The notes beneath the pieces were generated by a model that saw only the letters and a list, made by a program, of their open reading frames with translations, ran no database searches and was not told the DNA's origin. The position numbers and the translations under genes were made by a program. Positions 1-64,000 of a stretch of 64,000 nucleotides of DNA are shown piece by piece (position 1 is the stretch's first letter; the number at the start of each line of letters is the position of its first letter). The DNA is taken from the NCBI GenBank assembly GCA_037444445.1, contig JBBIMK010000007.1:4592-68591 (forward strand), in the 5' to 3' direction. The stretch is from a bacterium (GTDB lineage: Bacteria; UBP7; UBA6624; JBBIMK01).

Positions 1-1517
1 TGGGCATCCTGACTCGAAAAGATGTAGATAAAGCCATCCGATTGAATATGTGGAGGTCCTCGGTGAAAGGTTTTATGACCCCTCGCATCATCTCTGTTTC
101 CCCTACGACAACCCTACCAGAGATACAGAGATTATTTGTGCAACAGGGGATTGGGCGTGTTCTGGTTCTGGGGGAAAAGGGGGCTGTGGCGGGTATCGTA
201 ACCCGGAAAGATATTCTGCGTCGGACTGTGGAAATGGACACTTCTACCCCTGAGCGTTCCACCTCAGTCCAGTCTGTTCTTCAATCTCATATTTCCCCCA
301 CTCTTTTGACCCGGCTGAAAAAAATAGGTCAAATTGCGGAGGACCTGGGAATGAAAGCCTATCTGGTGGGGGGGTCGGTTCGGGATATTCTCCTGGGGCT
401 ACCCGTGGGAGACTGGGATATTCTGGTGGAAGGAGAGGGACTTCGCCTGGCGGAAAAAATTGCCCGAACCCTGGGTGGCGCATTGCAAACGCATCCTCGG
501 TTCAAAACCGCAAGCATCCGATGGGAAGACGGATTCCGCGTGGATGTGGCTACCGCAAGAGAAGAGTATTACGAGAAACCCGCATCGCTCCCCCGAGTGA
601 TTCCCTCATCTTTGAAAGCCGATTTGTATCGCAGAGATTTCACGATTCATACCCTGGCTATCCTCCTGAATCCGAGAGGGTTTGCCAACCTGGTGGATTA
701 TTTCAACGGATTTCAGGATTTGCAATCCAGAATCATTCGGGTGTTGCACAACCTGAGTTTTATAGAGGACCCGACGCGAATTTTCCGAGCCATTCGCTAC
801 GAACAGCGGCTGGGATTCAGGATAGAAGAAAAAACCCTATCCCTGATGCAGATGGCACTTCATCAGAAAGCCCTGAGAAAACTTTCCGGCGACCGGCTCC
901 GTAACGAGTGGTTCCACATTTTCCAGGAAACCTCCCCTCGCGACATCCTGCTTCGGATGGAAAACCTGAAAATTCTTACCGGGATACATCCCCGACTGAC
1001 TCTACAGGCCAACCTGTTTTCCCCGGATGATTGGGTTCAAAAAGCCAGCATCTTATTTTCCCTGAATGGGGCTGGCGAAAAGAACATTCTATACCTGATG
1101 GTGCTATCCTCTTCTCTCCCTCTTAAAGATGCAGAAGAATTTCTGATGAAAATGAGATTGGACCGGAAAGGCATAAAAAATGTCCGTCTACTACCTGTGA
1201 AATCCCAGATCACCACCCGGCTGAAAAAAGCATCCAGAAATTCCACTCTGTTCCAGATTCTTCACGGTTTGCCGGTGGAGTTCCTGGCTTACCTGTGGGT
1301 TATGGAGCCTTCCATCCGTTCATCCGTGGAGCGATACTGGGTGACACTGCGACATATTACCCTCACCATTACAGGTAATCATTTAAGGGAAGCCGGTATC
1401 TCTCCGGGTCCGGAAGTGGGGAAAATCCTCCGCCGGGTTCTCTGGATGAAACTGGATGGGAAAATCAAAGAGAATGAGGAACTGACCGCCGCAATTCAGG
1501 AATATTCCAAAAAATGA
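1..1517 (+). CDS. cca: CBS-domain tRNA nucleotidyltransferase / poly(A) polymerase family protein (CCA-adding enzyme), 5'-truncated at window edge
   Basis: Frame is open from nt 3 (GILTRKDVDKAI..., the end of a CBS pair). The Pol-beta-like head motif LVGGSVRDILLGLPVGDWDILVEG is typical of CCA-adding enzyme/PcnB. The track start at 42 is an internal TTG. Confidence 0.8.
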   Translation, partial: GILTRKDVDKAIRLNMWRSSVKGFMTPRIISVSPTTTLPEIQRLFVQQGIGRVLVLGEKGAVAGIVTRKDILRRTVEMDTSTPERSTSVQSVLQSHISPTLLTRLKKIGQIAEDLGMKAYLVGGSVRDILLGLPVGDWDILVEGEGLRLAEKIARTLGGALQTHPRFKTASIRWEDGFRVDVATAREEYYEKPASLPRVIPSSLKADLYRRDFTIHTLAILLNPRGFANLVDYFNGFQDLQSRIIRVLHNLSFIEDPTRIFRAIRYEQRLGFRIEEKTLSLMQMALHQKALRKLSGDRLRNEWFHIFQETSPRDILLRMENLKILTGIHPRLTLQANLFSPDDWVQKASILFSLNGAGEKNILYLMVLSSSLPLKDAEEFLMKMRLDRKGIKNVRLLPVKSQITTRLKKASRNSTLFQILHGLPVEFLAYLWVMEPSIRSSVERYWVTLRHITLTITGNHLREAGISPGPEVGKILRRVLWMKLDGKIKENEELTAAIQEYSKK

Positions 1518-1521
1518 AACA

Positions 1522-2217
1522 GTGGAGGAAGATGTTCAACCTTCTTACGGGGCGGGAGAAGAAGAAACACTCGTGGTAATTTTTTTGCTTTTTTTACCTT
1601 TTTTATTTTTGAGCGTCATCCTCCACGAAGTGGCGCATGGGGTAGTGTCCTACCTTTTAGGAGACCCGACACCACGGCGAGCCGGGCGCCTCACCGCCAA
1701 CCCTCTTGCCCATCTGGACCCTCTGGGCACTCTTTTACCCATTTTGCTGTATTTTATGAACTCTCGTGTCATCATTGGATGGGCGAAACCGGTTCCCATT
1801 AACCCTTCTTACTATAAAAATTGGAGAATGGGGGTCCTGCTGGTGGGCGCCGCTGGACCTGTTGTCAACCTCACGATAGCTTTCTTTGTAGTTTACATCT
1901 TAAAACTCCTCCGCGTTTCCTCCAGCGATTTCCTCTTCACTCTGAAGAATGGAGAAAATCTCTGGATGATACTGCTGGGGATGGTTTTCTTTTTGAATAT
2001 CGTGCTGGCAGTTTTTAATCTTCTCCCCATTCCACCACTGGACGGCTCTCGTATACTGCAGGCGTTTCTACCCCCTCGGTGGGTCTATTCTTACTTGAGT
2101 TTTGAACGCTATGGTATGACTCTGATTGTGTTGATTCTAATATTATTTCGGCAAAGCCTGGACTGGCTCCGGCTGATCACAGAGTGGATTGCTCGTCTGT
2201 ATCTTTCCTTCTTGTAA
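1522..2217 (+). CDS. site-2 protease family (M50-like) membrane zinc metalloprotease
   Basis: HEVAHG (HExxH) lies in a TM helix. There are several TM segments and the 'GWAKPVPINP' motif typical of SpoIVFB/S2P-like peptidases. Confidence 0.7.
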   Translation: MEEDVQPSYGAGEEETLVVIFLLFLPFLFLSVILHEVAHGVVSYLLGDPTPRRAGRLTANPLAHLDPLGTLLPILLYFMNSRVIIGWAKPVPINPSYYKNWRMGVLLVGAAGPVVNLTIAFFVVYILKLLRVSSSDFLFTLKNGENLWMILLGMVFFLNIVLAVFNLLPIPPLDGSRILQAFLPPRWVYSYLSFERYGMTLIVLILILFRQSLDWLRLITEWIARLYLSFL

Positions 2218-2279
2218 TATAAATTTTACAGGGTAAATGTTAGGAACGAAGTTTCTACTCCTGGTGAGTGAGGCAGGCG

Positions 2280-4127
2280 TTATTCAACCGTAACGGTTTT
2301 TGCGAGATTTCGCGGCTGATCCACATCATATCCTCGTTCCACAGCAATGTAGTAAGCCAGAAGTTGAAGGGGCAAAATGGAGAGGAAAGGATACAGGAAA
2401 GGATGAGTTTGAGGCACGAGAAAAGAGGTTTTGACACCCTCCATATAATCATTATCGGCTGAACTGATCAGGAGAATCTCCCCATTCCGGGCCGCTATTT
2501 CCTGGATGTTTCCGGCGACCTTTGGGAAAAGAGAGTCCAGGGGTGCTACGAAAACCACGAGCATATCTTCATCTATCAGGGCGATGGGACCATGCTTCAT
2601 TTCTCCCGCAGCGTATCCTTCTGCATGGATGTAAGAAATTTCTTTCAGTTTCAAGGCGCCTTCCAGGGCGATGGGAAAAGAAAGGCCTCGTCCCAGGTAG
2701 AGAGCATTCTGCTTGCGGGAGTAGCGGCGAGCAATCTGCCGGATGGACCCCAGAGAAGGGGGGGACAACACTTCTTCCATCAGGCGTGGAATCTGTAAAA
2801 GAGAATCATAGAGATTTTTCTCCTGCTGAAGAACGAATGGCGAGTGAAATTCTGCCAGTTTCAAAGCGAGGAGGAAGAGGGCGGAGAGTTGAGTGGAGAA
2901 TGTTTTCGTGGCGGCGACGCCGATTTCGGGTCCCGCACGGGTATAAAGGACACCATCCGAGAGCCGGGTTAAACTGTTCCCGAGCACATTGGTGATACTC
3001 AAAATGGTGCCGTTGAGAGATTTAACCCATTCTGCTGCCGCCAGAGTATCCGTAGTCTCACCGGATTGACTGATGGCTACGGTGAGAGTGCCAGAAGGGA
3101 GTTTTCCCTGGCGAATGCGAAACTCCGAGGCCACTTCCGCAGTCGCAGGCAGTCCGACTATCTGATCCAGCCAGTATCTTCCCACCAGCGCTGCGTGATA
3201 AGAAGACCCACATGCGATGAAGTGAACCATTTTCGTTTCTCTCAGAAGAGCCTCCGGGATTTCTTCCAGGTAGACCGAGAATTCTTCTGGACGAATCCGC
3301 CCTCTTAAAGTGTCTGTAACTCCCCGGGGTTGCTCAAAAATCTCTTTTTGCATGAAGTGCTTATATTCACCCTTCTCTGCGGCCACGGGGTCCCAGGGAA
3401 TATGTAACACGGGACGCGGAGCCTCATTTCCCGCTTCATCGTAAATCGTGACCTTATCCGGTAAAAGAATAGCGATGTCTCCTTCTTCCAAAGGGATGAC
3501 CTGGCGGGTGTAGGGAAGAAGAGCAGGGATGTCAGAGGCGATGAAGTTTCCGTGCGGGCTAAGGCCAACAATTAAGGGGCTCCCACGCCGGGCACCAATC
3601 AGGGCATTTCCTTGGACTACAGACAGGATGCCGAAGGCATAAGTGCCACGAATTTTTTTCAGCCCCCTTCGCACAGCCTCTAAAAATCCCTTCCCCTGCT
3701 TCAACCCCTCATCCACCAGATGGAGCATCACTTCTGTATCCGTCTCCGAAGAAAAACGGTATCCCCTCGCTTCCAGTTCCTTTCGCAGTTCCCGGTAATT
3801 TTCAATGATGCCGTTATGGACGATGGCTACAGAGTTATTGCTATGAGGATGAGCGTTCTCATCGGCGGGCTTCCCATGAGTAGCCCAGCGAGTATGCCCG
3901 AGCCCTACAGTTCCATCTAAATCTTTTCCATTGAGGTACTTTTCCAGGTCTCTGATTTTCCCTTTTTTCCGCACAACACGAATGGCGTTTCCGACTAAAA
4001 TGGCCACACCTGCGGAATCATAACCCCGATATTCCAGGCGTTTTAGTCCTTCCACCAAAAGGGAAATTGCCCTGTCTTTTCCTGTATATCCGATAATTCC
4101 ACACATTTTTTCCCAGCCCCATCTCAT
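2280..4127 (-). CDS. glmS: glutamine--fructose-6-phosphate aminotransferase (isomerizing)
   Basis: N-terminal MCGIIGY with Cys2 nucleophile, two SIS domains, and C-terminal ...LAKTVTVE. Full length is 615 aa. Confidence 0.95.
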   Translation of the reverse strand: MRWGWEKMCGIIGYTGKDRAISLLVEGLKRLEYRGYDSAGVAILVGNAIRVVRKKGKIRDLEKYLNGKDLDGTVGLGHTRWATHGKPADENAHPHSNNSVAIVHNGIIENYRELRKELEARGYRFSSETDTEVMLHLVDEGLKQGKGFLEAVRRGLKKIRGTYAFGILSVVQGNALIGARRGSPLIVGLSPHGNFIASDIPALLPYTRQVIPLEEGDIAILLPDKVTIYDEAGNEAPRPVLHIPWDPVAAEKGEYKHFMQKEIFEQPRGVTDTLRGRIRPEEFSVYLEEIPEALLRETKMVHFIACGSSYHAALVGRYWLDQIVGLPATAEVASEFRIRQGKLPSGTLTVAISQSGETTDTLAAAEWVKSLNGTILSITNVLGNSLTRLSDGVLYTRAGPEIGVAATKTFSTQLSALFLLALKLAEFHSPFVLQQEKNLYDSLLQIPRLMEEVLSPPSLGSIRQIARRYSRKQNALYLGRGLSFPIALEGALKLKEISYIHAEGYAAGEMKHGPIALIDEDMLVVFVAPLDSLFPKVAGNIQEIAARNGEILLISSADNDYMEGVKTSFLVPQTHPFLYPFLSILPLQLLAYYIAVERGYDVDQPRNLAKTVTVE

Positions 4128-4232
4128 TTTACCACAAGGGAGTTGACAAAGGCAGATAGTTTATGAAATACTGGGGTGGATGCACTATGCAAGGAGATTC
4201 AAAATCATTCCATATAGAGGTGATAAGAACAG

Positions 4233-4529
4233 ATGTTTGGTTTTGAAAGCGAACGCGGATGGCAACGACGCATCGCCCAGGAAGTGGTAGAATCTCTTGA
4301 AAGTGAAGAAGAGCCTTCGGAGGCTTTAATTGAAGAAGTCACTGCCCATTTCATTGAAGAGCACTACGACCTGGGAGAGATGGATGAGGACGTGCATGAC
4401 CGCTTGCTTGAAAACATCCAGAAAATTGTGGAACAGGTTCAGGAAAAATTGATAGAAGAGGGTCATCTCTCCTCTCCACCCCGGGAGGAAGAAGTAGAAA
4501 ATTGGTGGGAAGGTGGAGAAGAAGTTTAA
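4233..4529 (+). CDS. hypothetical highly acidic small protein
   Basis: 98-aa ORF rich in Glu/Asp in the intergenic space between glmS and the pilus operon. It overlaps the pilQ stop convergently by 4 nt. No recognisable domain. Confidence 0.4.
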   Translation: MFGFESERGWQRRIAQEVVESLESEEEPSEALIEEVTAHFIEEHYDLGEMDEDVHDRLLENIQKIVEQVQEKLIEEGHLSSPPREEEVENWWEGGEEV

Positions 4530-5920
4530 AGGATTTGAACTGATGGAGTGATAAGAATGACGATTTCTTTTTTCTGTTTAATGCGAGTTTTTTGCTGAAA
4601 GAGTAGCCCGATGCCGGGTATGTCTCCCAGAAGAGGAGTTTTTCTCGTGCTTTTGGTATCACGGGATTGGAGCAAACCTGCAATTACAATTGTGTCTCCA
4701 CTCTTCACGCGAACGATGGTAGATGTGCCGCGGCTACTCAGTTTGGGGGCTGTGATTTTCACAGATTGAACCGTTCCGAAGTCCTCAAATCCGATGATGT
4801 CCGTTACCAGCGGAACTACATGGAGAATCACGGTGTCATCCTCCGCAACTCTCGGAGTCAAGCCCAAAAGGATACCTGCCTGCACCTGGCTCACAGTGAT
4901 GGAAATGGTCGGGAAGCCGGAGATGCCCGTGATCGTCTGAGTGATATTAGAGATAAAAGGAGTCACATCCCCCATCGTCACCAGAGCCGTCTGTCCGTTT
5001 ATTACAGAAAGGCGTGGAGAAGCCAGAACATTCACATCTCCCTGAGTTTGTAAAGCCCTCAGGACATTATTCAAGCCCTGTTGGGAATCGGTGGGAAAGT
5101 GAATGGTATTTAATGTGAGGGTGGTGCCTTCTGCGGGAGCCAACTGCTGCTTAAAGGTTACCTGCGCATTCCCTGCTGAGGGTCCAAAAAGTCGCGAGAA
5201 ATCAATCCCAAAACTGGTGGATTTATCCAGAGTGACCTCTGTCACTTTCACTTCCAGGGAGACCTGTTTCCTGAGGATGTTTTCTAATTCTTTCAGCCAG
5301 GCTTCAACCCGTTCAATAGGGGTGCGATAGTCCGTGACGATAACAGTTCCACTCATCCGGTCCACCGAGATTTTGCCATCTGAGGAAAGGAGTCCTTCCA
5401 GGGTTTTCTGGATTTGTTCCCAGAGGTCACTGTTCGGGATATTGGTTCTGAGGGTAAAAGCGCCACTGATCTGGCCACCGCCGGCTCCCGCACCAGCTGC
5501 ACCCCCCCCGGCGGCGCCACCGGCACCTCCTCCTGCCAGGCCACCGGCAAGACCCCCCAGCACATTTCCCCCTACATTACTTTCTGCGGTTAGTTTCGTA
5601 GGCACGAAATTCAAAGTGAACACCCGGGTTTCCAGCGCTCTCACTTTCAGGAATTTCCCGGCGATTTCGTAAGAATATCCAAGCGGAGCCAGCACGGCCG
5701 TCAGCACCTCATCTAATGTGGCTTCGCTCACATCCACATTGACCGAAATGGAGGGATCTACACCTTTTTCCGTCACGAGGATATAACCTGATTCCGTTGC
5801 AATAGAAGAAAGAATGGTTCCCAGTTGGGCCCCCCGAGCTCGCAGCGTATATCCCACCTCATCCGGATTGAGCGCCAGAACCAGAGCACCGAGCAGAATC
5901 ATGACGAAGATTTTTTTCAC
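4526..5920 (-). CDS. pilQ: type IV pilus secretin PilQ-like (secretin family outer membrane channel)
   Basis: Signal peptide. The C-terminal secretin signature is ...VKSGDTIVIAGLL...TPLLGDIPGIGLLFQ...IVILITPSVQ. It is the last gene of a pilMNOPQ-like operon and contains an unusual Gly/Ala-rich tract. Confidence 0.85.
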   Translation of the reverse strand: MKKIFVMILLGALVLALNPDEVGYTLRARGAQLGTILSSIATESGYILVTEKGVDPSISVNVDVSEATLDEVLTAVLAPLGYSYEIAGKFLKVRALETRVFTLNFVPTKLTAESNVGGNVLGGLAGGLAGGGAGGAAGGGAAGAGAGGGQISGAFTLRTNIPNSDLWEQIQKTLEGLLSSDGKISVDRMSGTVIVTDYRTPIERVEAWLKELENILRKQVSLEVKVTEVTLDKSTSFGIDFSRLFGPSAGNAQVTFKQQLAPAEGTTLTLNTIHFPTDSQQGLNNVLRALQTQGDVNVLASPRLSVINGQTALVTMGDVTPFISNITQTITGISGFPTISITVSQVQAGILLGLTPRVAEDDTVILHVVPLVTDIIGFEDFGTVQSVKITAPKLSSRGTSTIVRVKSGDTIVIAGLLQSRDTKSTRKTPLLGDIPGIGLLFQQKTRIKQKKEIVILITPSVQIL

Positions 5921-5979
5921 CTTCTTTTCACCTCACAGCGGGATTTTCACCGCCCTGCGTTTCTGCTTCCCTGCCCCTG

Positions 5980-6798
5980 TCATTCTCTTCCCACACCTTC
6001 TTGAGGCATTTCTTGCTCCGCTACCTCTGGAGGCTGAATCTCTTTCTCTACCGGGCGAGGAAAGGAAGGCGTGGCGGTGGGAGTCCGAGAAGGGGTGAGG
6101 GGTGAGCGCGTTTCCGGGCGCCCCTGCGCCTCAAACACCATCCCGGGCAACCGAATAGCACGAACCCCATAGGTGGTACTGGTAAGCACAATGGCTTCTT
6201 CCTCAATGCTTGCCACTTGCTCTTTTCCAAATTTATCACCCTCTTCCAGAATCCACTCGGCCCCGTCCAATTCTACCACCGCCTTCTTTGTGCCATCCGC
6301 AAACATCACCATCTTGAGGCGAATATCGGGCAGAGGAGGAAGGGGAGGCGATGACGGCTGCTGGGAAGGGCTTGGACCCCCTGGCCCCCCTGGACCTCCG
6401 GGCGGTGGAGGAGGAATCCGGGGTTCCACAGGGAATCCTTCTTCTAAGGGGGTAGGAGGAACCACACTAAAAGGGTCCCGGTCCGTAACGACTAAATCGT
6501 AAATGGGCAGAGAAAGTTTCTGGATGGTGGGGGCTGGAGGACCTTCAGGAATAGCCGCAGGAGGGGGCCCGGCCTCACCGGCAGGGAGTGCAGGACCAGG
6601 TGGAGTCGCGGGCGTGGGTGGCGCGGGCGCCTGTGGAGGAACTTTTTCCCCGGCTACAGCGGGAGGCGGTTTTATCCTCGCCGTTGGCCTTCTCGGATTC
6701 AGATAAGCGTACCACCTCCACGCCACAACAAATAGCGCAATCACCACGAGCAAGGAAACCACACGGGGGTCATTCAGTAACCTTCTCATCCACTTCAC
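5980..6798 (-). CDS. pilP: PilP-like pilus assembly lipoprotein/periplasmic protein, proline-rich
   Basis: N-terminal TM helix, then a long Pro/Gly-rich linker, then a C-terminal beta domain (FADGTKKAVVELDGAEWILEEGDKFG...) resembling PilP. Position between pilO and pilQ supports the call. Confidence 0.5.
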   Translation of the reverse strand: MKWMRRLLNDPRVVSLLVVIALFVVAWRWYAYLNPRRPTARIKPPPAVAGEKVPPQAPAPPTPATPPGPALPAGEAGPPPAAIPEGPPAPTIQKLSLPIYDLVVTDRDPFSVVPPTPLEEGFPVEPRIPPPPPGGPGGPGGPSPSQQPSSPPLPPLPDIRLKMVMFADGTKKAVVELDGAEWILEEGDKFGKEQVASIEEEAIVLTSTTYGVRAIRLPGMVFEAQGRPETRSPLTPSRTPTATPSFPRPVEKEIQPPEVAEQEMPQEGVGRE

Positions 6799-7312
6799 CT
6801 CCCACCATAGGATAGAATACTTTCACGGTAATTTCATAAGTGGGGCGCATTTTCCCGCCCGCTACATCCACCACTTCCATTTCCACCAGGTGGTCATCTT
6901 TCTCCAGAAATGACAGAATCTCTATTGCCTTCTGGATGGTCGTTTCTTGAAACAATTTGATTTCTCCTGCCGAGACTTTGAATTTCAATTCTAACGACTG
7001 AAAGGCTTCCTCCCCAAGAAGAACAGGCGCTTTCGCGCCATCCACATTGATTTTGTTTTTTCGGAGGGTGTCCACAAAACGGCTAAAATCCAGTTCTGCA
7101 GTTTCTGGCGAATATTGAACGGGGATGGGTAAACGGCGAACTTTATCCGCATCTTGCCGGAGTTTCTCCACATCAGAGTAAAGCATTTCCACCTGCTGTT
7201 TCAGTTCTTCTTTTCGGTGGGTTTTCGACCGCACATCCATATAGAGAAGAACCATTAAGGCAAGGCCTGCGACAATGACGATTCCCACGAGAACGGGCAA
7301 GAACTGTCTCAC
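6770..7312 (-). CDS. pilO: PilO-like pilus assembly protein
   Basis: 180 aa with a single N-terminal TM helix followed by a coiled coil (EELKQQVEMLYSDVEKLRQ). It sits between the PilM/N and PilP genes, with a 4-nt overlap with the upstream gene. Confidence 0.6.
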   Translation of the reverse strand: MRQFLPVLVGIVIVAGLALMVLLYMDVRSKTHRKEELKQQVEMLYSDVEKLRQDADKVRRLPIPVQYSPETAELDFSRFVDTLRKNKINVDGAKAPVLLGEEAFQSLELKFKVSAGEIKLFQETTIQKAIEILSFLEKDDHLVEMEVVDVAGGKMRPTYEITVKVFYPMVGGEVDEKVTE

Positions 7313-8748
7313 TGGGCACCACCTCCAGCCCGGAAGGATTCTACCCGGAATGAAATCAGGAAGGGCAAGATCACTTCACCTTCCTTAAAAGAGGGATTTT
7401 GTTTGGTGACGGTGAGATGGCTGAAGTAGGGGGAAAGAGCCATTCGGAAACCCATTGCGTTCACCAGTCTCACATTGCGTTCATAAGAAGCATCATGGCT
7501 ACTTCCGTTGAGAGTTCCTGTCCAGCCCTCGGAGTCTCGTTTAATGGTGAGGGATTGCAAGCGAACACCCGGAGGAGCCACCGCCTGGAGTTCTGCAAAA
7601 AACTGGCTCCAAAAGGGTTGCATTTCTTTGGTATGTGTTCGGAGCTTGCCGAAGCCTTCAGCGATGTCCAGAATGGCCGTAAACCCAGTGAGCGAAGCCT
7701 TCTCAGTTTCCAGGCGACTTTTCTCACTTTCTTTCTCCTTGATGAACTCATCTAAGGAGGTGCGGAGAGAGGAGAAATAACTGAAGCCTCCAAAATAAAT
7801 GGCTAAAGCGGCGAAAATCAATGTCCAGGAGAGGGTGAAAGTCAGGCGGCGGCTCCTTTCTTCTTCGAAAGAAGGAATGGCGAAAGAAAGAGAGTAACGA
7901 GGAGGGGTGAGATATAAGCCCACCAAAGAAGGATATTTCGTAAGAATTTCTCTGGGGAAAGGGAGGTCTCGCGTGAAACGCAAGTCTTCAATTTGCACCC
8001 CCAGAACGGCACGCATATGAGCAAGGATATCATCGCTGGGTCGGTCACCGGCTATCACCAGCCGTGTAACTTCCACGCCATGGAACCGCTGACGGAAATA
8101 CAGGAAGGTCTGGAAGATTTCCTGGCTCAGACGGTTCCAGGCGCTGGTATCAGTCCACTCAGCGCCTGGTGCTGCTCCGAGGGCAATTTTGCGAAAGACA
8201 GCCACACCTTCTCCCCGATAAATCACCAGGAAAACCTCGTTTCCACGCACTTCCATAAAAGCAACAGGCTCATCCTTTACGAAATGCCCCAGTTTCTTCA
8301 ACAGGAGGCCCACAGCCAGGGGATAAGTGAGGATAGCGGAGGGGTAAAGGGAAGTGACCTGACGAATTCTACCACCGAGCCACTCCAGGTCGCTGCGGGG
8401 AACTGCCACGAGATGAACCAGGTTCTGCTCGCCTTCTTTTCCCACGATTTGGTACCGGAATACGGGGGGTTTTCCAGCCGTCATTTTTACTGCCTGCTTG
8501 CTGACGATGACATCAAGGGTTTTCCCACGGGCGGGAGGCAGAAGGTTCAAACCGTGGGAGGCTTCCCGAAATGTGGAAACCACCAACACCTTGCGAATCT
8601 GGGAGGGGATGACGGAAGGGTCAAAGGTCTCCGGCGTGTAAGTTTTGGCTTCCACCCGCCGTCCCACTAATAGTAGCCGTATGGATTCCGCTTCCAGTTC
8701 CAGAAGCACCACCGCAGATTCCAAGCCCTTTTTCGCTATTTCCATCAT
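7309..8748 (-). CDS. pilM: type IV pilus assembly protein PilM fused to PilN-like transmembrane/periplasmic domain
   Basis: N-terminal actin-like ATPase fold typical of PilM. The C-terminal ~150 aa carries a TM helix (LSWTLIFAALAIYFGGFSYF) and a PilN-like periplasmic region. First gene of the operon. Confidence 0.7.
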   Translation of the reverse strand: MMEIAKKGLESAVVLLELEAESIRLLLVGRRVEAKTYTPETFDPSVIPSQIRKVLVVSTFREASHGLNLLPPARGKTLDVIVSKQAVKMTAGKPPVFRYQIVGKEGEQNLVHLVAVPRSDLEWLGGRIRQVTSLYPSAILTYPLAVGLLLKKLGHFVKDEPVAFMEVRGNEVFLVIYRGEGVAVFRKIALGAAPGAEWTDTSAWNRLSQEIFQTFLYFRQRFHGVEVTRLVIAGDRPSDDILAHMRAVLGVQIEDLRFTRDLPFPREILTKYPSLVGLYLTPPRYSLSFAIPSFEEERSRRLTFTLSWTLIFAALAIYFGGFSYFSSLRTSLDEFIKEKESEKSRLETEKASLTGFTAILDIAEGFGKLRTHTKEMQPFWSQFFAELQAVAPPGVRLQSLTIKRDSEGWTGTLNGSSHDASYERNVRLVNAMGFRMALSPYFSHLTVTKQNPSFKEGEVILPFLISFRVESFRAGGGAQ

Positions 8749-8772
8749 TTTTCTCCTCGGCTCACCCTCTTT

Positions 8773-8833
8773 TCCCTTACTTCAGTTTGAAAATTATATA
8801 TCTCAAACCCCTTGCTGTCAAGCATGTGGCAGT
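8773..8833. promoter_or_regulatory. two palindromic candidate operator sites in the divergent crp/fnr - pilM intergenic region
   Basis: cAGTTTGA-N12-TCAAACc at 8773..8799 and the perfect palindrome CAGTTTacAAACTG at 8820..8833. Both carry GTTT..AAAC arms, and the second sits ~35 nt upstream of the regulator start. Confidence 0.3.
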
Positions 8834-8869
8834 TTACAAACTGAAAGCAGAGAAAGATAGAGATTTTCT

Positions 8870-9625
8870 ATGACAGAAAACGGGAAAAGAGTTATAATTG
8901 GAATTGCTATGGGACAGGGGAGAAAAAGTTGTAGTTGTGAAACCTGTGAGGCTCGGGTGCTGAATGTGTTTCACACCCTTCCACCAGAACCCCTGGCGAT
9001 GTTCAACCAGTTTAAGGTGACGAACTTCTATAAAAGGGGGCAGATTATCTTTCATGAAGGAAACCACCCACAGGGGCTTTATTGCATTTTTTCGGGAAAG
9101 GTGAAACTGTATAAAACAGCGGATAATGGGCGTCAGCAAATCGTCCGGATGGCACAGGCAGGAAATATTCTGGGGTATCGCTCTCTCTTCGCCGATGAAC
9201 CCTATCAAGCTACAGCGGAGGCCATGGAAGATTCCAGCATCTGCTTTATAGAAAAAAGAGCCTTCTTTCCTCTCATTTCAAAATATCCTACCCTGGCTAT
9301 GGAAATCATTAAAAAACTGGCAAAGGAACTGGGGCGAGCCGAGGACCGAATCCGAGATCTGGCGTTGAAAACCGCCGACCAGCGACTGGCTGAGCTCCTG
9401 CTAATGTTGAAAGAAACTTACGGGGTTCAGGAACCTGCAGGATGGCGCCTGAATATTTCTCTTTCCCGTCAGGATATAGCCGAGATGATTGGAACAGCGC
9501 CAGAAACCGTTATTCGCCTTCTTGGAGATTTTCGTTCTAAAGGACTCCTGGAATTCAAGGGAAAAGAAATTTACTTATTGGATTCAGACGGGCTACTGGA
9601 TATGGCTGGCATCGAGAGATATTAG
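8870..9625 (+). CDS. Crp/Fnr family transcriptional regulator (cNMP-binding domain + C-terminal HTH), possibly FNR-type with N-terminal Cys cluster
   Basis: cNMP-binding beta-roll (FHEGNHPQGLYCIFSGKVKLYK). C-terminal HTH LSRQDIAEMIGTAPETVIRLL. N-terminal CSCETC Cys cluster. Confidence 0.85.
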   Translation: MTENGKRVIIGIAMGQGRKSCSCETCEARVLNVFHTLPPEPLAMFNQFKVTNFYKRGQIIFHEGNHPQGLYCIFSGKVKLYKTADNGRQQIVRMAQAGNILGYRSLFADEPYQATAEAMEDSSICFIEKRAFFPLISKYPTLAMEIIKKLAKELGRAEDRIRDLALKTADQRLAELLLMLKETYGVQEPAGWRLNISLSRQDIAEMIGTAPETVIRLLGDFRSKGLLEFKGKEIYLLDSDGLLDMAGIERY

Positions 9626-9682
9626 TTTTCTTTTGCCCACAGGCTCCCCTAAAAAAAGTTCAACACCCGGATGGGAGAGAAA

Positions 9683-11104
9683 CTACGCAGAAGATAGAAT
9701 GTCCTGGATGGCGTTTCTGACGGCTTCAGGGGTTCCCGTCACTTCGTATTGAACGGATTTTCCTTTACCGAAACTACGGAGGAGACCCTTCTGAATCAGG
9801 ATATAAGCCACGAGGTGAATGCGGAAACGGTAGGAGCGTTTCCACCCCAGAGCCTTGACGATGTCAGCGGTGCTAAAAGGTCGGGCTTGCTCTCCGGTGA
9901 ACTTTAACATCTCCTCCGTAACCTGGCGGAATTCATCAACGGAGCAACGCTGTTCGTATATTTTCCCCTGCAAGTCCGAGAGGGTTCGGACGATAAACGA
10001 ACCCCGTCGAAACCAGCCGGTGCCTTTTAAAGGGAGAGAGCCTGGAGCCGGGCGCTTGGACTTTCGGACTTCCTTCCCGGGGACCGGTATCCCTGGAAGG
10101 CCCAGAAATTGGTCTTTCAGCTTTTGCATCGTTTCCAGGACATCAAATAATTTTTTGCCCACTTCCGTCTGAACATTTTCAGCGGCTTTATGAATTTCCG
10201 CCCGAATAACATCTTCCAGCGATTGAAACCACTCTGCAAATTTTTCTGGAGTCACGCTGGGTCCTGACTTTTCCAATCTTTTCATTCTTGAGCCTCCTTC
10301 TACCCAGATTCTTTCTTCCTTCTTCTCTCTCCCCGGGGTTTGAAAAGTGGACCGCCACTTCCGAATTTCTTCCACGAGTTCCGGATGGGACAAAAGGAAG
10401 GGCATCCACCGCCCCGCTCCATTGATATTCATCACATAATCCAGCACATACAACTTAGAATACCGGACGATGGAGTTTTCCTGCAGGTAGATTTCCCCTC
10501 TGGGACGGGTAATAAATTGAAGACGTGGAAAGGCAGAAAAAGACTCCGGGTGTTCCACCTGGGTATGAGGATATGTGACATGATTGGGATGAATGTTGAG
10601 GGATTCCAGCTCCTTTTGTGTGAGGGCACACGGAAGACTCATTCCCAGTTCACGCCGAGAAACACCGAGGAAGGATTCCACCGCTTCCACGGGAAAGAGA
10701 AGGCGCCCATTGGTTTCCTGTGCTGAAATCCAGTTCGCAGAATGCCACTGATGAACCAGGGACTCTTCTGCCTTCAAAAAACTTGCCAGGGTTGAAATAT
10801 CCCAAAACATGGGAGGTTCTTCATACGGCGGTTCCTTCTGTTCAATGAGGGTGACCACCGGGATTCCCACGACTTCCAGCGCATCCAGACGATAATGAGA
10901 AAAGAGGAACTGTATTAAATCCCGGGATATAACCTTGCGTAGGGGTTTTTGATGCCCTCTCCGGCGAATCTCTATCACTCGCAAACCTTTGGTGAAAAAA
11001 TATTCCAGATTCTCCATGGTAAATGGCGTTCCTTCTACAATTTCTTCAACCGTATAACTGAGGCCTTCCATTGGCTTCATTTCTAACACTGTCAATTTTA
11101 CCAC
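9683..11104 (-). CDS. hypothetical protein (473 aa) with C-terminal winged-helix-like segment
   Basis: Long ORF with no overlap conflicts. No recognisable catalytic motif. The C-terminus (TADIVKALGW...LVAYILIQKGLLRSFGKGKSVQYEV) resembles a wHTH. Confidence 0.55.
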   Translation of the reverse strand: MVKLTVLEMKPMEGLSYTVEEIVEGTPFTMENLEYFFTKGLRVIEIRRRGHQKPLRKVISRDLIQFLFSHYRLDALEVVGIPVVTLIEQKEPPYEEPPMFWDISTLASFLKAEESLVHQWHSANWISAQETNGRLLFPVEAVESFLGVSRRELGMSLPCALTQKELESLNIHPNHVTYPHTQVEHPESFSAFPRLQFITRPRGEIYLQENSIVRYSKLYVLDYVMNINGAGRWMPFLLSHPELVEEIRKWRSTFQTPGREKKEERIWVEGGSRMKRLEKSGPSVTPEKFAEWFQSLEDVIRAEIHKAAENVQTEVGKKLFDVLETMQKLKDQFLGLPGIPVPGKEVRKSKRPAPGSLPLKGTGWFRRGSFIVRTLSDLQGKIYEQRCSVDEFRQVTEEMLKFTGEQARPFSTADIVKALGWKRSYRFRIHLVAYILIQKGLLRSFGKGKSVQYEVTGTPEAVRNAIQDILSSA

Positions 11105-11191
11105 CTCATCTTACCCAATTTATATAGTATATAGTATAATTTATAGATGATGCAACTTCAAAAGAAAAAGTGAGTTTATAGTAGGTGGGAT

Positions 11192-11812
11192 GTGGGGATT
11201 TACGAACATTATAGTGATGAAGAAATTATGGCACTGGTGAAAGGAGGAGAAACGGATGCTTTTGAAGAGATTTATGACCGGTATGAGAAACGGGTTTATA
11301 ATTTTGTGCTTCGCATGGTGCCCACAACTCAGGAAGCAGAAGATGTAACTATGGAGGTATTTCTAAGAGCCTTTGAAGCTGCCCCCCGGTATACCCCTCA
11401 GGCGAAGTTAAAAACCTGGCTTTACCGGATTGCTTTTAACCTTTGCGCCACAGCGGCAAAGCGCCGAAAACCTCTCATTTCTCTGGATAACCCCCTCCGG
11501 TCGCAGGAAGACAGCGAGGAAGAGCTGGAATGGCAAGTTCCGGATGAACATTCAGACCCAGCCGAGGAAGCGGAAAAAGCGGAACTGCGAGAAGCCATCC
11601 AGAAAGCTCTCCAGTCTCTGCCTGTGGACCAGAGAACGGCTATGACCTTGCTGGTGTATGATGATTTTTCTTATGAGGAAATTGCAGAAGCCATGAAATG
11701 TACTGTGATGGCGGTGAAAGCGAAGATTCACCGCGCTCGTCTTCATCTTCGCTCCCTGCTGAAACCGTTCTTGCCAGAATCGTCGGAAGGCGCACAGGAG
11801 GATTTTTTATGA
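11192..11812 (+). CDS. RNA polymerase ECF-type sigma-70 factor
   Basis: Region 2 motif (VYNFVLRMV...EDVTMEVFLRAF...TWLYRIAFNLC). Region 4 HTH (LPVDQRTAMTLLVYDDFSYEEIAEAMKCTVMAVKAKIHRAR). GTG start after an AGGTGG RBS. Confidence 0.85.
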   Translation: MGIYEHYSDEEIMALVKGGETDAFEEIYDRYEKRVYNFVLRMVPTTQEAEDVTMEVFLRAFEAAPRYTPQAKLKTWLYRIAFNLCATAAKRRKPLISLDNPLRSQEDSEEELEWQVPDEHSDPAEEAEKAELREAIQKALQSLPVDQRTAMTLLVYDDFSYEEIAEAMKCTVMAVKAKIHRARLHLRSLLKPFLPESSEGAQEDFL

Positions 11813-12276
11813 ATAAAATTTCCCTGACTTGCAAAAAATTTCAGGGGGATTTTGTTCCTTATCTGATGGGAAAATTAGAGCCCCCAATCTCCCGTCGTCT
11901 GGAGGAACATCTGAGCTGTTGCAAGAATTGTCGCACAGCCTTCAGGGATGAAACAGTATGGTTAAATCTTTTGAAAAATGCAAAGGAGGTGAATCCACCC
12001 CCCCGGCTACGGACCCGGGTAGAAAGAAGATTGCAAAGAATCCAACGGCCTCCTCGTAGAAGAGTTAACCCCTGGGTATGGAAAGGGGGAATGGCTCTGG
12101 TGTTCACCTCTATCTTATTGCTCCTCGTCCGGTTTCCGTGGCGCAAGAGCACTCCTCCCACGGGTCCAGAGCCCACTACAATAGAAAAAGCATTCTTTCT
12201 ACAATTTGACGAGCCAAGCCAGGTGATAGCCACTCTGGTTTCTGAAACGATGGAAGGAGAGGCACCCGATTCGTGA
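11809..12276 (+). CDS. anti-sigma factor, zinc-finger (zf-HC2) type, single-pass membrane
   Basis: Starts at an ATGA overlap with the sigma factor stop. N-terminal H...C...C motif (EEHLSCCKNC). Central TM helix (MALVFTSILLLLV). Classic ECF partner position. Confidence 0.7.
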   Translation: MNKISLTCKKFQGDFVPYLMGKLEPPISRRLEEHLSCCKNCRTAFRDETVWLNLLKNAKEVNPPPRLRTRVERRLQRIQRPPRRRVNPWVWKGGMALVFTSILLLLVRFPWRKSTPPTGPEPTTIEKAFFLQFDEPSQVIATLVSETMEGEAPDS

Positions 12277-13247
12277 GACTTCCAAAATTTTCTGGATTGC
12301 AAAATCTCCTTATTTTTCTCCTGATAGCAGGGGCAGGGTTTCCACATCCCTCTCCGAGAGAATTTTCAAAAAAACCTCCCCTTCCCCACTTCACCGCAGA
12401 AATTCAGATTCAAGAAATCATCGGTGAAAAAAAGACTACCCGTCGGTGGGAGGTCCGGTCGCTGGAACACAAACTCTTGTTAGTCGACCCGCAGGGCACT
12501 CATCCGAGGGTACTGGTAGATTTCCTTTCAAGAAAGTTCGTGCTGATTCATCCGAAAGAAAAAATGGTGATGACGGTGAATCCTCCACCTCTATTTTTAG
12601 AAAAAAATGTGATGTGGATTGGAAGGATTCTGGCGGAAAGAGGGCGTTTCCGCAGTCCACCCCAGGCGGTGAAAAAAAATTTTGAGCAGTTGCAGGATTC
12701 TGACCTGAAAAAAATCACTCTGGGGCGACCACCACACATCACGGAAGTGTGGATAGACCGGGAAACAGGGATACCCGTCAAAATCCATAAGCAATTCCCC
12801 GAGATGAGGAGGGTGACCGTTCAGATATTGCAATACGATTCGGCATCACCCGCGAATCCGGATGATTTTCTGCCTCCTCCAGATTTTCGTCAGGTTGTAG
12901 TCAACGACCTGCGCCTTCCCCAGCATTTAGAATCTTTTTTAGCGTCTCGCCATCTGCCATTTCGTCTGGAAAAAATGGAGGCAAGACGACTTCAACATTT
13001 TCAAATGAAAACAGGAGGCTTGACGAGAATTTTCTATGTATCACCGGATGGAAAAGAATGGGCGGCAGTGGAGGTGCGTCAGAATCGGTGGGATGCACCC
13101 ATCCCCCCCCTGGCATCTCCTCTCCAGCAATTCCGACCCCTCCTCCGTGTCAGAGGGAATGAAGTATTAGAGTTCCGCACCAATATTCCATTCCCTCGCT
13201 CTAACCGTTTGTTAACCATCTTTGAGGGATTTATCCCTGTCCGGTGA
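12273..13247 (+). CDS. hypothetical secreted protein co-transcribed with ECF sigma/anti-sigma (possible LolA-like/DUF4367-type partner)
   Basis: GTGA overlap with the anti-sigma stop. N-terminal signal-like hydrophobic segment (LLIFLLIAGAGF). No catalytic motif. Confidence 0.55.
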   Translation: MRLPKFSGLQNLLIFLLIAGAGFPHPSPREFSKKPPLPHFTAEIQIQEIIGEKKTTRRWEVRSLEHKLLLVDPQGTHPRVLVDFLSRKFVLIHPKEKMVMTVNPPPLFLEKNVMWIGRILAERGRFRSPPQAVKKNFEQLQDSDLKKITLGRPPHITEVWIDRETGIPVKIHKQFPEMRRVTVQILQYDSASPANPDDFLPPPDFRQVVVNDLRLPQHLESFLASRHLPFRLEKMEARRLQHFQMKTGGLTRIFYVSPDGKEWAAVEVRQNRWDAPIPPLASPLQQFRPLLRVRGNEVLEFRTNIPFPRSNRLLTIFEGFIPVR

Positions 13248-13674
13248 ATTTCGTTTTAGCGCTGGAGAGTTTTACCTGCGCTTTTTGTTGCAAGTCCTGA
13301 AACTCTTTGGCTTTGGCTATATTCTTCATATTGATGGCATCATAGAGAGCATCCACGGCTTGCAATAATAAGTCTACCCCCTCTTCCAGGTCCTGTCGGG
13401 CGGATTGCAGGCTACCAGGAGCGCCAGTGGCTTTGACCTCAGCCTGCACCCGAGACAAAATGCTTTTGGCCTGGGTCAATTTGGGCAGGTTCTCGTCGCT
13501 AAACGCAGGATTTAAAACGCTGGCAGGATTGGCCTGGGCGGCCTCCGCCACCTGGCGAATTAAGTCTCCTGCCTTCATGATGTTTTCCCCCCACTTTTTC
13601 GCTTTTAACTTGTAGCCCAGCGTGCAACCGCCCAGGAAAAGAATGGCAATCATCCAGAGAAAAAGCGTTTTCAT
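13231..13674 (-). CDS. hypothetical all-alpha lipoprotein
   Basis: Internal start MKTLFLWMIAILFLGGC gives a lipobox (LGGC) signal peptide and is preceded by a GGAGG RBS. The mature part is helical and Ala/Gln/Lys-rich. It contains no His, so it is not a b562-type heme protein. Confidence 0.5.
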   Translation of the reverse strand: MKTLFLWMIAILFLGGCTLGYKLKAKKWGENIMKAGDLIRQVAEAAQANPASVLNPAFSDENLPKLTQAKSILSRVQAEVKATGAPGSLQSARQDLEEGVDLLLQAVDALYDAINMKNIAKAKEFQDLQQKAQVKLSSAKTKFTGQG

Positions 13675-13794
13675 TTTCCTGACTTCCACTATCCTCACAC
13701 TCCCATATTTTTCTGATTCGCTTACATTATACCTCATTATGGTGAAAACTCTACTGGATTCAGTATTCTTATCCGATTGAAGAGCATAAAAGAT

Positions 13795-15747
13795 TTAAGT
13801 AGGGGAGAGAGAACGAACCACTTTCAGATAATAGCGGAGGAATAGAAAACCACTGACTGTCAGTAGCGCCCCTTGCGCCAGAAGAGTTTCCAGGGTCGGA
13901 TATAAGCCCAGCAAACCGATTGTGGGAAATCCTTTCAGGAATGTAACTCCTACCCATCCCATATCCTGCAACTCCTGTATACCCTTTCCAATGAAAGAAA
14001 AAGACAATGAATAGAGAAAAAGACTGGTCAGAGAAAAAAATAGACGGAGAGATAATTTGAGCATAAAACGATAAAAAAGAATACCCACAGAGAAAAGAAA
14101 GAGCAATCCGAGGAACAATCCAAACAAAAGGGAAGAAAAATTATGAGAATAAAAAAATAGCGACTGATAGAAGAGGATGGTTTCCAGGCCTTCGCGATAA
14201 ATGGCGAGGAAAGCCACAGAAGCCAGCGCCCACCGGCTCCCTTTTCCCAGTGCCAGCTGAACCTGATGCTGGATATACTTTTGCCAGTTCTGAGCCAGAG
14301 AGTGAGAAATTAACCAGAAGGAAACGGTAAAAAGAACGGCTGCTGCCAGAAGAAGAGTAAAACCTTCCAGCCCTTCCTGATAATTTTTCAGAGTCGCATA
14401 CACAGTTTGAGCCAGCAGGGCTGTCAGGCCGGTCAATACGAGCCCTGTCCCGGCTCCGACAAAAACCTCCCGATAAAATTTTTCCTGGCGGATTCGCTTT
14501 AAGTAAGCCAGAATGGCAACGAGAATTAAAAAGGCTTCTAAACCTTCACGAAAGAGGATCAGGAAAGATTGAAAAATTACCCACCGGGGAGACAGTTTCT
14601 CCTGCATCTGGGCGGCGAATTGCTCCAGTGCTGAAATCCACTTCTCGGCAGCAGAATGGAAAGAATTCGGCTCGTTCACTGCGGATTGAAGTTGATGAAA
14701 CAACGATTCTAATTTCCGGGTGGCAGACGGGTCAGGGCCTTTCAACAGGACTTCGTTTTGCTCAAATTCCATATAGAGGTCATGAAGCAGGGAAGAAGCC
14801 CCCTTGAAATCACCCTTGTCCACTTTCTGTTGAGCCTCCCTGAGAATTTTTATCCATTTTCCCCGGGAAGATAAGAGAATATCCTGAACAGAGGATGTGG
14901 ATGGCAAAAGAAAGGGGTGTAGAATTATCCATTGAGCCAGGACGACGCGTTGAGATTCAGGAACTTTCACTTCTGCAAGGCTCCGGGTAAGATTTTCAAT
15001 GCTTTTCGAGAGAAGGGCTTCGGGAGGGAAAGATTTCCAGCCCGGGGGCAAGAACCGTCCAGCCCATCGCCCTTTCTTCAGCATTGTTTTTTCTTCCGCC
15101 TCCATCAAAAAAAGAGAGAAGACCACAGACCACCGCTCCGTCTCTGATAGAGAGTCAGCGAACGAAGGCATAGGAGTCCCTGAGACGCCCTCCGATATGA
15201 GGGTAAATAATTGCATCGGACTCTTATTCTGAAGAAAAGAAAGGGAAAATAAATTCGGCGGATGGAAGTCGCCTATTTCCGAAGAAGGAGGCCCGTGACA
15301 GGATTTGCAATTATCCGCATAGACTCGTGCTCCCAGGGAAACACTCACTCCCGAAGGCAATCGCCATTCCAGAGGTCCCACATGCTTCTCAAGTAACCGT
15401 TGAAGGGAATTCACCGTATGCTCAACCTGTGGGATAGATGAGCGAGATTCTAATTCTTTTTGCAAGGTCTGAAATCCTTCCGAAAGAGAGGCATAAAAAG
15501 AAAGCTCAAGGGCTATCTCCCTGGCTTTTTGAAAAAATTCAAGGCTCTCCAGGTACTCCTCCTCCCGAGAATCTGGAGAGCCTTGAATGGAAAGGAAGTA
15601 TTCATCGCGAACCAACGAGAGGAGGCGTGCCGTGCGCTGAGCCAGATTCACATTGTCCCGGTTTTTCTCTCCAGCAACTTCTGAGATACCCGAAACGAGG
15701 AAAAGAGTGAGAATAGAGAAAACATAGAAAACTTGCCTTTTGCTCAC
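13795..15747 (-). CDS. cytochrome c - FTR1 fusion: periplasmic monoheme class I cytochrome c domain fused to FTR1/EfeU-type high-affinity iron permease
   Basis: Signal peptide. Single CxxCH (NCKSCHG) with a downstream Met ligand region (GTPMPSF). The C-terminal 7-TM domain carries two REGLE motifs (FREGLEAF and YREGLETI) diagnostic of FTR1 permeases. Confidence 0.8.
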   Translation of the reverse strand: MSKRQVFYVFSILTLFLVSGISEVAGEKNRDNVNLAQRTARLLSLVRDEYFLSIQGSPDSREEEYLESLEFFQKAREIALELSFYASLSEGFQTLQKELESRSSIPQVEHTVNSLQRLLEKHVGPLEWRLPSGVSVSLGARVYADNCKSCHGPPSSEIGDFHPPNLFSLSFLQNKSPMQLFTLISEGVSGTPMPSFADSLSETERWSVVFSLFLMEAEEKTMLKKGRWAGRFLPPGWKSFPPEALLSKSIENLTRSLAEVKVPESQRVVLAQWIILHPFLLPSTSSVQDILLSSRGKWIKILREAQQKVDKGDFKGASSLLHDLYMEFEQNEVLLKGPDPSATRKLESLFHQLQSAVNEPNSFHSAAEKWISALEQFAAQMQEKLSPRWVIFQSFLILFREGLEAFLILVAILAYLKRIRQEKFYREVFVGAGTGLVLTGLTALLAQTVYATLKNYQEGLEGFTLLLAAAVLFTVSFWLISHSLAQNWQKYIQHQVQLALGKGSRWALASVAFLAIYREGLETILFYQSLFFYSHNFSSLLFGLFLGLLFLFSVGILFYRFMLKLSLRLFFSLTSLFLYSLSFSFIGKGIQELQDMGWVGVTFLKGFPTIGLLGLYPTLETLLAQGALLTVSGFLFLRYYLKVVRSLSPT

Positions 15748-15888
15748 CTCTCCATCACCTTGAATAGTGTTTAATTTATAACAGCATCTGTCAAGTTAAC
15801 AGGAATGGTTATTAAATGACTGAATCCCGTATCAAGACAAGGATAAATTGCAGAGGAAGAAAAGTGAGATGAAGGAGATGAAGAAGAA

Positions 15889-15961
15889 TGCCGGGGCCCA
15901 GAATCGAACTGGGGACCCATGGATTTTCAGTCCACGGCTCTACCGACTGAGCTACCCCGGC
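15889..15961 (-). tRNA. tRNA-Phe (anticodon GAA)
   Basis: The reverse complement reads GCCGGGGTAGCTCAGTCGGTAGAGCCGTGGACTGAAAATCCATGGGTCCCCAGTTCGATTCTGGGCCCCGGCA. The cloverleaf has a 7-bp acceptor stem, D-arm GCTC/GAGC, an anticodon loop CTGAAAA and a T-loop TTCGATT. The 3' CCA is not encoded. Confidence 0.9.
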
Positions 15962-16034
15962 ATCGGTTTGCTACACTCTATTGTAGTGTGGAATCTGAAA
16001 AACTTCAAGCCACAATGGGGTGCCCATTGCAAGT

Positions 16035-16847
16035 TCAGACGAATTCAAGGGGACACATTTCAAGAGTGGACAGGAGGGGGCGGTTCTGTTCCGCTCTCCT
16101 CAATATTTCCACCGCTTTAGAGAGAGGAATTTGAAGATGATTGCATACTTCATCCACCGTGCGCTGTCTTTCATAAACTTCAAACAGAAGAGCATCCAGA
16201 GCCGAGTAGCGAAGCCCGATGGTTTTTTCATCTTCTTGCCCGGAAATGAGGCCCTGGGATGGAGGTTTGACAATAATTCGCCGGGGAACACCCAGATAGG
16301 AAGCCAGTTGAAGCACCTGGGTTTTATATAAATTTCCGAATGGAAAAATATCGGCCGCAGCATCGCCGAATTTGATTCCATAGCCCAGCAGGAAATCCGT
16401 CTTGGTTAAACTTCCTAACACGAGGTAGTTTTGCGCCTCGGCATGGAAATAAAGCAATGCGGCACGGATTCGTGCTTTTAAGAATTCGGAGCCTGTACGC
16501 AGATGGTCAAGTGAAAACTGCGTAGGGGACTTTTTTGTAAAAGCATAAATCAGGTCGGAAATGGGAACGATAGTTAGAGGAATAGCCACCAAGCTGGCGA
16601 CTTCTTCTGCGTTCAGAATATCACCTTCAGAGGTAACTCCCTCTTCGGGCATCATCAGAAGACTCAAGGCCTGTGAAAAAGCCTTCCTGGCAATCAGCGC
16701 GAGGGCCGCAGAATCGATCCCTCCGGATAACGCCAGGGCAGCACCATACCGAGAAAGTTCAACCATACGAAGGCGAAGATAACGGATAATTCCTTCTCCA
16801 ATTCTTTGCATTTCCTCATCCGCTAATCGCAGTTCCCGTTTTTCCAT
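16035..16847 (-). CDS. nadE: NH3-dependent NAD+ synthetase
   Basis: PP-loop ATP pyrophosphatase motif SGGIDSA with the typical NadE N-terminal layout. 270 aa. Confidence 0.85.
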   Translation of the reverse strand: MEKRELRLADEEMQRIGEGIIRYLRLRMVELSRYGAALALSGGIDSAALALIARKAFSQALSLLMMPEEGVTSEGDILNAEEVASLVAIPLTIVPISDLIYAFTKKSPTQFSLDHLRTGSEFLKARIRAALLYFHAEAQNYLVLGSLTKTDFLLGYGIKFGDAAADIFPFGNLYKTQVLQLASYLGVPRRIIVKPPSQGLISGQEDEKTIGLRYSALDALLFEVYERQRTVDEVCNHLQIPLSKAVEILRRAEQNRPLLSTLEMCPLEFV

Positions 16848-16927
16848 ACTCGTCTAAACTATTATACCCGATTTGACCTCCGTTATCCAATAGGCTATAA
16901 TTCAAACTGGATGGGAGGTGAAGGGCG

Positions 16928-17845
16928 ATGATATGGGAAAAAAATAAAATCAGGTGGGGAGGAATTCTTATTGGGCTTGGTGCCCTGTGGATTGCCTCGT
17001 GGCCGGGAAATATTCTCCTGGAAAAAGATTCTCTCTACAATCACTTAATCGTGAAAGATGAGGGAGGAAAGCGTATTCTTTACTTTAACAATTTCCCTCA
17101 AACGACGATGTCCTTGAACAACCCCTCGGAAGGGGCCTTTGAATATACGGAATATTTCCAAACGGCCCTGGCTTTTAATCCCAATATACAGAAAATACTG
17201 GTGATTGGCCTGGGAGGCGGGTCCATCCCGAAAGCTTTTAACCGTTATTACCCACATATTACGGTTCACACCGTGGAAATTGACCCTGTGGTGGTGGATG
17301 TAGCCAAACGTTATTTCGCCGTTACCGAGAATCCTCGCCATAAAATTTTTATTGAGGATGGACGAAGTTATTTAAGAAGAACGAAAGAAAAATATGATGC
17401 TATTTTCCTGGATGCGTATGTGGCGGATTACTACGGAGCCTATATCCCGTTTCACCTGGCAACCCAGGAATTTTTCACTCTCGTGAAAAACCACCTGAAC
17501 CCGGGAGGAATTATCGGATATAACATCATCGGAACTCTTTTTGGAGAACAAAAGCAGATCGTTCGAGCCATATATAAAACCCTTTCTTCTGTCTTCGGGC
17601 TTACCTATTACTTTCCTGCAGAGACCTCTATGAATGTAGTGCTATTCGGAATAAACTCACTGGACAAGCCCACTCTTGATACGATTCGTTTGACCGCCCA
17701 GGAACTGGTTCGAATCGGGAAGATTACATCCCCCCACTTCCTCGACAGAACTTATAGAGGAATGGCTGAACCCCTGGAGACCCTGGGTATTCCTCTGCTA
17801 CAGGATAATTACGCACCTGTTGAAACTTTACCCTTAAAAAGATAG
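16928..17845 (+). CDS. spermidine synthase-like (polyamine aminopropyltransferase family) protein with N-terminal TM helix
   Basis: Rossmann motif LVIGLGGGS, with ...VEIDPVVVDVAKRYF and DAIFLDAY matching the spermidine synthase fold. N-terminal membrane anchor. Confidence 0.7.
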   Translation: MIWEKNKIRWGGILIGLGALWIASWPGNILLEKDSLYNHLIVKDEGGKRILYFNNFPQTTMSLNNPSEGAFEYTEYFQTALAFNPNIQKILVIGLGGGSIPKAFNRYYPHITVHTVEIDPVVVDVAKRYFAVTENPRHKIFIEDGRSYLRRTKEKYDAIFLDAYVADYYGAYIPFHLATQEFFTLVKNHLNPGGIIGYNIIGTLFGEQKQIVRAIYKTLSSVFGLTYYFPAETSMNVVLFGINSLDKPTLDTIRLTAQELVRIGKITSPHFLDRTYRGMAEPLETLGIPLLQDNYAPVETLPLKR

Positions 17846-17870
17846 TTCTTTTCTTCTACTTTCCTACTTT

Positions 17871-20066
17871 CTACGAGGTAACCACCGTGTAAGAGTAGGC
17901 AGTATTATCAGCAATATCTGTCACTTTGAGTGTGATGGTATGCTCACCTTCGGAAATCCCGGTGATAGAGAATATGTAGGACTCCGACTTAGAATCCGGA
18001 ATTCCATCGGCAGGGAGAATCACTTTCCAGGAATCAGAATCCAAAGAATATTCAGCCCCATCTATGCGGCTCCAGGCATCAGAGACCCGAAAGGATATAA
18101 AGATTTTTGATTTCTCTGAGCGGGCTTTCAAGTCTGTAATGACAGGCGGAGAATTATCCAGGACGAAGGCATCACTGATAGATTCCCCTGTTAAGGCAAT
18201 GGGGTCCGGATTGGATGGGGCGTCAGAAGCCACCACTTTCACAAAATAGGTTCCATCTGGAAGGGTTGTAGTATCCCAATTAAAACGGGAGGTAACAAGT
18301 TTATCCTTTAATAATTTCCAGCGACTTTCCGTATTGAGGCGATAATAAAGCGTATAAGTCATCTTATCTCCGTTCGGGTCTGAGGCTCTCCAGGTGATAA
18401 CCTGAAGACCCTTCTGGGTGGGACGAGGAGGGGGTGGACCCGGGGGAGGCATTTCCGTTTCGCCCCCAAATACCTGCTGAACTGCAGAAGTCATAAGGGC
18501 CTCCATGTCTGCTCTTCCCGGAGGCTGGGCGGCCTGCTTCGCCGCCTGAGTGGGTGATACAATCTGCACAGAGCTGACGCTCGGAGGTAAGTTTCGTTGT
18601 AAATAAGAGAAGGCGAATTTATGCACCTCCGGACTTCTGGAGCCGTCTGACGACAGAATCACTTTCCACTGGAGATAACGAGCGGAAGCACTCTGGATTT
18701 TATCGTCCTTTGCAGGCTTCCATTCACCCCAGGTGCTTTCCGGCTTGTCCGTATTCCCGGTGCGAGTATAAAATTCAGCGCGGGCTCCGGCAGGTAAAGC
18801 AACCTCTTTCTCCACGGCACCCCAGTCGGAAAGGATGCCGGCATCAAAAACCTCTGAAATATAAAACCCTTCGGACTGGCGTTTACCGGTTAGCCGATAT
18901 ACTTTCCCAAGATTGCTGGTGAGGACGAAATAAGTTCCCGAAGTATCCGGCAAAAGTTCCGTGATTTGCTCTTCGTCTAAATCCGATTCAAGAGTTTCTT
19001 TACCTTCGGTAGAAATGAAATACAGGAAGCCTTGTTTTCCCGTTCCAACAAGGAATCCGGAGGGGGAAGACGGAGCCAAAGCATACAGGTCATCCGACGA
19101 AGTTTCCCAGAGAGTTTGCCCGATACCCTCGTAAGTAATTTTTACAATGCCAGACTTTCTGGGACCTGCAGGCACAGGAGGAAGTGTGGGTGCTTCCTCC
19201 ATTTGCTCCGTTATTTCCTGAACAGTAGAAGCGAGATTAGAAAAATCGCCCTGCATGAATTGCTGGGCGAGGCTCGCTATGTCAGGCATTTGTGCGACTT
19301 TCCCTGCTGGAGCCTTCATCTTCGGAGCTGCCGAACCACCCATCACATAGAGAGCCTCCGGTGTCAACAGAATTTTCAGCACTTCCTGGTAGGGGGTGTC
19401 AAAAAGAGCGAAAGGGCGCCCATCAGCCGTAATCCGATATACCCAGCCGTTGTTCGCAGTGCCCACATAAACTTCACCCTTATTTCTAACAGCCAGAGAA
19501 CGGAGATGAGACTCATCGCTCTCAAAGACTGTTTCTGCTTGATTTTGCTTCTTCACTCTATAGAGTTTGCCTTTTTCATCTCCCGTCGCCACCCAGAGGG
19601 CCCCTTCTTCATCCAGTGCCAGAGCCCAGATATATTTTTCTGGCGGGTCGAAATAAACTTCACTTTTCTCCGCCGAAGGAATCCAGTAGACTTTCCCATC
19701 TGGCGAAGTGGCCGCAAAAATCTCGCCTTTCCTTCCCCCTATAGCAAGAGCATGGACCTCTGGCTCCTCGGCATCAAAATAGACCGAGGTGTCGCCCTGA
19801 GGGGAAATCCGAAACACTTTCCCCTCGTTGCCGGTGCCCACATAAAGATTCCCCGCAGAATCTTTGACAGCCGTCCATACATACGGGGCCTCCAGGTCAG
19901 CCAGTTTTTCCAGTGATGGGGCTAAACCCAGAATCCCTTGTGAAGAAATGGATACACCCTCCACTTTGCCTTTCTTGAAATCGGCATACGAGGTGTAGAC
20001 CTTATAATTCGGTGAGGCTGATACAAGCACTACACCAATGAGCCAGAGTCCAATGGTCTTTTTCAC
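17871..20066 (-). CDS. secreted beta-propeller repeat protein with C-terminal Ig/FN3-like domains
   Basis: Signal peptide. Repeated YVGT.../VWVAT.../VYVGT... blades (Reg_prop/PQQ-like pattern). C-terminal beta-sandwich-like region. ATGA overlap with the upstream peptidase gene. Confidence 0.6.
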   Translation of the reverse strand: MKKTIGLWLIGVVLVSASPNYKVYTSYADFKKGKVEGVSISSQGILGLAPSLEKLADLEAPYVWTAVKDSAGNLYVGTGNEGKVFRISPQGDTSVYFDAEEPEVHALAIGGRKGEIFAATSPDGKVYWIPSAEKSEVYFDPPEKYIWALALDEEGALWVATGDEKGKLYRVKKQNQAETVFESDESHLRSLAVRNKGEVYVGTANNGWVYRITADGRPFALFDTPYQEVLKILLTPEALYVMGGSAAPKMKAPAGKVAQMPDIASLAQQFMQGDFSNLASTVQEITEQMEEAPTLPPVPAGPRKSGIVKITYEGIGQTLWETSSDDLYALAPSSPSGFLVGTGKQGFLYFISTEGKETLESDLDEEQITELLPDTSGTYFVLTSNLGKVYRLTGKRQSEGFYISEVFDAGILSDWGAVEKEVALPAGARAEFYTRTGNTDKPESTWGEWKPAKDDKIQSASARYLQWKVILSSDGSRSPEVHKFAFSYLQRNLPPSVSSVQIVSPTQAAKQAAQPPGRADMEALMTSAVQQVFGGETEMPPPGPPPPRPTQKGLQVITWRASDPNGDKMTYTLYYRLNTESRWKLLKDKLVTSRFNWDTTTLPDGTYFVKVVASDAPSNPDPIALTGESISDAFVLDNSPPVITDLKARSEKSKIFISFRVSDAWSRIDGAEYSLDSDSWKVILPADGIPDSKSESYIFSITGISEGEHTITLKVTDIADNTAYSYTVVTS

Positions 20067-21934
20067 TTCATTTCCTCCTTTTCTATTTGAACTGAAAGCA
20101 TTTCTTTCCCTGTTATTTCAAAACGGAGTTTCTCGGAATTTTCTGAAACAATTTTTCTTTGATAACGGAAGGAATCTTTAGGAACTCGGGGAGATTCCAG
20201 TACACTGGAAATGGAGGGTGGAAGAGAAGGGAAGTCTTTTCCGTGGATGTAGAGCCCTCCTTCAGGCTGTTCCAGAAAAACATAAAGTCGATTGCTCATT
20301 CTCTTTTCCTTCAATAGTCGTAAAACATCTTCAAAAGAATACGGGGTAGTAGGGGAAAGGGATATATCCTCCAGAGTAGCCTCTTGACCTCCGCCGATGA
20401 AGATTTGCATCGTGCCTTCTTTGATGGATTCAGGAACTTTCACAGTAAGAGTATGACGCTCCTCATCCTTCATCCAGGGCTTTAGAATATAAAAAATCTG
20501 AAGGGATTCACCGGGTGCTACCGTTGTTTTATCGGTCCAGGCCCTCTTCAAAACGGCAGAATTTCTACCCCGAACAACTTCTAACTGAATCTCTACTTTT
20601 TCCAGATTTGGAAACACAAATCCATTGTCAAAAATGGATGCGAGGATAGAAGTCAGGTCAAATGCTGCATTGGCCAGAGCGGAATCTCCGCCAAAAAGAA
20701 ACTCAAAAAATCCTGGCATCCCCCCATAAAAATTTTCAAAGGGAAGGATGCCATAATTCTGGATATAAATCCGAGCAGACACTTGAAGACTGGTTCCGCT
20801 TCCAGATAACCGAGCAGATTCCATAGCGTCCGCTATCACTGAGAAGGTCAGAAAACTCATAAAGGGATTGATAGATTTATCCTGAGCGATACGATACGAA
20901 AAGGATTTCTTCTCTCCCCCGGGAAACTGAATATCTATCTGAAGCGGATACATATTCACCGGTGCACCCAGAATACCAAAGATACCTGTGGTTCTATCCT
21001 GTCGCAAGTTCCCTACGATTTTTCCGGTATTAGCCATTTTGGTAGAAGCGGAAAGGAGGGAGAGGGTGTGAACGATGGAAGCCTGAGCCATGGGAAGGTT
21101 GATGGGTCCCTGGTCGAAGAAGGGATGCCCGAAAGCCAGCACGGAGTTATCCTTCCGATAGGTAACCGTTCCAGTGGCATCAAAATTCAGGTCGCCGTCC
21201 ACCAGAACAGCGGAAATGGGGGAACCTGGTTCCAGGGGAGGGCCCGTATCTTCTGCCCTGCCTCCACCTGGTGTCATAACCAGCCCCGCTTCCTCAAAAA
21301 CGGGTTGTATCCGATTAAACACCGCCGGAGAAATACCCGAAACAGAGAGAAGCAGGGGGATGTTCTCCATCCCTTCTGGATAACGAGCAGATAATTTTGA
21401 CCAGCGCTGCGTAATTTCCTCCCAGAAGGCTTGCTTCTGACCAGGAATTCCAAGGGCAGACCAGAAAGCAGAAGCAGAAAACTGGGGAACCGGCTCTTCC
21501 TCATCCCGAATAGATTCTTTACCAGGAATTTCCAACATCTCTTCTATGGGGGTGACGCCAGCAATGGGTTCTTTTTGAAAACTTCCAAAGCGATAAGCCA
21601 GCGCACCCACCAGTTTGTCCTGTATATATACAGGACTCCCGCTCATTCCCGCCACGACACCCGTGAATTGTGCCTTTTCTCCGAGAAGACGAATGAGGAT
21701 CACACTCCGCTTAGAAGAAAAATTCTTTAGCACACCCACAACTTCCACAGGAAATTCTTCAATTTTATCTCCCTGAAAAACCGTTTTAGCATATCCACGC
21801 ATCCCTTCTTTTATCTCGGATAAGGCAAGTATTTGAGGTTCTGCCTTGAGAATAGAAGCGGAAAAAAGGAAAATCCCCACAACTCCACTCCAGGCCACTC
21901 GTTTTACCATCCAAAATCCCTCCTGCTCCTTCAT
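20063..21934 (-). CDS. secreted serine peptidase-like protein (GMSGSP motif; SpoIVB/S55-like, tentative)
   Basis: Signal peptide. GVVAGMSGSPVY resembles the S55/SpoIVB catalytic serine motif. The overall architecture is non-canonical, so the function is tentative. Confidence 0.45.
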   Translation of the reverse strand: MKEQEGFWMVKRVAWSGVVGIFLFSASILKAEPQILALSEIKEGMRGYAKTVFQGDKIEEFPVEVVGVLKNFSSKRSVILIRLLGEKAQFTGVVAGMSGSPVYIQDKLVGALAYRFGSFQKEPIAGVTPIEEMLEIPGKESIRDEEEPVPQFSASAFWSALGIPGQKQAFWEEITQRWSKLSARYPEGMENIPLLLSVSGISPAVFNRIQPVFEEAGLVMTPGGGRAEDTGPPLEPGSPISAVLVDGDLNFDATGTVTYRKDNSVLAFGHPFFDQGPINLPMAQASIVHTLSLLSASTKMANTGKIVGNLRQDRTTGIFGILGAPVNMYPLQIDIQFPGGEKKSFSYRIAQDKSINPFMSFLTFSVIADAMESARLSGSGTSLQVSARIYIQNYGILPFENFYGGMPGFFEFLFGGDSALANAAFDLTSILASIFDNGFVFPNLEKVEIQLEVVRGRNSAVLKRAWTDKTTVAPGESLQIFYILKPWMKDEERHTLTVKVPESIKEGTMQIFIGGGQEATLEDISLSPTTPYSFEDVLRLLKEKRMSNRLYVFLEQPEGGLYIHGKDFPSLPPSISSVLESPRVPKDSFRYQRKIVSENSEKLRFEITGKEMLSVQIEKEEMK

Positions 21935-22020
21935 ATAACAACTATATCATACATCAGGAAAATGAAAAATGGAAAAACTTGCCCCATTGGGAAAAGAAAG
22001 AGTAGAATATACTACAGACG

Positions 22021-22392
22021 GTGGAAATCTGGTTAAAAAGATTGGTTCTACTGGATGTAGTGGGATGGATGGCGATTCTGGCTATCCTCCTTTATATGGC
22101 CCGGGTATTACATATCACTTCGCGGCGGATACTATTGCTGGCAGAAAACCTGGAAAAAAAGATTACGGCCTTAACGGAGAGTGCGGACCGGTTAATGAGC
22201 CAGACCCGGCAAGACATCCGAACCATTCGGGGAGGTATCTTATCTGCGCTCAATGTATTCCAGATCTTCGGAACCATAGCGGAGGGCATCCAATCCGGAT
22301 TCATCGCTGCATTGCTCAGCCTTTTCAAGAGGGAAAAACACAAAGTCTCCTCCATTCGTAAACCTCAAGAAGATTCAGAAAGGAAGGTGTGA
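22021..22392 (+). CDS. DUF948-like membrane protein (N-terminal TM + coiled coil)
   Basis: Single TM helix (VVGWMAILAILLYMA) followed by a coiled-coil. It lies immediately upstream of a YtxH-like gene, a common DUF948/YtxH pairing. Confidence 0.5.
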   Translation: MEIWLKRLVLLDVVGWMAILAILLYMARVLHITSRRILLLAENLEKKITALTESADRLMSQTRQDIRTIRGGILSALNVFQIFGTIAEGIQSGFIAALLSLFKREKHKVSSIRKPQEDSERKV

Positions 22393-22393
22393 A

Positions 22394-22654
22394 ATGTCTG
22401 ACGGGACTGAAGGAAAATCGTGGGGATGGTTCCTGGGAGGCCTGGGACTGGGGCTTCTCGTTGGAGTGACCTTCGGGTTGCTGTTCGCTCCGAAAACTGG
22501 AGAAGAACTGCGCCGCATTATACGCGAAAATGTGGAAGGGGGTTGGGATAAAATAAAAGAGAAACTGGAGGCCTGGCTTGCCACAGCCAAAGAAAAAACA
22601 TCAGAAATCCTTCACGAACTGGAAAGCGTGGAAGATACTACAAAACCAGCATAG
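22394..22654 (+). CDS. YtxH-like small membrane/stress protein
   Basis: Gly-zipper TM (FLGGLGLGLLVGVTFGLLFAPKTGEELRR) characteristic of the YtxH domain. AAGGTG RBS. Confidence 0.65.
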   Translation: MSDGTEGKSWGWFLGGLGLGLLVGVTFGLLFAPKTGEELRRIIRENVEGGWDKIKEKLEAWLATAKEKTSEILHELESVEDTTKPA

Positions 22655-23663
22655 CATCTCCAAAAGAATAAAACCGATATCTCTGAGCCACCGCCACACG
22701 ATAGGCTTCTAAAACAGTCTCCACTCCCCCGAAGGCACAGACCAGCAGTAGATGGGTGGAAGCCGGTAAGTGAAAGTTCGTAATTAAGGCATCTGTAACT
22801 TGAAAGGCAAATCCAGGATAGATAAAGAGAGTGGTTTGGGTCCGGCAGGGGAGAAGGTGAGAATTCTTTCTTGGCACGGATTCCAGCACTCTAACCGAAC
22901 TTGTGCCTACAGCCACAACTCGTCTTCCCTCCTGCCGAGCCAGATTTAACTTCTCTGCCGTCTCTTCATCCAGTTCATACAGTTCTGGCTGGAGTTGATG
23001 GTTTTCCACAGGCACATTCTTGAGCAGAAGAAAGGTAGATTCAGATAAAAAAAGAGAGACTTCTGCGAGAATCACACCCTTATCCTCCAGCGCCCTTAAA
23101 AGAGGTTCATCAAAGTGGAGGCCGGCCGTAGGAGCGGCAAGGGCTCCCTCCTTTTTAGCGAACACGGTTTGATAGCGTTCCGGGTCTGAGAGGTCTTTAT
23201 GAATGTAAGGCGGAAGAGGGACTTCACCAATTTGCTTTAATTCGGATGACCCAAGAGGAGGATGAAAAGCGATACGGAAGCGGCCCTCTTCCGGGATTGA
23301 AAGCACTTCTAAATACCGACTTGCGTCTGCATTCAACTGGACGCGGGTGCCCGGGTGTAACCTTCGTCCGGGTCTCATCCGTGCAAGCCATTCGTTGGAG
23401 TTCAAGGACTTCAATAGCAGGACATCCACGGCGCCGCCGGTGGGAATTTTTCGCCCCCGTAAACGCGCAGGGATCACCCGAACATTATTCAACACCAGCA
23501 CATCCCCGGGTTCCAGGTAAAAAACAATATCCCGAAAGGTCCTATGCTCTATCTTCCCGGTGGAGCGATGAAGAACCAGTAAACGGGAATCCGAACGAAC
23601 AGGCAAGGGCTCCTGGGCAATGAGTTCAGGGGGTAATGAAAAAGAAAATCGGGTGGTTTGCAT
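22638..23663 (-). CDS. queA: S-adenosylmethionine:tRNA ribosyltransferase-isomerase
   Basis: FSLPPELIAQEPLPVRSDSRLLVL..., TAGLHF and a conserved C-terminal region match QueA throughout. 341 aa. Confidence 0.9.
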   Translation of the reverse strand: MQTTRFSFSLPPELIAQEPLPVRSDSRLLVLHRSTGKIEHRTFRDIVFYLEPGDVLVLNNVRVIPARLRGRKIPTGGAVDVLLLKSLNSNEWLARMRPGRRLHPGTRVQLNADASRYLEVLSIPEEGRFRIAFHPPLGSSELKQIGEVPLPPYIHKDLSDPERYQTVFAKKEGALAAPTAGLHFDEPLLRALEDKGVILAEVSLFLSESTFLLLKNVPVENHQLQPELYELDEETAEKLNLARQEGRRVVAVGTSSVRVLESVPRKNSHLLPCRTQTTLFIYPGFAFQVTDALITNFHLPASTHLLLVCAFGGVETVLEAYRVAVAQRYRFYSFGDAMLVL

Positions 23664-23671
23664 CGTCTGAT

Positions 23672-23902
23672 TTACCGATGGCGTAAGAGGACATAAAGAA
23701 AAAGATTCAGGAGAATACTGAGAAGAAGACTGAGCAGGAGCATCGTTACGAAGGGAAAGTAGAAGGTGAACCCGTTGCGTTGAATGAAAATATCTCCAGG
23801 AAGGTGCCCGAATTTTGGGAATTTTCCTCCATAGAGAAACAGGATTCCTAACAGGATGAACAGGAATCCGACAAGAAGAAAGAAGCGCCCGATTTCATTC
23901 AT
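23672..23902 (-). CDS. DUF2905 family small membrane protein
   Basis: 76 aa with two TM helices and the GKFPKFGHLPGDIF motif typical of DUF2905. Located between queA and ruvB. Confidence 0.6.
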   Translation of the reverse strand: MNEIGRFFLLVGFLFILLGILFLYGGKFPKFGHLPGDIFIQRNGFTFYFPFVTMLLLSLLLSILLNLFLYVLLRHR

Positions 23903-23905
23903 AAT

Positions 23906-24889
23906 TCACAAGGGTTTCTGTTGCAAAAGGCGAACAGATTTTTTTGTAAGCACTCTCCCCTGTGGAGTGCGCCTCAACAATCCCATTTTAATCAGAAAAG
24001 GCTCGTACACATCCACAAGAGTGTCCCTCTCTTCTCCGAGGACAGCGGAAAGCGTATCCAGACCTGCCGGACCTCCTTGAAAATCGTGAGCCATAACCCA
24101 TAACAATTTTCTGTCCATAGCATCCAGGCCATATTCATCGATTTCCAGAGCAGTCAGCGCTCTTTCAGTAATCTTTTTCTCCACTTTTCCATTCCCTTCT
24201 ACCTTTGCGAAATCGGCGACTCGTTTGAAAAGGCGTAGAGCCACGCGAGGGGTTCCTCTACCCCGAATGGCTATCATACGGATAGCCTCTGAAGTTGTGG
24301 GCACTTGCAGGACGGTAGCATAGTTCTGCAGGATTTCTTCTATCTCCTTCACGGAGTAAAAATCCAGCTTAAATATAAATCCGAAACGATTTCGCAGAGG
24401 GGAAGAAAGGAGTCCCGGACGAGTCGTGGCTCCCACCAGGGTAAAGAAAGGGAGGGAGATTTTCAAGATTCGGGCGCTCGCTCCCTTACCCATCACGATG
24501 TTCAGAGAGAAATTTTCCATGGCGGGATAAAGAGATTCCTCCACAGCAGCAGGGATCCGATGGATTTCATCAATGAAAAAGGTGTCCCGAAAATTCAACT
24601 CTGAAAAAAGAGCCGCCAGGTCTGCCACCCGGGTTAGCACAGGCCCAGAGGTGGCATAAAAATTTCCTCCCTGCTCCCGAGCCAGAACGCTGGCTAAGGT
24701 GGATTTTCCCATTCCCGGGGGCCCATAAAATAGCACATGGTCCAAAGATGTGTTACTTTTCCGGGAAGCCATCAGGGCGATGTGAAGAATCTGCTTCACT
24801 TTTTCTTGCCCGACAAATTCGTCGAATGTAGTGGGGCGGTACACAAAAGTTTCTTCTGCATTCCGACGAGGGTCTACCAGGCGATTCAT
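23906..24889 (-). CDS. ruvB: Holliday junction branch migration DNA helicase RuvB
   Basis: Walker A GPPGMGKSTLA, AAA+ RuvB core and a C-terminal winged helix. 327 aa. Confidence 0.95.
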   Translation of the reverse strand: MNRLVDPRRNAEETFVYRPTTFDEFVGQEKVKQILHIALMASRKSNTSLDHVLFYGPPGMGKSTLASVLAREQGGNFYATSGPVLTRVADLAALFSELNFRDTFFIDEIHRIPAAVEESLYPAMENFSLNIVMGKGASARILKISLPFFTLVGATTRPGLLSSPLRNRFGFIFKLDFYSVKEIEEILQNYATVLQVPTTSEAIRMIAIRGRGTPRVALRLFKRVADFAKVEGNGKVEKKITERALTALEIDEYGLDAMDRKLLWVMAHDFQGGPAGLDTLSAVLGEERDTLVDVYEPFLIKMGLLRRTPQGRVLTKKSVRLLQQKPL

Positions 24890-25461
24890 CTGTGTTTCAA
24901 AGCCTCACGAATCAGCACTTCAAGGGATTTAATAGGGGGGACACGAGAACGGACTCGGCGCAATCTCTGCTGGGCTTCTCTGCGTGTAAAGCCGAGGGAG
25001 AGTAAAGCCTGGAGGGCATCTGCCCACAGATTGCTTAATCCCTTTTGCCAGCCTCCCCATTTTCCTTCCAGAACTTCCTCCCTTACTTCTGCGATGATTC
25101 GTCGGGCTGTTTTCACGCCGATTCCAGAAATAGATTGTAACGATTCTTCATCACCATCCGCAATGCTCTGCAAAAGGGAAAGGAGATTTCCATTCAACAA
25201 GCGGAAAGCCATTTTTTTCCCCACGCCCTGGATGCGGGTGAGCCGTCGGAAAAGGTCCCGCTCCCTCTCCGTTTGAAATCCATACAACGACAGGCCCGTG
25301 TCATCCAGAATAAATTCTGTAAAAAAATGCGTTTTCTTCCCCTTTTTCAATGTCTGGATGTAACTCGCGGGAGAAAATACCGTAAGAGTAACCGGACCGA
25401 CCTCCAAATCCACCCGATCTTTATCCCATCTGAGAATTTTTCCTCTAATCTCTGTGAGCAT
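24886..25461 (-). CDS. ruvA: Holliday junction DNA helicase RuvA
   Basis: OB fold, HhH motifs (GIGVKTARRII) and a C-terminal domain. ATGA overlap with ruvB. Confidence 0.9.
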   Translation of the reverse strand: MLTEIRGKILRWDKDRVDLEVGPVTLTVFSPASYIQTLKKGKKTHFFTEFILDDTGLSLYGFQTERERDLFRRLTRIQGVGKKMAFRLLNGNLLSLLQSIADGDEESLQSISGIGVKTARRIIAEVREEVLEGKWGGWQKGLSNLWADALQALLSLGFTRREAQQRLRRVRSRVPPIKSLEVLIREALKHR

Positions 25462-25933
25462 AAGCGTATTCCTTCAAGCCACAAGCCAAAGCCACCCCAA
25501 TAGCATCCAGGGCATCTACATGCGAATCCTGAATTTCAAACTGGCGGAAAAGGGCATGTCGGATGTCTTGTTTGGAGGAATTGCCGTAGCCGGTGAGGGC
25601 GAGTTTCACTGTTTTGGGGGAGAAAAAACGAATCGGCAAATGGCTTTGCACCGCAGCCAGAAGAACCACCCCTATCACACAACCCATCCTTAAACTCTGT
25701 TGGGAGGAACGAGGATACCCTCCCCATTCCACAGCCACCAGATGGGGAGAATGCAGCTGGACCCAGGTTCTTGCTATCTCGTGCACTTCCATCAAGGTTT
25801 GTTCCAGCGTTTGAGATTGCAGTTCGTGGGTTTGCCATCGCAGAATATCCCAGGGATGGGTGGGAGAATGAACCTTTTCAATTACGGAGAGTCCGATGCG
25901 ATGAATGCCCGGGTCAACTCCCAGAATTCGCAT
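25445..25933 (-). CDS. ruvC: crossover junction endodeoxyribonuclease RuvC
   Basis: MRILGVDPG... RNase H-like fold. 162 aa. Immediately downstream of the yebC-like gene. Confidence 0.9.
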   Translation of the reverse strand: MRILGVDPGIHRIGLSVIEKVHSPTHPWDILRWQTHELQSQTLEQTLMEVHEIARTWVQLHSPHLVAVEWGGYPRSSQQSLRMGCVIGVVLLAAVQSHLPIRFFSPKTVKLALTGYGNSSKQDIRHALFRQFEIQDSHVDALDAIGVALACGLKEYAYAHRD

Positions 25934-25934
25934 C

Positions 25935-26720
25935 TCAAATCAACCTGGGAAGCCCTAAAAACTCTTCCATTTTGAAGCCTGAAATATCGTAGTTGGCATA
26001 GACTTCTTGAACATCATCCAGGTCTTCCAAGACAGAAATCAGTCGGAGAATTTTCTCAGCGGTTTCATCCTCCTCCACTCGGACCAGTTGTCGGGGCACG
26101 AAAGTGATTTCTGCGCGCTCAAAAGTGATGGGCAGTTTAGAGAGTTCCGCTTTGATATGGGTCAAATCTTTCGGGTCACAAATGACTTCAAAGACTCCAT
26201 CCTCTATGGTGACATCCTGGGCACCCACATCGGCGGCGATGTCAAAAAACTCCAGGTTGGGCACGGTGCCGATATTGCCCACCAACAGCCCCTTTTTATC
26301 AAACATCCATGCCACACTACCTTTTTCCGCCAGGTTACCACCATATTTAGAGAACAGATGTTTCAAGTCTCCTGAGGTCCGATTCCGATTATCCGTGACG
26401 GTGCGAATCAAAATGGCAATACCCGCCGGGCCATATCCTTCATAGAAAACCTCCTCAAAATTTGCCCCCTCTTCTCCACCCAATCCCCGGTTGATGGCGC
26501 GTTCTACCGTATCCGAGGGCATATTGATTTCACGGGCTTTATCAACGGCTTTCCGAAGGCGAGGGTTTGCCTCCAGGTCGCTACCGCCCGCTTTCGCCGC
26601 CACGGTCAATTCCCGAATAATCTTCGCAAACTGCTGCCCTTTACGGGCATCCATCGCCGCTTTCCGATGCTTGATATTTGCCCATTTAGAGTGTCCGGAC
26701 ATCGTTCCATCCACCTCCAT
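25935..26720 (-). CDS. YebC/PmpR family DNA-binding transcriptional regulator
   Basis: MSGHSKWANIKHRKAAMDARKG... is the canonical YebC N-terminus. Classic yebC-ruvCAB linkage. Confidence 0.9.
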   Translation of the reverse strand: MEVDGTMSGHSKWANIKHRKAAMDARKGQQFAKIIRELTVAAKAGGSDLEANPRLRKAVDKAREINMPSDTVERAINRGLGGEEGANFEEVFYEGYGPAGIAILIRTVTDNRNRTSGDLKHLFSKYGGNLAEKGSVAWMFDKKGLLVGNIGTVPNLEFFDIAADVGAQDVTIEDGVFEVICDPKDLTHIKAELSKLPITFERAEITFVPRQLVRVEEDETAEKILRLISVLEDLDDVQEVYANYDISGFKMEEFLGLPRLI

Positions 26721-26730
26721 ACAAATTGTA

Positions 26731-28098
26731 TCAGAAAATCTTACGAATTCCGACTATGGGGCGAGACTTGTTCCCTCGCTCCACTCCAGCAAAGAGAGAA
26801 AATTTTTTCTCCACCTCTAAGGCGAACAGAATTTGATATTGGAGCGAAATATCCTGCTGACGATACCACCACACATTCGCCTCTACGAAGAGATTCGGAT
26901 TTGACCACGAAAATTCCAGGGAGGGACGGTGCCTGCGTGTTCCCACTCCCAGAGACACATCCCGGTGGCCCCCATAGCCAAAATACCACAGCAGGTCATT
27001 GGCTCTGCCCCAATCTTCTCCACCCAGTTTCATATACCAGCCCGATTCCGGCTGTTCAACTCGCAAAAAGGTAAGTGTGGAAACCTGACCTTCAGTCCCG
27101 GGTGAGCGTTTGAACCAAGCACGCACATCCGCACTCCCCTGCACCGATGAGATTTCCTCCGCAACCCCGCGAGCCTTTTTGGTAACCGACTCAATATTTT
27201 TCACTGAGGATTCAACGGATTGACGGAAAGATTCTGCCCCCAGGGTGTCAGAGAGTTTTTTTAAGTTTTCCGATAGAACTTTCAAATTTTCTATGGTCGT
27301 TTTCAGGGTGTTCTGAAATTCCTCGCTCCCGGCAATTTTTTCAAAATTTTTAGAAATAGTTTCCAGAGAAGCGGCGGAGTTTTCTACCCTCTTCAGGATA
27401 GCCTGGGCTTGCTCACGAATTTCTTTCACGACCCCCCTCGTATCAGTGGAAATCCCTTCCACATTCTGCAAAATGCGATTTAATCTGCTATTCACCTGAT
27501 TCACGCTGGAGCGAACCTGCTGGATTAACTCCGATAATTGCTGTGAAGAGTAGGTGATAGAGGGCTGGATATCCTGCAAAATGGCTTGAACTCTGTAAAT
27601 GACAGAATTCAGGCTGTCCAGCGTTTGATTCACGGAGGCTGAAACATTTTTCACTTCCACCGATAACTCTGCCACTAAGGTTTCAAAACTGGGGAGGGCG
27701 ATCCCGATATTCTCCGCCGTTCCCTCCGCAGGGATAAACTGATTCTTGGGTTCCTGAGAAGACACCATCAGGGTAGGCTCACCAAAAAAAGTCGGAGTCA
27801 ATATAGAAAAAGTGGATTTGACAGGTATTCCCTTTCCGCGGTCTATCCGTAAAATGACCCTGGGCATAAATTTTTCTTTCGTGTCCCATTCCACCCCATC
27901 CACCCTCCCCACCGGGGCCCCATCCAGATATACATTGGTTCCAGGAAGAATTCTGCTCACATCGGTAAAATAAACATAAATCCGATACCCTCGCATGGTT
28001 TGAATCCTCCAATAACCCAGATAAACCATAATGGAAATAAACACCACGAAAAATGTGATAATAAACAGGCCAATCTTCAGTTCCGTCGTCCACCTCAT
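26731..28098 (-). CDS. mlaD: MCE (MlaD-like) family protein with long coiled-coil and C-terminal beta-rich extension ending in Phe
   Basis: N-terminal TM helix plus an MCE domain (YFTDVSRILPGTNVYLDGAPVGRV). There is a ~200 aa helical region and a C-terminal amphipathic-strand segment ending ...GIRKIF. Operon with MlaE/MlaF. Confidence 0.75.
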   Translation of the reverse strand: MRWTTELKIGLFIITFFVVFISIMVYLGYWRIQTMRGYRIYVYFTDVSRILPGTNVYLDGAPVGRVDGVEWDTKEKFMPRVILRIDRGKGIPVKSTFSILTPTFFGEPTLMVSSQEPKNQFIPAEGTAENIGIALPSFETLVAELSVEVKNVSASVNQTLDSLNSVIYRVQAILQDIQPSITYSSQQLSELIQQVRSSVNQVNSRLNRILQNVEGISTDTRGVVKEIREQAQAILKRVENSAASLETISKNFEKIAGSEEFQNTLKTTIENLKVLSENLKKLSDTLGAESFRQSVESSVKNIESVTKKARGVAEEISSVQGSADVRAWFKRSPGTEGQVSTLTFLRVEQPESGWYMKLGGEDWGRANDLLWYFGYGGHRDVSLGVGTRRHRPSLEFSWSNPNLFVEANVWWYRQQDISLQYQILFALEVEKKFSLFAGVERGNKSRPIVGIRKIF

Positions 28099-28892
28099 AG
28101 ATGAGCCTCCTCGGTGATTTTTAATGGTCCAATTGGATTTCCATCCAGAAACTGTTTCAAAGCAATCACATCCACTCTATCTTTCAGTGGAAACTCACCT
28201 TTTTGAATCTGGAAGAAAGCATCCCGGTTCTGAATGGTGAGAATCTCACCGCTTTCCACCAGAGCAATATGGTCACCGATATTTTGAACCAGGTGCAAGT
28301 CATGAGTGGCAATCACCGTTAAATCCACGCGTTCTTTTACCCGGTCAATCAACTGACAGATTAAAGAAGAGGTGATGGGGTCTAATCCACCGGTAGGCTC
28401 ATCAAACAGAATTACACGAGGCTCTGCGGCCAGGGCGCGAGCCAGTCCCACACGCCGTTTCATTCCGCCGGAGAGTTCAGAAGGGAGCAAAGAAAGAATA
28501 TCTCCATTCAACCCCACTGCTTCCAGGAGCCCCTGAACACGCGGCTTCCACTCTTTCATCCGGATGTGCTTTCTCTTCATCGGAAAAACTAAATTTTCCC
28601 AGACGCTCATAGAATCAAAGAGGGCACCTTCCTGGAAAACGATTCCCACCTGGCTGAAAAATTTTTTTCGTTCCCCCGGCCGTAAGGCAGTCACTTCTAT
28701 TCCACCACACTGAATGCTCCCCTGCACGGGACGGATTAATCCGGCTATGGCTTTCAGGAGTGTGGTCTTCCCGCTTCCACTTCTCCCCAGTAATATAAAA
28801 ACTTCCCCTTGCTCCATCTCCAGATGATTGACCCGGAGAACCAATTTGTTCCGATACCCAACAATCACATCCTGAATTGTGCAATATATCAT
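28095..28892 (-). CDS. mlaF: ABC transporter ATP-binding protein, MlaF-like
   Basis: Walker A LLGRSGSGKTTLLK. ABC signature LSGGMKRRVGLARAL. Walker B ILFDEP. Confidence 0.85.
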   Translation of the reverse strand: MIYCTIQDVIVGYRNKLVLRVNHLEMEQGEVFILLGRSGSGKTTLLKAIAGLIRPVQGSIQCGGIEVTALRPGERKKFFSQVGIVFQEGALFDSMSVWENLVFPMKRKHIRMKEWKPRVQGLLEAVGLNGDILSLLPSELSGGMKRRVGLARALAAEPRVILFDEPTGGLDPITSSLICQLIDRVKERVDLTVIATHDLHLVQNIGDHIALVESGEILTIQNRDAFFQIQKGEFPLKDRVDVIALKQFLDGNPIGPLKITEEAHL

Positions 28893-29680
28893 GGTTGTCG
28901 GAAGATAAAAATAGTGAGTAGAATATTGGAAATGAGAATATAAATCATAGAAGTGACCACTGCTTCAGTGACCTTATGCCCCAGGTCCACTGCACCTTCT
29001 CTCACCGCCAGTCCTTTATAGGAAGAAACAACGGCGATGATGGCTCCAAAAACGGTCGCTTTCCACAGGCCTTCACGAAGGTAGTGTTGCCGAAAAATCG
29101 TCTGAATGGAAAAAGTATAACTGGTCCAGGTCAAGTTCACTGCCGTTTGAGCGGGATAATATGCCAGGATAATTGCCACATACACCGAGATGGCCACCAC
29201 CATGGGCGACATAAGGATAGAAGCCACAAATCTCGGAAATATGAGATACTGGAAAGGGTCGACTCCGAGGGCTTTCAGGGCATCCACCTGTTCCGTAATT
29301 TTCATGGAACCCAGCTGAGAAGTGATGCTGGCGCCCACTCTACCTGATAGGATTAAGCCAATAATCACAGGTCCCAGGTCCCTTGCCATGACGGCTGCCA
29401 CTGCTCCTCCGATGAGATATTTTCCTGCCCCACCTACATCTGCCACTTGCTGGGCAAGCAAATAACTGGTGGTCATAGCCGCCGTGGTAGAAGCAATGAC
29501 AGAAATCGGCAGGGATTCTATCCCCCAAAAAGCCAGTTGTCGTGCAAAAGTATCCCACGCTAAATAATACGGTGGAAATATGCCTTCCACAAACACCAGC
29601 ACTGCTTCCCCCACTTCCTCCAATTTCCGAAGGAAATAATTCAACACATCCGAACCCACTTGCTCTATGGCCTGCCACAT
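28889..29680 (-). CDS. mlaE: ABC transporter permease, MlaE-like
   Basis: 263 aa polytopic membrane protein with MlaE-like topology. It is the first gene of the operon and has an ATGA overlap with mlaF. Confidence 0.85.
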   Translation of the reverse strand: MWQAIEQVGSDVLNYFLRKLEEVGEAVLVFVEGIFPPYYLAWDTFARQLAFWGIESLPISVIASTTAAMTTSYLLAQQVADVGGAGKYLIGGAVAAVMARDLGPVIIGLILSGRVGASITSQLGSMKITEQVDALKALGVDPFQYLIFPRFVASILMSPMVVAISVYVAIILAYYPAQTAVNLTWTSYTFSIQTIFRQHYLREGLWKATVFGAIIAVVSSYKGLAVREGAVDLGHKVTEAVVTSMIYILISNILLTIFIFRQP

Positions 29681-29730
29681 CTTGCCTTCATCCTTCTGTA
29701 TATATCATAACATAGCCTATTTTCGCAATT

Positions 29731-29758
29731 TTGACAAACTATGGAGATAGATTATAAT
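29731..29758 (+). promoter_or_regulatory. sigma70-type promoter (TTGACA-N16-TATAAT) for the HMA-like gene
   Basis: Perfect -35 TTGACA at 29731..29736 and perfect -10 TATAAT at 29753..29758. A GGAGGTG RBS is followed by a GTG start at 29794. Confidence 0.5.
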
Positions 29759-29793
29759 TGCATACTGGCAATTCCAAATGGAGGTGAAGTGAA

Positions 29794-30204
29794 GTGTCTA
29801 AAACCACCTGGTGGGTGATTGGAGTTATCGTAGTGGTCGGGATCATTGTTATCATCTGGAGCAGGGTGAAAGGAGGGGCAGGACCGACGGTAGAACAGCC
29901 CCCTCCAACTACTGCAATAGAGGAAACTGAGCCGACTAAACCTGCCCTTTCCACACTCTCATTCTCAGTAGAAGGGCTTACTACGGAGGATGCGAAAAGC
30001 AAGGTGGAAGAGGCGGTGAAAGGCGTGGCTGGTGTTACCAATGTTGCAAGTAATTTAGCCACCAACACCCTCACCGTGGAATATGACCCGGCAGTGGTTT
30101 CAGATGTAGAGGCATTGAAGGCAGACATCAAGAAAGCCATTGAGGGCGCAGGGTTTAAGGTGGCAACGGAAACACCTGCCGAACCCACTCCGCCGGGCTC
30201 GTAA
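29794..30204 (+). CDS. membrane-anchored HMA-like (ferredoxin-fold) domain protein lacking metal-binding cysteines
   Basis: N-terminal TM helix, a Pro/Thr linker, and a betaalphabetabetaalphabeta-type segment (FSVEGLTTEDAKSKVEEAVKGVAGVTNV...LTVEYD) like heavy-metal-associated domains but with no CxxC. Confidence 0.5.
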   Translation: MSKTTWWVIGVIVVVGIIVIIWSRVKGGAGPTVEQPPPTTAIEETEPTKPALSTLSFSVEGLTTEDAKSKVEEAVKGVAGVTNVASNLATNTLTVEYDPAVVSDVEALKADIKKAIEGAGFKVATETPAEPTPPGS

Positions 30205-30217
30205 GAGCGTTTCATCC

Positions 30218-30255
30218 TTTCTTCTTCCCCGCTGTAAATTCAGACGAAGAAGAAA
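30218..30255. terminator. inverted repeat between convergent genes (candidate bidirectional terminator)
   Basis: A 10-bp stem TTTCTTCTTC / GAAGAAGAAA flanks an 18-nt loop, with a T6 run downstream. The 11-nt direct repeat TTCCCCGCTGT occurs twice (about 30225 and 30260). Confidence 0.35.
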
Positions 30256-30306
30256 GAGGTTTCCCCGCTGTTCTGTCAAGAAGTATTTTTTGACGGGAGG
30301 AGGTGG

Positions 30307-32262
30307 TTATGGGCAATCCATCTGTTCAGCGGGGTAGGAAAGTAACAAATCCTCTCCCTCCACCGTGAGGAGAAAAGGAGAAGCCCATTGTGCCAAAAAA
30401 TGTTGATAGGGGGAAGCCTTACACAGGTGGAATAATATCGTGTTCCCTTTATATTCCACCCTCACCGATAACCCCAGAATTTCTCTCGCAATAAATAGAG
30501 TTTTAACCAGAGGAGTAGATTCGGTAACTCCCGCCAGACTCATCAATTTCTCTATGTAGCCTGGTGGAATCGCTCCAGCCTGAATCCCCTGCCGAAGGAT
30601 CTTCAGAGCGGATTCGGGATTGATAGGGGGTATATCCGGTATCAGAAGAAATCTTTGCCTTCTTCCCAGAAAACCCAGAGCGATGGGAATGACGCCGATT
30701 CCCACGGCCAGGATACCCGAAAGAAAGAAGGAAAGAGAGGGGGCTTTGAGTAAGGGGATGGAGAAGTAAATCGTATCAATGAAAAAATGGGCGAAGGCAA
30801 CCGTCAGTAAGCCGTATCTCCAGAAGAAGAAAAAGAAAAGGAGGCCGCCGATAGTAAGTTCAATCCCCCGGAAATAAACGGGAAAAACGGAGTAAGTAGA
30901 GTGTGCGAATGCCCATAAAACGGTGGGTATCAAAGCGGCTAAAGGGGCCCACCTGACCCACCGTTTGAGAATTAAGAAGCCAGCGAAACGGAAGAAAGCC
31001 TCTTCCCAGAATCCTGCAGTAAGAGAGAGAAAAATGGGGGCAAGAGCAGGAATAAACGCCCCATAGGCTGAAGTAAATTCGTTTTCTGCAGGCATCCAGA
31101 CCCCAAAATATTTTCTCCCCAGTGTGTACAGCACGGCATCATACCCTAAAAAACAAAATGCGATGAAATACCCTGAAAGAGCGGATGTCCAGAGGGACCG
31201 GGTGAGCCATCGCCCCCGGGACATTTCTCGCAAACCCTTTAATAAACGCTCTTTTTCAGTCATAGAAGCCAGTCCACTTCCAACACCCATCGCAACGAAA
31301 ATGAAAAAAGCCAGTCCTCCTGCTTCCAGAAGTACGCCGAAGATAAGCATGAATAGAAATGTCGCATATTGTATGTCAGTGGAATACTGAAAATTCCACA
31401 TGGGAAAGAAATTCAAACCCGTCAATAGCGGCCCTATCCCGACCAAAATGGACACAAGAAGAGAAAGGCGATAATCCAATTGCCGTCTGCGGAACAACAC
31501 AAAGAAATAATAGAAGGCACCAATGAAAAGAATCAGAGAGAGAAAGAATGAAGCACCGGCGATAAGGGAACCCCTGGAGCGTTCGGCTTTGTAGTCACGG
31601 GTAAATTTCTCAGGAACTTTCAAGTAATAAAAAAATTCGGTAATCTGGTTTCCGGAAATGGTGACATCTACCCGAAGGTCCGCATCCCCGAAAGTGGGAG
31701 ATTTGCGCTTCCAGGTGAAATAATGGTCGGTTCGGTTTTTCTTCTCTTCTGAAGAGGCTTTGACCAGGTCATATTCCGAAGGAGAAAAAGCCATTTCCTT
31801 CGTTAAAAATTCAAGGGCCTTCTTTTGCGCTTCACTCTGTGGGTGTTTGGCTCCTGCCTCCTCTTCCGGTAAAAGGTGTAGAAAGCGGATGATTTTCCCG
31901 TTGGGCATAATGGACAGTTTATATTCTTCTTTCTGCAGTGGCTTGAAGTAACGAATATCCCAGAAGAAGAGAGGAACAAACACATCCTGTTCCGGATTCT
32001 GGACTTGATTGGTTTTCTCCAGCCCAATGACTTTTTGCAAGAAAACTGAAGCATCATCATCTGCAGTAAATAGGACAGCCTCTTTCATATTTTGCACCTG
32101 GAGATGATGCTCGGATAGAAAAGCACGGGCTATTCTGCGAATTTCATTACGAGAGAGGGAGAGGTGGATGGATGCCGAGGGCAGGGCATAGGGATATAAT
32201 ACGATAAAAAGAAATAATCCTATGGTTCCCAGAGTTCCCAGGATAAAGAACTCGTGCTTCAT
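30307..32262 (-). CDS. CPBP family (CAAX/Abi) intramembrane glutamic endopeptidase with large N-terminal extracytoplasmic domain
   Basis: The C-terminal polytopic region has the three CPBP motifs: FWEEAFFRFAGF (EExxxR), LWAFAHS (FxxxH) and HFFIDTIY (HxxxD/N). An N-terminal ~380 aa domain precedes the TM core. Confidence 0.7.
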   Translation of the reverse strand: MKHEFFILGTLGTIGLFLFIVLYPYALPSASIHLSLSRNEIRRIARAFLSEHHLQVQNMKEAVLFTADDDASVFLQKVIGLEKTNQVQNPEQDVFVPLFFWDIRYFKPLQKEEYKLSIMPNGKIIRFLHLLPEEEAGAKHPQSEAQKKALEFLTKEMAFSPSEYDLVKASSEEKKNRTDHYFTWKRKSPTFGDADLRVDVTISGNQITEFFYYLKVPEKFTRDYKAERSRGSLIAGASFFLSLILFIGAFYYFFVLFRRRQLDYRLSLLVSILVGIGPLLTGLNFFPMWNFQYSTDIQYATFLFMLIFGVLLEAGGLAFFIFVAMGVGSGLASMTEKERLLKGLREMSRGRWLTRSLWTSALSGYFIAFCFLGYDAVLYTLGRKYFGVWMPAENEFTSAYGAFIPALAPIFLSLTAGFWEEAFFRFAGFLILKRWVRWAPLAALIPTVLWAFAHSTYSVFPVYFRGIELTIGGLLFFFFFWRYGLLTVAFAHFFIDTIYFSIPLLKAPSLSFFLSGILAVGIGVIPIALGFLGRRQRFLLIPDIPPINPESALKILRQGIQAGAIPPGYIEKLMSLAGVTESTPLVKTLFIAREILGLSVRVEYKGNTILFHLCKASPYQHFLAQWASPFLLTVEGEDLLLSYPAEQMDCP

Positions 32263-32889
32263 TCAGTCAAAAGGTTCCGTGCGGGGGATGGTGTCCTCCA
32301 TTTTTACTCCGAGGGAGAGAGCAATGCGGTTGGAGTAGTTCACGAAGCTTGCCACCAATACGATGTCTAAAATCTCCTGATCGGAAAAGGCTTCCTTTCG
32401 CAGGTCTTCCAGGTCTCGGTCCGTGATGGAAGCCGGGAAAAGAGTGATTTTTTGAACGAACTGAATGATGGCTCGTTCAGGACGAGTCAGAGGAGCTTCA
32501 GAAAAATTTTCCAGGAGGCGTGTAGCCACCACCGGGTTCCCTCCGGCACGCAAATAGGCTTCCCGGTGGTGAGCAATGCTATATTTGCAGTGATTGAGGT
32601 GAGACACAGCGAGAGCAATGAGTTCCCGAACAGGGCGGGTCAGGGAGGAATTGCCATACAGGAGAGTAAAATGCTGGTCCGCGAAGTTCTGCATGGCCTC
32701 CCAGTGAAGGCTTTGGGCGCGAAAGAGATTAGGAATCCACCCGCGTTTGATGCGGACAATCCGGTAAGCCTCTTCCAGCTCTTTCCCCATTTGTGGTGAG
32801 TCGGGGTCCACATGGGAAATTGCGCAGACCGGAGGCTTGGGTGGATGAAAAATCTCTTCTAATAAACTTTTCTTCTTCACCGGATTCAC
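32263..32889 (-). CDS. carboxymuconolactone decarboxylase / AhpD-like peroxidase-related family protein
   Basis: The ELIALAVSHLNHCKYSIAHH segment resembles the AhpD-like Cys/His motif. Size is ~200 aa. Confidence 0.6.
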   Translation of the reverse strand: MNPVKKKSLLEEIFHPPKPPVCAISHVDPDSPQMGKELEEAYRIVRIKRGWIPNLFRAQSLHWEAMQNFADQHFTLLYGNSSLTRPVRELIALAVSHLNHCKYSIAHHREAYLRAGGNPVVATRLLENFSEAPLTRPERAIIQFVQKITLFPASITDRDLEDLRKEAFSDQEILDIVLVASFVNYSNRIALSLGVKMEDTIPRTEPFD

Positions 32890-32925
32890 CCCCTGAAGAA
32901 CCTAACCCACAGGGTATTCAGAAAA

Positions 32926-33126
32926 TTAAAAATCGTCGTCCCCCGGGTCCTCCCTCCGATACGGAAGATAATCTTCCTCCAGTTCTTCCTCATCCCATTC
33001 CTGTAAGGTTTCCTCCTCCCCGAGTTCTTCTTCATCGGAGTCGAAATCTTCTTCTTCTTCCTCCTCCTCCTCGGGCGGTCTGGGTGGAAAAGGAGCCCGT
33101 AACGATTCCTTCTCCGTCATCGGCAC
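32926..33126 (-). CDS. hypothetical hyperacidic small protein (poly-Glu/Asp)
   Basis: 66-aa ORF built on GAA/GAG repeats (PPEEEEEEEEDFDSDEEELGEEE...). Low complexity, so it may be spurious. Confidence 0.35.
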   Translation of the reverse strand: MPMTEKESLRAPFPPRPPEEEEEEEEDFDSDEEELGEEETLQEWDEEELEEDYLPYRREDPGDDDF

Positions 33127-33188
33127 TCACCTCCGGTATGTAAGTTCTTTCCCATCGGCAATGATTATACCCCCAAAATTGGAAAAAA

Positions 33189-34268
33189 TTATAAGCCCAA
33201 AGGGGTTAAAGAAGCAAGGAATGTTTCTGCTGTTCGGCGCCAGGTGAAGGAAACCGCATGTTCAGCGGCTTCGTTTCCCATTTTTTCCCGGAGCGATTTA
33301 TCCTTCAACAAACGATGCAGAGAATGATGAAAAGAGGGTTCATCCGGGCAGAGAAAGCCAGTGACCCCATCTTTTACTAACTCGGGGTGGGCGCCCCGAT
33401 TATACACTACACAGGGCTTGCCAAAATATGCCGCTTCCATCATCGGCAGGTCAAATCCTTCCCATCGGGAGCAAGATGCATAGACATCGCTGGCAAGAAA
33501 TAAAAACGGCATCCAATCCAGCCGGGCACACCGAAACACTTTTACCCCTCTCTGCGTCAGAACTTTTTCATCTTGCTCATCCCCATATCCCGCCATCACG
33601 AGGACCGCATCCTTTTTGAGAGATTCATAATGTTGCAATAATTCCTGCACACCTTTGTAAGGCTGACGGGTAGAATTCAAGCGTCCTACATAGAGCACAA
33701 TCGGTTTGCCGTCCGGTGAAAGTTTCTGACGCCACTCGTTCACCCCGCTGGCATCAGGTTTGGGATAGTGATTCACACCGTTATATAAAACCACAGATTT
33801 TCGCCTGAGAAACCCTGGCAACCGGGATAGCAAGAAGGAAGAAACAGGAAAAATTTTCTCCGCCCCCGAGATAGAAAAAAAGTAACCCATAGAAACACCG
33901 TAAAGATAATTGAAATGTTCTCTCGGTCCAAGCCCCGATGGTGGGGAGAGGCCGTGGTCGTAAAAAACACAGGGCTTCAGGAATCTGCATAAAACGGCAA
34001 GGGGGTGGGTAACCACCCATAAGTCCGCTTTCTCATCCAGGACCCGCAAGCGCCGTATAGATTGGATGTCATAAACCGGCTGGAATATATTCAAGCCCAC
34101 GGGATAAATGCGAAGAGCATAAGATTGCCCTTCATAGGTGCCGTCTGAAAAAACCGTCCACACGGTTACGGTGTGACCCAGCGAAACCAACTCCGTCGCC
34201 AGGCGGTGAATGGCCATATCCACACCAAATCCCAGGCGCATCCGCTCACAGAGAAATCCAATCTTCAT
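33189..34268 (-). CDS. glycosyltransferase family 4 (GT-B fold)
   Basis: N-terminal ...LGHTVTVWT. C-terminal EX7E motif (EGFDLPMMEAAYFGKPCVVYNRGAHPELV). Confidence 0.8.
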   Translation of the reverse strand: MKIGFLCERMRLGFGVDMAIHRLATELVSLGHTVTVWTVFSDGTYEGQSYALRIYPVGLNIFQPVYDIQSIRRLRVLDEKADLWVVTHPLAVLCRFLKPCVFYDHGLSPPSGLGPREHFNYLYGVSMGYFFSISGAEKIFPVSSFLLSRLPGFLRRKSVVLYNGVNHYPKPDASGVNEWRQKLSPDGKPIVLYVGRLNSTRQPYKGVQELLQHYESLKKDAVLVMAGYGDEQDEKVLTQRGVKVFRCARLDWMPFLFLASDVYASCSRWEGFDLPMMEAAYFGKPCVVYNRGAHPELVKDGVTGFLCPDEPSFHHSLHRLLKDKSLREKMGNEAAEHAVSFTWRRTAETFLASLTPLGL

Positions 34269-34319
34269 TCGGTCAAATGAATGCTACAATGAGGGGGCAT
34301 CTCATCAGCCAGAATCCGT

Positions 34320-35150
34320 TTATTTCTTTTGCCTCATTCCAGCACCAGCGAGAGAGACTGCCTTTTGTCGCAGGAAAATCGTCAGCAGGGAGGCTCCAAC
34401 AATCAGGATGCTGAAGACCTGTGCTACGGTGATTCTATTCGCCAGCACCACGGCAGTTTCTCCCCACCGTAAATATTCCAGGAGAAAACGCTCTATGGAA
34501 TAGACGATGAGATAGTAGAAAAAAAATTCCCCCTCACGCCCTTTCTTGTTCGTATAAAGCCAGTAGAAAATCACAAAAGTGGGGATGTGAACCAGCGTTT
34601 CAAATGCGGGCCAGGGGTACCGAAAACTCCCTTCCACATCCCAGGGATAGTGAACACAAACCCAGGGAGGTAGTTTCTCAGGGTTGCAAAGAATTCCATA
34701 ATCATCCCGCTCATTGAGCAGACAGCCGATACGGCCGATGGCAGCCCCCAAAGGAATTGCCACGGTAAACAAATCTCCCAGACCCCACGGGGAAACTTTT
34801 TTTCTCCAGCAATAAAGTAGAAACGCCAGCATACCCCCAAAAATTGCCCCGTGTAGAGATAAACCTCCTTTCCATATCATCAACGATTCCAGCGGATGCC
34901 CCAGGTAATACCCGGGATTGGTGACCACGAATCCCACCCGGGTTCCCACAATCCCACCCAGAACCGTCCAGAAAAGTAAATCCGATAACATTTCATCGGA
35001 GAAGCCTCGTTTCTTCCCCAGCCGGCTAATCAGGAACATCCCTGCCAGAACACCCAGCAGAACGAACACACTGAAACTGCGAAGAACAAAAGGTCCTGCC
35101 GTGAAACCCCCTATGTGAAAAGGTCCTACACGCAGTAAAACAGGTAACAT
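34320..35150 (-). CDS. lgt: prolipoprotein diacylglyceryl transferase
   Basis: The N-terminus GPFHIGGFTAGPF... matches the Lgt pattern. It is a polytopic membrane protein with an RYPWPAFE region similar to the Lgt signature. 276 aa. Confidence 0.75.
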   Translation of the reverse strand: MLPVLLRVGPFHIGGFTAGPFVLRSFSVFVLLGVLAGMFLISRLGKKRGFSDEMLSDLLFWTVLGGIVGTRVGFVVTNPGYYLGHPLESLMIWKGGLSLHGAIFGGMLAFLLYCWRKKVSPWGLGDLFTVAIPLGAAIGRIGCLLNERDDYGILCNPEKLPPWVCVHYPWDVEGSFRYPWPAFETLVHIPTFVIFYWLYTNKKGREGEFFFYYLIVYSIERFLLEYLRWGETAVVLANRITVAQVFSILIVGASLLTIFLRQKAVSLAGAGMRQKK

Positions 35151-35321
35151 CTTCCCACCCCCGGTAGATTCATTTGGTAATGGGTCATCCGTTGGATATT
35201 ATCTCATAACATCCTTCCTAATTTTCCTGAAAAAAAACTTATCCTGCGAATACCCTGAAAGGACAGAAGCCTGGTTTCGGGCTGGAAAGAGGAGAGTAGA
35301 GGGAGTTTCAAGGGAAGTCGC

Positions 35322-36509
35322 TTACCCGGCGGTGAGGTTTTCAATCACGGTGGCAACGGCATTCCCCCCGCCCAGGCATAGGGTTTCCATCCCGCGTCGG
35401 AGGCGCCGATTTTTAAGAGCGTAGGTGAGCGTCACGAGGATGCGGGCGCCACTGCAGCCGATGGGATGCCCGAGGGCAATGCCACCTCCATTGACATTCA
35501 GTTTTTCATCCGGTATTTCCAAAGCCTTCTGAATTGCCACCATCTGTGCAGCAAACGCTTCGTTGATTTCAACAAGGTCAAAATCCGGGATTCCGAAGCC
35601 GAAACGGCGTTTCATATTTTCCAGGGCGGATAAAGGTGCCATCAGCACCCACTGGGGTTCCACGCCCCCTTCCGTCATAGCCACGATTTTAGCCATTGGA
35701 GTTAGCCCTTTACGCGACGCATAATCAGAAGAAGCGATGACGAGGGCAGCGGCACCATCATTGATGGTAGAAGAGTTTCCTGCGGTCACCATCCCATCTT
35801 TTCGGAATGCCGGAGGCAGTTGAGCCAATTTTTCCAGCGTGGTATCTTCCCGAATTCCTTCGTCCTTATCTACTGTTTTCGGGCTACCTTTCTCCCACAC
35901 CTCTACGGGTAAAATTTCTTCTTTGAACCGGCCTTCACGGGTAGCGATAGCGGCGCGCATCTGGCTCCGATACGCATACGCATCCATCTCCTGGCGGCTG
36001 ACGCCATATTTTACGGCTACATTTTCCGCCGTTTCACCCATATGGACTCCGGTGTAGGCATCCTCCAGTCCGTCCCGTAGCATCACATCCAGGAGTTTAG
36101 CGTGGCCAAGCCTGCTTCCCCATCGGGCTTTATCCACGATGAAGGGAGCATTGCTCATACTTTCCATTCCACCCGCCACTGCCACTTCTGCTTCACCCAG
36201 CAAAATTTCCTGAGCGGCGAGGTTGACAGCCTTCAAGCCGGAGCCGCAGACCATATTGACGGTATAAGCGGATAGAGAAGGGGCAAGCCCTGCTTTCAGG
36301 GCCGCCTGACGGGCAGGGTTCTGTCCCACTCCTGCCTGCAGAACATTCCCCATCACCACGAGGGAAATATCCTCCGCAGGCACGCCCGCCCTGCGCACCG
36401 CCTCTTTCACCACCATTCCCCCCAGGTCTGTGGCTGTAAACCCGCTCAGAGCCCCCCCAAACTTGCCGCTGGGCGTCCGAACTCCCGACAAAATCACCAC
36501 TTCTTTCAC
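35322..36509 (-). CDS. acetyl-CoA C-acetyltransferase (thiolase II)
   Basis: MKEVVILSGVRTPSGKFGG... N-terminus. Active-site Cys region NMVCGSGL. C-terminal catalytic region LCLGGGNAVA. 395 aa. Confidence 0.92.
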   Translation of the reverse strand: MKEVVILSGVRTPSGKFGGALSGFTATDLGGMVVKEAVRRAGVPAEDISLVVMGNVLQAGVGQNPARQAALKAGLAPSLSAYTVNMVCGSGLKAVNLAAQEILLGEAEVAVAGGMESMSNAPFIVDKARWGSRLGHAKLLDVMLRDGLEDAYTGVHMGETAENVAVKYGVSRQEMDAYAYRSQMRAAIATREGRFKEEILPVEVWEKGSPKTVDKDEGIREDTTLEKLAQLPPAFRKDGMVTAGNSSTINDGAAALVIASSDYASRKGLTPMAKIVAMTEGGVEPQWVLMAPLSALENMKRRFGFGIPDFDLVEINEAFAAQMVAIQKALEIPDEKLNVNGGGIALGHPIGCSGARILVTLTYALKNRRLRRGMETLCLGGGNAVATVIENLTAG

Positions 36510-36599
36510 TATCCTTTCGCCTCCTTTTTCATCTCCTCTTCAAGAATATAAAAACTACGGACCGGTTTATAGGATGAAAGTCAACTCTATCCCCTCTCA

Positions 36600-36722
36600 C
36601 TATCCTCGCAGTCGTTTGAACACATCTCCGATGTTAAAAGCCGGGCTCAACCATACATAAACGGCAACCGCCACAAGAATAAGTAGAATGAGGACTCCTA
36701 ACAGTTTCCAATTTATTTCCAT
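36600..36722 (-). CDS. possible 40-aa single-TM small protein
   Basis: MEINWKLLGVLILLILVAVAVYVWLSPAF... is preceded by a GAGGA RBS. The longer track ORF (36600..36956) overlaps thiD and is probably artefactual upstream of this Met. Confidence 0.3.
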   Translation of the reverse strand: MEINWKLLGVLILLILVAVAVYVWLSPAFNIGDVFKRLRG

Positions 36723-36801
36723 TTTTTCCTCATCCACTAACATTATACTGCCCCGAAAGGGAATCCGGGAAACCACCTCAAATCCTTGAAAAGTCCGGAG
36801 G

Positions 36802-37623
36802 TCAGGACGGAGAAAAGAGAAAGAATCTATCGCCAACGGGGAAGGAGTTCTGAATAGCGTGGGTGATGAAATCCTTCGCCTGCTGAATGGCTTGCAGGAG
36901 CGGGAGATTTTTGGTAATTCCTGAAGTGATAGCCGCAGAGAAAACGCACCCTGCACCGTGAACAGAGCGGTTCAGCACCCGCACTGCCGGAAATTCATAA
37001 AAATTCTTCCCGTCGTAAAGCACATCTATGGCATAGGAGGAGTTGGAAAGATGTCCCCCTTTCACAAGAATATTCCGGGGACCTTTATCTTGAAGTATTC
37101 GGCATGCCTCTTTCACCTCCGCTACGGAACGGATGGATTGTCCAGTAAATGCTTCTGCTTCTGGAATGTTGGGAATGAGAAGGAAAGCCAGTGGGAAAAG
37201 AAATTGAACCAGAAGGGGATGAGCCTGGGGCAGAAGAAGAGGCTCGCCAGTCCCCGCCCGTAAAATCGGGTCCACCACGAATTTTGATAGGCGGTATTTT
37301 CGGATGAGAGCAGACACAACCTCCACAACCTCCGGAGTGTAAAGCATTCCACATTTGGCAGATTCTACTTTCATATGCGTAAGAATAGCATTCAGTTGTT
37401 CAGCCACGAGGTCAGGAGGAACGGGATAGATGCCGTGAACACCGAAAGGGCTCTGAGCGGTAACGGTAGTGAGAACAGACAGGCCGTGAACTCCGAAAGA
37501 AGCGAAAGTTTTTATATCGGCTTGAATGCCTGCGCCTCCAGAAGAATCGCTACCCCCGATGGTAAGCGTTAGAGAAATGTCCCCGGGAGGCTTACGAAAA
37601 GGTTCAGCAGTGGCAAAACTCAT
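36802..37623 (-). CDS. thiD: hydroxymethylpyrimidine/phosphomethylpyrimidine kinase
   Basis: GGSDSSGGAGIQADIKTF... PfkB/ThiD ribokinase-like signature. 273 aa. Confidence 0.85.
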   Translation of the reverse strand: MSFATAEPFRKPPGDISLTLTIGGSDSSGGAGIQADIKTFASFGVHGLSVLTTVTAQSPFGVHGIYPVPPDLVAEQLNAILTHMKVESAKCGMLYTPEVVEVVSALIRKYRLSKFVVDPILRAGTGEPLLLPQAHPLLVQFLFPLAFLLIPNIPEAEAFTGQSIRSVAEVKEACRILQDKGPRNILVKGGHLSNSSYAIDVLYDGKNFYEFPAVRVLNRSVHGAGCVFSAAITSGITKNLPLLQAIQQAKDFITHAIQNSFPVGDRFFLFSPS

Positions 37624-38753
37624 TCAGGAAACAGATGATGTTCCGTAGGCGCAGGTGCTGCAGAAACAGATTCTCCAGCGGGTAATGAAGTTTGGCTGGA
37701 CTCGGATGCAGGCAGGGAGCGAAGGGTATCGAGAGAAGCCCGAATATCTGCCATCAGTCGCTTCATCTCGGAATAGGCGTTAGAAACCATGGTGACGCCT
37801 CTGGCAACGCTGTTTTCCAGCGTTTTCTCCATCTCTTCCGTGCTTCGTTCCATCTGGGAGAGATAACTCTCCAATCTTTCCACATCCACCGAGCGAGAAT
37901 AGTGAAGGTGAAGTTTATAAAGAGCCAGAACATAGGGAATGGTCAGGCTGTAGGGCATTAAAAGAACGCCCTGGCGAAAGGCTTCAATGTGGGCTTTTTT
38001 ACAGGCTGAATAGGCGGAGTCTGGGATGGCGGCGATGGCCGATGGAGTGGTGGTGGCAGGGTCAATGTATTTGACCACCTCTTTCACTTTCTTTAGCACT
38101 TCTTTTTCTATGGCTTCTTCAATCTTCTTTCGCTTTTCGGGGTCCGACTCCTCCGAAAGGGCTTCCAGAAGGGAAGATGCGGTCCACTTGGAATCAATGG
38201 GCAGGCGTCGTTTATTTGGCAGCACAAGAGCGAATTCTACCGGCTTGTTATCCACCCTGAAATCATATTCCACCATCCCCGGGGGTAGCTGTTTAAGGGC
38301 TTCCGCAAGGATATTTTCTCCGGATTCTCCACGGCTTCTGCTGCCAGCAAGAACCGATTCAATACGCTGAGTGGCGCGACGAATTTCTTCCTCTTCTTTT
38401 TTTCTTGCCTCGTATTCCGCTTTTAGCCCGTCTATCACACTTTTTACGCCCTGAATATCTTTCATTAAACTCTCCTTCACGGAGCCCGAGGCCTCCACAA
38501 GTTTGGTTTGAACCCCGGTGAGTGCCTGTTCTAATGAAGTGAGTTTATCCTGAAATCGGGGCTGTTCCTGCGCCAGCCTTTCCACCTGAGATTTCAATGC
38601 TGGAATCTCTTTCAGGGATTCCAGCAATGGCAGTAACAGGGATTCCACAGGAGAAGGACGGGGCTTCCTGAAGAGAAGAAAGAGAATCCATAGAAAAATG
38701 GCACCCACCGCGAAAAACACGGCGAGGATAAGAGCCACATAAGAGTCATTCAT
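37620..38753 (-). CDS. rmuC: DNA recombination protein RmuC family
   Basis: N-terminal TM helix, a long coiled coil, and the conserved RSRGESGENILAEALKQLPPG...VEFALVLPNKRRLPIDSKW region typical of RmuC. Confidence 0.7.
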   Translation of the reverse strand: MNDSYVALILAVFFAVGAIFLWILFLLFRKPRPSPVESLLLPLLESLKEIPALKSQVERLAQEQPRFQDKLTSLEQALTGVQTKLVEASGSVKESLMKDIQGVKSVIDGLKAEYEARKKEEEEIRRATQRIESVLAGSRSRGESGENILAEALKQLPPGMVEYDFRVDNKPVEFALVLPNKRRLPIDSKWTASSLLEALSEESDPEKRKKIEEAIEKEVLKKVKEVVKYIDPATTTPSAIAAIPDSAYSACKKAHIEAFRQGVLLMPYSLTIPYVLALYKLHLHYSRSVDVERLESYLSQMERSTEEMEKTLENSVARGVTMVSNAYSEMKRLMADIRASLDTLRSLPASESSQTSLPAGESVSAAPAPTEHHLFPE

Positions 38754-39076
38754 GCTTTTTCTTTTTTGTGCCTCCCTCTTACAGGTCGCGGTTTTTTGCC
38801 CGAGGAATTGGAACGACCCCTATCAGAAACCGGGAGCAGTTCAAAGGAGTATTTTTCTATCACAGGGTTGGCAAGCAATTTTCTACACATTTCATCCAGT
38901 TGTTTTTCAGCCCTTGTGCGGTCGGGTGCCTTCAATTGAAGGCGTATATATTTCCCTACACGAACCTCCTCAACCCCGGTAAAATTGAGAGTTTTCAGGG
39001 CATTGCGAACCACCTGTCCCTGTGGGTCCAAAACCTCTTCTTTCAATAAAATATAAACCTTCCCTTCAAAGAACAT
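38750..39076 (-). CDS. purS: phosphoribosylformylglycinamidine synthase subunit PurS, with C-terminal basic extension
   Basis: MFFEGKVYILLKEEVLDPQGQVVRNALKTL... is the PurS ferredoxin-like fold. A ~25-aa Lys/Arg-rich tail overlaps the rmuC start. Confidence 0.8.
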   Translation of the reverse strand: MFFEGKVYILLKEEVLDPQGQVVRNALKTLNFTGVEEVRVGKYIRLQLKAPDRTRAEKQLDEMCRKLLANPVIEKYSFELLPVSDRGRSNSSGKKPRPVRGRHKKEKA

Positions 39077-39187
39077 CCGATTCCATTTTACACCCGTAGA
39101 ATAAATTCTACACCCATCAAAATGCGGAATACTGAATCAGTGGGGGATGGATAACCACCCGCTAAAGGGGGATACCGGGAAAAAAGT

Positions 39188-40897
39188 TCAGGGGCGTGAG
39201 TGATGGAGGATTTTGAGGAGTTTGGGAAGGGGATATGAATTGAGGACGGCAGAAGGCTCCAGCCAGGCTCTTCTGGCGGTGTGAACGCCGAAACGAATGA
39301 GGGCAAACTCCCCCGGTGTGTGGGTGTCAGTGCCGATGAAGATAGGGATGCCGAGACGAAATGCTTCCCGTAAATTCACATCATTTAGGTCCAGGCGCAT
39401 GAAGTGAGCATTGAGTTCCAGGAATTTACCATATTCAGCCGCCACCTTCATCACTTGAGTTAAATCCACGGGATAGGGCTCCCGCTTTCCAATTAGCCTG
39501 CCGGTGGGGTGAGCGAATCCGTGAACGAGAGGATGGCGCAGGGCTTGCAAGATTCGGGGAGTGGTGTCCTTCGCACTCCACTGATGGATGCTCACGATTA
39601 CAAAATCCAACTGCCTCAGAATTTCATCGGGGTAATCCAGGGAGCCGTCAGAGTTAATGTCCACCTCGGCTCCCTTCAGGATATGAATTTTGCCGAGGTG
39701 GTTGAGGGCATCCACCTCGGCCCATTGTTTTTTTAAGCGTTCGGGCTCCACACCGTGAGCGTATTTCGCGCCGCCTGAATGGTCTGTCAGCGCCACATAC
39801 TCGTAGTGCAACCCGGCGGCATATTCCGCCACTTCCGCCACGCTCATCGTGCCGTCGGAATAGTTAGAATGCACATGCACATCCCCGCGAATATCTTTCA
39901 TCTCCAGGAGGTGAGGCAGGTGACCTGCCAGGGCGGCTTCCACTTCTCCTGCATCCTCACGAAGCTCCGGCGGGATATAGGGTAAGCCCACTCGCTCATA
40001 GACTTCTTCCTCGGTTCTCACGGGGATGCGTCTGTCCCCCTTCTGGAAGCCATATTCGCTGAGGGATAAACCCCTTTTTTGGGCAAGGGTGCGGACTTTC
40101 ACATTGTGGTCCTTGGAGCCTGTGAAATAAGCCAGGGCAGCTCCGTAAGATTCATCTTCCACGACTCGGAGGTCAACCTGAATGCGTCCCTCCCAGTGGA
40201 TTGTGGCTTTCGTTTCGCCAGCAGCCAGCACTTCACTCACGCCTTTCAGGGCGGTAAATTTTTCCATCACCGACTTTGGGTTTTCCGTCGTAACCAGAAT
40301 ATCAATATCTCCGATGGTTTCTTTCCATCGGCGAAGGGAGCCCGCCACAGCGATTTGCTTCACCCCTTTTGCGGTTTTTAGCTCCGATAAAATATCCTCT
40401 GCAATGGGGAGGGCTTCACCGATGGGAAGCCTCACGCCCGCCTTCTCCAAAAACGCTATGCCTTTTATCATCTTCTCACACTTCTTCTTGCCCATGCCCG
40501 GGAGTTCCGCCAGAGCGCCGGAGTTCAATACCCGCTTAAAATCATCCAGGTTTTTTACGCCCATTTTTTCATACACCAACTTCACAGTCTTGGGTCCCAC
40601 ATCCGGTATCCTCAGAAGGTCGAATAAACCTGACGGAAGGCTATTTACCTCTTCCTCATATTTTCTCATCTTTCCCGTAGCCAGATATTCCTTGATTTTC
40701 TCCGCAATCTCTTTCCCTATGCCTGGAATCTCCTGGAGAGTATCCTCCTGAGCATAGATGGAAATATCCTTCGGCAAATCACCGAGCACTCGTGCCACTT
40801 TCCGGTAGGCGAGGATTTTGAACATATTCTCACCCTTAATTTCCAGAGCATCTGCAATCCGTTGAAACATCTTCGCCAGTGTTTTGTTCATTTCCAA
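39188..40897 (-). CDS. polX: DNA polymerase X family protein with C-terminal PHP domain
   Basis: N-terminal HhH/Pol-beta domains (MFKILAYRKVARVL, GIGKEIAEKI). C-terminal PHP His-rich motifs (HVHSNYSDG...). Confidence 0.9.
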   Translation of the reverse strand: MEMNKTLAKMFQRIADALEIKGENMFKILAYRKVARVLGDLPKDISIYAQEDTLQEIPGIGKEIAEKIKEYLATGKMRKYEEEVNSLPSGLFDLLRIPDVGPKTVKLVYEKMGVKNLDDFKRVLNSGALAELPGMGKKKCEKMIKGIAFLEKAGVRLPIGEALPIAEDILSELKTAKGVKQIAVAGSLRRWKETIGDIDILVTTENPKSVMEKFTALKGVSEVLAAGETKATIHWEGRIQVDLRVVEDESYGAALAYFTGSKDHNVKVRTLAQKRGLSLSEYGFQKGDRRIPVRTEEEVYERVGLPYIPPELREDAGEVEAALAGHLPHLLEMKDIRGDVHVHSNYSDGTMSVAEVAEYAAGLHYEYVALTDHSGGAKYAHGVEPERLKKQWAEVDALNHLGKIHILKGAEVDINSDGSLDYPDEILRQLDFVIVSIHQWSAKDTTPRILQALRHPLVHGFAHPTGRLIGKREPYPVDLTQVMKVAAEYGKFLELNAHFMRLDLNDVNLREAFRLGIPIFIGTDTHTPGEFALIRFGVHTARRAWLEPSAVLNSYPLPKLLKILHHSRP

Positions 40898-40931
40898 CTC
40901 TACCTAACCCATTTATTATTATATCGCTCGG

Positions 40932-40960
40932 TTGACAATTTCAGTCAGAAGAGTTAGAGT
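40932..40960 (+). promoter_or_regulatory. sigma70-type promoter (TTGACA-N17-TAGAGT) upstream of RRM protein gene
   Basis: -35 TTGACA at 40932..40937 and -10 TAGAGT at 40955..40960. A ~125-nt A-rich 5' UTR with small hairpins follows. Confidence 0.45.
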
Positions 40961-41092
40961 GTATGGTGTTGGGCTCAGGGTCGAGCCAGAAAGAGTGAAA
41001 TTTTCGGCTTTCTCCCGTGCCTGCGAGAAAAAAGTGAAAAAAAATGAAAAAAACGGCTGAGGAAGCCGAAAAAAAATTCAAGGAGGGCGAAG

Positions 41093-41401
41093 ATGCCCAG
41101 TAATAAACTGTATGTAGGTAATCTTTCCTACGAGGTGAGTGAACAGGACCTCTCAACACTGTTCAGCAATGCAGGGAGTGTGACTTCTGCGAAGATTATC
41201 ACGGACCGGATGTCCGGGCGATCCAAGGGCTTCGGATTCGTAGAAATGGCAACCGAGGAAGAAGCACAGAAGGCGATAGCCATGTATAATGGTTACGCCC
41301 TGAAAGGGAGGGAGCTGAAAGTCAACGAGGCACGACCCCAGGCACCCCGTGGAGAGTTTAAGCCCCGCTCGGGATTCCGGGGTGGCCGTTCTCGCTTCTA
41401 A
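41093..41401 (+). CDS. RNA-binding protein with RRM domain (glycine/arginine-rich C-terminus)
   Basis: RNP2 KLYVGNLSY and RNP1 KGFGFVEM. C-terminal RGG-like tail. 102 aa. Confidence 0.9.
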   Translation: MPSNKLYVGNLSYEVSEQDLSTLFSNAGSVTSAKIITDRMSGRSKGFGFVEMATEEEAQKAIAMYNGYALKGRELKVNEARPQAPRGEFKPRSGFRGGRSRF

Positions 41402-41417
41402 ACCTCTACACCTCCTG

Positions 41418-41445
41418 AAACATCATCCATCGGATGTTGTTTATC
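41418..41445 (+). terminator. candidate intrinsic terminator after RRM gene
   Basis: Hairpin CATCC-atc-GGATG followed by TTGTTTAT, in the 49-nt gap between the convergent RRM and rlmN genes. Confidence 0.35.
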
Positions 41446-41450
41446 GTGAA

Positions 41451-42557
41451 TTAGCCTCGACAGAGGGGAGGTTTATCTTCCTGTAAGAGCATACATCGGG
41501 GCGTAGTTCCACCGCCCAACTGCCCGCAGGCTCCGTAGATGTCCTGCCCCCGGCTCTGCCGAATATAAGCAGGAAAGCCATGCTCACGAACCGTCTGCGC
41601 AAAAGCCCTTACCCGACTGAAATCGGGACGGCGAAAAGACAACCCGGGGTAGTGATGGAACGGAATCAAATTGATTTTTCCTTTGACGCCCGCTAACACC
41701 CTGCAAAGCTCAATAGCATCCTGGACAGAGTCATTCACCTGACCGAGGAGAACATATTCCAGTAGCAAACGCCCTCCGTGAGGTAAAGGATATCTGCTCA
41801 AGCATTCCACAAGAGCATCCAGGGGATATTTTTTTGCAATGGGCATCAAGGACTCTCGCAAAGCCTGGTGAGGAGCATTGATGGAAACGGCAAGATTCAG
41901 TTCCGGCATATCCTTTTTCATTTGTTGAATGCCTGGAATCACCCCCGCCGTAGAAATGGTGATATTCCGGGCGGAGAAGTTGAATCCCGCATCTGCCCTC
42001 AGAATTTCTACTGCCTTCTTCACCTGTTCATAATTCATCAAGGGCTCACCCATGCCCATAAATACCAGGCGCTGGATCCGGCGGGGTAAAACCGCCCGTT
42101 GAACACTCACCACCTGCTCTACGATTTCTTCCGCTTTTAGATTTCGCTGAAACCCCATCAAGCCCGTGGCGCAGAAAACGCAGGCAAGGGGACAACCTGC
42201 CTGTGATGAAAGGCAAAGCGAATGCCCACCCTTACGAGAAGGCATAAAAACAGTTTCTATCTTTAACCCATCTTCCAGTTGAAATAGAAATTTCTCACTA
42301 CTATCCGTGGATGTCACTCGCTGGATAATTTTCAATGAAACACTCTGGAATCCACCTGCCAATATGGCACGCGAAGGCTTTCCTATCTCTTGTAGACAGA
42401 TAGATTCCGGTTGAAGGTCTCTATACAGGGAATGAAAAATTTTTAAAGCCAGAGAAGCGCTCACTCCCATCACACTCAGATGGCTTTGAAGTTCCAGGAA
42501 ATTTAGTGATTTTAATGCAGGCCGTTCCTGGAAATGAACTTTCATCATCTCCCTCAT
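41451..42557 (-). CDS. rlmN: 23S rRNA (adenine2503-C2)/tRNA methyltransferase, radical SAM
   Basis: Radical SAM motif (CPLACVFCATG), FMGMGEPLMN and the conserved C-terminal Cys. 368 aa. Confidence 0.9.
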   Translation of the reverse strand: MREMMKVHFQERPALKSLNFLELQSHLSVMGVSASLALKIFHSLYRDLQPESICLQEIGKPSRAILAGGFQSVSLKIIQRVTSTDSSEKFLFQLEDGLKIETVFMPSRKGGHSLCLSSQAGCPLACVFCATGLMGFQRNLKAEEIVEQVVSVQRAVLPRRIQRLVFMGMGEPLMNYEQVKKAVEILRADAGFNFSARNITISTAGVIPGIQQMKKDMPELNLAVSINAPHQALRESLMPIAKKYPLDALVECLSRYPLPHGGRLLLEYVLLGQVNDSVQDAIELCRVLAGVKGKINLIPFHHYPGLSFRRPDFSRVRAFAQTVREHGFPAYIRQSRGQDIYGACGQLGGGTTPRCMLLQEDKPPLCRG

Positions 42558-42618
42558 AATTATATGTTATGGGAGGGAACAGGCCCTTCTCGCATTATGA
42601 TATACTTCTATACCAGAG

Positions 42619-45600
42619 ATGGACACGGATTTGGACATCTATGGGTTGTGGCGGGAAGAGAAACGAGATGTAACGGTGGTATTTGCTGATTTATCTGGAT
42701 ATTCCGAGATGACAAGCCGGATGGATGTAGAAGATTTAGCCATGGCATTGAAAGAGACCCATCTGGAGTTATCGGCGATTAGCCATCGCTACGGGGGAAT
42801 GGTCGCAAAGATTATTGGCGATTGTTTAATGGCTTTATACGGGGCTCCCATTTCAAAAGGGGATGAAATTTTACGCGGAATTTTCGCTGCGCTGGAAATG
42901 AAGCAATGGGTTGAAACCCGATGGGGAAAAAAGCAAAAACCCACAGGTATTAAATTTGGTATCAATCATGGGGTCGTCTTCACTGCTTCTCTGAAGGCGG
43001 GTCCCCTCACCGATTTCACCGTATTAGGAGAGGCCGTGAACCTCGCCCATCAACTTCAAGAAATTGCCTCGCCGGGCCAAATCCTCATCCCGGAAACTCT
43101 GGTCAGTAAAGTAGAATCCACTTTTCAAGTCCACTATTGGAAATATATTACCCAGAAGGGAACCGGAAAAAGGGTTCGGGTATATGAAATCGCGGGAATA
43201 AAAAGAGGAGCAGACCAATTTCCTGTTCAGCCTCTCATCGGAAAAAAAATTGAACTCGGTTTTTGCGAATCCATTTTGATGAAAAGCCAGAAGGGAAAGG
43301 GGCAAGTCATCGGGATTCTGGGTGGTGAAGGAACCGGGAAAAGGGTGCTGGCTTCCCATGTGATGAATTCTGCGCGAAAAGCAGGCTTCCGCACCAGCGG
43401 TGTGACAGGCTATCCCTTCCGCAAGACCCTCCCTTTCTGGACCATCTCACAACTTCTGTCAGGGCTTCTGGATGTGCCCACCTTGCAGACGAGCCTTACC
43501 CAGGATGAATATAACCAGGTGTGTAAGGTGGCTTCCCGGACTGAATCCTCTCCTCCAGAACTGCAAGTAAATGCTGAACACAAAGGCATGCTTTTCACAC
43601 TCTCCAAAAAAACCTTGATAATAGTTGCCGGGGACAAACCACTATTTTTAGTGGTCTCAGGCTACCACAACACGGATTCCCTCTCACAAGAATTTCTTAA
43701 CTTTTTCAGTTACAGCCTGCCAAACCTGCCCATCTGCCTCCTGCTGACCTATCAGTCAGGAGTAGAAATCCCTTTTCGTGGCAAAGAATTCTTTTCGGAA
43801 ATAACACTGCGAAACTGGGAGCAAAACGAAGTGATGGAAGCCATAAGGGTTTTCCTCCCGGGCGAGGAACCGAAAGAAGCCTTTGCAACAAAAGTTATGA
43901 GGTTAACCAACGGGAACCCTTCAATGATAAGAAATTTTCTGAGTCAAATGCGTCAGTTTGACCTGAAGATAGAGGAGGTCATGGAAAAAGCAGAAAGCCT
44001 GGACCCGGAGTGGTTGAATGCTACCACGAGACTGGATGAATTATCCCAGAATGCTCGGGAAGTTCTGAACGCCGCCTCGGTGTTACCTCAGGAGTTTTCT
44101 TACCGCTTTCTCCAGAGCATACTTCCGCAAACGCTGGATTTGAGTCAGGTGTTATTAGAACTGTTAGAAAAGGATTTTTTGAAAGAGACTCGTTTTTCAC
44201 CGGAACTTTGTTATTCTTTTCAAAACCAGGCGGTCAAGCGATTCGTGGAAAGCAGGTTATTGAAACATCAACTGAAGACACTTCATCTGGAGTCAGCAAA
44301 AGCGTTACTCAAATTATATCCCGAGAACCTGGAGGACCACTATTACGAGATAGCCTGTCACTATAAAAAGGCTGATGAGCCCGCAAAAGCCATAGAATAT
44401 TTCATAGAGGCTGCAGAGGTAGCCCGGAAAAAATTTGCCATTCGGGAAGCGAAAGAATTGTTTGCCTCCGCCCATTCAGTTCTTAAAACCTCCCGTATCT
44501 CCATTTCCTATTCTCTCCAGAGCCTGTTGTATAGCGGGTGTGCAGAAGTAGATAGAATTCTGGGAAACTTCAAAGAATCCAATGAAGATTACCAGACCCT
44601 CAGAAAACTGGCGCGAGAAAATGGGGACTCTTTCAATGAAATCCGGGCACTTTTGAAGTTAGGGGATAATTTCATGGACAAAGGAGACCTCCCATTGGCG
44701 GAGACGCTTTTTCAACAGGCTGCCGATGCTTGTGGCGAGTCTGACTTCCCTTCCCTCCGTGCCTATGCCCTCACGAAAATCGGTCGGGTACGCTATATGA
44801 AAGGGTTGAAAGAAGGAGTCAAAGACCTCCTTCTGAAGGGTTTAGAACTGGCGACAGGGGCAAACGACCGCCAAACGGAAGCCATGGCTCTGAATTATCT
44901 GGGGCTATATCAGCGCCGTTTTGAATCTGCCGAAGAGGCTTTGCGCACCTTTGAACAGGCCTACCGCATCTATGAAGAAATGCATCACCCCCGAGGCATG
45001 GCAAATACTCTCCTGAATATCGGCATCGCTTATGAACATATTGGTGACCTGGAAAAAGATATGGAAGTCAACCAGAAAGCCTTGAAAATCTCTGAAGACA
45101 TCGGAGATTTGTATACCATCGCTTCCTCATCCCATAATGTCGGCGTGATTCTACTGGATTCTGGAAAGCCCCGGGAGGCTCTTCCCTATCTACTGAAAAG
45201 CCTGGAGATTCAAAAATCTATGGAAGATGTGCTTTCCCAATCCCTTACCCTGTCCAACATAGGTTACTGCTATTATCAGTTAGGAGAACTGGAAAAGGCA
45301 ACCCGAGCACATTCTGAAGGAATAGGACTGGCACGACAGGGAGGCTCTGCCTATTTCGCTCTGGATAATCAAATTGGACTTGCAGATGCCTACACAGCCG
45401 TCGGTCTATACGAAAAGGCAGAAAAAAAACTGGATGAAACTCTGAAAGAGGCTCAAAACCTTCAACAGGTGTTACTCTCTCTTAAGTCCATCCTCTCTCT
45501 GGCAGTATGCCTGATTCTCCAGGGCAAATGGGAAAAGGCAGAAACATTCTTGAATGAGAGAAAAGAGGACTTTGAGTTACAGGTTGAAAAAAAAGACTTG

Positions 45601-45990
45601 ATGTTATACACCCTGTTGAAATCTATTCTTTTTTATGAATATCATCAGAACTCTGAAGAAAGCCGACAGTGGCTTCAACGAGCCTCTCAACTTTCCAAAG
45701 AATCTCAGATTGGATACACACAATGCCAGGCAGGGATTCTCCAGTTTCTATATTTTGAAGAGAACACAATACCACAGGTGAACGCTCTGATAGAGCGGGG
45801 AGAATTCGCTCTGCTGAAGTTAGAAAAACTCACCGCAGAAGTTCAGGTGGCAAAGAGAAAAGAGAAAACTGAACAATACTTTCACCTCCTGCAGGAAGCG
45901 AAATATCTTCTCTACTCCCTCGCAAACAAGATAGAAAATCCCGGCTGGCGGGAAACTTTCATTACTACCCGGTTACGGCGCCTGGAATAA
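42619..45990 (+). CDS. class III adenylate/guanylate cyclase domain fused to STAND/AAA-type NTPase and C-terminal TPR repeats
   Basis: N-terminal CHD domain (VVFADLSGYS...IGDCLMALYGAP). Central P-loop GILGGEGTGKR. The C-terminal ~600 aa carries repeated TPR-like helices. 1123 aa. Confidence 0.85.
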   Translation: MDTDLDIYGLWREEKRDVTVVFADLSGYSEMTSRMDVEDLAMALKETHLELSAISHRYGGMVAKIIGDCLMALYGAPISKGDEILRGIFAALEMKQWVETRWGKKQKPTGIKFGINHGVVFTASLKAGPLTDFTVLGEAVNLAHQLQEIASPGQILIPETLVSKVESTFQVHYWKYITQKGTGKRVRVYEIAGIKRGADQFPVQPLIGKKIELGFCESILMKSQKGKGQVIGILGGEGTGKRVLASHVMNSARKAGFRTSGVTGYPFRKTLPFWTISQLLSGLLDVPTLQTSLTQDEYNQVCKVASRTESSPPELQVNAEHKGMLFTLSKKTLIIVAGDKPLFLVVSGYHNTDSLSQEFLNFFSYSLPNLPICLLLTYQSGVEIPFRGKEFFSEITLRNWEQNEVMEAIRVFLPGEEPKEAFATKVMRLTNGNPSMIRNFLSQMRQFDLKIEEVMEKAESLDPEWLNATTRLDELSQNAREVLNAASVLPQEFSYRFLQSILPQTLDLSQVLLELLEKDFLKETRFSPELCYSFQNQAVKRFVESRLLKHQLKTLHLESAKALLKLYPENLEDHYYEIACHYKKADEPAKAIEYFIEAAEVARKKFAIREAKELFASAHSVLKTSRISISYSLQSLLYSGCAEVDRILGNFKESNEDYQTLRKLARENGDSFNEIRALLKLGDNFMDKGDLPLAETLFQQAADACGESDFPSLRAYALTKIGRVRYMKGLKEGVKDLLLKGLELATGANDRQTEAMALNYLGLYQRRFESAEEALRTFEQAYRIYEEMHHPRGMANTLLNIGIAYEHIGDLEKDMEVNQKALKISEDIGDLYTIASSSHNVGVILLDSGKPREALPYLLKSLEIQKSMEDVLSQSLTLSNIGYCYYQLGELEKATRAHSEGIGLARQGGSAYFALDNQIGLADAYTAVGLYEKAEKKLDETLKEAQNLQQVLLSLKSILSLAVCLILQGKWEKAETFLNERKEDFELQVEKKDLMLYTLLKSILFYEYHQNSEESRQWLQRASQLSKESQIGYTQCQAGILQFLYFEENTIPQVNALIERGEFALLKLEKLTAEVQVAKRKEKTEQYFHLLQEAKYLLYSLANKIENPGWRETFITTRLRRLE

Positions 45991-46014
45991 CCCTGAAGAT
46001 TGTTATTCCTTCTA

Positions 46015-46329
46015 TCAAGTTATCAGCAAATAAGTGCTCAGGGTGCCCTCGTGCTGTCCGCCGGAATAATGCTGTAAAGTGACTACATACTGACCCTTCG
46101 CTAATGCAGGAGGTTTACAGGTGACGGTGAGCGTGAACCCATCCTGAGTGCAGGTTCCGATGCTGACTGCGTCCTGTCCGTCAAATCGGATGCCGGTGAT
46201 GGGACACACCTTCTCATCCGTATTGAGGGAAACGGTGATTTTCAGCGGATTTGAGATGCTCCTGCTACCCCCATAAATGGCGGGAGCCCCATCCAGCGCC
46301 GGGCATATAGATACAGTTTGATAGCCCAT
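46015..46329 (-). CDS. small Cys/His-containing hypothetical protein, paralog B of tandem pair
   Basis: 104 aa with a GAGGAGG RBS. About 60% identical to the upstream paralog. Shared motifs CPALDGA, NPLKIT(V/I)SLN, VCPIT, AVSIGxCTQ and HYSGGQHEGT. Confidence 0.6.
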   Translation of the reverse strand: MGYQTVSICPALDGAPAIYGGSRSISNPLKITVSLNTDEKVCPITGIRFDGQDAVSIGTCTQDGFTLTVTCKPPALAKGQYVVTLQHYSGGQHEGTLSTYLLIT

Positions 46330-46469
46330 TTTCTATACCTCCTCTTCCATATTTCTGCAAACTTTTCAGGCTTCAAATACGGACCGCAAGAGATTTCCTC
46401 TACCCCGCTTGAAGTTGCCTCCCGCTCTCATCGGTATTTTTCATCCTCCTGCGGAACTTTTCAGCTCCG

Positions 46470-46787
46470 TTACACCCCGGGAGTATAGGGGGTGCTTATA
46501 GTTCCCTCGTGCTGTCCGCCGGAATAATGAGCCACAGAAACAGCACACCCCTGACCGGGGGTCAACGGGGGAGGTTTGCAGAAGACGGTAACCTTGAGCC
46601 CGCTCTGGGTGCAATTTCCAATGCTAACTGCAGAGACCCCATTAAACTGGATGCAGGTGATAGGACACACGTTCTCAGAAGCATTGAGGGAAATGGTAAT
46701 TTTTAAGGGATTACCGGAGTCTCCACTAAAACCGTATTGAGCAGAGGCGCCATCCAGAGCTGGACACTTATTTCCCGGACAGGCCAT
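46470..46787 (-). CDS. small Cys/His-containing hypothetical protein, paralog A of tandem pair
   Basis: 105 aa with an AAAGGAGGTG RBS. Shares the same motif set as paralog B. It has no signal peptide and its second half is IPT/TIG-like. Confidence 0.6.
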   Translation of the reverse strand: MACPGNKCPALDGASAQYGFSGDSGNPLKITISLNASENVCPITCIQFNGVSAVSIGNCTQSGLKVTVFCKPPPLTPGQGCAVSVAHYSGGQHEGTISTPYTPGV

Positions 46788-46951
46788 ATCTTTTCACCTC
46801 CTTTTCAAGAATTTTTGAATATCTCATCGCTCCATTCATTTCAATAATATCGCTTTCCTCAGTTCAGAATTGCTTCTCTCTGCACCGTCCGTAAACCTTT
46901 GTCCTGTCTCCCGCCTCATCCCAGTTTTCCCTTCCCACATCGGTATATAAA

Positions 46952-46980
46952 AGTATATGGAGGTAGAACGAAACTTGTCA
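46952..46980 (-). promoter_or_regulatory. sigma70-type promoter (TTGACA-N17-TATACT) on minus strand driving the small-protein pair
   Basis: On the minus strand the -35 TTGACA is at 46975..46980 and the -10 TATACT at 46952..46957. This predicts a ~155-nt 5' UTR before paralog A. Confidence 0.45.
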
Positions 46981-47116
46981 AGTGAATTGTGATTGCTCCA
47001 TCAAGATGTGGCATATTTTTCACTGCTATATATCATATTCCGATGTTTTCCGGTTTTCTTTTTTCAGGAACTTTGCCGAGAATCTGTGCGGGGGGGGACT
47101 ATATGGAAGATTCGTA

Positions 47117-48076
47117 TCAGCCTTCTGTAAGGGACCTCTGGATAGCGATACTGGAAAAGAATACAGAGTTAGCGGTGAAGGATAACGACAGAGAGGTTGT
47201 ATGGGTAACCTTCAAAGTAATGGGAAAGATGAGGGTGCCCGTTCCGACAAGAGACCGGGCACCAGAAATTTCCACCGAGGAAGAGGGAAGGATATTCTCT
47301 AATCGGATTTCTGTGTTTGTAGATTCCGCGAAAAAATAAGCGGTAACCTGATATTCGCCGGGAGGGATGTCGGTAAGACGAAGAACCACAGCCGGTTGCG
47401 GAAGCACCGCTCGGTCAGCAGATGGTGAACCGGTTCCACCACGGAGGTAAACTCTCTTTTCACGAATGTAGCGCTCAAGATTATATTCACCACCGAGGTA
47501 AATCCCGTTCATTTCCAGTTCTGCACCCCTCACCTGAAGAAGGCGATTTTGCTCCGGAGCCGATTGAAGAGCGAAAGGTGTCAAAATAAGGGTATGCCCG
47601 GAGGGTTCCTGAGTGGGGGGGGCGGGCGGAGAAAGATTATCTCCCGGAGGAAGAGTTTCCGCCTTGCTTTCCCCGGGGTAAGAGAGAGAGAAAATGCCTT
47701 CTACCTCCTCTGCATCAGTAAAATTGATGAGGATGAGGCTCCAGGTGAAGCCCAGCTCCACCAGGTCAGAGGTGGCACGAGCGGTTACCTGATAGCGAGA
47801 ACTTCCTCTGGACTTGCCCCGTACCTTTGTATGGTCAGGCTTCACCAGAAGAACCTGTAAAAGTTGACCCCTTTTTTTTAATAGAACCTCCGCCTGCACT
47901 TCCCCTGGCGACTTCACATCAAAGGAGTATTCCAGTCTCTCGCCCGTTCGCCCTCTCAATGTGAAGGGATGACTTTCCTGAACCGGAGAAGTTTCTACCG
48001 CCAGAGCCAACAGGGGAGAAAACAAAATTCCGGGAAACAGGAAGAGCACCTTCCCTACCCTGCGCATTTTCATCAC
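47117..48076 (-). CDS. hypothetical secreted beta-rich protein
   Basis: Signal peptide (VLFLFPGILFSPLLALA). No catalytic motif. It contains a C8 homopolymer in its coding sequence. Confidence 0.6.
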   Translation of the reverse strand: MMKMRRVGKVLFLFPGILFSPLLALAVETSPVQESHPFTLRGRTGERLEYSFDVKSPGEVQAEVLLKKRGQLLQVLLVKPDHTKVRGKSRGSSRYQVTARATSDLVELGFTWSLILINFTDAEEVEGIFSLSYPGESKAETLPPGDNLSPPAPPTQEPSGHTLILTPFALQSAPEQNRLLQVRGAELEMNGIYLGGEYNLERYIREKRVYLRGGTGSPSADRAVLPQPAVVLRLTDIPPGEYQVTAYFFAESTNTEIRLENILPSSSVEISGARSLVGTGTLIFPITLKVTHTTSLSLSFTANSVFFSSIAIQRSLTEG

Positions 48077-48175
48077 CCCCTGAACTTCTTTGCCTCACGA
48101 AGGATATTTTATCAAAATACCGCACAAAGAATCATCTGACAAAAAAAGGAGGTCTCGCTTTCAGGGTGATATAAT

Positions 48176-49288
48176 ATGAAAGAAATGAGCGAATTCAATG
48201 AAAAACTTCAGCAACTCCTTGAAGTGAGTATTCAACTCACCTCAAAACTGGAGTCGGAGGCGTTATTTCAGAATATCTTATCTTCTGCGGTTTCGCTTTT
48301 GAACACAGAGGGAGGTTCCATCTATTTTTACGATGAAGCACGGCAGGTGCTTTCCTTCCAATATGTCATCACCACCCCTTCAGAGCTCGGGGAGCAACTG
48401 AAGAAATTTGAACTCAAACTGGGGGAAGGAGTGGTAGGAGCCTGCGCCCTGAAGAGAGAATCTATCTTGTTAGAGGATGCCCAGCGTGATAAGAGATTTT
48501 ATCGCCAGACTGACTTATTCACAGGATATATCACCCGAAATCTTCTAACCGTTCCGATGAAATATTACCATCCAGACCTGAAACAGGATGTGTTGGTAGG
48601 GGTTCTGCAGGTGGTCAATAAAAAAGATGGAGCCTTCCAGTCGGGGGATGTGCGGGTGCTGGAAACGCTGGCTTCCCAGGCGGCTATCCTCCTGGAGAGA
48701 AATCGTCTGTATTCATCCCTGCGGGAGCAGTTCCTTGGAACAATAGCGGCGCTGGCAGCCGCCGTAGATGCCCGGGACCCTTACACCCACGGTCATTCTA
48801 TGCGTGTGGCAAAGTATGCCGTAAATCTGGCAAAAGCCATGATGAAAACTGAGAATGAACTCTTTGAGCTCCGCCTTTGCTGTCTTCTGCACGACATTGG
48901 TAAAATCGCCATTCCCGACCACATCCTGAAAAAAGCGGGGCGACTCTCCGAAGAGGAATTTGACACGATGAAAACTCATGTGGAAGAAGGGTATAAAATC
49001 CTGAAGCCCGTGAAACTTTCCCCAGAAATTCTGGGCGGAGTTCTTCACCATCATGAACGCTGGGACGGAGCCGGCTACCCTTCGGGATTAAAGGAAAAGG
49101 AAATCCCGGAATTTGGCAGGATTCTTGCCTTTGCCGACACGCTGGATGCGATGACCACTGACCGCCCCTACCGAAAGGGCAAAACATTCCCGGAAGCCCT
49201 GCAAGAAATTATGAAAAATGCAGGTGGACAATTCGACCCCTTCATATCGGAAATTTTTCAGAAAGAATTCTTGAATATCATCCGTTGA
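48176..49288 (+). CDS. GAF domain-containing HD-GYP phosphodiesterase (c-di-GMP)
   Basis: N-terminal GAF domain. The HD-GYP domain has HDIGKIAIPD and HHERWDGAGYP motifs. Confidence 0.88.
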   Translation: MKEMSEFNEKLQQLLEVSIQLTSKLESEALFQNILSSAVSLLNTEGGSIYFYDEARQVLSFQYVITTPSELGEQLKKFELKLGEGVVGACALKRESILLEDAQRDKRFYRQTDLFTGYITRNLLTVPMKYYHPDLKQDVLVGVLQVVNKKDGAFQSGDVRVLETLASQAAILLERNRLYSSLREQFLGTIAALAAAVDARDPYTHGHSMRVAKYAVNLAKAMMKTENELFELRLCCLLHDIGKIAIPDHILKKAGRLSEEEFDTMKTHVEEGYKILKPVKLSPEILGGVLHHHERWDGAGYPSGLKEKEIPEFGRILAFADTLDAMTTDRPYRKGKTFPEALQEIMKNAGGQFDPFISEIFQKEFLNIIR

Positions 49289-50001
49289 AAAACCTTTTCC
49301 TTTTCTGGCTGGCTATTCATCTGCTCACGGATTTCCTCCTCCAGACGAATTGGCTGGTCAATCTAAAACGAAACAGTAGAATTGGGACTCTGCTTCATGT
49401 TTCAATCTTCGCCATCCTCACAGTTCTATTTCTGCCCCTGCTATCGTCGGAGTATCGTCAGGGTCTCTTTGCCATCTCCATGCTATTAGCCGGGCTTCAC
49501 TGGCTTCAGGACGAGATTCGTGTAGGATGGCTAAAAACATCGCCAGAAAAGGATAAATTAGGGTCTTTCCTTCTGGACCAGGTCAGTCACGTCTTACAAC
49601 TTTTCCTTGCCACCATCTTCTATCCGGTTCCCGACTCTGCTTTCCCCTGGACCGCCGGTTATGCTCTCATCTTCAACGGCATCTTACTCACCGCTTCTGT
49701 CTTTCCTGCGCTGTTGTATTACACTCTCAGCACTTTCATCGGGGAGAAGAAAGAGTGTTTATACTCTTTCCCGTCCCGGGTCGTTTATGGCGTAATTGGA
49801 AGTGGATATTTCCTGCTGTTCCTGTGCCCCTATCGTTATTTATTTCCTTTCGTCTTACTGGCACATCTCTGGGCTCAGGAGGCAGTGCAGAGAAAATATC
49901 CCCAGCCGCCGATACCCCTGTGGGGTTCGCTGGCAAGTGTAGCCTGGGCATCCTTCTGGAGCAGTGCCCTTCTTTACCTTCAGCGTCTTCTGGAACTCTA
50001 A
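49285..50001 (+). CDS. DUF3307 family membrane protein
   Basis: N-terminus LFLFWLAIHLLTDFLLQ (HLxxDFxxQ) is typical of DUF3307. Polytopic. 4-nt overlap with the HD-GYP gene. Confidence 0.6.
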   Translation: MKNLFLFWLAIHLLTDFLLQTNWLVNLKRNSRIGTLLHVSIFAILTVLFLPLLSSEYRQGLFAISMLLAGLHWLQDEIRVGWLKTSPEKDKLGSFLLDQVSHVLQLFLATIFYPVPDSAFPWTAGYALIFNGILLTASVFPALLYYTLSTFIGEKKECLYSFPSRVVYGVIGSGYFLLFLCPYRYLFPFVLLAHLWAQEAVQRKYPQPPIPLWGSLASVAWASFWSSALLYLQRLLEL

Positions 50002-50080
50002 GATTTAAAACACGAAGTTCAAAGTGATTTCAAAATCCCGGGTTCTGATGTTCAAAACAGGGTTGTATGAAGGAATGGCA

Positions 50081-50884
50081 TCAAGGCTTTCCTTCCACTT
50101 CGTGAGAATGTGGATTGATGATAAACCCTCGCTCCCAGGGGTCAGGAGGAATCTTCTTGAGAATTTTTCCTTTCACCAGGTCTTCAATCTCACGAGGATA
50201 TTCGCCAAATTTTTGAAAGTATTTCTCCACCGCCCGGGTTAAAATCCACTGGGATTTCAGCCACTGCATTTTTTTAGAAAGCCCCTCTCTCTCTTCTTCA
50301 GAGGTAGCATTCTCCATTAAAAGTTTCAAATAGGCTATGGCGGTTTCATATTTTTCGCCTTTGCGATACAGGAACAAGATGAAAGAATCCACTGTGGGGG
50401 GGTGTCCAGGAATCTTCGCTGACTGTTGAGCATACTCCACTGCCTTATCGTAATCCCTCATCATATAATAGCGGTGAGAAACCCAGAAAGGGAGGCGCCA
50501 GTCGGACGGATTTTTTTGTATTCCGAGTTTCAAAAACTCCAGGGAAGCCTTCCGTTCCTCGGGAGTAAAGGACATCAAGTTCGCCGCATAGAACCAGGCG
50601 TGATAATTCTGGGGGTCCAAATCCGTAGCCACATCCAGCATGCCCACCATCCACGCCGGGTCACGATTCTGCCTGGGCTGGACAAAATACTGAATCAGCC
50701 CCAGAACAATCAGGTCCGAAACCAGACTCTTCTGTCCCAGAGAAAGAAGACGGAGAAGGTCAGACGATGGGAGGTAAAGTGAACGACGCTGCGAAGTTCG
50801 TGCAGTCTCCCATCGGAGCAGTTCCTTTTGAAATCCTGCCTGAACCAGTAATAAGAGAAACAGGAAAAACAGCCAGTGTTTCAT
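50081..50884 (-). CDS. TPR-like repeat protein with signal peptide
   Basis: Internal Met MKHWLFFLFLLLLVQA directly follows the permease stop. The helical repeat content is W/Y-rich and TPR-like. The longer track ORF would overlap the permease by 100 nt. Confidence 0.5.
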   Translation of the reverse strand: MKHWLFFLFLLLLVQAGFQKELLRWETARTSQRRSLYLPSSDLLRLLSLGQKSLVSDLIVLGLIQYFVQPRQNRDPAWMVGMLDVATDLDPQNYHAWFYAANLMSFTPEERKASLEFLKLGIQKNPSDWRLPFWVSHRYYMMRDYDKAVEYAQQSAKIPGHPPTVDSFILFLYRKGEKYETAIAYLKLLMENATSEEEREGLSKKMQWLKSQWILTRAVEKYFQKFGEYPREIEDLVKGKILKKIPPDPWERGFIINPHSHEVEGKP

Positions 50885-51651
50885 TCCACTTCTTTCAGGT
50901 GGAACAGCACGAAAGCGGCAAGGAGGAATACGCCCGTGTAGAAAAAGGAATAGAAAGTAAGAAGGGTAAAGGGTTTCCATCCCATCACTTCTCCGTATAG
51001 AAAAATCGGCGAAAGGTCGTAATAATCAAATGAGGGCAGAAGATAGAGCAGGAATTTTGTTATCGCTTGCGAAACGGGTTTCCCATATTTCACTGTCAAT
51101 TCATAGGCCTCTCTTGTGGTATAGCCCACCACGAAGAGAGCAAAGAAAGAGAAAGTGCTGACCATAGTGGAGGAAAACAAAGTAGCGAAGAAAACACCCA
51201 TTGCAGTAAAAAGTGTAACCTGAAGCAGAATCAGAGCCAGCCCCACCCAGAAGCCCGCAATCCACTGGCGAAAGAGCAGTGCAAACACCCCCTGAAGTGA
51301 AAGGGCAGATAAAAGGGTGAAAATCCATACCACACAGCCAATTCCTAAGAAATAACCCAGCAGGAAAACCTCCCGGCGGATAGGCTTTGCCAGAAAGAGT
51401 TGAATCCCTTTTCCTTCCATCAATCTCCTGAACTCAAAAATGGCAAAATATAAAATTAAAAGAAGATTGAAAGATAGAATGCTCAAAAATCCCACTTCCA
51501 GGAAAATGCGATAGGGCTCCGTTAGAGAGAGAAGAGTGAGATAGTAAGCAAGAATCAGGAAAAATACAAGCAAGAAGAAAAGTCCGCGATAAAATTTCTC
51601 TCGCACTGCATTCAAAAAAGTCATTTGAACGATAGAAATGACCTGCTCCAT
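50881..51651 (-). CDS. ABC-2 type transporter permease
   Basis: Six predicted TM helices. Located downstream of an ABC ATPase gene. 256 aa. Confidence 0.65.
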   Translation of the reverse strand: MEQVISIVQMTFLNAVREKFYRGLFFLLVFFLILAYYLTLLSLTEPYRIFLEVGFLSILSFNLLLILYFAIFEFRRLMEGKGIQLFLAKPIRREVFLLGYFLGIGCVVWIFTLLSALSLQGVFALLFRQWIAGFWVGLALILLQVTLFTAMGVFFATLFSSTMVSTFSFFALFVVGYTTREAYELTVKYGKPVSQAITKFLLYLLPSFDYYDLSPIFLYGEVMGWKPFTLLTFYSFFYTGVFLLAAFVLFHLKEVE

Positions 51652-51776
51652 CGGTTATAATTTTAACAAATTCTCTCCTTCTTATCCGTTGGTTTGAACC
51701 GTGCGAAAGCAGGCCGAAATCCGTGCCTTCAAAAAACGCAAGGGTTCACGATTGGAGTCGCTCTACTGGCAAAAAA

Positions 51777-52517
51777 TTACATCCTCTGAATGACACCGGG
51801 GAAGGCAGATAATATGCCCAGGAAGGCATCTTCCAGGGATGATTTTCCCGTCGCCTGATAAAGTTCGGTTACTGTACCCTGAAAGAGATTCTGCCCGAAG
51901 TGAATGATGCAAACCCGGTCGCAAATCTCTTCCACCTCCCCCAGAATATGAGAGGTAAAGAAAATAGTTTTCCCTTCTTGCCTGAGAGAGAGGAGGAGAT
52001 TTTTTACATCCTTCCGACCCAGAGGGTCCAGTCCGGAGGCTGGTTCATCCAATATGAACAGGTCCTGTGCAGAGAGAAGAGCATTCGCCAGTCCCACCCT
52101 CTGCTGTTGGCCTTTAGAAAGAGTGAACAGGGGGCGCTTCCATGCCTCTTCCGGGAGGTTCACCCTCTTTAGGACCTCCTGCGTCAGGCGGTGAAGGCTC
52201 TTGCCATTTCTGCTTAACCTGCCGGAAAAATGCAGGAATTCCAGCGGAGTCAGGTTGCGAGGAAGGGAAAGAACTTCAGGAAGGTAGCCCACACCCTTCC
52301 GCGAGTTGAGGTCGGAAGGAGGTAAGTCGTGCAGAGAAGCAGAGCCTTCGTCAGCCCGGGCAAGGTTCATCAGAATTTTTATGAGCGTGCTCTTCCCTGC
52401 CCCGTTCAAGCCAATGAGTCCAAAAATTTCTCCCTTCTCCGCCTGTAGAGAAAAATTCTGTAACGCTTGAACAGAAGAATACTTTTTGGATAGATTCTGA
52501 ACCTGAAGAACAGGCAT
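51777..52517 (-). CDS. ABC transporter ATP-binding protein
   Basis: Walker A GLIGLNGAGKSTLIK. ABC signature LSKGQQQRVGLANAL. Walker B LFILDEP. Confidence 0.85.
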   Translation of the reverse strand: MPVLQVQNLSKKYSSVQALQNFSLQAEKGEIFGLIGLNGAGKSTLIKILMNLARADEGSASLHDLPPSDLNSRKGVGYLPEVLSLPRNLTPLEFLHFSGRLSRNGKSLHRLTQEVLKRVNLPEEAWKRPLFTLSKGQQQRVGLANALLSAQDLFILDEPASGLDPLGRKDVKNLLLSLRQEGKTIFFTSHILGEVEEICDRVCIIHFGQNLFQGTVTELYQATGKSSLEDAFLGILSAFPGVIQRM

Positions 52518-52578
52518 CCAGACGAAAAGAGAAGGGGGCTCCCTGAAACTGGAGCCCCCTTCCGTCAGTGGAATCCGA

Positions 52579-53235
52579 TTAGGTGCCTGAACTGAAGATG
52601 TGAATCATCGTGGAAGGTGTATCGGCAGGGTCCGTTCTCCAGTCAGTGCCACCCGGGTCACCATCGTCAGCGGTGGAGCACGGGTCGTCCACGGTATCCA
52701 ATTGGATGACAGCGCCTGTGGTCGGTGTGCCCTGTTGGGGTGCCGACTCGCCGTCTACAGCGATGTCCGTCTCGTTGGCTTCTCTGGCAGGCACAGCACC
52801 GAAATAGACGAAACGGTCATTAGCGATACCGTCCCCATTCCGGTCGGCGTTGGAATCATCCCCGCCCCCGCTGTCAGTGTCATCCAGCATAAAGCACCCT
52901 CCATATTGGTCCACATAGCGAGGAGTGGCGTTGCGTCTCGGAGGCTTATCCATATAGGGCCCCTTCCAGTTCGTCGCGCCCAGTGGGTTGGTGAGCAACT
53001 GTTGAACGGCATTATCCGTCCCGTCTGTCGGGTCCACTGGCCAGGCGCCCACATCAGCGAAATATTCCAGAGTGCCTTTCCGGAGGTCCTCCGCCTCGGA
53101 GAGATTCCGGGACACACGCCCCTTTCGGATTTGCCCGAACACCTGGGGCAGAATGACAGCGGCCAGAATGGCGATAATCGCCACCACCGCAATTAACTCG
53201 ATGAGAGTGAAGCCCTTCTTCACATTTCTCATCAC
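52579..53235 (-). CDS. type IV pilin / pseudopilin with prepilin N-terminal methylation motif and Asp-rich C-terminal region
   Basis: KKGFTLIELIAVVAIIAILAAVILP is the class III signal peptide and alpha1 helix. The C-terminal half is acidic with DRNGDGIANDRF (DxDGDGxxD Ca-binding-like) and contains two Cys. AAAGGAGGTG RBS and a TATAAT -10 upstream. Confidence 0.8.
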   Translation of the reverse strand: MMRNVKKGFTLIELIAVVAIIAILAAVILPQVFGQIRKGRVSRNLSEAEDLRKGTLEYFADVGAWPVDPTDGTDNAVQQLLTNPLGATNWKGPYMDKPPRRNATPRYVDQYGGCFMLDDTDSGGGDDSNADRNGDGIANDRFVYFGAVPAREANETDIAVDGESAPQQGTPTTGAVIQLDTVDDPCSTADDGDPGGTDWRTDPADTPSTMIHIFSSGT

Positions 53236-53354
53236 CTAACACCTCCTTTTGGATTTTTTGTTCGCCTTCCGAACATTCTACTTTCAATTATAGTGAGGCA
53301 AATATAAATTTTTGATGAAAAAAATATGAAAGAATGATGAATTTTTAATGGGGG

Positions 53355-54035
53355 TCAGGGTTCAATTTTATACCCTAAACCGCGGACAGTTTTTAAGAGA
53401 TTGGCGCAGGCGCCGATTTTTTCACGGATGGTTCCGATATGAACATCAATCGTCCGGTCCAGAATGGCTTTTTCATCCCCGTGCAGGCGGTCTAAAATCT
53501 CCTGCCGGTTAAACACCTTGCCTGGATGGCGGGCGAGGATGGCAAGAATCTTGAACTCCGTGGGCGTTAGCGAGAGAGATTTTTTTCCACAGCGGGCCTC
53601 AAATCGCTGGATGTCTAATTCCAGGTCGCCGGCACGCAGGATGGAAGGCTCTGCGGACCTGATTTCGGTCCGCCTCAGAATTGCTTTCACTCTCGCCACT
53701 AACTCTGCGGGGACGAAGGGCTTGACCAGATAATCATCGGCGCCAATAGCCAGGCCCTCAATCCGGTCGTAGTCGCCACCCTTCCCCGTAACCATGATGA
53801 TAGGAAGGTAGGCGGTGCGAGCGTCTGACCGCAACTGCTTGCAGACCTCCGTTCCGCTCATCCCGGGTAAAAGCAGGTCCAGGATTAACAGGTCCGGGGG
53901 CCGACGGCGGATTTCCTCCAGCGCTTCCCTTCCATCGTAGATTTCCTGGGTTAGAAATCCCTCTTCTTTCATCAAGCTCGCCATCATCAGGCAGAGGTTT
54001 TGGTCATCTTCCACCACATAAATCAGTTTCGTCAT
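53355..54035 (-). CDS. OmpR/PhoB family DNA-binding response regulator
   Basis: The receiver domain has the DD...D phospho-acceptor set (VVEDDQNL, LLILDLLLPGMSG, K in LVKPF). C-terminal winged-helix trans_reg_C domain. Confidence 0.88.
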   Translation of the reverse strand: MTKLIYVVEDDQNLCLMMASLMKEEGFLTQEIYDGREALEEIRRRPPDLLILDLLLPGMSGTEVCKQLRSDARTAYLPIIMVTGKGGDYDRIEGLAIGADDYLVKPFVPAELVARVKAILRRTEIRSAEPSILRAGDLELDIQRFEARCGKKSLSLTPTEFKILAILARHPGKVFNRQEILDRLHGDEKAILDRTIDVHIGTIREKIGACANLLKTVRGLGYKIEP

Positions 54036-54064
54036 CCCTGTATTCCACCTCCAGCCTAACTATT

Positions 54065-55087
54065 TCATTTCAGGCTCAGGGAAATGACCTCTGAGGCATC
54101 CACGGGAAGGTCGCCGGAATCTGTTCGTAACAGGAGTCGTCCGTCGGGCAGGACATCGCGAGCGGTGCCGCGGACTTCCCGCGAATCGCCCAGCAGGATT
54201 CGCACCGGGTCACCTAAAAAATCCGCATAGAAACGCCACTGCTCCAGGATGTCCGAAGCCTTACCCTCTTCCATCGCTCTCACTCCGTTTTCCATCTTCT
54301 CTAAAAATACCGCCAGTAACTTCTGTCGTGAAGTCGGACGGCCGAGAATCTCCCGCAAGGTGGTTACCCGCTCCTGAAGCCCCCCGGGAAAATCTACCAG
54401 AGAAGAGTTCACATTCACACCTACGCCAATAATCACATGCTCCAGGTCGCTCTGCCTGAAGGCGGATTCCACCAGAATTCCAGCAATCTTTCTTCGGGCA
54501 AATAGCACATCATTGGGCCAGAGCATGGAGGGGTGAACACCCGTTTCTTCCTCCAGGGCCTGGGCTAATTTGACACCGGTCAAAAAGGGAAGAAGAGAGG
54601 CTGAGGTTGCCTCCAGGGAAGGGAAAAGGATGAGGGAGAGGATGATATTTTTACCGAAAGGGGAGAACCACTTTCTGCCCCAGCGCCCCATACCTTTGGA
54701 CTGGTATTCTGCAATCACAATCGTGCCATCGGGAACCCCGCGTTCAATCAACCGACGGGCTTCCCGATTCGTGGAATCAATCACCCGGTGGTAGTAGCAG
54801 GTTCGGCCATACCGTCTCGTATTCAAAAAGGGAAAATACTGAAGAGGATGGAGGATGTCTGGAACGCCGATGAGGCGGTAGCCCACTTTGGAGCGGGCTT
54901 CAATCCTGTAATTGAGAGCCTTGAAATACTGGATATCCTTCCACACGGAGGGGCGTGACAGGCCCATTTTTTCTGCAATTTCCTGCCCGGATACAAATTC
55001 CCCCTGACGGCTCAGTAGCGTATTCAATAGTTGAAGTTTTTCATCCGTGATGGCGAGTTTACCGTCTTTGCCTAACAGGGGGCTCAT
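54065..55087 (-). CDS. birA: bifunctional biotin--[acetyl-CoA-carboxylase] ligase / biotin operon repressor BirA
   Basis: N-terminal HTH, the GMGRWGRKWFSPFG biotin-binding motif and a C-terminal domain. ATGA overlap with ribH. Confidence 0.85.
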   Translation of the reverse strand: MSPLLGKDGKLAITDEKLQLLNTLLSRQGEFVSGQEIAEKMGLSRPSVWKDIQYFKALNYRIEARSKVGYRLIGVPDILHPLQYFPFLNTRRYGRTCYYHRVIDSTNREARRLIERGVPDGTIVIAEYQSKGMGRWGRKWFSPFGKNIILSLILFPSLEATSASLLPFLTGVKLAQALEEETGVHPSMLWPNDVLFARRKIAGILVESAFRQSDLEHVIIGVGVNVNSSLVDFPGGLQERVTTLREILGRPTSRQKLLAVFLEKMENGVRAMEEGKASDILEQWRFYADFLGDPVRILLGDSREVRGTARDVLPDGRLLLRTDSGDLPVDASEVISLSLK

Positions 55088-55572
55088 TTGCGACGAATGG
55101 CCCGAGAGAGGTGAACCATCTCCAGGCAGACGAGGGCGGCTTCTGCCCCCTTATTTCCCATTTTTCCCCCCGCCCGCTCCAGGGCTTGCTCCAGAGTATC
55201 CGCCGTGAGGACTCCGAAAGCAATTGGAACTTCACTCTCCAGGGTCAATCGAGCAATCCCCCGACTGACCTCCGCCGCAATCACATCATAATGAGAGGTT
55301 TCCCCCTTGAGGACAGCGCCCAGAGCAATCACTCCGTCCCCTGCTTTCCCGCTCTTCAGAAGGGTGCGAATCGTAAAAGGAATCTCAAAAGAGCCTGGCA
55401 CCCGATAAACGGCTATATGTTCCTCCGCTACCCCGTATCTGCACAGAGCATCCACCGCACCCTGAAGAAGAGACTCGGTAACCAGCCCGTTGAACCGGCT
55501 CACGACAATGCTGAAAGTAAGCCCTGTTCCGTCCATCCGATTTAGGGCAGGACCCTTATTTCCTTTTTTCAT
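55084..55572 (-). CDS. ribH: 6,7-dimethyl-8-ribityllumazine synthase
   Basis: ...FSIVVSRFNGLVTESLLQGA... is the lumazine synthase core. 162 aa. Confidence 0.9.
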   Translation of the reverse strand: MKKGNKGPALNRMDGTGLTFSIVVSRFNGLVTESLLQGAVDALCRYGVAEEHIAVYRVPGSFEIPFTIRTLLKSGKAGDGVIALGAVLKGETSHYDVIAAEVSRGIARLTLESEVPIAFGVLTADTLEQALERAGGKMGNKGAEAALVCLEMVHLSRAIRRK

Positions 55573-55585
55573 AAAAATAGTCGCC

Positions 55586-56806
55586 TCAATCCTCTTCCCA
55601 TTGGAGTTGAAACAGGTGGCCTAATTTTTCTTTTTTTGCCTTCAGATACTTCACATTTTCCTTATTGGGTAAGATTTCCAGAGGGACTCGCTCCACAATC
55701 TCCAGGCCGAAGCCTTTCAAGCCGATAATTTTTTTCGGGTTGTTCGTCATCAGGCGCATTTTCCGCACATTCAGGTCGAGGAGAATTTGGGCGCCGACGC
55801 CGTATTTTCGCAAGTCCGGAGGAAAGCCAAGGGCCTGGTTCGCCTCCACAGTGTCCAGCCCCCTCTCCTGGAGAGCGTAGGCTTTAATTTTATTATGCAA
55901 GCCAATGCCACGACCCTCCTGGCGCATATACACGAAAACTCCTTTCCCCGTTTGACCTATCTGGGAGAGAGCAATCTCTAATTGCTCCCCGCAATCACAT
56001 CGCAGGGAATGAAACACATCTCCGGTCAAGCATTCCGATTGGACGCGGACCAGCACCGGGTCTTCCGGATGAATCTCGCCCATAACCAGCGCAACATGAT
56101 GCTGGTGATTGAACTTTTCGCGATAAGCATAAATGGTGAATACGCCAAAAGGAGTGGGAAGGTGAGCCTGAGAAACCTTTTCAATCAACCTCTCGCGCTG
56201 GAGGCGGAATTCAATCAAATCTGCGATGGAAATGATTCGCAGGTGATGCTTCTGAGCAAATATCTCCAGGTCTGGGAAGCGTGCCATGGTTCCATCTTCT
56301 TTCATAATCTCGCAGATAACGCCCGCGGGATACAGCCCGGCCAGTTTAGCCAGGTCTACACTGGCTTCCGTATGGCCTGCTCGTTCTAAAACCCCACCCC
56401 TGCGGGCCTTGAGAGGGAAGATATGGCCGGGGCGCTGAAGGTCCCCCGCCTTCGTCTCCGGGTTCACTAAAACCCAAATCGTTCGCGCCCGGTCGTAGGC
56501 AGAAATGCCAGTCGTAATCCCCTGGCGTGCATCCACCGAAACGGTGAAGGCTGTGCCATTGCGGTCTTCCATCTGCATATCATTAGACATCAGGGGCAGA
56601 CCCAGTTCCTCCACTCTCTCCGGAGTCAGTGCGGCGCAAATCAGCCCCCGCGCTTCACGGGCCATAAAGTTAATGGCCTCAGGTGTAATCTTCTGGGCCG
56701 CCATCACCAGGTCGCCTTCATTCTCACGCCCCTCATCATCCACCACAATCACAAACCGCCCTTGCTGGATGTCCTCAATGGCATCCTTAATTCGGCTTAA
56801 TGGCAT
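55586..56806 (-). CDS. ribBA: bifunctional 3,4-dihydroxy-2-butanone-4-phosphate synthase / GTP cyclohydrolase II
   Basis: N-terminal DHBP synthase (RENEGDLV) and C-terminal GTP cyclohydrolase II with a Cys triad (CLTGDVFHSLRCDCG). Confidence 0.92.
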   Translation of the reverse strand: MPLSRIKDAIEDIQQGRFVIVVDDEGRENEGDLVMAAQKITPEAINFMAREARGLICAALTPERVEELGLPLMSNDMQMEDRNGTAFTVSVDARQGITTGISAYDRARTIWVLVNPETKAGDLQRPGHIFPLKARRGGVLERAGHTEASVDLAKLAGLYPAGVICEIMKEDGTMARFPDLEIFAQKHHLRIISIADLIEFRLQRERLIEKVSQAHLPTPFGVFTIYAYREKFNHQHHVALVMGEIHPEDPVLVRVQSECLTGDVFHSLRCDCGEQLEIALSQIGQTGKGVFVYMRQEGRGIGLHNKIKAYALQERGLDTVEANQALGFPPDLRKYGVGAQILLDLNVRKMRLMTNNPKKIIGLKGFGLEIVERVPLEILPNKENVKYLKAKKEKLGHLFQLQWEED

Positions 56807-56909
56807 TTTCCATTCCCTGCCATCTATTCATTATACCAGATGCAGGTGAAATTTCCACCCTGAACTGCCTTTTCCAAATCTCAAAAGTATATTATGATAT
56901 ATAGTAGAA

Positions 56910-56939
56910 TTGAATTCGCAGGATGCGAGACGATAAAAT
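56910..56939 (+). promoter_or_regulatory. candidate sigma70-type promoter (TTGAAT-N18-TAAAAT) for FNR-type flavoprotein gene
   Basis: -35 TTGAAT at 56910..56915 and -10 TAAAAT at 56934..56939. A G-rich RBS precedes the ATG at 56964. Confidence 0.3.
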
Positions 56940-56963
56940 TTTACCCGGGGGTGGGGGTGGCGG

Positions 56964-57962
56964 ATGAATAAGTCTTCTGACCTTTATGACATCACCATCG
57001 TTGGAGGGGGACCTACAGGTCTTTTCGCAGCATTTTATGCGGGTATGCGGGAACTCAAGACCAAAATCATTGAGGCCCTGCCAGAACTCGGTGGGCAACT
57101 CTCAGTCCTTTACCCCGAGAAGTACATCTACGATGTGCCAGGCTTTCCAAAAATTCTGTCAAAAGAATTGGTCAAAAACCTGATAGAGCAAGCTATGACC
57201 GCAAACCCTACCCTGTGCCTGGAAGAGAGGGCGCTGACTCTCCGGCGGCGAGAGGATGGCATCCTTGAACTGGAAACGACCAAAGGGCTTCATATCTCCA
57301 GAACCGTTCTCATCGCCGCTGGCGTGGGTGCCTTCTCGCCAAATAAACTCTCTATCCCCGATGCAGAAAAGTTTGAAGGGAGGGGAGTGTTCTACTTCGT
57401 CCGAGAAAAAGCCCTCCTGAAAGGTAAAAAAATCCTTATCGTGGGAGGGGGCGACTCCGCCGTAGATTGGGCTCTCAACCTCAAGGACGAGGCTGAAAAA
57501 GTCACCCTCGTTCACCGCAGGGATGTTTTCCGTGCTCACGAGTCCTCTGTGAAACAACTCTTCCATGCCGGTATTGACATATTCCTCTTCTGGGAAGTGA
57601 AAGAACTTCATGGAAATGAACGCCTCGAGGAAGCACTCATCTTCAACAATAAAACCAGGGAGACGAAAGTGTTACCCGTGGATGTGGTCCTGATAAATAT
57701 CGGATTTAAGGCTGACCCCGGTCCCATCCGGAACTGGCCTGTGGAGTTTGAGGGGCGTCACATTAAAATCAACGGAAGAATGGAAACCAGTCTACCTGGC
57801 GTCTATGCCGCAGGGGACATCGCCCATGACCCTGCCTCCGTGTATTTTGACCTTATCGTAATCGGCTACGCCCAGGCGGCAGTCGCAGTGAATTGCGCTG
57901 CCAATTACATCAACCCGAAAGCCACCCTTTTCCCGGGTCACTCCTCGGAGCGCTCCTCATAA
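56964..57962 (+). CDS. ferredoxin--NADP+ reductase, thioredoxin-reductase-like type (YumC-like flavoprotein)
   Basis: FAD motif YDITIVGGGPTGLFAAFYAG. NAD(P)H motif ILIVGGGDSAVDWA. C-terminal GDIA. 332 aa. Confidence 0.8.
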   Translation: MNKSSDLYDITIVGGGPTGLFAAFYAGMRELKTKIIEALPELGGQLSVLYPEKYIYDVPGFPKILSKELVKNLIEQAMTANPTLCLEERALTLRRREDGILELETTKGLHISRTVLIAAGVGAFSPNKLSIPDAEKFEGRGVFYFVREKALLKGKKILIVGGGDSAVDWALNLKDEAEKVTLVHRRDVFRAHESSVKQLFHAGIDIFLFWEVKELHGNERLEEALIFNNKTRETKVLPVDVVLINIGFKADPGPIRNWPVEFEGRHIKINGRMETSLPGVYAAGDIAHDPASVYFDLIVIGYAQAAVAVNCAANYINPKATLFPGHSSERSS

Positions 57963-57970
57963 CTTCCGTC

Positions 57971-59395
57971 TCAGGGAACCCCCAGGGCATCCAACTGCTG
58001 GTTAGCCACCAGAAGCAGGTAGCGAGCATATTTGGCGTTGTGGACCCCAAAGGAGCCGTCGTGCTCCACATAATAATAGTTATAACGGGCACGCTTTATC
58101 TGAATGGGAATCAGGTCCTGGCCTGTGGCTCCAGAAGAGGGACCACCGTATGATGAATATTCCCAGGAAAGAGCCCCTTTTCCTTGAATATTCGCCTGCA
58201 CTCCCCAGGCATCCAGGCGGTTTTTCAAGGTGGCGAGTTTGGCTTCTATGTCGCTTTTCGTATTCAGCATTCTGGCGGCGGCGTCGCTGATGCTGTGGCA
58301 GGGAGAACATCCCTCCAGCCGAATCCTGAAGGTGTGTCCTGTAATTGCCGGGTTGTCCTCACTTTCATATTCCTTCATAGAAACATGGCAGGTGGCACAC
58401 TGCCTGGGAGTGAAGCGATGTTCGGAAAGCGCCGGGGAACCCCCGTCTTCCACACCCCCCAGCCCCAGGAGAAAGTCCAATTGAACTGAGTAGTGCGCAG
58501 CGCGAGAAGTATTCATCGCCAGGCCTGCATCTGTCGGGTCGGCGCCCCGCCGGTTGTGGCACTGCCCGCATACCTGGTCTATCCGACTATACACATTGAT
58601 GTCTGTGGAATCTCCACCCTGATAGGGGTCTTGCTCCGGGTCCCAGTATTCTTTATGCCTTAACTGGGCTTCTTCACCTTCTGCGGCATTATTCCCGGTA
58701 GCCTTGTGAGGGTCGTGGCAAACCGCACAGGTTTGAGCCGTCATCTCTTCCCTGGTCTTACCCACTAAATTCGGTGAGGCAAGGGCGTTTTCCATGACCA
58801 TCACCCGGTAATCACCCGAGTGGCAGGGACCGCAGGAAACGAGTCGTGCCGGGCCATTCACAGGGTCCGCTAAATATCCAGCCACATGCTCGGTAACTTT
58901 CGTGTGAGAGCTAACTTCCCACTCATCGTAGGTGGGATGATGAGCATCCGTGTGGCATTTCCCGCAAAGACTTGCGGCGAGAATCCCGGGATAGGTGAGA
59001 ATTTTCGTCTTATCCCCACCAGAACTCACATGTTGCTCTCCAGGCCCGTGGCAGTTCTCACATTGGACACCCCCCAGCCCCGGGGTAGATGTGGCATCTT
59101 TGAAACCGGACTCAAACCCATATCCCAGAGTGTGGCATGACAGGCATTCTGAATTCGTGCCGAATCCGATTTGCTGTAGACTCGTCAGTGCCTGAGAATG
59201 CCTGGTGGTCTGCACTTCATCGTAGATAGTTTGGTGGCAGTTTTTGCAGGTGTCCGCACCCACATACCTTCCCCCGCTGGGTAGTGGCAGTGTGGGACCT
59301 GTCGTTACTCCACCCTGATTACAGGTGACCACCGTGAAAACTGCCAGAATCACCAGCATCCACATACTTCCACTCACCCTCCATCTCATACCCAA
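57971..59395 (-). CDS. nonaheme c-type cytochrome (multiheme), secreted/membrane-anchored
   Basis: N-terminal hydrophobic signal. Nine CxxCH motifs: CKNCH, CLSCH, CENCH, CGKCH, CGPCH, CAVCH, CGQCH, CATCH and CSPCH. Last gene of the cytochrome operon. Confidence 0.85.
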   Translation of the reverse strand: MGMRWRVSGSMWMLVILAVFTVVTCNQGGVTTGPTLPLPSGGRYVGADTCKNCHQTIYDEVQTTRHSQALTSLQQIGFGTNSECLSCHTLGYGFESGFKDATSTPGLGGVQCENCHGPGEQHVSSGGDKTKILTYPGILAASLCGKCHTDAHHPTYDEWEVSSHTKVTEHVAGYLADPVNGPARLVSCGPCHSGDYRVMVMENALASPNLVGKTREEMTAQTCAVCHDPHKATGNNAAEGEEAQLRHKEYWDPEQDPYQGGDSTDINVYSRIDQVCGQCHNRRGADPTDAGLAMNTSRAAHYSVQLDFLLGLGGVEDGGSPALSEHRFTPRQCATCHVSMKEYESEDNPAITGHTFRIRLEGCSPCHSISDAAARMLNTKSDIEAKLATLKNRLDAWGVQANIQGKGALSWEYSSYGGPSSGATGQDLIPIQIKRARYNYYYVEHDGSFGVHNAKYARYLLLVANQQLDALGVP

Positions 59396-59431
59396 CTATC
59401 CCTCCTTTATCATTTTGGTTTCTTTGAAGTT

Positions 59432-60649
59432 TTATTGCCCTCCTGACCAGTCCAGCCCCTGTTTGTTGGGATTCTTGTGAATATCGTAGGTCACATCATC
59501 ATCCGTTCCAGCCATTTGCTGTTTTGTCTTGCTCATATGGCATCGCTTGCAGGAATAATCCAGGGTTAAATAACCAATCCCTGCCGTGAGGACAACCCGG
59601 TCCGGTTCATCCGTTCCACCGATATCATTCGGGTCATCTTCCAGAAAGGCACGGTCGGGGTCCATAGAAATGGCAAACAGGTGAGTTTTCACATCCCCCA
59701 CGAGAGTATTGGTATCTCCCACAGCGCTCTTCGTGGCCTGTGCCATATGGCAATCATTGCAAGTCACCCCAGCCCGAGCCATAGTGCTGGAAGAGAATGT
59801 TGTGGCTACATCCTTATGGCACTCTTCGCAGGTCACGCGAATGGATTCGCTGGATTTTCTGTGAGGGTCGTGGCAGGTGATGCATTCCATCCGGGCATTC
59901 TGGTAGTGACGAGTAGCAATATATTCGTTATATTGCTCGTGATGGGCAATGAAGGGAGCCTTCGCCAGAATCGTAGTAGGGAAGGGGCTGGAGGTTTTCC
60001 TCACACCCCGATAATGGCAGTCTCCGCAAAGGTCAGAACTCTGAAACTTCGGGAGGCTTTCACGGAAATTGACATGACGAGAGCCTCCTCCACCATGGCA
60101 TCTTTCACACTGGATGCCTTCAAACACCCATGTGCCCGAGATTCCCGGTAGCTCGCCCTGGTGGCCATCAGAAGAGAACCCCGTCGTATGGCAGGAGCCA
60201 CAATTATACTTCTTCGTCCCACAGGGATTGCTTGTATACTTCACGAAACTGCCGGTTGCAAAGTTATATTGTGCTCCATCTCCAGTGAGAATATACCCGT
60301 TCTTGTCCACATACCGCGCCTTCCAGCGATACCCTCCAATCACATAACTGATGTCGTTCCAGTTCGTAGGAGAGCAGACACTTTGTGCTGGAAAAGGAAT
60401 TTCAGGCAAGCCATAAAAGGGTGCTTCAATCGCTAAGGATGTAGTGCGTAATTTCCAGGGATGTCCGCTTCTGAGAAAACTATCGTAAATGTCCAGGTGA
60501 CATCTGCCACAGACTGGAGAGCCGACAAACTCCGCAGGACCCAGAGCCTCTTCGGATATCACCTTCTGTAAACTCTTCCCGCAGGAAGCCAGCCCTGCAA
60601 GGAAGAAAACCACTACAAGGAAATGCCTGATTCCTTCTTTCACTTTCAT
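59432..60649 (-). CDS. octaheme c-type cytochrome lipoprotein (candidate outer-surface cytochrome)
   Basis: Lipobox LASC signal peptide. Eight CxxCH motifs: CGRCH, CGSCH, CERCH, CGDCH, CITCH, CEECH, CNDCH and CKRCH. Starts 12 nt after the barrel gene. Confidence 0.85.
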   Translation of the reverse strand: MKVKEGIRHFLVVVFFLAGLASCGKSLQKVISEEALGPAEFVGSPVCGRCHLDIYDSFLRSGHPWKLRTTSLAIEAPFYGLPEIPFPAQSVCSPTNWNDISYVIGGYRWKARYVDKNGYILTGDGAQYNFATGSFVKYTSNPCGTKKYNCGSCHTTGFSSDGHQGELPGISGTWVFEGIQCERCHGGGGSRHVNFRESLPKFQSSDLCGDCHYRGVRKTSSPFPTTILAKAPFIAHHEQYNEYIATRHYQNARMECITCHDPHRKSSESIRVTCEECHKDVATTFSSSTMARAGVTCNDCHMAQATKSAVGDTNTLVGDVKTHLFAISMDPDRAFLEDDPNDIGGTDEPDRVVLTAGIGYLTLDYSCKRCHMSKTKQQMAGTDDDVTYDIHKNPNKQGLDWSGGQ

Positions 60650-60661
60650 CCTCTATCCCTC

Positions 60662-62281
60662 CTAAAAATTTTTTCTGATTTGAAATTCCAAAAACCGGGC
60701 ATCCCCAAAGGTAGCATCCAGTTTATCCTCATAAAAATTGTAGATAGCGGAAAGATTTACAGTGAAATCCGGTAAGAATTCCCGGGAAACAGAAACATCC
60801 CAGTTATCCTCCCGAATCTTATTGCTCTCAAAGAAGTTGCCCACCTTCGTCCTGCCAAAAAGATAAGAAATAGAGGCGTGGGTCTTATCATCCAACCCCC
60901 AATCTACACCCAAGAGTGTGGATTCCTGATTCTGCACAATGTCGTAAGGGGCAGGAAACTCTCCTGCCGGCCTCAATTCCTTCAAGAATCCCTCCACATC
61001 CCACTGGGAGAAGAGATAGGTAGCAGTAAGGACAAGGTTCTCCCGGACCGCACAGGAGGCAGTGAAATTGTGAAGCGTCCATTCCCGCCCCTGAACCCCA
61101 TAAGGCGAAACGAGGTCATAATTCCCGATTTCGTCCACGAAGAAATAAGTGAAGGAAAGAGAACCCGTTGGTGCATAAGAGAAGGAAATATCCCCACGGG
61201 ATTTTTTGAGTGGCAATTCTTCCGTGTTCATCAGGTGAGTGTTCAGAATTTGCAAGGCATCCCGGAGGGTTCGGCGGTAAGAGGTTTTCAGGGAAAATTT
61301 TTTGAACTTTGCCCGGTAGGTCACCCCGTATTCTCTGGTTCTTTGCTGTTGGATTTCCGTTCCTCCCAAATCCGTCGTATCCCAGAAAGCATTCGCCTGA
61401 AGAGTATGATAGGAATAGGAAGAAGAATCCATTTTCCAGGTATAATCTGCGGAAAGGTCCAGGCGTTCGCCATTTAAGGTCAACCCTGTGGGAGAATCAG
61501 ATTTATGTCGGCGGGTAGAGTAGGTGGAAAGTAACGAGAAATCTTTCCCGGGATTGAAAGAGACGCTGGAGGACCAATCTGTGATGGAAACATCACCGGG
61601 ATTGGAGACATCATCCAGACTCTCCAGACCACGGGTGAGAAGGCTGGAGGAAAAATAATAGGAACCCTTCCAGCGGGACTGAGCAGTCATAGAAAAAGAG
61701 GAAAGGTCATACCCCAGAGAGGGGTGGAAGAAATGGATTCTGGAGGCATCGGCAAGGAAGGCAAGAGAACCGAGGATGGCTTGTCCGGAAATGCCCCGAA
61801 TCCGGTTCTTCTGCCCCACCTCTTCCCGGAAGGTATTCCAACCCATTTTATCCTCCTCGGATAAATACACAGTCAGATGAGCAGGATTCAGAGGAAGTAT
61901 CGTCCAGTTCCAGGCGTGGATATTTCGCTGGGTGCTCTCGGCGAAAGAAAAATAGTGGGGATATTTCTCATAGGAACCTTTGGAAATCAAAGAATCCTTG
62001 TAATTCCAGTCCAGACCTGCGAAAACATCCTGTCCCCCCAAGCCACTCCCCGAGAAACGGAAGAAAAAGGGTGAAGGTTCACCCTGAAGGCTCAATTTGA
62101 AAAGATAAAAACTACTGGGGGGAAAATACTGATATTCATTCCAGCGAGCCATCCGATTCTGCCGCTCCCGCACCGAGCGGACCCCGGGAGCAATCTCCTC
62201 CACAAAGAGAACAGCACCCATAGAGACCAAACTCACGCTGAGAAGGAAACCGAAAACACAGAGGGAAAGTCGTCTCTTCAT
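60662..62281 (-). CDS. outer-membrane beta-barrel protein, MtrB/PioB/OmbB-like porin partner of multiheme cytochromes (inferred)
   Basis: Signal peptide. 539 aa, S/T/Y/F-rich with alternating amphipathic strands. Ends in the C-terminal ...QIRKNF typical of OMPs and has no heme motifs. It lies between the decaheme and lipoprotein cytochrome genes with 10-12 nt gaps. Confidence 0.65.
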   Translation of the reverse strand: MKRRLSLCVFGFLLSVSLVSMGAVLFVEEIAPGVRSVRERQNRMARWNEYQYFPPSSFYLFKLSLQGEPSPFFFRFSGSGLGGQDVFAGLDWNYKDSLISKGSYEKYPHYFSFAESTQRNIHAWNWTILPLNPAHLTVYLSEEDKMGWNTFREEVGQKNRIRGISGQAILGSLAFLADASRIHFFHPSLGYDLSSFSMTAQSRWKGSYYFSSSLLTRGLESLDDVSNPGDVSITDWSSSVSFNPGKDFSLLSTYSTRRHKSDSPTGLTLNGERLDLSADYTWKMDSSSYSYHTLQANAFWDTTDLGGTEIQQQRTREYGVTYRAKFKKFSLKTSYRRTLRDALQILNTHLMNTEELPLKKSRGDISFSYAPTGSLSFTYFFVDEIGNYDLVSPYGVQGREWTLHNFTASCAVRENLVLTATYLFSQWDVEGFLKELRPAGEFPAPYDIVQNQESTLLGVDWGLDDKTHASISYLFGRTKVGNFFESNKIREDNWDVSVSREFLPDFTVNLSAIYNFYEDKLDATFGDARFLEFQIRKNF

Positions 62282-62291
62282 TCTTCACCCC

Positions 62292-63167
62292 CTAATTCAG
62301 AAACCGCTTATCTCTGTTGGAACCATGAATGCTCTTGTGGCATCGGGTGCAACGCATGAGTTCTGTGCGGGAGTTTTTATGAAATAGAAAAGCATCTGCA
62401 TGGCACTGCAGGCAGAGAGCAGGTTGACGAAGCGCCAGCAAATCCTGATTGGGCGAACCATGCGAGAGATGGCAGGCGGAACAGGATTCCAGAACCGGCT
62501 TGTGCTCATAAACGAAAGGACCCATTTTTTCCTGATGACATTTCACGCAGGGTGTCGTTCGGGAAGGCTGACGCTGGAGCATCTTCAGGCTCTCGTGAGG
62601 ATTATGACAGTCGGAGCAGGATACCTTTTTCTCACGAATCGGATGCCGGGATGGCATCTGAATTTGCGCCTTTAACGATGGATGGCAGGAAAGGCAGAGC
62701 GGGGTTTCCTCCTCCTTGAGAAGCCCTTTCTTTCCACGATGGGGGTCGTGACAGGATGTGCAGGAGGTCCCCCGGCGAGAATGCTGGGTTAATTTCCAGT
62801 CCTTCCGTTCATGGCAGGAAGTGCAAGCCACAGCAATCTCATCGGGTGAAGTGGTCCGAAAATTCCTAATCTCCGTTCCATCCGCTTTCTCTATGTGAAG
62901 AGAGCCAGGACCGTGGCACGCCTCACATCCGCTTTTCCTGGAGGGTTCCTCTTTTTCAAATAAAATCCGGTGCGCCGTGGCTTTGAACCCCACTTCTTTC
63001 CCCTCGTGGCAAGTGATGCACTGGCTGAACCCCACATACTCCTTTTTAGCAGGTTCTTCCGCAAGAACAGGGAATGACCACCAGAGGAAAAAAACAGCGG
63101 TCATCCACAGGAAGGATGTCCGCTTCACGCCCCCTGTTGCGGTGTCCCTTTTTTCACTCATCTTCAT
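62292..63167 (-). CDS. periplasmic decaheme c-type cytochrome, MtrA/PioA/MtoA-like
   Basis: Signal peptide. Ten CxxCH motifs in 291 aa: CITCH, CEACH, 2x CTSCH, CLSCH, CSDCH, CVKCH, CSACH, CLQCH and CTRCH. This matches MtrA-family heme density and size. First gene of the operon. Confidence 0.85.
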   Translation of the reverse strand: MKMSEKRDTATGGVKRTSFLWMTAVFFLWWSFPVLAEEPAKKEYVGFSQCITCHEGKEVGFKATAHRILFEKEEPSRKSGCEACHGPGSLHIEKADGTEIRNFRTTSPDEIAVACTSCHERKDWKLTQHSRRGTSCTSCHDPHRGKKGLLKEEETPLCLSCHPSLKAQIQMPSRHPIREKKVSCSDCHNPHESLKMLQRQPSRTTPCVKCHQEKMGPFVYEHKPVLESCSACHLSHGSPNQDLLALRQPALCLQCHADAFLFHKNSRTELMRCTRCHKSIHGSNRDKRFLN

Positions 63168-63325
63168 CCCTCCAGCGCCCTTCCATCATCCATTCTGATA
63201 CTCTGAAAGCACTGAGACAATGACTTCTATCAGAAATTTTCCTGACTTTCTGCAAAGGGGAAATGAATATGGATGAACCCTGTATGAAAAAAGAATCACT
63301 TTACATATTGTATCGGTTTCTAAGG

Positions 63326-64000
63326 CTACTTATAGGCATAATAAAAGGTCAGCCTGTAGAAGAGGTCGTTCTTCGGGGTGGGTCCGGAAACGGGCTTATC
63401 ATACCTCACCATTTCGAGGTTTGGAATCAGATGCACATCCGGAGCGAGTGCGTAATCCAGCCCGAGAAGGTAGAAAGCAGGTTGGGCGTCCGGTGAAACG
63501 GAGAGATAGGCGATGTTGTTAGCCCCTGGCACAGGGTCGCTCACCCTATCCATACGAAAGAATGGCTTCACCTTCTCTGAAGTTTGATAATCCGCATAAA
63601 AGGAAAGCACGGAGAGTTCCAGGTCCCTGTCAGGAGGGGGTCGTTTTCGGGTCTGCACGGCATAAAGAAGCCCGCCACGAAATGCCTTCTTTTTGTAAAC
63701 CAAAAATCCCTGGAGAGTGCGCCAGTCCTGATTCTGCGGCTTATTCCACAGGTCCGCATATCCTTCCACATAGAGTTCCGGAGTGAGCCAGCGGGAAAGA
63801 GAAGTATACACGGTTTTCCCTTTATCAGTTTCTGCCTTCGTTCCGCTTCCATTGCCCAGCATAACCCAGTAAGCGGTTCTCTTTCTTCCATCCAGATAGC
63901 CCCGGATGGAAACACCGGTATCTCTGGATTCTCCCATTTTGTAAAGGTCCAATGGAGTTTTCTCCACGGGGCGATATCCTAAAATCCCCTCTACACTTTC
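63326..64000 (-). CDS. beta-barrel-like outer membrane protein, 5'-truncated at window edge
   Basis: The frame is open to the window end (…ESVEGILGYRPVEKTPLDLYKMGES…). The sequence has alternating aromatic/hydrophobic strands (LFYRLTFYYAYK C-terminus) and the visible part has no CxxCH. Confidence 0.5.
   Translation of the reverse strand, partial: ESVEGILGYRPVEKTPLDLYKMGESRDTGVSIRGYLDGRKRTAYWVMLGNGSGTKAETDKGKTVYTSLSRWLTPELYVEGYADLWNKPQNQDWRTLQGFLVYKKKAFRGGLLYAVQTRKRPPPDRDLELSVLSFYADYQTSEKVKPFFRMDRVSDPVPGANNIAYLSVSPDAQPAFYLLGLDYALAPDVHLIPNLEMVRYDKPVSGPTPKNDLFYRLTFYYAYK

Follow-up and report, generated by a model that had tools for sequence, protein, structure and literature searches.

FTR1-type iron permeases are believed to depend on an oxidase partner, and the hand-off of metal is poorly understood in structural terms. 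In Ftr1p/Fet3p (yeast), EfeUOB (E. coli and B. subtilis) and FtrABCD (Bordetella and Brucella), the partners are separate proteins encoded beside the permease: Fet3, EfeO (cupredoxin/M75), EfeB (a DyP peroxidase), P19 and FtrB. We analyzed a 64,000-nucleotide stretch of DNA (the window) containing a gene for a homologous permease core (PF03239, seven transmembrane segments, two REXXE motifs) from which the same logic is expected, that is, oxidation of Fe(II) outside coupled to permeation of Fe(III). In contrast to these systems, the window protein has a c-type heme domain fused to the permease, and no such partner gene is its neighbor.

Two other proteins bear on the comparison. cFTR1 (Slr0964) of Synechocystis sp. 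PCC 6803 reportedly imports iron as Fe(III), once Fe(II) has been re-oxidized (Xu et al. 2016, as cited in bioRxiv 10.1101/2021.11.08.467730; PMC7676907). In the part of that literature cited here, the "c" stands for cyanobacterial, and cFTR1 is a plasma-membrane iron permease of the FTR1 family that has REXXE motifs and works without a dedicated multicopper-oxidase partner; we liken it to the window protein by description only. PbrT (WP_008645747.1) of Cupriavidus metallidurans CH34, encoded by pbrTRABCD on pMOL30, has been described as importing Pb(II) (PMC5191153). PbrT has the same colinear architecture as the window protein (642 aa versus 650) and has all of the conserved heme, Tyr/Glu and REXXE residues in common with it. 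We know of no tests of the role of the heme in the cytochrome c/FTR1 family, to which both proteins belong.

Cytochrome c and FTR1 domains of the permease

We found that Pfam models for both halves of the protein scored above their cut-offs: Cytochrome_CBB3 (PF13442; 5.4e-9, 36.7 bits against a cut-off of 27, aa 138-209) and FTR1 (PF03239; 4.1e-30, 105.5 bits against a cut-off of 25.3). The order of domains is signal peptide, four-helix bundle, cytochrome c, variable linker, second four-helix bundle and 7-TM FTR1 permease (Table 1). The AF2 model has a pTM of 0.52, and the packing of these domains against each other is uncertain. The signal peptide shows a hydropathy peak at aa 6-24, and AF2 placed a helix at residues 3-19 with a linker of low confidence behind it; comparable hydrophobic segments are present at the N termini of homologues. 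The periplasmic part comprises ~365 residues, with residues 26-390 predicted to lie outside.

Table 1. Features of the permease gene, its product and adjacent genes (positions in the window).
Feature	Position	Strand	Basis or remark
tRNA-Phe	15888..15962	-	
Permease gene, 650-aa cytochrome c/FTR1 family	13795..15747	-	GTG start, stop codon included; ORF list, Pfam and NCBIfam matches, full-length BLASTP to PbrT
Signal peptide, about aa 1-26 (MSKRQ, hydrophobic core, EVA/GE; slash, predicted cleavage)	15670..15747	-	Hydropathy, AF2
N-terminal periplasmic four-helix bundle, aa 30-123	15379..15660	-	E64 and E67 invariant, Y50 near-invariant
Class-I monoheme cytochrome c domain, aa 136-212	15112..15342	-	PF13442, PDB profile matches, Foldseek
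Heme-attachment motif C147-K-S-C150-H151	15295..15309	-	Invariant in homologues
Met193 (GTPMPSF), predicted distal heme ligand	15169..15171	-	Invariant in 33 and in 75 homologues
Linker of short helices, aa 216-276	14920..15102	-	Lower AF2 pLDDT; low conservation
Membrane-proximal periplasmic four-helix bundle, aa 287-384	14596..14889	-	AF2 helices and conservation
FTR1-type 7-TM permease domain, aa 387-645	13813..14589	-	PF03239, hydropathy, positive-inside loops, AF2 helices
REGLE motif 1 (TM1), R400-E404	14536..14550	-	R400, E401 and E404 invariant
Third ExxE motif (periplasmic start of TM3), Q457-E458-G-L-E461-G	14362..14379	-	Family consensus RExxEG
REGLE motif 2 (TM4), R518-E522	14182..14196	-	Y517, R518, E519 and E522 invariant
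147-aa lipoprotein, four-helix bundle, adjacent gene	13231..13674	-	Start and lipobox from alignment with two homologues

The cytochrome c domain is a genuine His/Met class-I heme domain, as predicted from sequence and fold. The two cysteines of its NCKSCHG motif (aa 146-152), C147 and C150, are the only cysteines of the protein. They do not vary, and neither do H151 and M193, in 33 homologues or among the 75 proteins of related loci, a mostly independent set that counts the window protein as one of its members. A profile of the family matched cytochromes c in the PDB (best match 6h5l_B, 9.5e-34), and Foldseek matched the domain to cytochrome c6 with a TM score of about 0.7.

Topology was predicted from hydropathy and charge. 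Six segments of the permease domain were above the hydropathy threshold; the charged TM4, which carries the second REGLE motif, was below it and was placed from the AF2 helices and the position of the motif. Loops 414-427, 482-506 and 560-568 and the C-terminal tail are positively charged. This pattern indicates an N-out/C-in topology, which puts the heme domain in the periplasm. Each REGLE motif falls within a predicted transmembrane helix and is invariant in the homologues (75/75). In the third ExxE motif, E461 is invariant, position 458 is E in 73/75 and position 457 is R in 57/75 but Q in the window protein. Matches to the EfeU equivalog model NF041756 (120.4 bits; cut-off 255) and to TIGR00145 (128 bits; cut-off 303.8) covered aa 392-600 and were below cut-off, and, in contrast to EfeU of EfeUOB, the window protein has no efeO or efeB gene adjacent. 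Sequence and fold searches of the PDB found no FTR1 structure.

These results agree with the original prediction, which had described a single 650-aa reading frame encoding a signal peptide, a periplasmic class-I monoheme cytochrome c and a 7-TM FTR1 permease with two REGLE motifs. It had also considered that the CxxCH might lie in a cytoplasmic loop or occur by chance in a non-heme fold. Both possibilities are hardly credible: the signal peptide and the N-out topology place the motif outside, the Pfam, PDB-profile and fold matches are all to cytochromes c, and C147, C150, H151 and M193 do not vary.

Family relatives and conserved periplasmic residues

We found that fusions of this kind are common, although the original prediction had implied that they are rare. 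BLASTP aligned the window protein (aa 12-625) to PbrT of pMOL30 with 31% identity over 639 aligned positions (E 5e-57). NCBI/PGAP names the homologues "cytochrome c/FTR1 family iron permease", and tblastn matches to annotated members of that family span 80-98% of the query. A profile of the periplasmic part alone found 1,698 protein clusters (50% identity) at E<=1e-30. In species-representative genomes, at least 585 of 600 pattern-matching stretches examined were relatives confirmed by tblastn, some of them possibly FTR1-only. About 35 protein clusters had the same architecture. Judged by its sequence, the window protein is divergent but otherwise ordinary within a PbrT-type bacterial family that is large and already has a name, and it lies outside the proteobacterial clade to which PbrT belongs. 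All that the window contributes is a divergent sequence of an uncultured and deep-branching lineage, and knowledge of the family is unchanged. For GlmS, the best relatives carrying a name ("MAG: bacterium" and "bacterium JZ-2024 1") had 57-64% identity, and those from Thermodesulfobacteriota and Thermodesulfovibrionales about 52%.

Both periplasmic four-helix bundles, which flank the heme domain, are conserved; they had gone unnoticed in the original prediction. The helices of the second bundle in the AF2 model are 287-310, 314-336, 340-355 and 360-384, the last of which runs on into TM1. Five Glu and two Tyr residues of the two bundles are kept across at least eight phyla. Five of the seven are invariant, among them Y325, E332 and E347 in the second bundle, and two are near-invariant: Y50 (Y in 70/75, F in 5/75) and E329 (E in 74/75). 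The window protein has all seven (Y50, E64, E67, Y325, E329, E332 and E347). Two actinobacterial proteins of the FTR1-only kind, P0039 and P0049, also have the motif of the membrane-proximal bundle.

Judging from helix positions, these hard-ligand residues probably cluster at one tip of each bundle (Y50/E64/E67 and Y325/E329/E332/E347). The order of the AF2 helices suggests that the second cluster is at the membrane-proximal end of the bundle that is continuous with TM1. The clusters look like metal-relay sites and are putative ones. Comparison of the two bundles by hhalign gave a hint of an internal duplication, with a probability of 10%, a pairwise E of 0.003 and helices 2-4 aligned. No relation of the bundles to the M75/imelysin fold of EfeO was detectable.

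The window protein departs from the family at less conserved sites. R354 and R457 are replaced by Q, D44-Y45 is replaced by S-L, and nine residues are deleted directly after the CxxCH. Because of these changes, the window protein may be functionally shifted.

Gene neighborhood and possible role of the heme

The permease gene is in a chromosomal-looking housekeeping context. Its neighbors in the window are tRNA-Phe, an NAD synthase gene, a spermidine synthase-like gene, an orphan lipoprotein gene and an ECF sigma operon; the window also carries a cluster of multiheme cytochromes. Domain scans of the neighboring genes and of all but two of the window ORFs that reach 200 aa detected no EfeO, EfeB, P19 or multicopper oxidase. 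This bears out the original prediction that P19-, EfeO- or EfeB-like partners are not adjacent. Its interpretation stands for the architecture, the periplasmic heme, the REGLE motifs and the absence of such neighbors, and falls on the implied rarity.

We compared neighborhoods among related loci (87 loci clustered, with neighbors tabulated for the 75 that were full-length). No neighbor family was common to the 75 loci. Genes for MerR regulators, P-type ATPases and CDF exporters adjoin many proteobacterial homologues and were confined to the clade that holds PbrT. PbrT itself is on a conjugative plasmid, adjacent to a Cd/Pb-responsive MerR regulator (annotated cadR/pbrR), a P-type ATPase and lspA. 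In contrast, no MerR, P-type ATPase, CDF or other metal-resistance gene was seen near the window permease gene. One distant homologue is flanked by Fur and Nramp genes.

Because the 75 loci share no neighbor family and no oxidase partner domains were seen, we suggest that the window protein is self-contained. We consider it fairly probable that it is an iron uptake permease in which the heme oxidizes bound Fe(II) and Fe(III) is handed to the pore. Fe(II) would bind at periplasmic carboxylate/tyrosinate sites and would be oxidized by the covalently attached heme c, which would take the role that Fet3, EfeO/EfeB or FtrB has for other FTR1 permeases. Fe(III) would then leave the membrane-proximal bundle, reach the ExxE and REGLE residues and traverse the pore. 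Once reduced, the heme would be re-oxidized by a periplasmic acceptor, for example O2, a terminal oxidase or a respiratory cytochrome. Substitution of the heme for a separate ferroxidase is a reasonable reading and the one that we prefer.

As far as the architecture alone goes, electrons could flow either way. Respiratory electrons might instead pass through the heme domain to chelated Fe(III), reducing it in the periplasm, and the permease would carry Fe(II). The original prediction had offered this as an option, in the form of direct delivery of reduced iron. E. coli EfeU reportedly moves Fe(II) in proteoliposomes, which counts for such a route, and the multiheme cytochrome cluster in the window makes periplasmic electron donors plausible. 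We nevertheless think this direction unlikely. The potential of a His/Met class-I cytochrome c is usually about +200 to +350 mV, which as a matter of general knowledge is usually too high to reduce Fe(III) chelates. Fe(III) is stabilized by Tyr and Glu ligands, and the conserved periplasmic Tyr and Glu residues therefore favor Fe(III). The high potential and the Tyr/Glu ligands together favor oxidation of Fe(II) over reduction of Fe(III). In addition, Fet3/Ftr1, EfeUOB, FtrABCD and cFTR1 are all described as oxidation-coupled (PMC4460010, PMC7676907). A heme that exchanges no electrons with the metal, for example one that gates the permease by sensing redox state or O2, or one with a structural function, seems very unlikely. 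FTR1-only relatives have the membrane-proximal bundle and no cytochrome, indicating that the permease core can exist without heme. However, the heme ligands are conserved family-wide together with the flanking Tyr/Glu clusters, and redox partners accompany other FTR1 permeases, as paired proteins or as fused domains, an example being an EfeU-cupredoxin-M75 fusion (P0066). Both observations argue for a catalytic redox role.

The substrate might also be something other than iron. Pb(II) needs no redox step, and in an importer of Pb(II) or of another non-redox divalent metal the heme would be irrelevant to the substrate. The full-length homology to PbrT, the description of PbrT as the lead-uptake component of pbrTRABCD (PMC5191153), and the MerR, P-type ATPase and CDF neighbors of so many proteobacterial homologues are in keeping with such a function. 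PbrT is also the only same-architecture homologue confirmed here that has a published phenotype, and its description as a Pb(II) uptake protein counts against the iron model (PMC5191153). We regard Pb(II) import by the window protein as quite unlikely, since only one proteobacterial clade has the metal-resistance context, and the window protein falls outside that clade and has no such genes nearby. The homologue between Fur and Nramp genes and the reported import of Fe(III) by cFTR1 likewise point to iron over lead. A heme site that is invariant family-wide is hard to reconcile with a redox-inert substrate, and the REXXE motifs are, in the work cited, those that serve iron permeation in Ftr1p (Severance et al. 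2004, cited in PMC4460010).

More tentatively, the proposal can be extended to the whole family, the window protein included. Its members would possibly be copper-independent, single-chain counterparts of Fet3-Ftr1, in which Tyr/Glu bundles flanking heme c act as a built-in ferroxidase, the electron goes to the respiratory chain, Fe(III) goes to the REXXE pore, and Pb(II) uptake by PbrT is a side activity. The divergent window copy (R354Q, R457Q and the shortened cytochrome loop), with its lipoprotein neighbor, could be a variant of the ferroxidase mechanism. The cytochrome c/FTR1 family has a putative redox center, putative relay sites and a pore in one chain. This design, and the abundance of the family in phyla of soil and sediment, make it convenient for studying copper-free, oxidation-coupled iron permeation.

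Downstream lipoprotein, tRNA gene and flanking sequence

The gene immediately downstream encodes a lipoprotein that had been predicted to be all-alpha and free of histidine. We found that it lacks histidine and that AF2 models it as a four-helix bundle (pLDDT 86), with fold matches to generic four-helix bundles. Its true start is an internal ATG at 13674, and its lipobox is LGG/C (slash, cleavage before the Cys). Only two homologues, with 94% and 80% identity, were found among 5.8 billion proteins. The lipoprotein gene is also beside the permease gene in a relative with 83% identity (L001); the other 73 full-length related loci lack it. Profile comparison of the lipoprotein with either bundle of the permease detected no similarity. 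We therefore rejected the lipoprotein as a conserved partner of the family; it may have a lineage-specific role.

No Fur box was recognizable upstream of the permease gene, which counts against the iron model; the best match (11/19 positions) was at chance level and is uninformative for an unclassified lineage. There is a perfect TTGACA at 15789-15794 without a well-spaced -10 element, and the scan found no terminator between the permease and lipoprotein genes. The numbers of promoter and terminator sites were not above those in shuffled sequence.

The tRNA gene noted beside the permease gene in the original prediction is tRNA-Phe. We considered a genomic island at this site and rejected it: GC content is flat (~0.45-0.50), no integrase is present, and the same synteny is found in the 83% relative. 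The order tRNA, permease, lipoprotein is repeated in that relative, and the adjacency to tRNA-Phe is plain synteny that carries no weight as a clue.

Domain architecture of the permease

We found that the window ORF of the original prediction is real, with exact coordinates, and that its proposed architecture, a cytochrome c domain joined to an FTR1 permease with two REGLE motifs, was borne out by Pfam, motif positions and hydropathy with AlphaFold2. FTR1 (PF03239) was matched at E 4.1e-30 (105.5 bits against a cut-off of 25.3) and a class-I cytochrome c domain (PF13442) at residues 138-209 (E 5.4e-9). Residues 392-600 matched NCBIfam EfeU/Ftr1 models, far under the equivalog cut-offs. REGLE occurs at 400-404 and 518-522; TM1, TM3 and TM4 each carry an ExxE-type motif. 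The only two cysteines both lie within C147-K-S-C150-H151, and GTPMPSF contains Met193.

The haem fold is genuine. In addition to the Pfam match, the family profile matched solved cytochromes c (best 6h5l_B, E 9.5e-34), and the AlphaFold2 model superposed on cytochrome c6 structures (TM ~0.7). The haem domain, of the His/Met type, is also predicted to be periplasmic, as had been proposed. Kyte-Doolittle analysis gave six membrane segments over threshold, besides a signal-type segment at the N terminus; TM4, with the charged second REGLE, fell under the threshold and was placed from AlphaFold2 helices. Three loops are rich in Lys/Arg (414-427, 482-506 and 560-568) and the C-terminal tail is also positive, indicating an N-out/C-in topology in which residues ~26-390, including the haem domain, would be periplasmic.

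An alignment of 33 full-length homologues (A1), and an AlphaFold2 model built from it (pLDDT 78.4, pTM 0.52), delimited the parts of the protein (see table). We re-checked conservation in 75 proteins of related loci, which come from at least eight phyla, are mostly independent of A1 and include the window protein. Invariant (75/75) in the periplasmic bundles and haem domain were E64, E67, F71, C147, C150, H151, G187, T191, M193, W206, Y325, E332 and E347, and in the permease domain R400, E401, E404, E461, Y517, R518, E519 and E522. Near-invariant were Y50 (Tyr in 70/75), E329 (Glu in 74/75) and E458 (Glu in 73/75). By helix order, Y50, E64 and E67 would lie at one tip of bundle 1, and Y325, E329, E332 and E347 probably lie at the membrane-proximal tip of bundle 2. 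The window copy has non-consensus residues at D44-Y45 (S-L), R354 (Q, the sole Q among 75) and R457 (Q), and a 9-residue deletion straight after CxxCH (aa 152-161), where model confidence is low. A relative whose permease is 83% identical (locus L001) likewise differs from the consensus.

Features of the permease and its window
Feature	Position	Strand	Basis or remark
Cytochrome c/FTR1 permease gene	13795..15747	-	ORF list; GTG start, 650 aa
Four-helix bundle 1	aa 30-123		A1 + AlphaFold2
Cytochrome c domain	aa 136-212		A1 + AlphaFold2
Short-helix linker, poorly conserved	aa 216-276		A1 + AlphaFold2
Four-helix bundle 2	aa 287-384		A1 + AlphaFold2; last helix runs on into TM1
7-TM permease	aa 387-645		A1 + AlphaFold2
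tRNA-Phe	140 bp upstream of permease gene	same as permease	
NAD synthase; spermidine synthase-like gene			other neighbours of permease gene
Orphan lipoprotein, 147 aa	13231-13674	-	120 bp downstream; internal ATG is true start; lipobox LGG/C
ECF sigma factor, zf-HC2 anti-sigma factor, 324-aa protein without family match	11192-13247	+	apparent operon, convergent with lipoprotein gene
Multihaem c-type cytochrome gene cluster	57971-63167	-	Pfam

Family size and named relatives

The original prediction implied that such fusions are rare; this did not hold. A first homology search gave ~35 clusters that share both Pfam domains, measure 630-690 aa and are ~30% identical. At least 585 relatives, some of them possibly FTR1-only, were confirmed among 600 pattern-matching stretches examined in a one-genome-per-species scan, and the best 80 of these came from Gemmatimonadales, Binatia, Thermodesulfobacteriota, Nitrospinota, Burkholderiales, Sphingomonadales and other groups. 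When just the periplasmic part was used as a profile (A2), 1,698 clusters (50% identity) matched at E<=1e-30 among 1.84 billion representatives; lengths in the best 150 were mostly 620-690 aa. With tblastn, 926 plasmid records were matched, mostly by partial, FTR1-only alignments, and query coverage was at least 80% in 38. NCBI already annotates the best-covering records as 'cytochrome c/FTR1 family iron permease'.

One matched plasmid was pMOL30 of Cupriavidus metallidurans CH34, where the gene adjoins a Cd/Pb-responsive MerR regulator, a P-type ATPase and lspA. Judged by these neighbours, the match is PbrT (WP_008645747.1), described as the lead-uptake component of the pbr locus (PMC5191153). 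The window protein aligned with PbrT over residues 12-625 (31% identity, E 5e-57). The window permease is a divergent addition to a large family that already has a name and in which at least PbrT has been studied. Passages citing Xu et al. 2016 (in 10.1101/2021.11.08.467730 and PMC7676907) describe the cyanobacterial FTR1-family permease cFTR1 (Slr0964) as taking up Fe(III) via reduction and re-oxidation without a multicopper oxidase; there the 'c' stands for cyanobacterial.

Genes around the permease

As originally noted, no P19/EfeO/EfeB-like partners are adjacent: Pfam scans of the neighbour genes and of 47 of the 49 window ORFs of at least 200 aa did not detect a domain of the EfeO, EfeB, P19 or multicopper-oxidase kind. 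We recognized no Fur box for the permease gene and found no link between it and the ECF sigma operon. The lipoprotein was rejected as a family partner. It is confidently predicted to be a four-helix bundle of generic type (pLDDT 86), shows no profile similarity to the permease's bundles, and is a lineage-restricted orphan: among 5.8 billion proteins just two homologues, 94% and 80% identical, were found. It adjoins the permease gene in the 83% relative too; this sole close relative keeps the order tRNA-permease-lipoprotein. With GC content also flat around the gene, there was no sign of a mobile island.

Neighbour ORFs were called at 87 loci and grouped into clusters, and immediate neighbours were tabulated for 75 full-length family members. 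No family is conserved beside the permease among these 75. In Proteobacteria, by our reading of representative sequences, genes for MerR regulators, heavy-metal P-type ATPases and CDF exporters recur beside the permease; one or more of these PbrT-type neighbours occur at loci L040, L041, L050, L051, L057, L062, L065, L067, L072, L077, L080, L082, L085 and L088. In a neighbor-joining tree, metal-resistance neighbours were restricted to the PbrT-containing clade, and the window protein and its 83% relative formed their own long branch, nearer Gemmatimonadota/Nitrospinota sequences. At one acidobacterial-type locus, Fur and Nramp genes lie near the permease.

Elsewhere in the window, the multihaem cluster encodes a protein of 474 aa that has c7/c554 motifs and a region resembling MtrC/MtrF domain II/IV, a multihaem protein of 405 aa and a protein of 291 aa containing three paired-CXXCH repeats; a 539-aa ORF (60662-62281, -) also belongs to it. 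The cluster could be a module for electron transfer in the periplasm or outside the cell, and its presence leads us to expect c-type cytochrome maturation in the source bacterium. This bacterium is uncultured and deep-branching; the best named relatives of its GlmS, all from unclassified MAGs, share only 57-64% identity. The 539-aa ORF and two other large ORFs, 9683-11104 (-, 473 aa) and 7309-8748 (-, 479 aa), had no significant Pfam match. The window also encodes a 1123-aa protein in which an adenylate/guanylate cyclase is joined to a long TPR/MalT-like region (42619-45990, +), as well as a regulator of the Crp/FNR family whose N terminus is Cys-rich (8870-9625, +).

Possible roles of the haem domain

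We slightly favor the notion that the window permease is a self-contained iron importer whose haem oxidizes Fe(II). Fe(II) would bind the periplasmic Tyr/Glu sites and be oxidized by haem c, the part taken by Fet3, EfeO/EfeB or FtrB in other FTR1 systems. The membrane-proximal bundle would then hand Fe(III) on to the REGLE pore, and a periplasmic acceptor would re-oxidize the haem. Class-I cytochromes of the His/Met type have high potentials, and Fe(III) is stabilized by Tyr/Glu ligands; from this established chemistry, electrons should flow toward the haem. The functional reading in the original prediction is plausible.

The haem domain might instead act as a reductase and provide the permease with Fe(II), which we regard as unlikely. 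The substrate could also be Pb(II) or another divalent metal, as described for PbrT, but both the window gene context and the invariant redox centre speak against this, and we consider it quite improbable. A purely regulatory role for the haem seems slightly more doubtful still.

The bundle-2 motif (A/G)YLD(G/H)FExxE is also found in 420-440-aa actinobacterial FTR1 proteins without a cytochrome domain, and in homologue P0066 the permease forms the N-terminal part of an EfeU-cupredoxin-M75 (EfeO-like) fusion. Fusions of FTR1 permeases to periplasmic redox or metal-binding modules thus recur. Four FTR1-only homologues from Actinobacteria/Firmicutes (P0039, P0049, P0035 and P0054) carry this bundle motif or repeated similar helical modules.

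Follow-up and report, generated by a model that had tools for sequence, protein, structure and literature searches.

Three genes are tightly clustered on the minus strand of the window, the 64-kb stretch of DNA analyzed here. The first, mlaE (28889..29680), encodes the 263-residue permease subunit of an MlaFE-type ABC transporter. Its Pfam MlaE match (E = 1.3e-55) covers 211 of the 212 profile positions. It also matches TIGR00056 (1.9e-49), with 168.7 bits and thus below the curated cut-off of 212.2. The second gene (28095..28892) encodes a 265-residue MlaF-like ABC ATPase, recognized by Pfam ABC_tran (4.7e-33) and, below the equivalog cut-off, by the NCBIfam MlaF model PRK11831 (1.4e-42). The third and last is an elongated mlaD (26731..28098). 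It starts with ATG and encodes 455 residues followed by a stop codon, and the protein ends in RPIVGIRKIF. Overlaps of 4 bp are present at both junctions, between mlaE and mlaF and between mlaF and mlaD. The mlaE-mlaF-mlaD order is repeated in the related loci L001-L005, and the start codon of mlaD is backed by an N-terminal sequence, MR[WYI]...E..IG, that is conserved in relatives. An earlier note on this DNA had described a 455-residue MlaD-like reading frame in an mlaEFD operon; its exact coordinates, length and IVGIRKIF end were all verified.

The mlaEFD genes are followed after 11 bp by yebC, and then by ruvC, ruvA, ruvB and queA. The same mlaEFD-yebC-ruvCAB-queA order is found in ‘bacterium JZ-2024 1’ (GCA_054402635.1), the closest named relative. 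Among the 80 best matches returned for RuvB, no species representative exceeds 55% identity, and these matches come from Acidobacteriota, Nitrospirota, Zixibacteria, Omnitrophota, Chloroflexota and other groups. None of these 80 named RuvB loci, the best matches from other phyla, contains an MCE gene. This indicates that the synteny with ruvCAB is lineage-specific. A secretin gene (4526-5920; 1.1e-37) and a gene for Lgt are also present in the window, which shows that this bacterium possesses an outer membrane as well as lipoproteins.

Components of the shuttle-type Mla system were searched for in the same region. A Pfam scan of 46 of the 60 long ORFs in the 64-kb window revealed no MlaA, MlaC or STAS/MlaB, in agreement with the earlier claim that mlaC and mlaA homologues are missing from the window. 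Among the remaining 14 long ORFs, QueA, RuvB, RuvA and RuvC were identified via an annotated homologous contig. On inspection, the other 10 look like housekeeping genes or like short or spurious ORFs. MlaA, MlaC and STAS/MlaB are also absent from L001-L005 (about 17 kb each).

The MlaD protein begins with a transmembrane (TM) anchor formed by residues 5-26 (28021..28086, minus strand), which AF2 predicted as a helix with a pLDDT of 84-96. The 19-residue segment with peak hydrophobicity starts at residue 9 (KD 2.77) and is the only strongly hydrophobic one in the protein. The anchor can be aligned to the TM segments of two solved MlaD chains, 7ch8 and 6zy2. It is followed by a single MCE (MlaD) domain, residues 36-134 (27697..27993, minus strand). 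The match to PF02470 spans residues 36-110 (6.2e-12) and scores 46 bits, above the gathering score of 25.1. In the AF2 model the strands of this domain occupy residues 37-134, with block-mean pLDDT values of 73-95 that are mostly above 90. Residues 4-113 as a whole align with the solved MlaD chains 7ch8, 6zy2 and 6xbd (E = 6e-8 to 4e-6).

An amphipathic helical region, or ‘needle’, which is predicted to span the periplasm, follows at residues 138-317 (27148..27687, minus strand). It is entirely helical in the AF2 model, but its pLDDT is low, 38-64. Hydrophobic residues recur with a period of about 3.6 in both the query and the family profile, a periodicity equalled by none of 1000 shuffles. 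The segment between the MCE domain and the C-terminal domain is 186 residues long, close to the family median of 188 (range 156-231). The Mce model TIGR00996 aligns across residues 16-289, and PA3213 (PDB 13hr) across residues 13-288. The needle of PA3213 has been seen by cryo-EM at low resolution, in a periplasmic subcomplex about 230 Å long (PMC13631591). Pfam labels assigned to this region in relatives, including Helical_needle, Dcst2, DUF948 and FAP206, were rejected as domains and attributed to composition noise, as were many other weak matches to coiled-coil families. The earlier note had proposed an inner-membrane anchor and an MCE domain, followed by about 200 residues of helical or coiled structure resembling the PqiB stalk. 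The anchor and the MCE domain are both supported by the data above, and the helical region holds up as a PqiB/Mce-like one of about 180 residues and family-typical length.

The C-terminal domain, residues 320-455 (26734..27141, minus strand), was modeled as a 10-stranded β-barrel. In the full-length AF2 run, based on a 50-sequence alignment, this block is confident (pLDDT 81-96) and contains ten β strands. A second run with residues 313-455 and a 43-sequence alignment gave a pLDDT of 94.1 and a pTM of 0.84, again with ten strands, connected by turns of 2-7 residues. The model superimposes on OpcA at 1.9 Å over 135 residues, which confirms the closed-barrel fold. Among solved structures, its closest folds belong to outer-membrane barrels and not to soluble sandwiches. 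The barrel profile has no significant match among PDB sequences, and all 11 sub-threshold matches are outer-membrane barrels. The domain is not covered by any Pfam-A or NCBIfam model, which is why such proteins carry no annotation beyond ‘MlaD family’.

The sequence pattern of the domain was analyzed across the family. One face of the strands is 73% hydrophobic and the other 23%. The latter holds the most strongly conserved positions, which are Gly359, Gly374, Gly386 and Gly450 together with Arg, Gly and Asp columns. In the barrel domain 16% of the residues are aromatic, compared with 3% in the helical part, and these aromatics are clustered near the strand ends. The period-2 hydrophobicity of the β region is equalled by 6 of 1000 shuffles. 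In the model, these features would correspond to a conserved lumen with small and polar side chains, a variable apolar exterior and aromatic girdles, a pattern characteristic of narrow outer-membrane barrels; which side faces outward is our inference. The last strand, PIVGIRKIF (26734..26760, minus strand), resembles a β-signal and is marked by family conservation, with Gly450 and Phe455 as its key residues. Gly450 is invariant among the aligned relatives in two alignments (50 of 50 and 43 of 43).

These results bear on the nature of the C-terminus. A soluble β-sandwich or a disordered tail was rejected on the basis of the confident model (pLDDT 94) and its fit to a closed barrel, and of nearest folds that are outer-membrane barrels. 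A different possibility is a soluble periplasmic lipid-binding barrel of the calycin, nitrobindin or FABP-like kind, which would be fused to the needle tip and act as an MlaC-like cup touching the outer membrane and not embedded in it. We consider the soluble cup highly unlikely. The earlier suggestion of an outer-membrane-type C-terminus is supported by the barrel model, its nearest folds and its relationship to the barrel of Negativicutes MlaD described below. Two of its details can be made more precise. Alternating strands ending in IVGIRKIF are present as proposed, but they form a ten-stranded domain of 136 residues (320-455) and not a segment of about 100. The C-terminal aromatic residue is present as Phe455, but a terminal Phe is common in the family and not universal: 35 of 66 complete module members end in Phe and 4 in Tyr (39 of 66 together).

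Homologues were collected by an exhaustive HMMER search of 1.84 billion representatives with the full protein. At E < 1e-3 there are 1176 matches, of which only three fall below 1e-30: a fragment with 84% identity and two full-length proteins (P0004 and P0005) with 31-32% identity. The immediate lineage is therefore very sparsely sampled. A word-indexed search for homologues of the full protein gave 3 matches, probably because coiled-coil words saturated the 8000 candidates scored, and a scan of genome contigs with a 4-sequence alignment found no relative. The gene for a protein with 97% identity (P0001) lies on an independent contig from another metagenome, where the gene order is the same; the 84% identical sequence likewise comes from another metagenome. 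An artefactual gene fusion was rejected because the same 455-residue architecture is present in independent assemblies.

The barrel is not confined to this lineage. An iterated profile of residues 320-455, run within the 152 retrieved MCE relatives, located a module of about 115 residues in 97 of them, where it forms the very C-terminus. The extension is thus a conserved module and not the lineage-typical low complexity that the earlier note had named as an alternative. The module is characterized by the motifs LG..D.G..N..NLQ.G, R.G...S..G.G.D and D.YDPN and by a final G-[IVL]-x-x-x-F. The barrel of the window protein is divergent and Trp-rich, and several of the mainstream motifs (D-x-G..N..NLQ-G and YDPND) are missing from it. 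A profile of 61 mainstream barrels nevertheless detects the window protein with E = 9.8e-8. The match covers 114 of 132 profile positions, and mlaD is the profile's sole significant match among 625 six-frame ORFs of the window. Sequences of the window lineage were excluded from this profile to avoid circularity; the set was gathered by query-seeded iteration, so the E value is perhaps flattering. Direct comparison of 3 window-lineage with 7 Negativicutes barrels by hhalign gave a weak match (probability 10%, E = 0.003) that is collinear to the final Phe; no weight was placed on it.

Cluster look-ups identified named bearers of the module, the MlaD proteins of Megasphaera hexanoica (Veillonellaceae), an Acidaminococcaceae bacterium and an uncultured Selenomonas. 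All are Negativicutes. BLASTP against the Megasphaera MlaD aligned residues 1-312 (E = 3e-20) with about 25% identity. The match to the mainstream profile, together with these named bearers, shows that the window barrel and that of Negativicutes MlaD are homologous.

The best characterized protein of this kind is MlaD of Veillonella parvula (PMC10665443). Its 419 residues comprise a TM domain, an MCE domain, about 150 residues of helix and, at the C-terminus, a barrel of ten strands. On fractionation, the isolated barrel was found with outer-membrane markers, and the part containing the TM and MCE domains with the inner membrane. Mutants in the V. parvula mla genes show lipid-asymmetry phenotypes, and mutations in tamB suppress these. 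In the same study, long proteins account for 85% of MlaD homologues, and a barrel is predicted in about 10% (PMC10665443). Our comparison with this class was made through the Megasphaera, Selenomonas and Acidaminococcaceae proteins as proxies. Like the members of the class, which is found in diderm Terrabacteria (PMC10665443), the window protein combines a TM domain, one MCE domain, a helix of 150-190 residues and a 10-stranded C-terminal barrel. Its mlaEFD cluster has no mlaA, mlaC or mlaB nearby (here, in the 64-kb window), and AF2 is confident at both ends and unsure in the helix. A genome without mlaA and mlaC is a trend among bearers of such proteins and not a strict rule. The window protein differs in that its host is not a Negativicute, its barrel is divergent and Trp-rich, and its mla genes are joined to the yebC-ruvCAB-queA cluster.

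We conclude that the gene quite likely encodes an elongated MlaD of the barrel-bearing V. parvula type. The in silico data support the architecture, the barrel fold, the homology to Negativicutes proteins, the operon and the diderm host, while insertion into the outer membrane, a hexameric state and transport would be carried over from the family. The bridge design itself was published in 2023 (Grasekamp et al., PMC10665443), and the window protein is a divergent new example of it rather than a new system. What is particular here is the sparsely sampled lineage and the divergent Trp-rich barrel.

Comparison with other MCE systems places the protein more precisely. Canonical MlaD of E. coli and A. 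baumannii (6zy2, 7ch8, 6xbd) is homologous in the TM and MCE regions and likewise works with MlaE and MlaF. However, it has only about 150-200 residues, ends in a short C-terminal helix, and needs the soluble MlaC, the outer-membrane lipoprotein MlaA and usually MlaB. Against the canonical MlaD equivalog TIGR04430, the 455-residue window protein scores 50.2 bits, below the cut-off of 135. The multi-MCE type represented by PqiB and LetB, with three to seven tandem MCE domains and a PqiA or LetA partner, was rejected as a class for this protein, which has one MCE domain and MlaE and MlaF as partners; the PqiB model matches only the helical part, with 20 bits against a cut-off of 525. PA3213 is similar in having a single MCE domain and a long helical needle of about 20 nm, and it serves as a trans-envelope tunnel that works with an MlaEF-like ABC transporter (PMC13631591). 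Contact with the outer membrane is made in PA3213-PA3214 of P. aeruginosa and in PqiB-PqiC of E. coli by a separate octameric ring of PqiC-like lipoproteins, which binds the C-terminal peptide of the MCE protein (PMC13631591). In the window protein, a covalently fused barrel is present instead. No gene for a PqiC-like lipoprotein is found in the operon or in L001-L005, and the gene after mlaD is yebC.

The solved 10-stranded barrels OpcA (2vdf) and OmpT (7xw0) are related to the window barrel in strand number. They share 7-9% sequence identity with it, and no common sequence family was detected. Both have long surface loops with adhesin or protease functions, whereas the loops of the window barrel are 2-7 residues long.

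Mycobacterial Mce1 (PDB 8fed/8fee/8fef) likewise has both an MCE domain and a long helical needle. It is built from six different paralogues, Mce1A-F, and operates with a mycomembrane, whereas the window has a single MCE gene. Each Mce1 subunit gives one C-terminal strand to a small shared barrel (PMC10665443). Over the MCE domain and the helix, the best NCBIfam model for the window protein is the Mce model TIGR00996 (4.4e-24, 85.2 bits) and not the MlaD equivalog, although here too the score is below the cut-off (140.5). This match is relevant to the identity of the cargo. The architecture could be as described and the cargo something other than bulk glycerophospholipid, with Mce-like import or export of fatty acids, sterol- or hopanoid-like lipids or quinones. 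The diversity of substrates carried by MCE systems (PMC13492129 and PMC13631591) and the lack of an MlaB partner in the 64-kb window are compatible with such a role. However, the permease is a clear MlaE, and the phenotypes of the only experimentally studied class member concern phospholipid asymmetry and are tamB-suppressed (PMC10665443). The neighboring yebC, ruvCAB and queA also hint at no specialized lipid pathway. A cargo of this kind is highly unlikely in our judgment.

With glycerophospholipid as the cargo, an assembly of the V. parvula type can be proposed from PMC10665443 and the solved structures of MlaFEDB, PqiB, Mce1 and PA3213. Six copies of MlaD would sit on one MlaE2F2 ABC transporter. 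Their MCE domains would form a ring, and their helices a hydrophobic tunnel of about 20 nm across the periplasm. Each C-terminal barrel would be put into the outer membrane by BAM, aided by the terminal Gly-x-x-x-x-Phe strand. The resulting fixed bridge between the inner and outer membranes would move glycerophospholipids, driven by ATP hydrolysis, and would take over from the MlaC shuttle and MlaA lipoprotein that are used by Proteobacteria.

The role of the barrel in such a bridge is less straightforward. A 10-stranded barrel is too narrow to conduct lipid by itself, and the authors who described the class found six separate narrow barrels in a ring hard to square with lipid passage (PMC10665443). 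One solution is that the barrel serves purely as a mechanical tether, and that lipid enters the tunnel from a separate outer-membrane partner. Besides the narrow lumen, this is favored by the fact that the majority of long MlaD proteins have no full barrel and are presumably functional (PMC10665443), and by PA3213 and PqiB, which reach the outer membrane via a separate lipoprotein ring (PMC13631591). However, there is no candidate partner gene in the operon or in L001-L005, and the strong conservation of residues on the lumen face suggests more than passive anchoring. A purely mechanical role is very improbable, and it would refine the bridge reading rather than oppose it.

The features particular to this lineage allow a more specific, speculative proposal. 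The window lineage may hold a deep-branching subtype of barrel-bearing MlaD, in which a Trp-rich barrel without the mainstream lumen motifs might contribute to a lateral, composite lipid gate in the outer membrane. The coupling to yebC-ruvCAB-queA might reflect lineage-specific regulation. Should the lineage prove to branch off close to the diderm base, the protein would also be an independent data point for the proposal that trans-envelope MlaEFD is ancestral. We regard this combination as unlikely.

The analysis recovered the bridge-instead-of-shuttle design for phospholipid transport independently from raw sequence, and extends it to a lineage distant from the Negativicutes, the group in which it was characterized. 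The questions posed in 2023, the direction of transport, the passage of lipid via six narrow barrels and the stoichiometry, stay those of the field, and our results add none to them. The divergent barrel sequence helps to define which residues of the module are truly constrained, and the alignment built here could seed a family model for it. The finding also adds weight to the view that the MlaA/MlaC shuttle of E. coli is the exception.

The genes mlaE, mlaF, mlaD, yebC, ruvC, ruvA and ruvB follow one another at 23906-29680 (-), with queA as the last gene of the series. From mlaE through ruvB the genes lie on one strand and either overlap their neighbors or are separated by very short gaps; queA comes next, across a larger gap. 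The related loci compared here are L002 and L003, and the order is kept in the closest named relative of this lineage, 'bacterium JZ-2024 1' (GCA_054402635.1). It was not found at the 80 best-matching RuvB loci listed from other phyla. The coupling of envelope-lipid genes with DNA-repair genes is an unusual pairing.

Other genes in the window provide evidence that the host organism is diderm and piliated, because a secretin gene (PF00263, 1.1e-37) with three genes after it is found at 4526-8748 (-) and a prepilin-type protein is encoded at 52579-53235. The three genes occupy the usual place of pilO, pilN and pilM; a Pfam search gave no match for any of them. Three multihaem c-type cytochromes with MtrC/MtrF-like domains and paired CXXCH motifs are encoded at 57971-63167 (-). 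They flank a 539-residue signal-peptide protein (60662-62281) that had no match in a Pfam search. A possible role for this cluster is that of a porin-cytochrome conduit in extracellular electron transfer.

A 623-residue Peptidase_S55 (SpoIVB-type) protein (20063-21934 (-); domain match 1.7e-11) has a signal-peptide-like N-terminus. Its gene adjoins that of a 731-residue β-propeller protein (17871-20066 (-)), and the pair is also kept in the related locus L001. This peptidase family is known above all from sporulation signalling in Firmicutes. The host here is a diderm and not recognisably a Firmicute.

In a 650-residue protein (13795-15747 (-)), a cytochrome c domain of the cbb3 type is fused to an FTR1 iron permease domain (4e-30). 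The sole tRNA in the window, tRNA-Phe (GAA), is located at 15888-15962 (-) and is overlapped by a 90-residue ORF (15848-16120 (+)), which is probably spurious. Two tandem small Cys-rich paralogues (46015-46329 and 46470-46787, both (-)) share 65% identity (E 1e-40). The first, the one of the two that was scanned, had no Pfam match.

The C-terminal barrel module of MlaD (26734-27141 (-)) has no model in Pfam-A (2025 copy) or NCBIfam release 20, and the same is true for its relatives P0153, P0004 and P0035. The lack of a barrel model extends even to Megasphaera MlaD, whose sole extra match is a sub-threshold one to TonB_dep_Rec_b-barrel (5e-4). Our alignment of 43 barrel-module sequences (A3) could serve as a seed for a family model.

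Follow-up and report, generated by a model that had tools for sequence, protein, structure and literature searches.

Of the routes by which electrons cross the outer membrane, MtrAB-type conduits are the best understood, and they provide the chassis of most engineered bioelectronic strains. In MtrCAB of Shewanella (PDB 6R2Q, PMC7198977), encoded in the order mtrC-A-B, the decaheme cytochrome MtrA is surrounded by the barrel MtrB (649 residues in the solved chain), whose long extracellular loops reach ~45 Å from the surface (PMC7198977). MtoAB and PioAB combine the same decaheme and 26-strand-barrel families, encoded by adjacent genes, with the small soluble partners MtoD, PioC and CymA, and their clusters contain no large outer lipoprotein cytochromes (PMC10654088). 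Two cytochromes of another kind, OcwA of Thermincola potens (6I5B, 9 hemes) and OmhA of Carboxydothermus ferrireducens (6QVM, 11 hemes), act at the cell surface as terminal reductases for Fe(III) minerals (PMC9250108, PMC7829351).

Here we describe a bacterial operon that is a real and rare variant within a known system rather than a system of a new kind, and in which an MtrAB-type pair carries non-MtrC outer cytochromes of a type characterised so far mainly in Gram-positive metal reducers. We consider it probable that the operon encodes a miniaturised trans-outer-membrane electron conduit of the MtrAB type, most likely with outward electron flow.

Results

The operon was identified within a 64-kb window, that is, the whole stretch of DNA analysed, and comprises four minus-strand genes, A to D, encoding proteins of 291, 539, 405 and 474 aa with 10, 0, 8 and 9 CxxCH motifs, respectively. 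The genes are separated by 10 nt (A-B), 12 nt (B-C) and 36 nt (C-D), and the ORF list and motif count reproduced exactly the layout given in the first-pass annotation. A rough calculation based on typical frequencies of Cys and His, rather than a tool-computed value, predicts well below one chance CxxCH in ~1,170 residues, and the 27 motifs found over this length are therefore far above chance. A GGAGG-type ribosome-binding site lies 5-11 nt ahead of all four genes; for gene A its spacing suits the second ATG better, and gene D starts at a TTG or at the ATG at codon 3.

The 158-nt intergenic region upstream of A (63168-63325, minus strand) presumably holds the promoter or regulatory elements; it contained no sigma-70-like site and no convincing signal, and promoter and terminator scans gave no useful excess over shuffled expectation. 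A TGA-N6-TCA palindrome in this region (63221-63232) was rejected as an operon signal because it is no commoner in the window than chance predicts, and Rfam returned no match between 55000 and 64000. Beyond this region, ORF E, described in the first-pass annotation as a second barrel-like gene and here a putative barrel at most, runs open to the window edge (63326 to 64000); this partial frame had no match in Pfam, NCBIfam or the PDB or to the B-family profile, and in a crude beta-strand dyad-moment test of ORF E even the positive control, B, went unflagged.

Gene A (62292-63167, minus strand) encodes a periplasmic decaheme c-type cytochrome that belongs to the MtrA/DmsE family. The protein scores 219.2 bits against TIGR03508 (DmsE/MtrA; curated cut-off 192.2) over profile positions 1-257 of 258, and its residues 46-286 match MtrA of PDB 6r2q (6r2q_A) with E = 6.5e-39, bearing out the initial proposal of an MtrA/PioA/MtoA-type cytochrome. 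Pfam, NCBIfam and PDB matches to NrfB, NapC and NrfH were marginal next to the MtrA family, and A was accordingly rejected as an NrfB/NapC-type periplasmic partner; nor is it a member of the GSU2203 decaheme family (NCBIfam NF041028), for which its 232.2 bits fall below the cut-off of 325. By eye, the signal peptide ends at PVLA↓EEP. Of its 20 His in all, nine outside the ten CxxCH motifs are invariant across five decahemes from compact modules of this type, which fits bis-His ligation. Its ten hemes, first noted as unusual, are the canonical count. In a tree, the compact-module decahemes including A are monophyletic and form their own clade; they are also shorter than canonical decahemes, A by ~25-35 residues, a pattern that speaks for co-evolution within the module.

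Gene B (60662-62281, minus strand) was assigned as a compact, 26-strand outer-membrane beta-barrel of the MtrB type from a structural model, structure matches and profile links. The protein has a signal peptide and ends in RKNF, with an aromatic last residue as in OMP beta-signals. It had no Pfam or NCBIfam match at E ≤ 1 except one spurious NCBIfam match (E 0.27), did not match the PF11854 model directly, and found no PDB sequence either as a single sequence or as a B-family profile. Word-indexed searches with B or the B-family alignment recovered only the 96%-identical P0001, and a genome-contig scan with B alone found no relative; an exhaustive search of representatives was needed to assemble the family, yielding ~17 full-length relatives of 528-566 aa with 19-24% identity.

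An AF2 model built on an 18-sequence alignment (pLDDT 87.1, pTM 0.76; single-sequence AlphaFold reached only pLDDT 32 and was unusable) contains 26 strands, with every inter-strand connection ≤16 residues long and neither a plug domain nor a TonB box region. In fold searches with this model, MtrB was the top match by a wide margin with a near-full-length alignment; TonB-dependent receptors and LptD were also listed, and the reading of B as a TonB-dependent receptor fragment was rejected given its much weaker structural match and the missing plug domain. The model thus supports the first-pass assignment of B as a conduit barrel and suggests that it folds as a 26-strand MtrB-type barrel nearly devoid of surface loops. 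Profile comparisons point in the same direction: hhalign linked the B family to 30 canonical decaheme-adjacent barrels (99.3%, E 2.9e-20, 482 columns), the B-family HMM matched at 4.2e-11 a barrel (from locus L150) that itself scores 339.6 bits against PF11854, and one B-family member (P0137) passes PF11854 on its own (28.1 bits, cut-off 23), while some members match the generic Porin_4. Together, these links indicate that B is homologous to the MtrB/PioB barrels, beyond mere resemblance. At 539 aa, B is indeed shorter than MtrB, as first remarked, and also than the complete canonical decaheme-adjacent barrels in the surveyed metagenome loci (634-892 aa).

Gene C (59432-60649, minus strand) encodes an octaheme lipoprotein with a canonical lipobox (LAGLAS↓C), and gene D (57971-59395, minus strand) a nonaheme cytochrome that is distantly paralogous to C. 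D has a signal peptide, and its conserved Cys lies in a non-canonical lipobox (VVT↓C-NQGG). C alone matched OcwA (6i5b) at E = 6.9e-8, and the C-family profile matched OcwA at 6e-28, OmhA (6qvm) at 3.7e-19 and MccA (4rkm) at 9.7e-16; D matched OmhA at 1.4e-12, OcwA at 1.9e-11 and c554 at 3e-6. Neither protein matched TIGR03507 (MtrC/OmcA) at E ≤ 1. These searches place C and D in the c554/OcwA/OmhA/MccA clade ('clade 3' of PMC9250108) rather than with MtrC-like cytochromes, in line with the early impression that the outer cytochromes of this operon, with 8 and 9 hemes, are unusual. C and D share an N-terminal c554-like multiheme module with OcwA and OmhA. The similarity of C to these proteins is strong only over ~180 N-terminal residues, and the C-terminal half of C aligns poorly to OcwA; in OcwA and OmhA, two of the hemes are five-coordinate and have a conserved distal His. 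His totals are 18 for the 8 hemes of C and 22 for the 9 of D, and no CxxCK or Cx15CH catalytic motif was found in either. D also scores 48.3 bits against PF22113, which we ascribe to generic heme packing because the match is common to A as well (42.7 bits). The C family is widespread, with ~350-aa multiheme cytochromes in 1,119 homologue clusters from many phyla.

The gene arrangement recurs in distant metagenomic relatives, in the order decaheme, compact barrel and lipoprotein cytochrome. The barrel adjoins an MtrA-family decaheme in loci L001-L004 and L006, as it does in the window, and every B relative with enough flank has a decaheme 10-50 nt upstream. In L002, L003, L004 and L006 the gene directly upstream of the compact barrel encodes the decaheme, and in the last three of these loci the gene directly downstream encodes a lipoprotein multiheme cytochrome, which is C-like in L003 and L006; D is 26% identical to the third gene of L004. 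L006 contains the full A-B-C-D set (identities of 50, 23, 35 and 59%), and its module is flanked by genes for a Crp-family regulator and for a Rieske/cytochrome b complex that includes pentaheme subunits. Among 80 canonical MtrA-like decaheme loci, none had a compact barrel or a C- or D-like partner. With its compact barrel, non-MtrC cytochromes and separate decaheme clade, the operon fits the earlier suggestion of a distinct porin-cytochrome variant.

Elsewhere in the window we noted a secretin (4526-5920), a cytochrome c-FTR1 fusion (iron permease; 13795-15747) and a pilin-like N_methyl protein (52579-53235). The pilus and cytochrome c-FTR1 genes cited earlier as signs of an iron-respiring lifestyle are thus present; they provide no specific evidence for iron respiration and add little. 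The 64-kb window contains no inner-membrane quinol dehydrogenase and no multiheme cytochrome beyond the operon. Neither a type II secretion system nor any other surface-export machinery could be linked to the operon, and we found no nitrite or sulfite reductase downstream of it in the window or in any related locus. None of 185,579 species representatives is closely related to the host, which belongs to an uncultured lineage. A placement search with RibBA gave best identities of 60-67%, spread over Aquificota, Desulfobacterota, Nitrospirota, Chloroflexota and Actinomycetota, and the cluster was present in none of the RibBA-matched loci of these five phyla.

Discussion

The operon shares with MtrCAB an MtrA-family decaheme, a barrel for which MtrB is the closest solved structure, the adjacency of the two genes and at least one lipoprotein multiheme cytochrome in the same operon. 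It differs in its gene order, in the shorter decaheme, in the OcwA/OmhA-clade affiliation and 8 + 9 hemes of C and D, and in B, which is only 11-12% identical to MtrB, is predicted to be all but devoid of long surface loops and escapes PF11854 and every NCBIfam model. Relative to MtoAB and PioAB, it adds two large multiheme cytochromes. The Geobacter systems ExtABCD and OmaB-OmbB-OmcB (Pcc) likewise encode a periplasmic multiheme cytochrome, a barrel and, after these, one or two multiheme lipoproteins, and ExtABCD has the same gene order as the present operon, yet there is no sequence relationship: A is not ExtA or OmaB, B is not a Pcc-type barrel, and the only Ext-type NCBIfam match was ExtKL at 16.9 bits (cut-off 250). 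We therefore rejected membership in the Geobacter group, and of the initial "MtrAB/PioAB/Pcc-like" label retain the Mtr-type part, which the TIGR03508 match of A and the profile link of B support.

In the proposed conduit, A would be exported to the periplasm, take up ten bis-His hemes and thread through B, which would shield its heme chain from lipid as MtrB does around MtrA. By analogy, C and D may dock at the outer face, where electrons arriving from an inner-membrane source would pass from the last heme of A to C and then to D, via or alongside C, over a chain of 27 hemes. C would be the extracellular partner of A and B, and D a second outer cytochrome; lipid-anchored and presumably exposed on the cell surface, they would replace MtrC/OmcA in making contact with minerals, electrodes, shuttles or partner cells. 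Because B lacks MtrB-like long loops, docking at this face may well follow a different geometry. Several further points count against the conduit reading: by default, diderm lipoproteins point into the periplasm; no surface-export machinery could be linked to the operon; the lipobox of D is non-canonical, and D appears disrupted in a sister contig; the window holds no inner-membrane quinol dehydrogenase or additional multiheme cytochrome; and the B model was built from an alignment of 18 sequences.

With outward flow the cell would respire acceptors outside it, Fe(III) or Mn(IV) oxides for example. We favour this direction weakly, because terminal reduction of Fe(III) is the role of OcwA and OmhA, because iron oxidisers with MtoAB or PioAB, to our knowledge, usually lack dedicated outer multiheme cytochromes, and because the L006 module lies beside a Crp-family regulator and a Rieske/cytochrome b complex that has pentaheme subunits. 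The same hardware may instead run in reverse, taking up electrons from Fe(II), minerals, cathodes or a syntrophic partner with C and D as an extracellular oxidising surface, although we regard this as unlikely. Mtr-type conduits are reversible, A is in the same family as MtoA and PioA, an iron permease fusion lies within the window, and Rieske/cytochrome b complexes like those by the L006 module serve reverse electron flow in iron oxidisers. However, both C and D have terminal reductases as their structurally solved relatives, genes for HiPIP, cbb3 oxidase or carbon fixation are absent from the neighbourhood, and MtoAB/PioAB clusters have small soluble partners instead of two large outer lipoprotein cytochromes (PMC10654088).

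It is less probable still that C, D or both are catalytic, reducing soluble compounds (for example nitrite, hydroxylamine, sulfite or tetrathionate), or form a periplasm-facing relay to A on the inner leaflet of the outer membrane, the latter of which would leave A and B alone as the conduit, as in PioAB. The clade does include catalytic enzymes, the C-family profile also matches MccA, diderm lipoproteins default to the periplasmic face, and the C family occurs elsewhere as a stand-alone gene without a porin; OcwA, moreover, reduces nitrite in vitro (PMC9250108). Nevertheless, the His complements of C and D suffice for all-bis-His ligation, the CxxCK and Cx15CH motifs are absent, the conserved gene order matches the logic of mtrAB with outer cytochromes and of ExtABCD, and some C-family relatives come from archaea and monoderm bacteria, in which an extracellular position is the only one available. 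Finally, the reading of B as an ordinary substrate porin or barrel-type transporter that merely neighbours cytochrome genes and forms no porin-cytochrome complex draws on its missing direct Pfam/NCBIfam match, the Porin_4 matches of some relatives and the TonB-dependent receptors and LptD in fold searches, but is highly improbable given the wide margin of the near-full-length MtrB match, the hhalign link, the decaheme upstream of every relative with enough flank and a model without plug domain or TonB box region.

Returning to the outward conduit, we tentatively suggest that the A-B-lipoprotein-cytochrome module represents a distinct, undescribed lineage of trans-outer-membrane wires, made of a minimal loop-less MtrB-type sheath, a shortened MtrA and OcwA/OmhA-clade cytochromes replacing MtrC. 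If so, the extracellular end of the Mtr wire would be interchangeable, and one operon would bring together surface reductases so far characterised in Gram-positives and the porin-cytochrome route of diderms. Such a swappable outer module, as the pairing suggests, is relevant to the evolution of extracellular respiration and to its spread between monoderm and diderm lineages. The compact barrel shows which parts of MtrB are dispensable; compared with the solved MtrB chain and the complete canonical barrels it is ~110-350 residues shorter, and together with its shorter decaheme it offers a smaller working scaffold. Since Pfam and NCBIfam models miss the B family, annotation-based surveys relying on such barrel HMMs will undercount these organisms. 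In a 96%-identical sister contig, D appears frameshifted and internally deleted, and D may therefore be dispensable.

Architecture of the operon

The operon consists of four minus-strand genes, for which the ORF table and motif count matched exactly the lengths, heme counts and gaps of the first-pass annotation. Gene A (62292-63167) encodes a 291-aa protein with 10 CxxCH motifs and 20 histidines in all, gene B (60662-62281) a 539-aa protein with no CxxCH motif and the C-terminus ...RKNF, gene C (59432-60649) a 405-aa protein with 8 CxxCH motifs and the lipobox LAGLAS/C, and gene D (57971-59395) a 474-aa protein with 9 CxxCH motifs that starts at a TTG or at an ATG at codon 3. The gaps between A, B, C and D are 10, 12 and 36 nt, respectively, and all four genes have a GGAGG-type ribosome-binding site. 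No Rfam family was detected in the operon region, and the plus-strand ORFs overlapping A-D appear spurious, with no match in anything searched. At 0.49-0.53, GC content is the same in the cluster as in the remainder of the window, so that nothing points to recent acquisition. The best-supported reading of the operon is that it encodes an MtrAB-type insulated wire, of which it represents a new, compact variant.

Gene A and comparison with canonical decaheme loci

Gene A passed the NCBIfam model for the DmsE/MtrA decaheme family (TIGR03508; 219.2 bits, curated cut-off 192.2) and scored 232 bits, below the cut-off of 325, against the GSU2203 decaheme family. Among PDB sequences, only 6r2q chain A, from the MtrCAB complex of Shewanella baltica (PMC7198977), matched it strongly (E 6.5e-39, residues 46-286), and the matches to NrfB, NapC and NrfH were marginal. 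By sequence, A is thus a member of the MtrA/DmsE family, as had been proposed from its size and heme count. The ten heme motifs and nine extra histidines are invariant in all five decahemes paired with a compact, B-like barrel, which fits MtrA-like bis-histidine ligation.

MtrA/DmsE homologues paired with MtrB/PioB-like barrels are known from many lineages (PMC11492766, PMC12133095, PMC10654088), and the canonical comparison set comprised 80 JGI metagenome loci fetched with a decaheme profile. The decahemes of these loci share 32-42% identity with A, and none of the 80 loci contains a B-family barrel or a C- or D-like neighbor. Their complete barrels span 634-892 aa, as compared to 539 aa for B, which bears out the earlier suggestion of a distinct variant with a shorter porin. 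The five compact-module decahemes were monophyletic in a neighbor-joining tree of 83 decahemes, calculated without bootstrap support and with a canonical set that is a biased sample, and are shorter than their canonical counterparts (246-259 residues counted from the first heme motif, versus a median of 281). In the literature searched, where absence is no proof, we found neither an MtrB-lineage barrel of ~540 aa nor an MtrAB operon with OcwA/OmhA-clade partners described.

Fold and ancestry of the gene B barrel

Gene B had no match in Pfam, NCBIfam or the PDB sequences. A word-indexed search of 5.8 billion proteins returned one 96%-identical copy and nothing else, and an exhaustive phmmer search of 1.84 billion cluster representatives yielded 20 matches, ~17 of them full-length (528-566 aa, 19-24% identity). 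The AlphaFold2 model obtained with an 18-sequence family alignment (pLDDT 87.1, pTM 0.76) is all-beta; its 26 strands are joined by connections of at most 16 residues, in agreement with the beta-barrel called in the first-pass annotation. Foldseek comparison of this model to the PDB ranked MtrB first (6r2q_B; E 4.3e-18, TMq 0.82), followed by PirA, Cir, LptD and BtuB, all with TMq ≤ 0.47. In MtrB, 26 antiparallel strands form the barrel that encloses MtrA as a sheath (PMC7198977).

Profile comparisons connect the B family to known barrels at three points. The B-family HMM matched the decaheme-adjacent barrel of another locus (L150; 4.2e-11), itself a 340-bit member of PF11854; one B-family protein, P0137, passes PF11854 directly (28.1, cut-off 23); and hhalign of the B family to 30 canonical decaheme-adjacent barrels gave 99.3% probability (E 2.9e-20, 482 columns). 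Judged by these alignments, B resembles MtrB by homology, not convergence. Together, the MtrB-like fold and the profile links identify B as a compact and distant representative of the MtrB/PioB superfamily, one missed by current family models. Compared to MtrB, B is devoid of the long surface loops, and the docking of outer cytochromes is therefore probably unlike that in MtrCAB.

Presumed outer cytochromes C and D

An MtrC/OmcA-like identity of C and D was ruled out, as they carry 8 and 9 hemes and do not match TIGR03507. A PF22113 match of D is common to A as well and hence reflects generic heme packing. C alone matched 6i5b at 6.9e-8, and a 26-sequence C-family profile matched 6i5b (6e-28), 6qvm (3.7e-19) and MccA (9.7e-16); D matched 6qvm (1.4e-12), 6i5b (1.9e-11) and cytochrome c554 (3e-6). 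6I5B is OcwA, the nonaheme terminal reductase at the cell surface of Thermincola potens, and 6QVM is OmhA, an undecaheme S-layer cytochrome of Carboxydothermus ferrireducens; OcwA, OmhA, MccA and c554 form one clade (PMC9250108), in which these matches place both C and D.

The C family, which includes P0003-P0121, is very large and apparently uncharacterized. Homologues of C fall into 1,119 clusters, most members being ~350 aa long, with NCBI organism labels that include Chloroflexi, a Firmicute (Calderihabitans), Nitrospirae/Nitrospirota, Deltaproteobacteria/Thermodesulfobacteriota and a Hydrothermarchaeota archaeon. Collagen-like repeats (PF01391) are fused to many members, several of which are labeled Chloroflexi or Anaerolineae. 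Two other bacterial MAGs carry the C-family gene as a solitary gene, and the copy of a Nitrospirae MAG (L168) adjoins a type II secretion operon.

In the sister contig L001, whose A, B and C share 95-98% identity with those of the window, gene D (L001 3790-4600) is frameshifted near codon 45 and has lost five of its nine heme motifs through an in-frame 615-bp deletion. The deletion is bounded by 18-nt direct repeats encoding GLGGV (window positions 58452-58469 and 59067-59084). These lesions reflect either decay or dispensability of D in that population, or an assembly artifact; yet in the comparison with the distant locus L006, D shows the highest conservation among the four proteins (59%).

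Conserved synteny and proposed direction of electron flow

In four distant metagenomic loci with a compact barrel (L002, L003, L004 and L006), the decaheme lies directly upstream of the barrel and the following gene begins within ~15 nt. The upstream cytochrome has 10 hemes in L002, L004 and L006, and 9 CxxCH plus 1 CxxxCH motifs in L003. Downstream, L002 reaches its contig end, L003 encodes a lipoprotein cytochrome with 41% identity to C in which the C-like module is repeated, L004 encodes a lipoprotein cytochrome with 26% identity to D, and L006 has equivalents of both C and D, completing a four-gene set (A 50%, B 23%, C 35% and D 59% identical). The retained synteny, the MtrA-family membership of A and the MtrB-like fold and homology of B support the initial interpretation of the cluster as a porin-cytochrome conduit across the outer membrane.

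L006 additionally has a Crp-family regulator upstream of the module and, directly 3' of it (7448-11065), genes for a Rieske protein and a cytochrome b, in this order, between those for two 5-heme cytochromes; L006 could hold an entire quinol-to-surface chain at one locus. No equivalent of these genes is present in the window, which contains no multiheme cytochromes besides those of the operon.

By analogy with MtrCAB, A would cross the outer membrane inside B, and C and D would serve as lipid-anchored, presumably surface-exposed cytochromes at the outer face, in the role of MtrC/OmcA, giving a full chain of 27 hemes. Dedicated outer multiheme cytochromes are usually not known from the iron-oxidizing MtoAB and PioAB systems. 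Outward electron flow, to a mineral or an electrode, is favored, if not decisively, because those relatives of C and D that have been characterized act as terminal reductases, because the MtoAB and PioAB clusters are without such partners, and because L006 ties the module to a quinol-oxidizing type of complex.

Genomic surroundings

Upstream of gene A, an ORF of at least 224 aa (63326-64000), the candidate second barrel of the first-pass annotation, is open at the window edge; it contains 13.8% aromatic residues, ends in ...TFYYAYK, matches nothing in Pfam, NCBIfam, PDB or the B family, and lacks a counterpart in the related loci. A TGA-N6-TCA palindrome (TGATAGAAGTCA; 63221-63232), similar to the core of a Crp/FNR half-site, is located ~55 nt upstream of gene A; the window contains 26 occurrences of this core versus ~21 expected by chance, so that the palindrome alone is no evidence.

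Downstream of D lies a convergent pyridine-nucleotide-disulfide oxidoreductase gene, followed by ribBA, ribH and birA, and then by a response regulator gene and a pilin-like gene. No protein of 185,579 species-representative genomes exceeds 67% identity to RibBA (55586-56806), and the best matches (L007-L086) are spread across Aquificota, Desulfobacterota, Nitrospirota, Chloroflexota and Actinomycetota, suggesting that the host lineage is poorly sampled. The cytochrome c-FTR1 permease invoked in the first-pass annotation is present (13795-15747) as a 650-aa protein that joins a monoheme cytochrome c domain (Cytochrome_CBB3) to an FTR1 iron permease, a probable iron-uptake protein with no evident link to the conduit. 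Positions 20063-21934 encode a 623-aa protein containing a peptidase S55 domain of the SpoIVB type, an unusual combination with an otherwise diderm-looking host (secretin, MlaD, Lgt and outer-membrane barrels).
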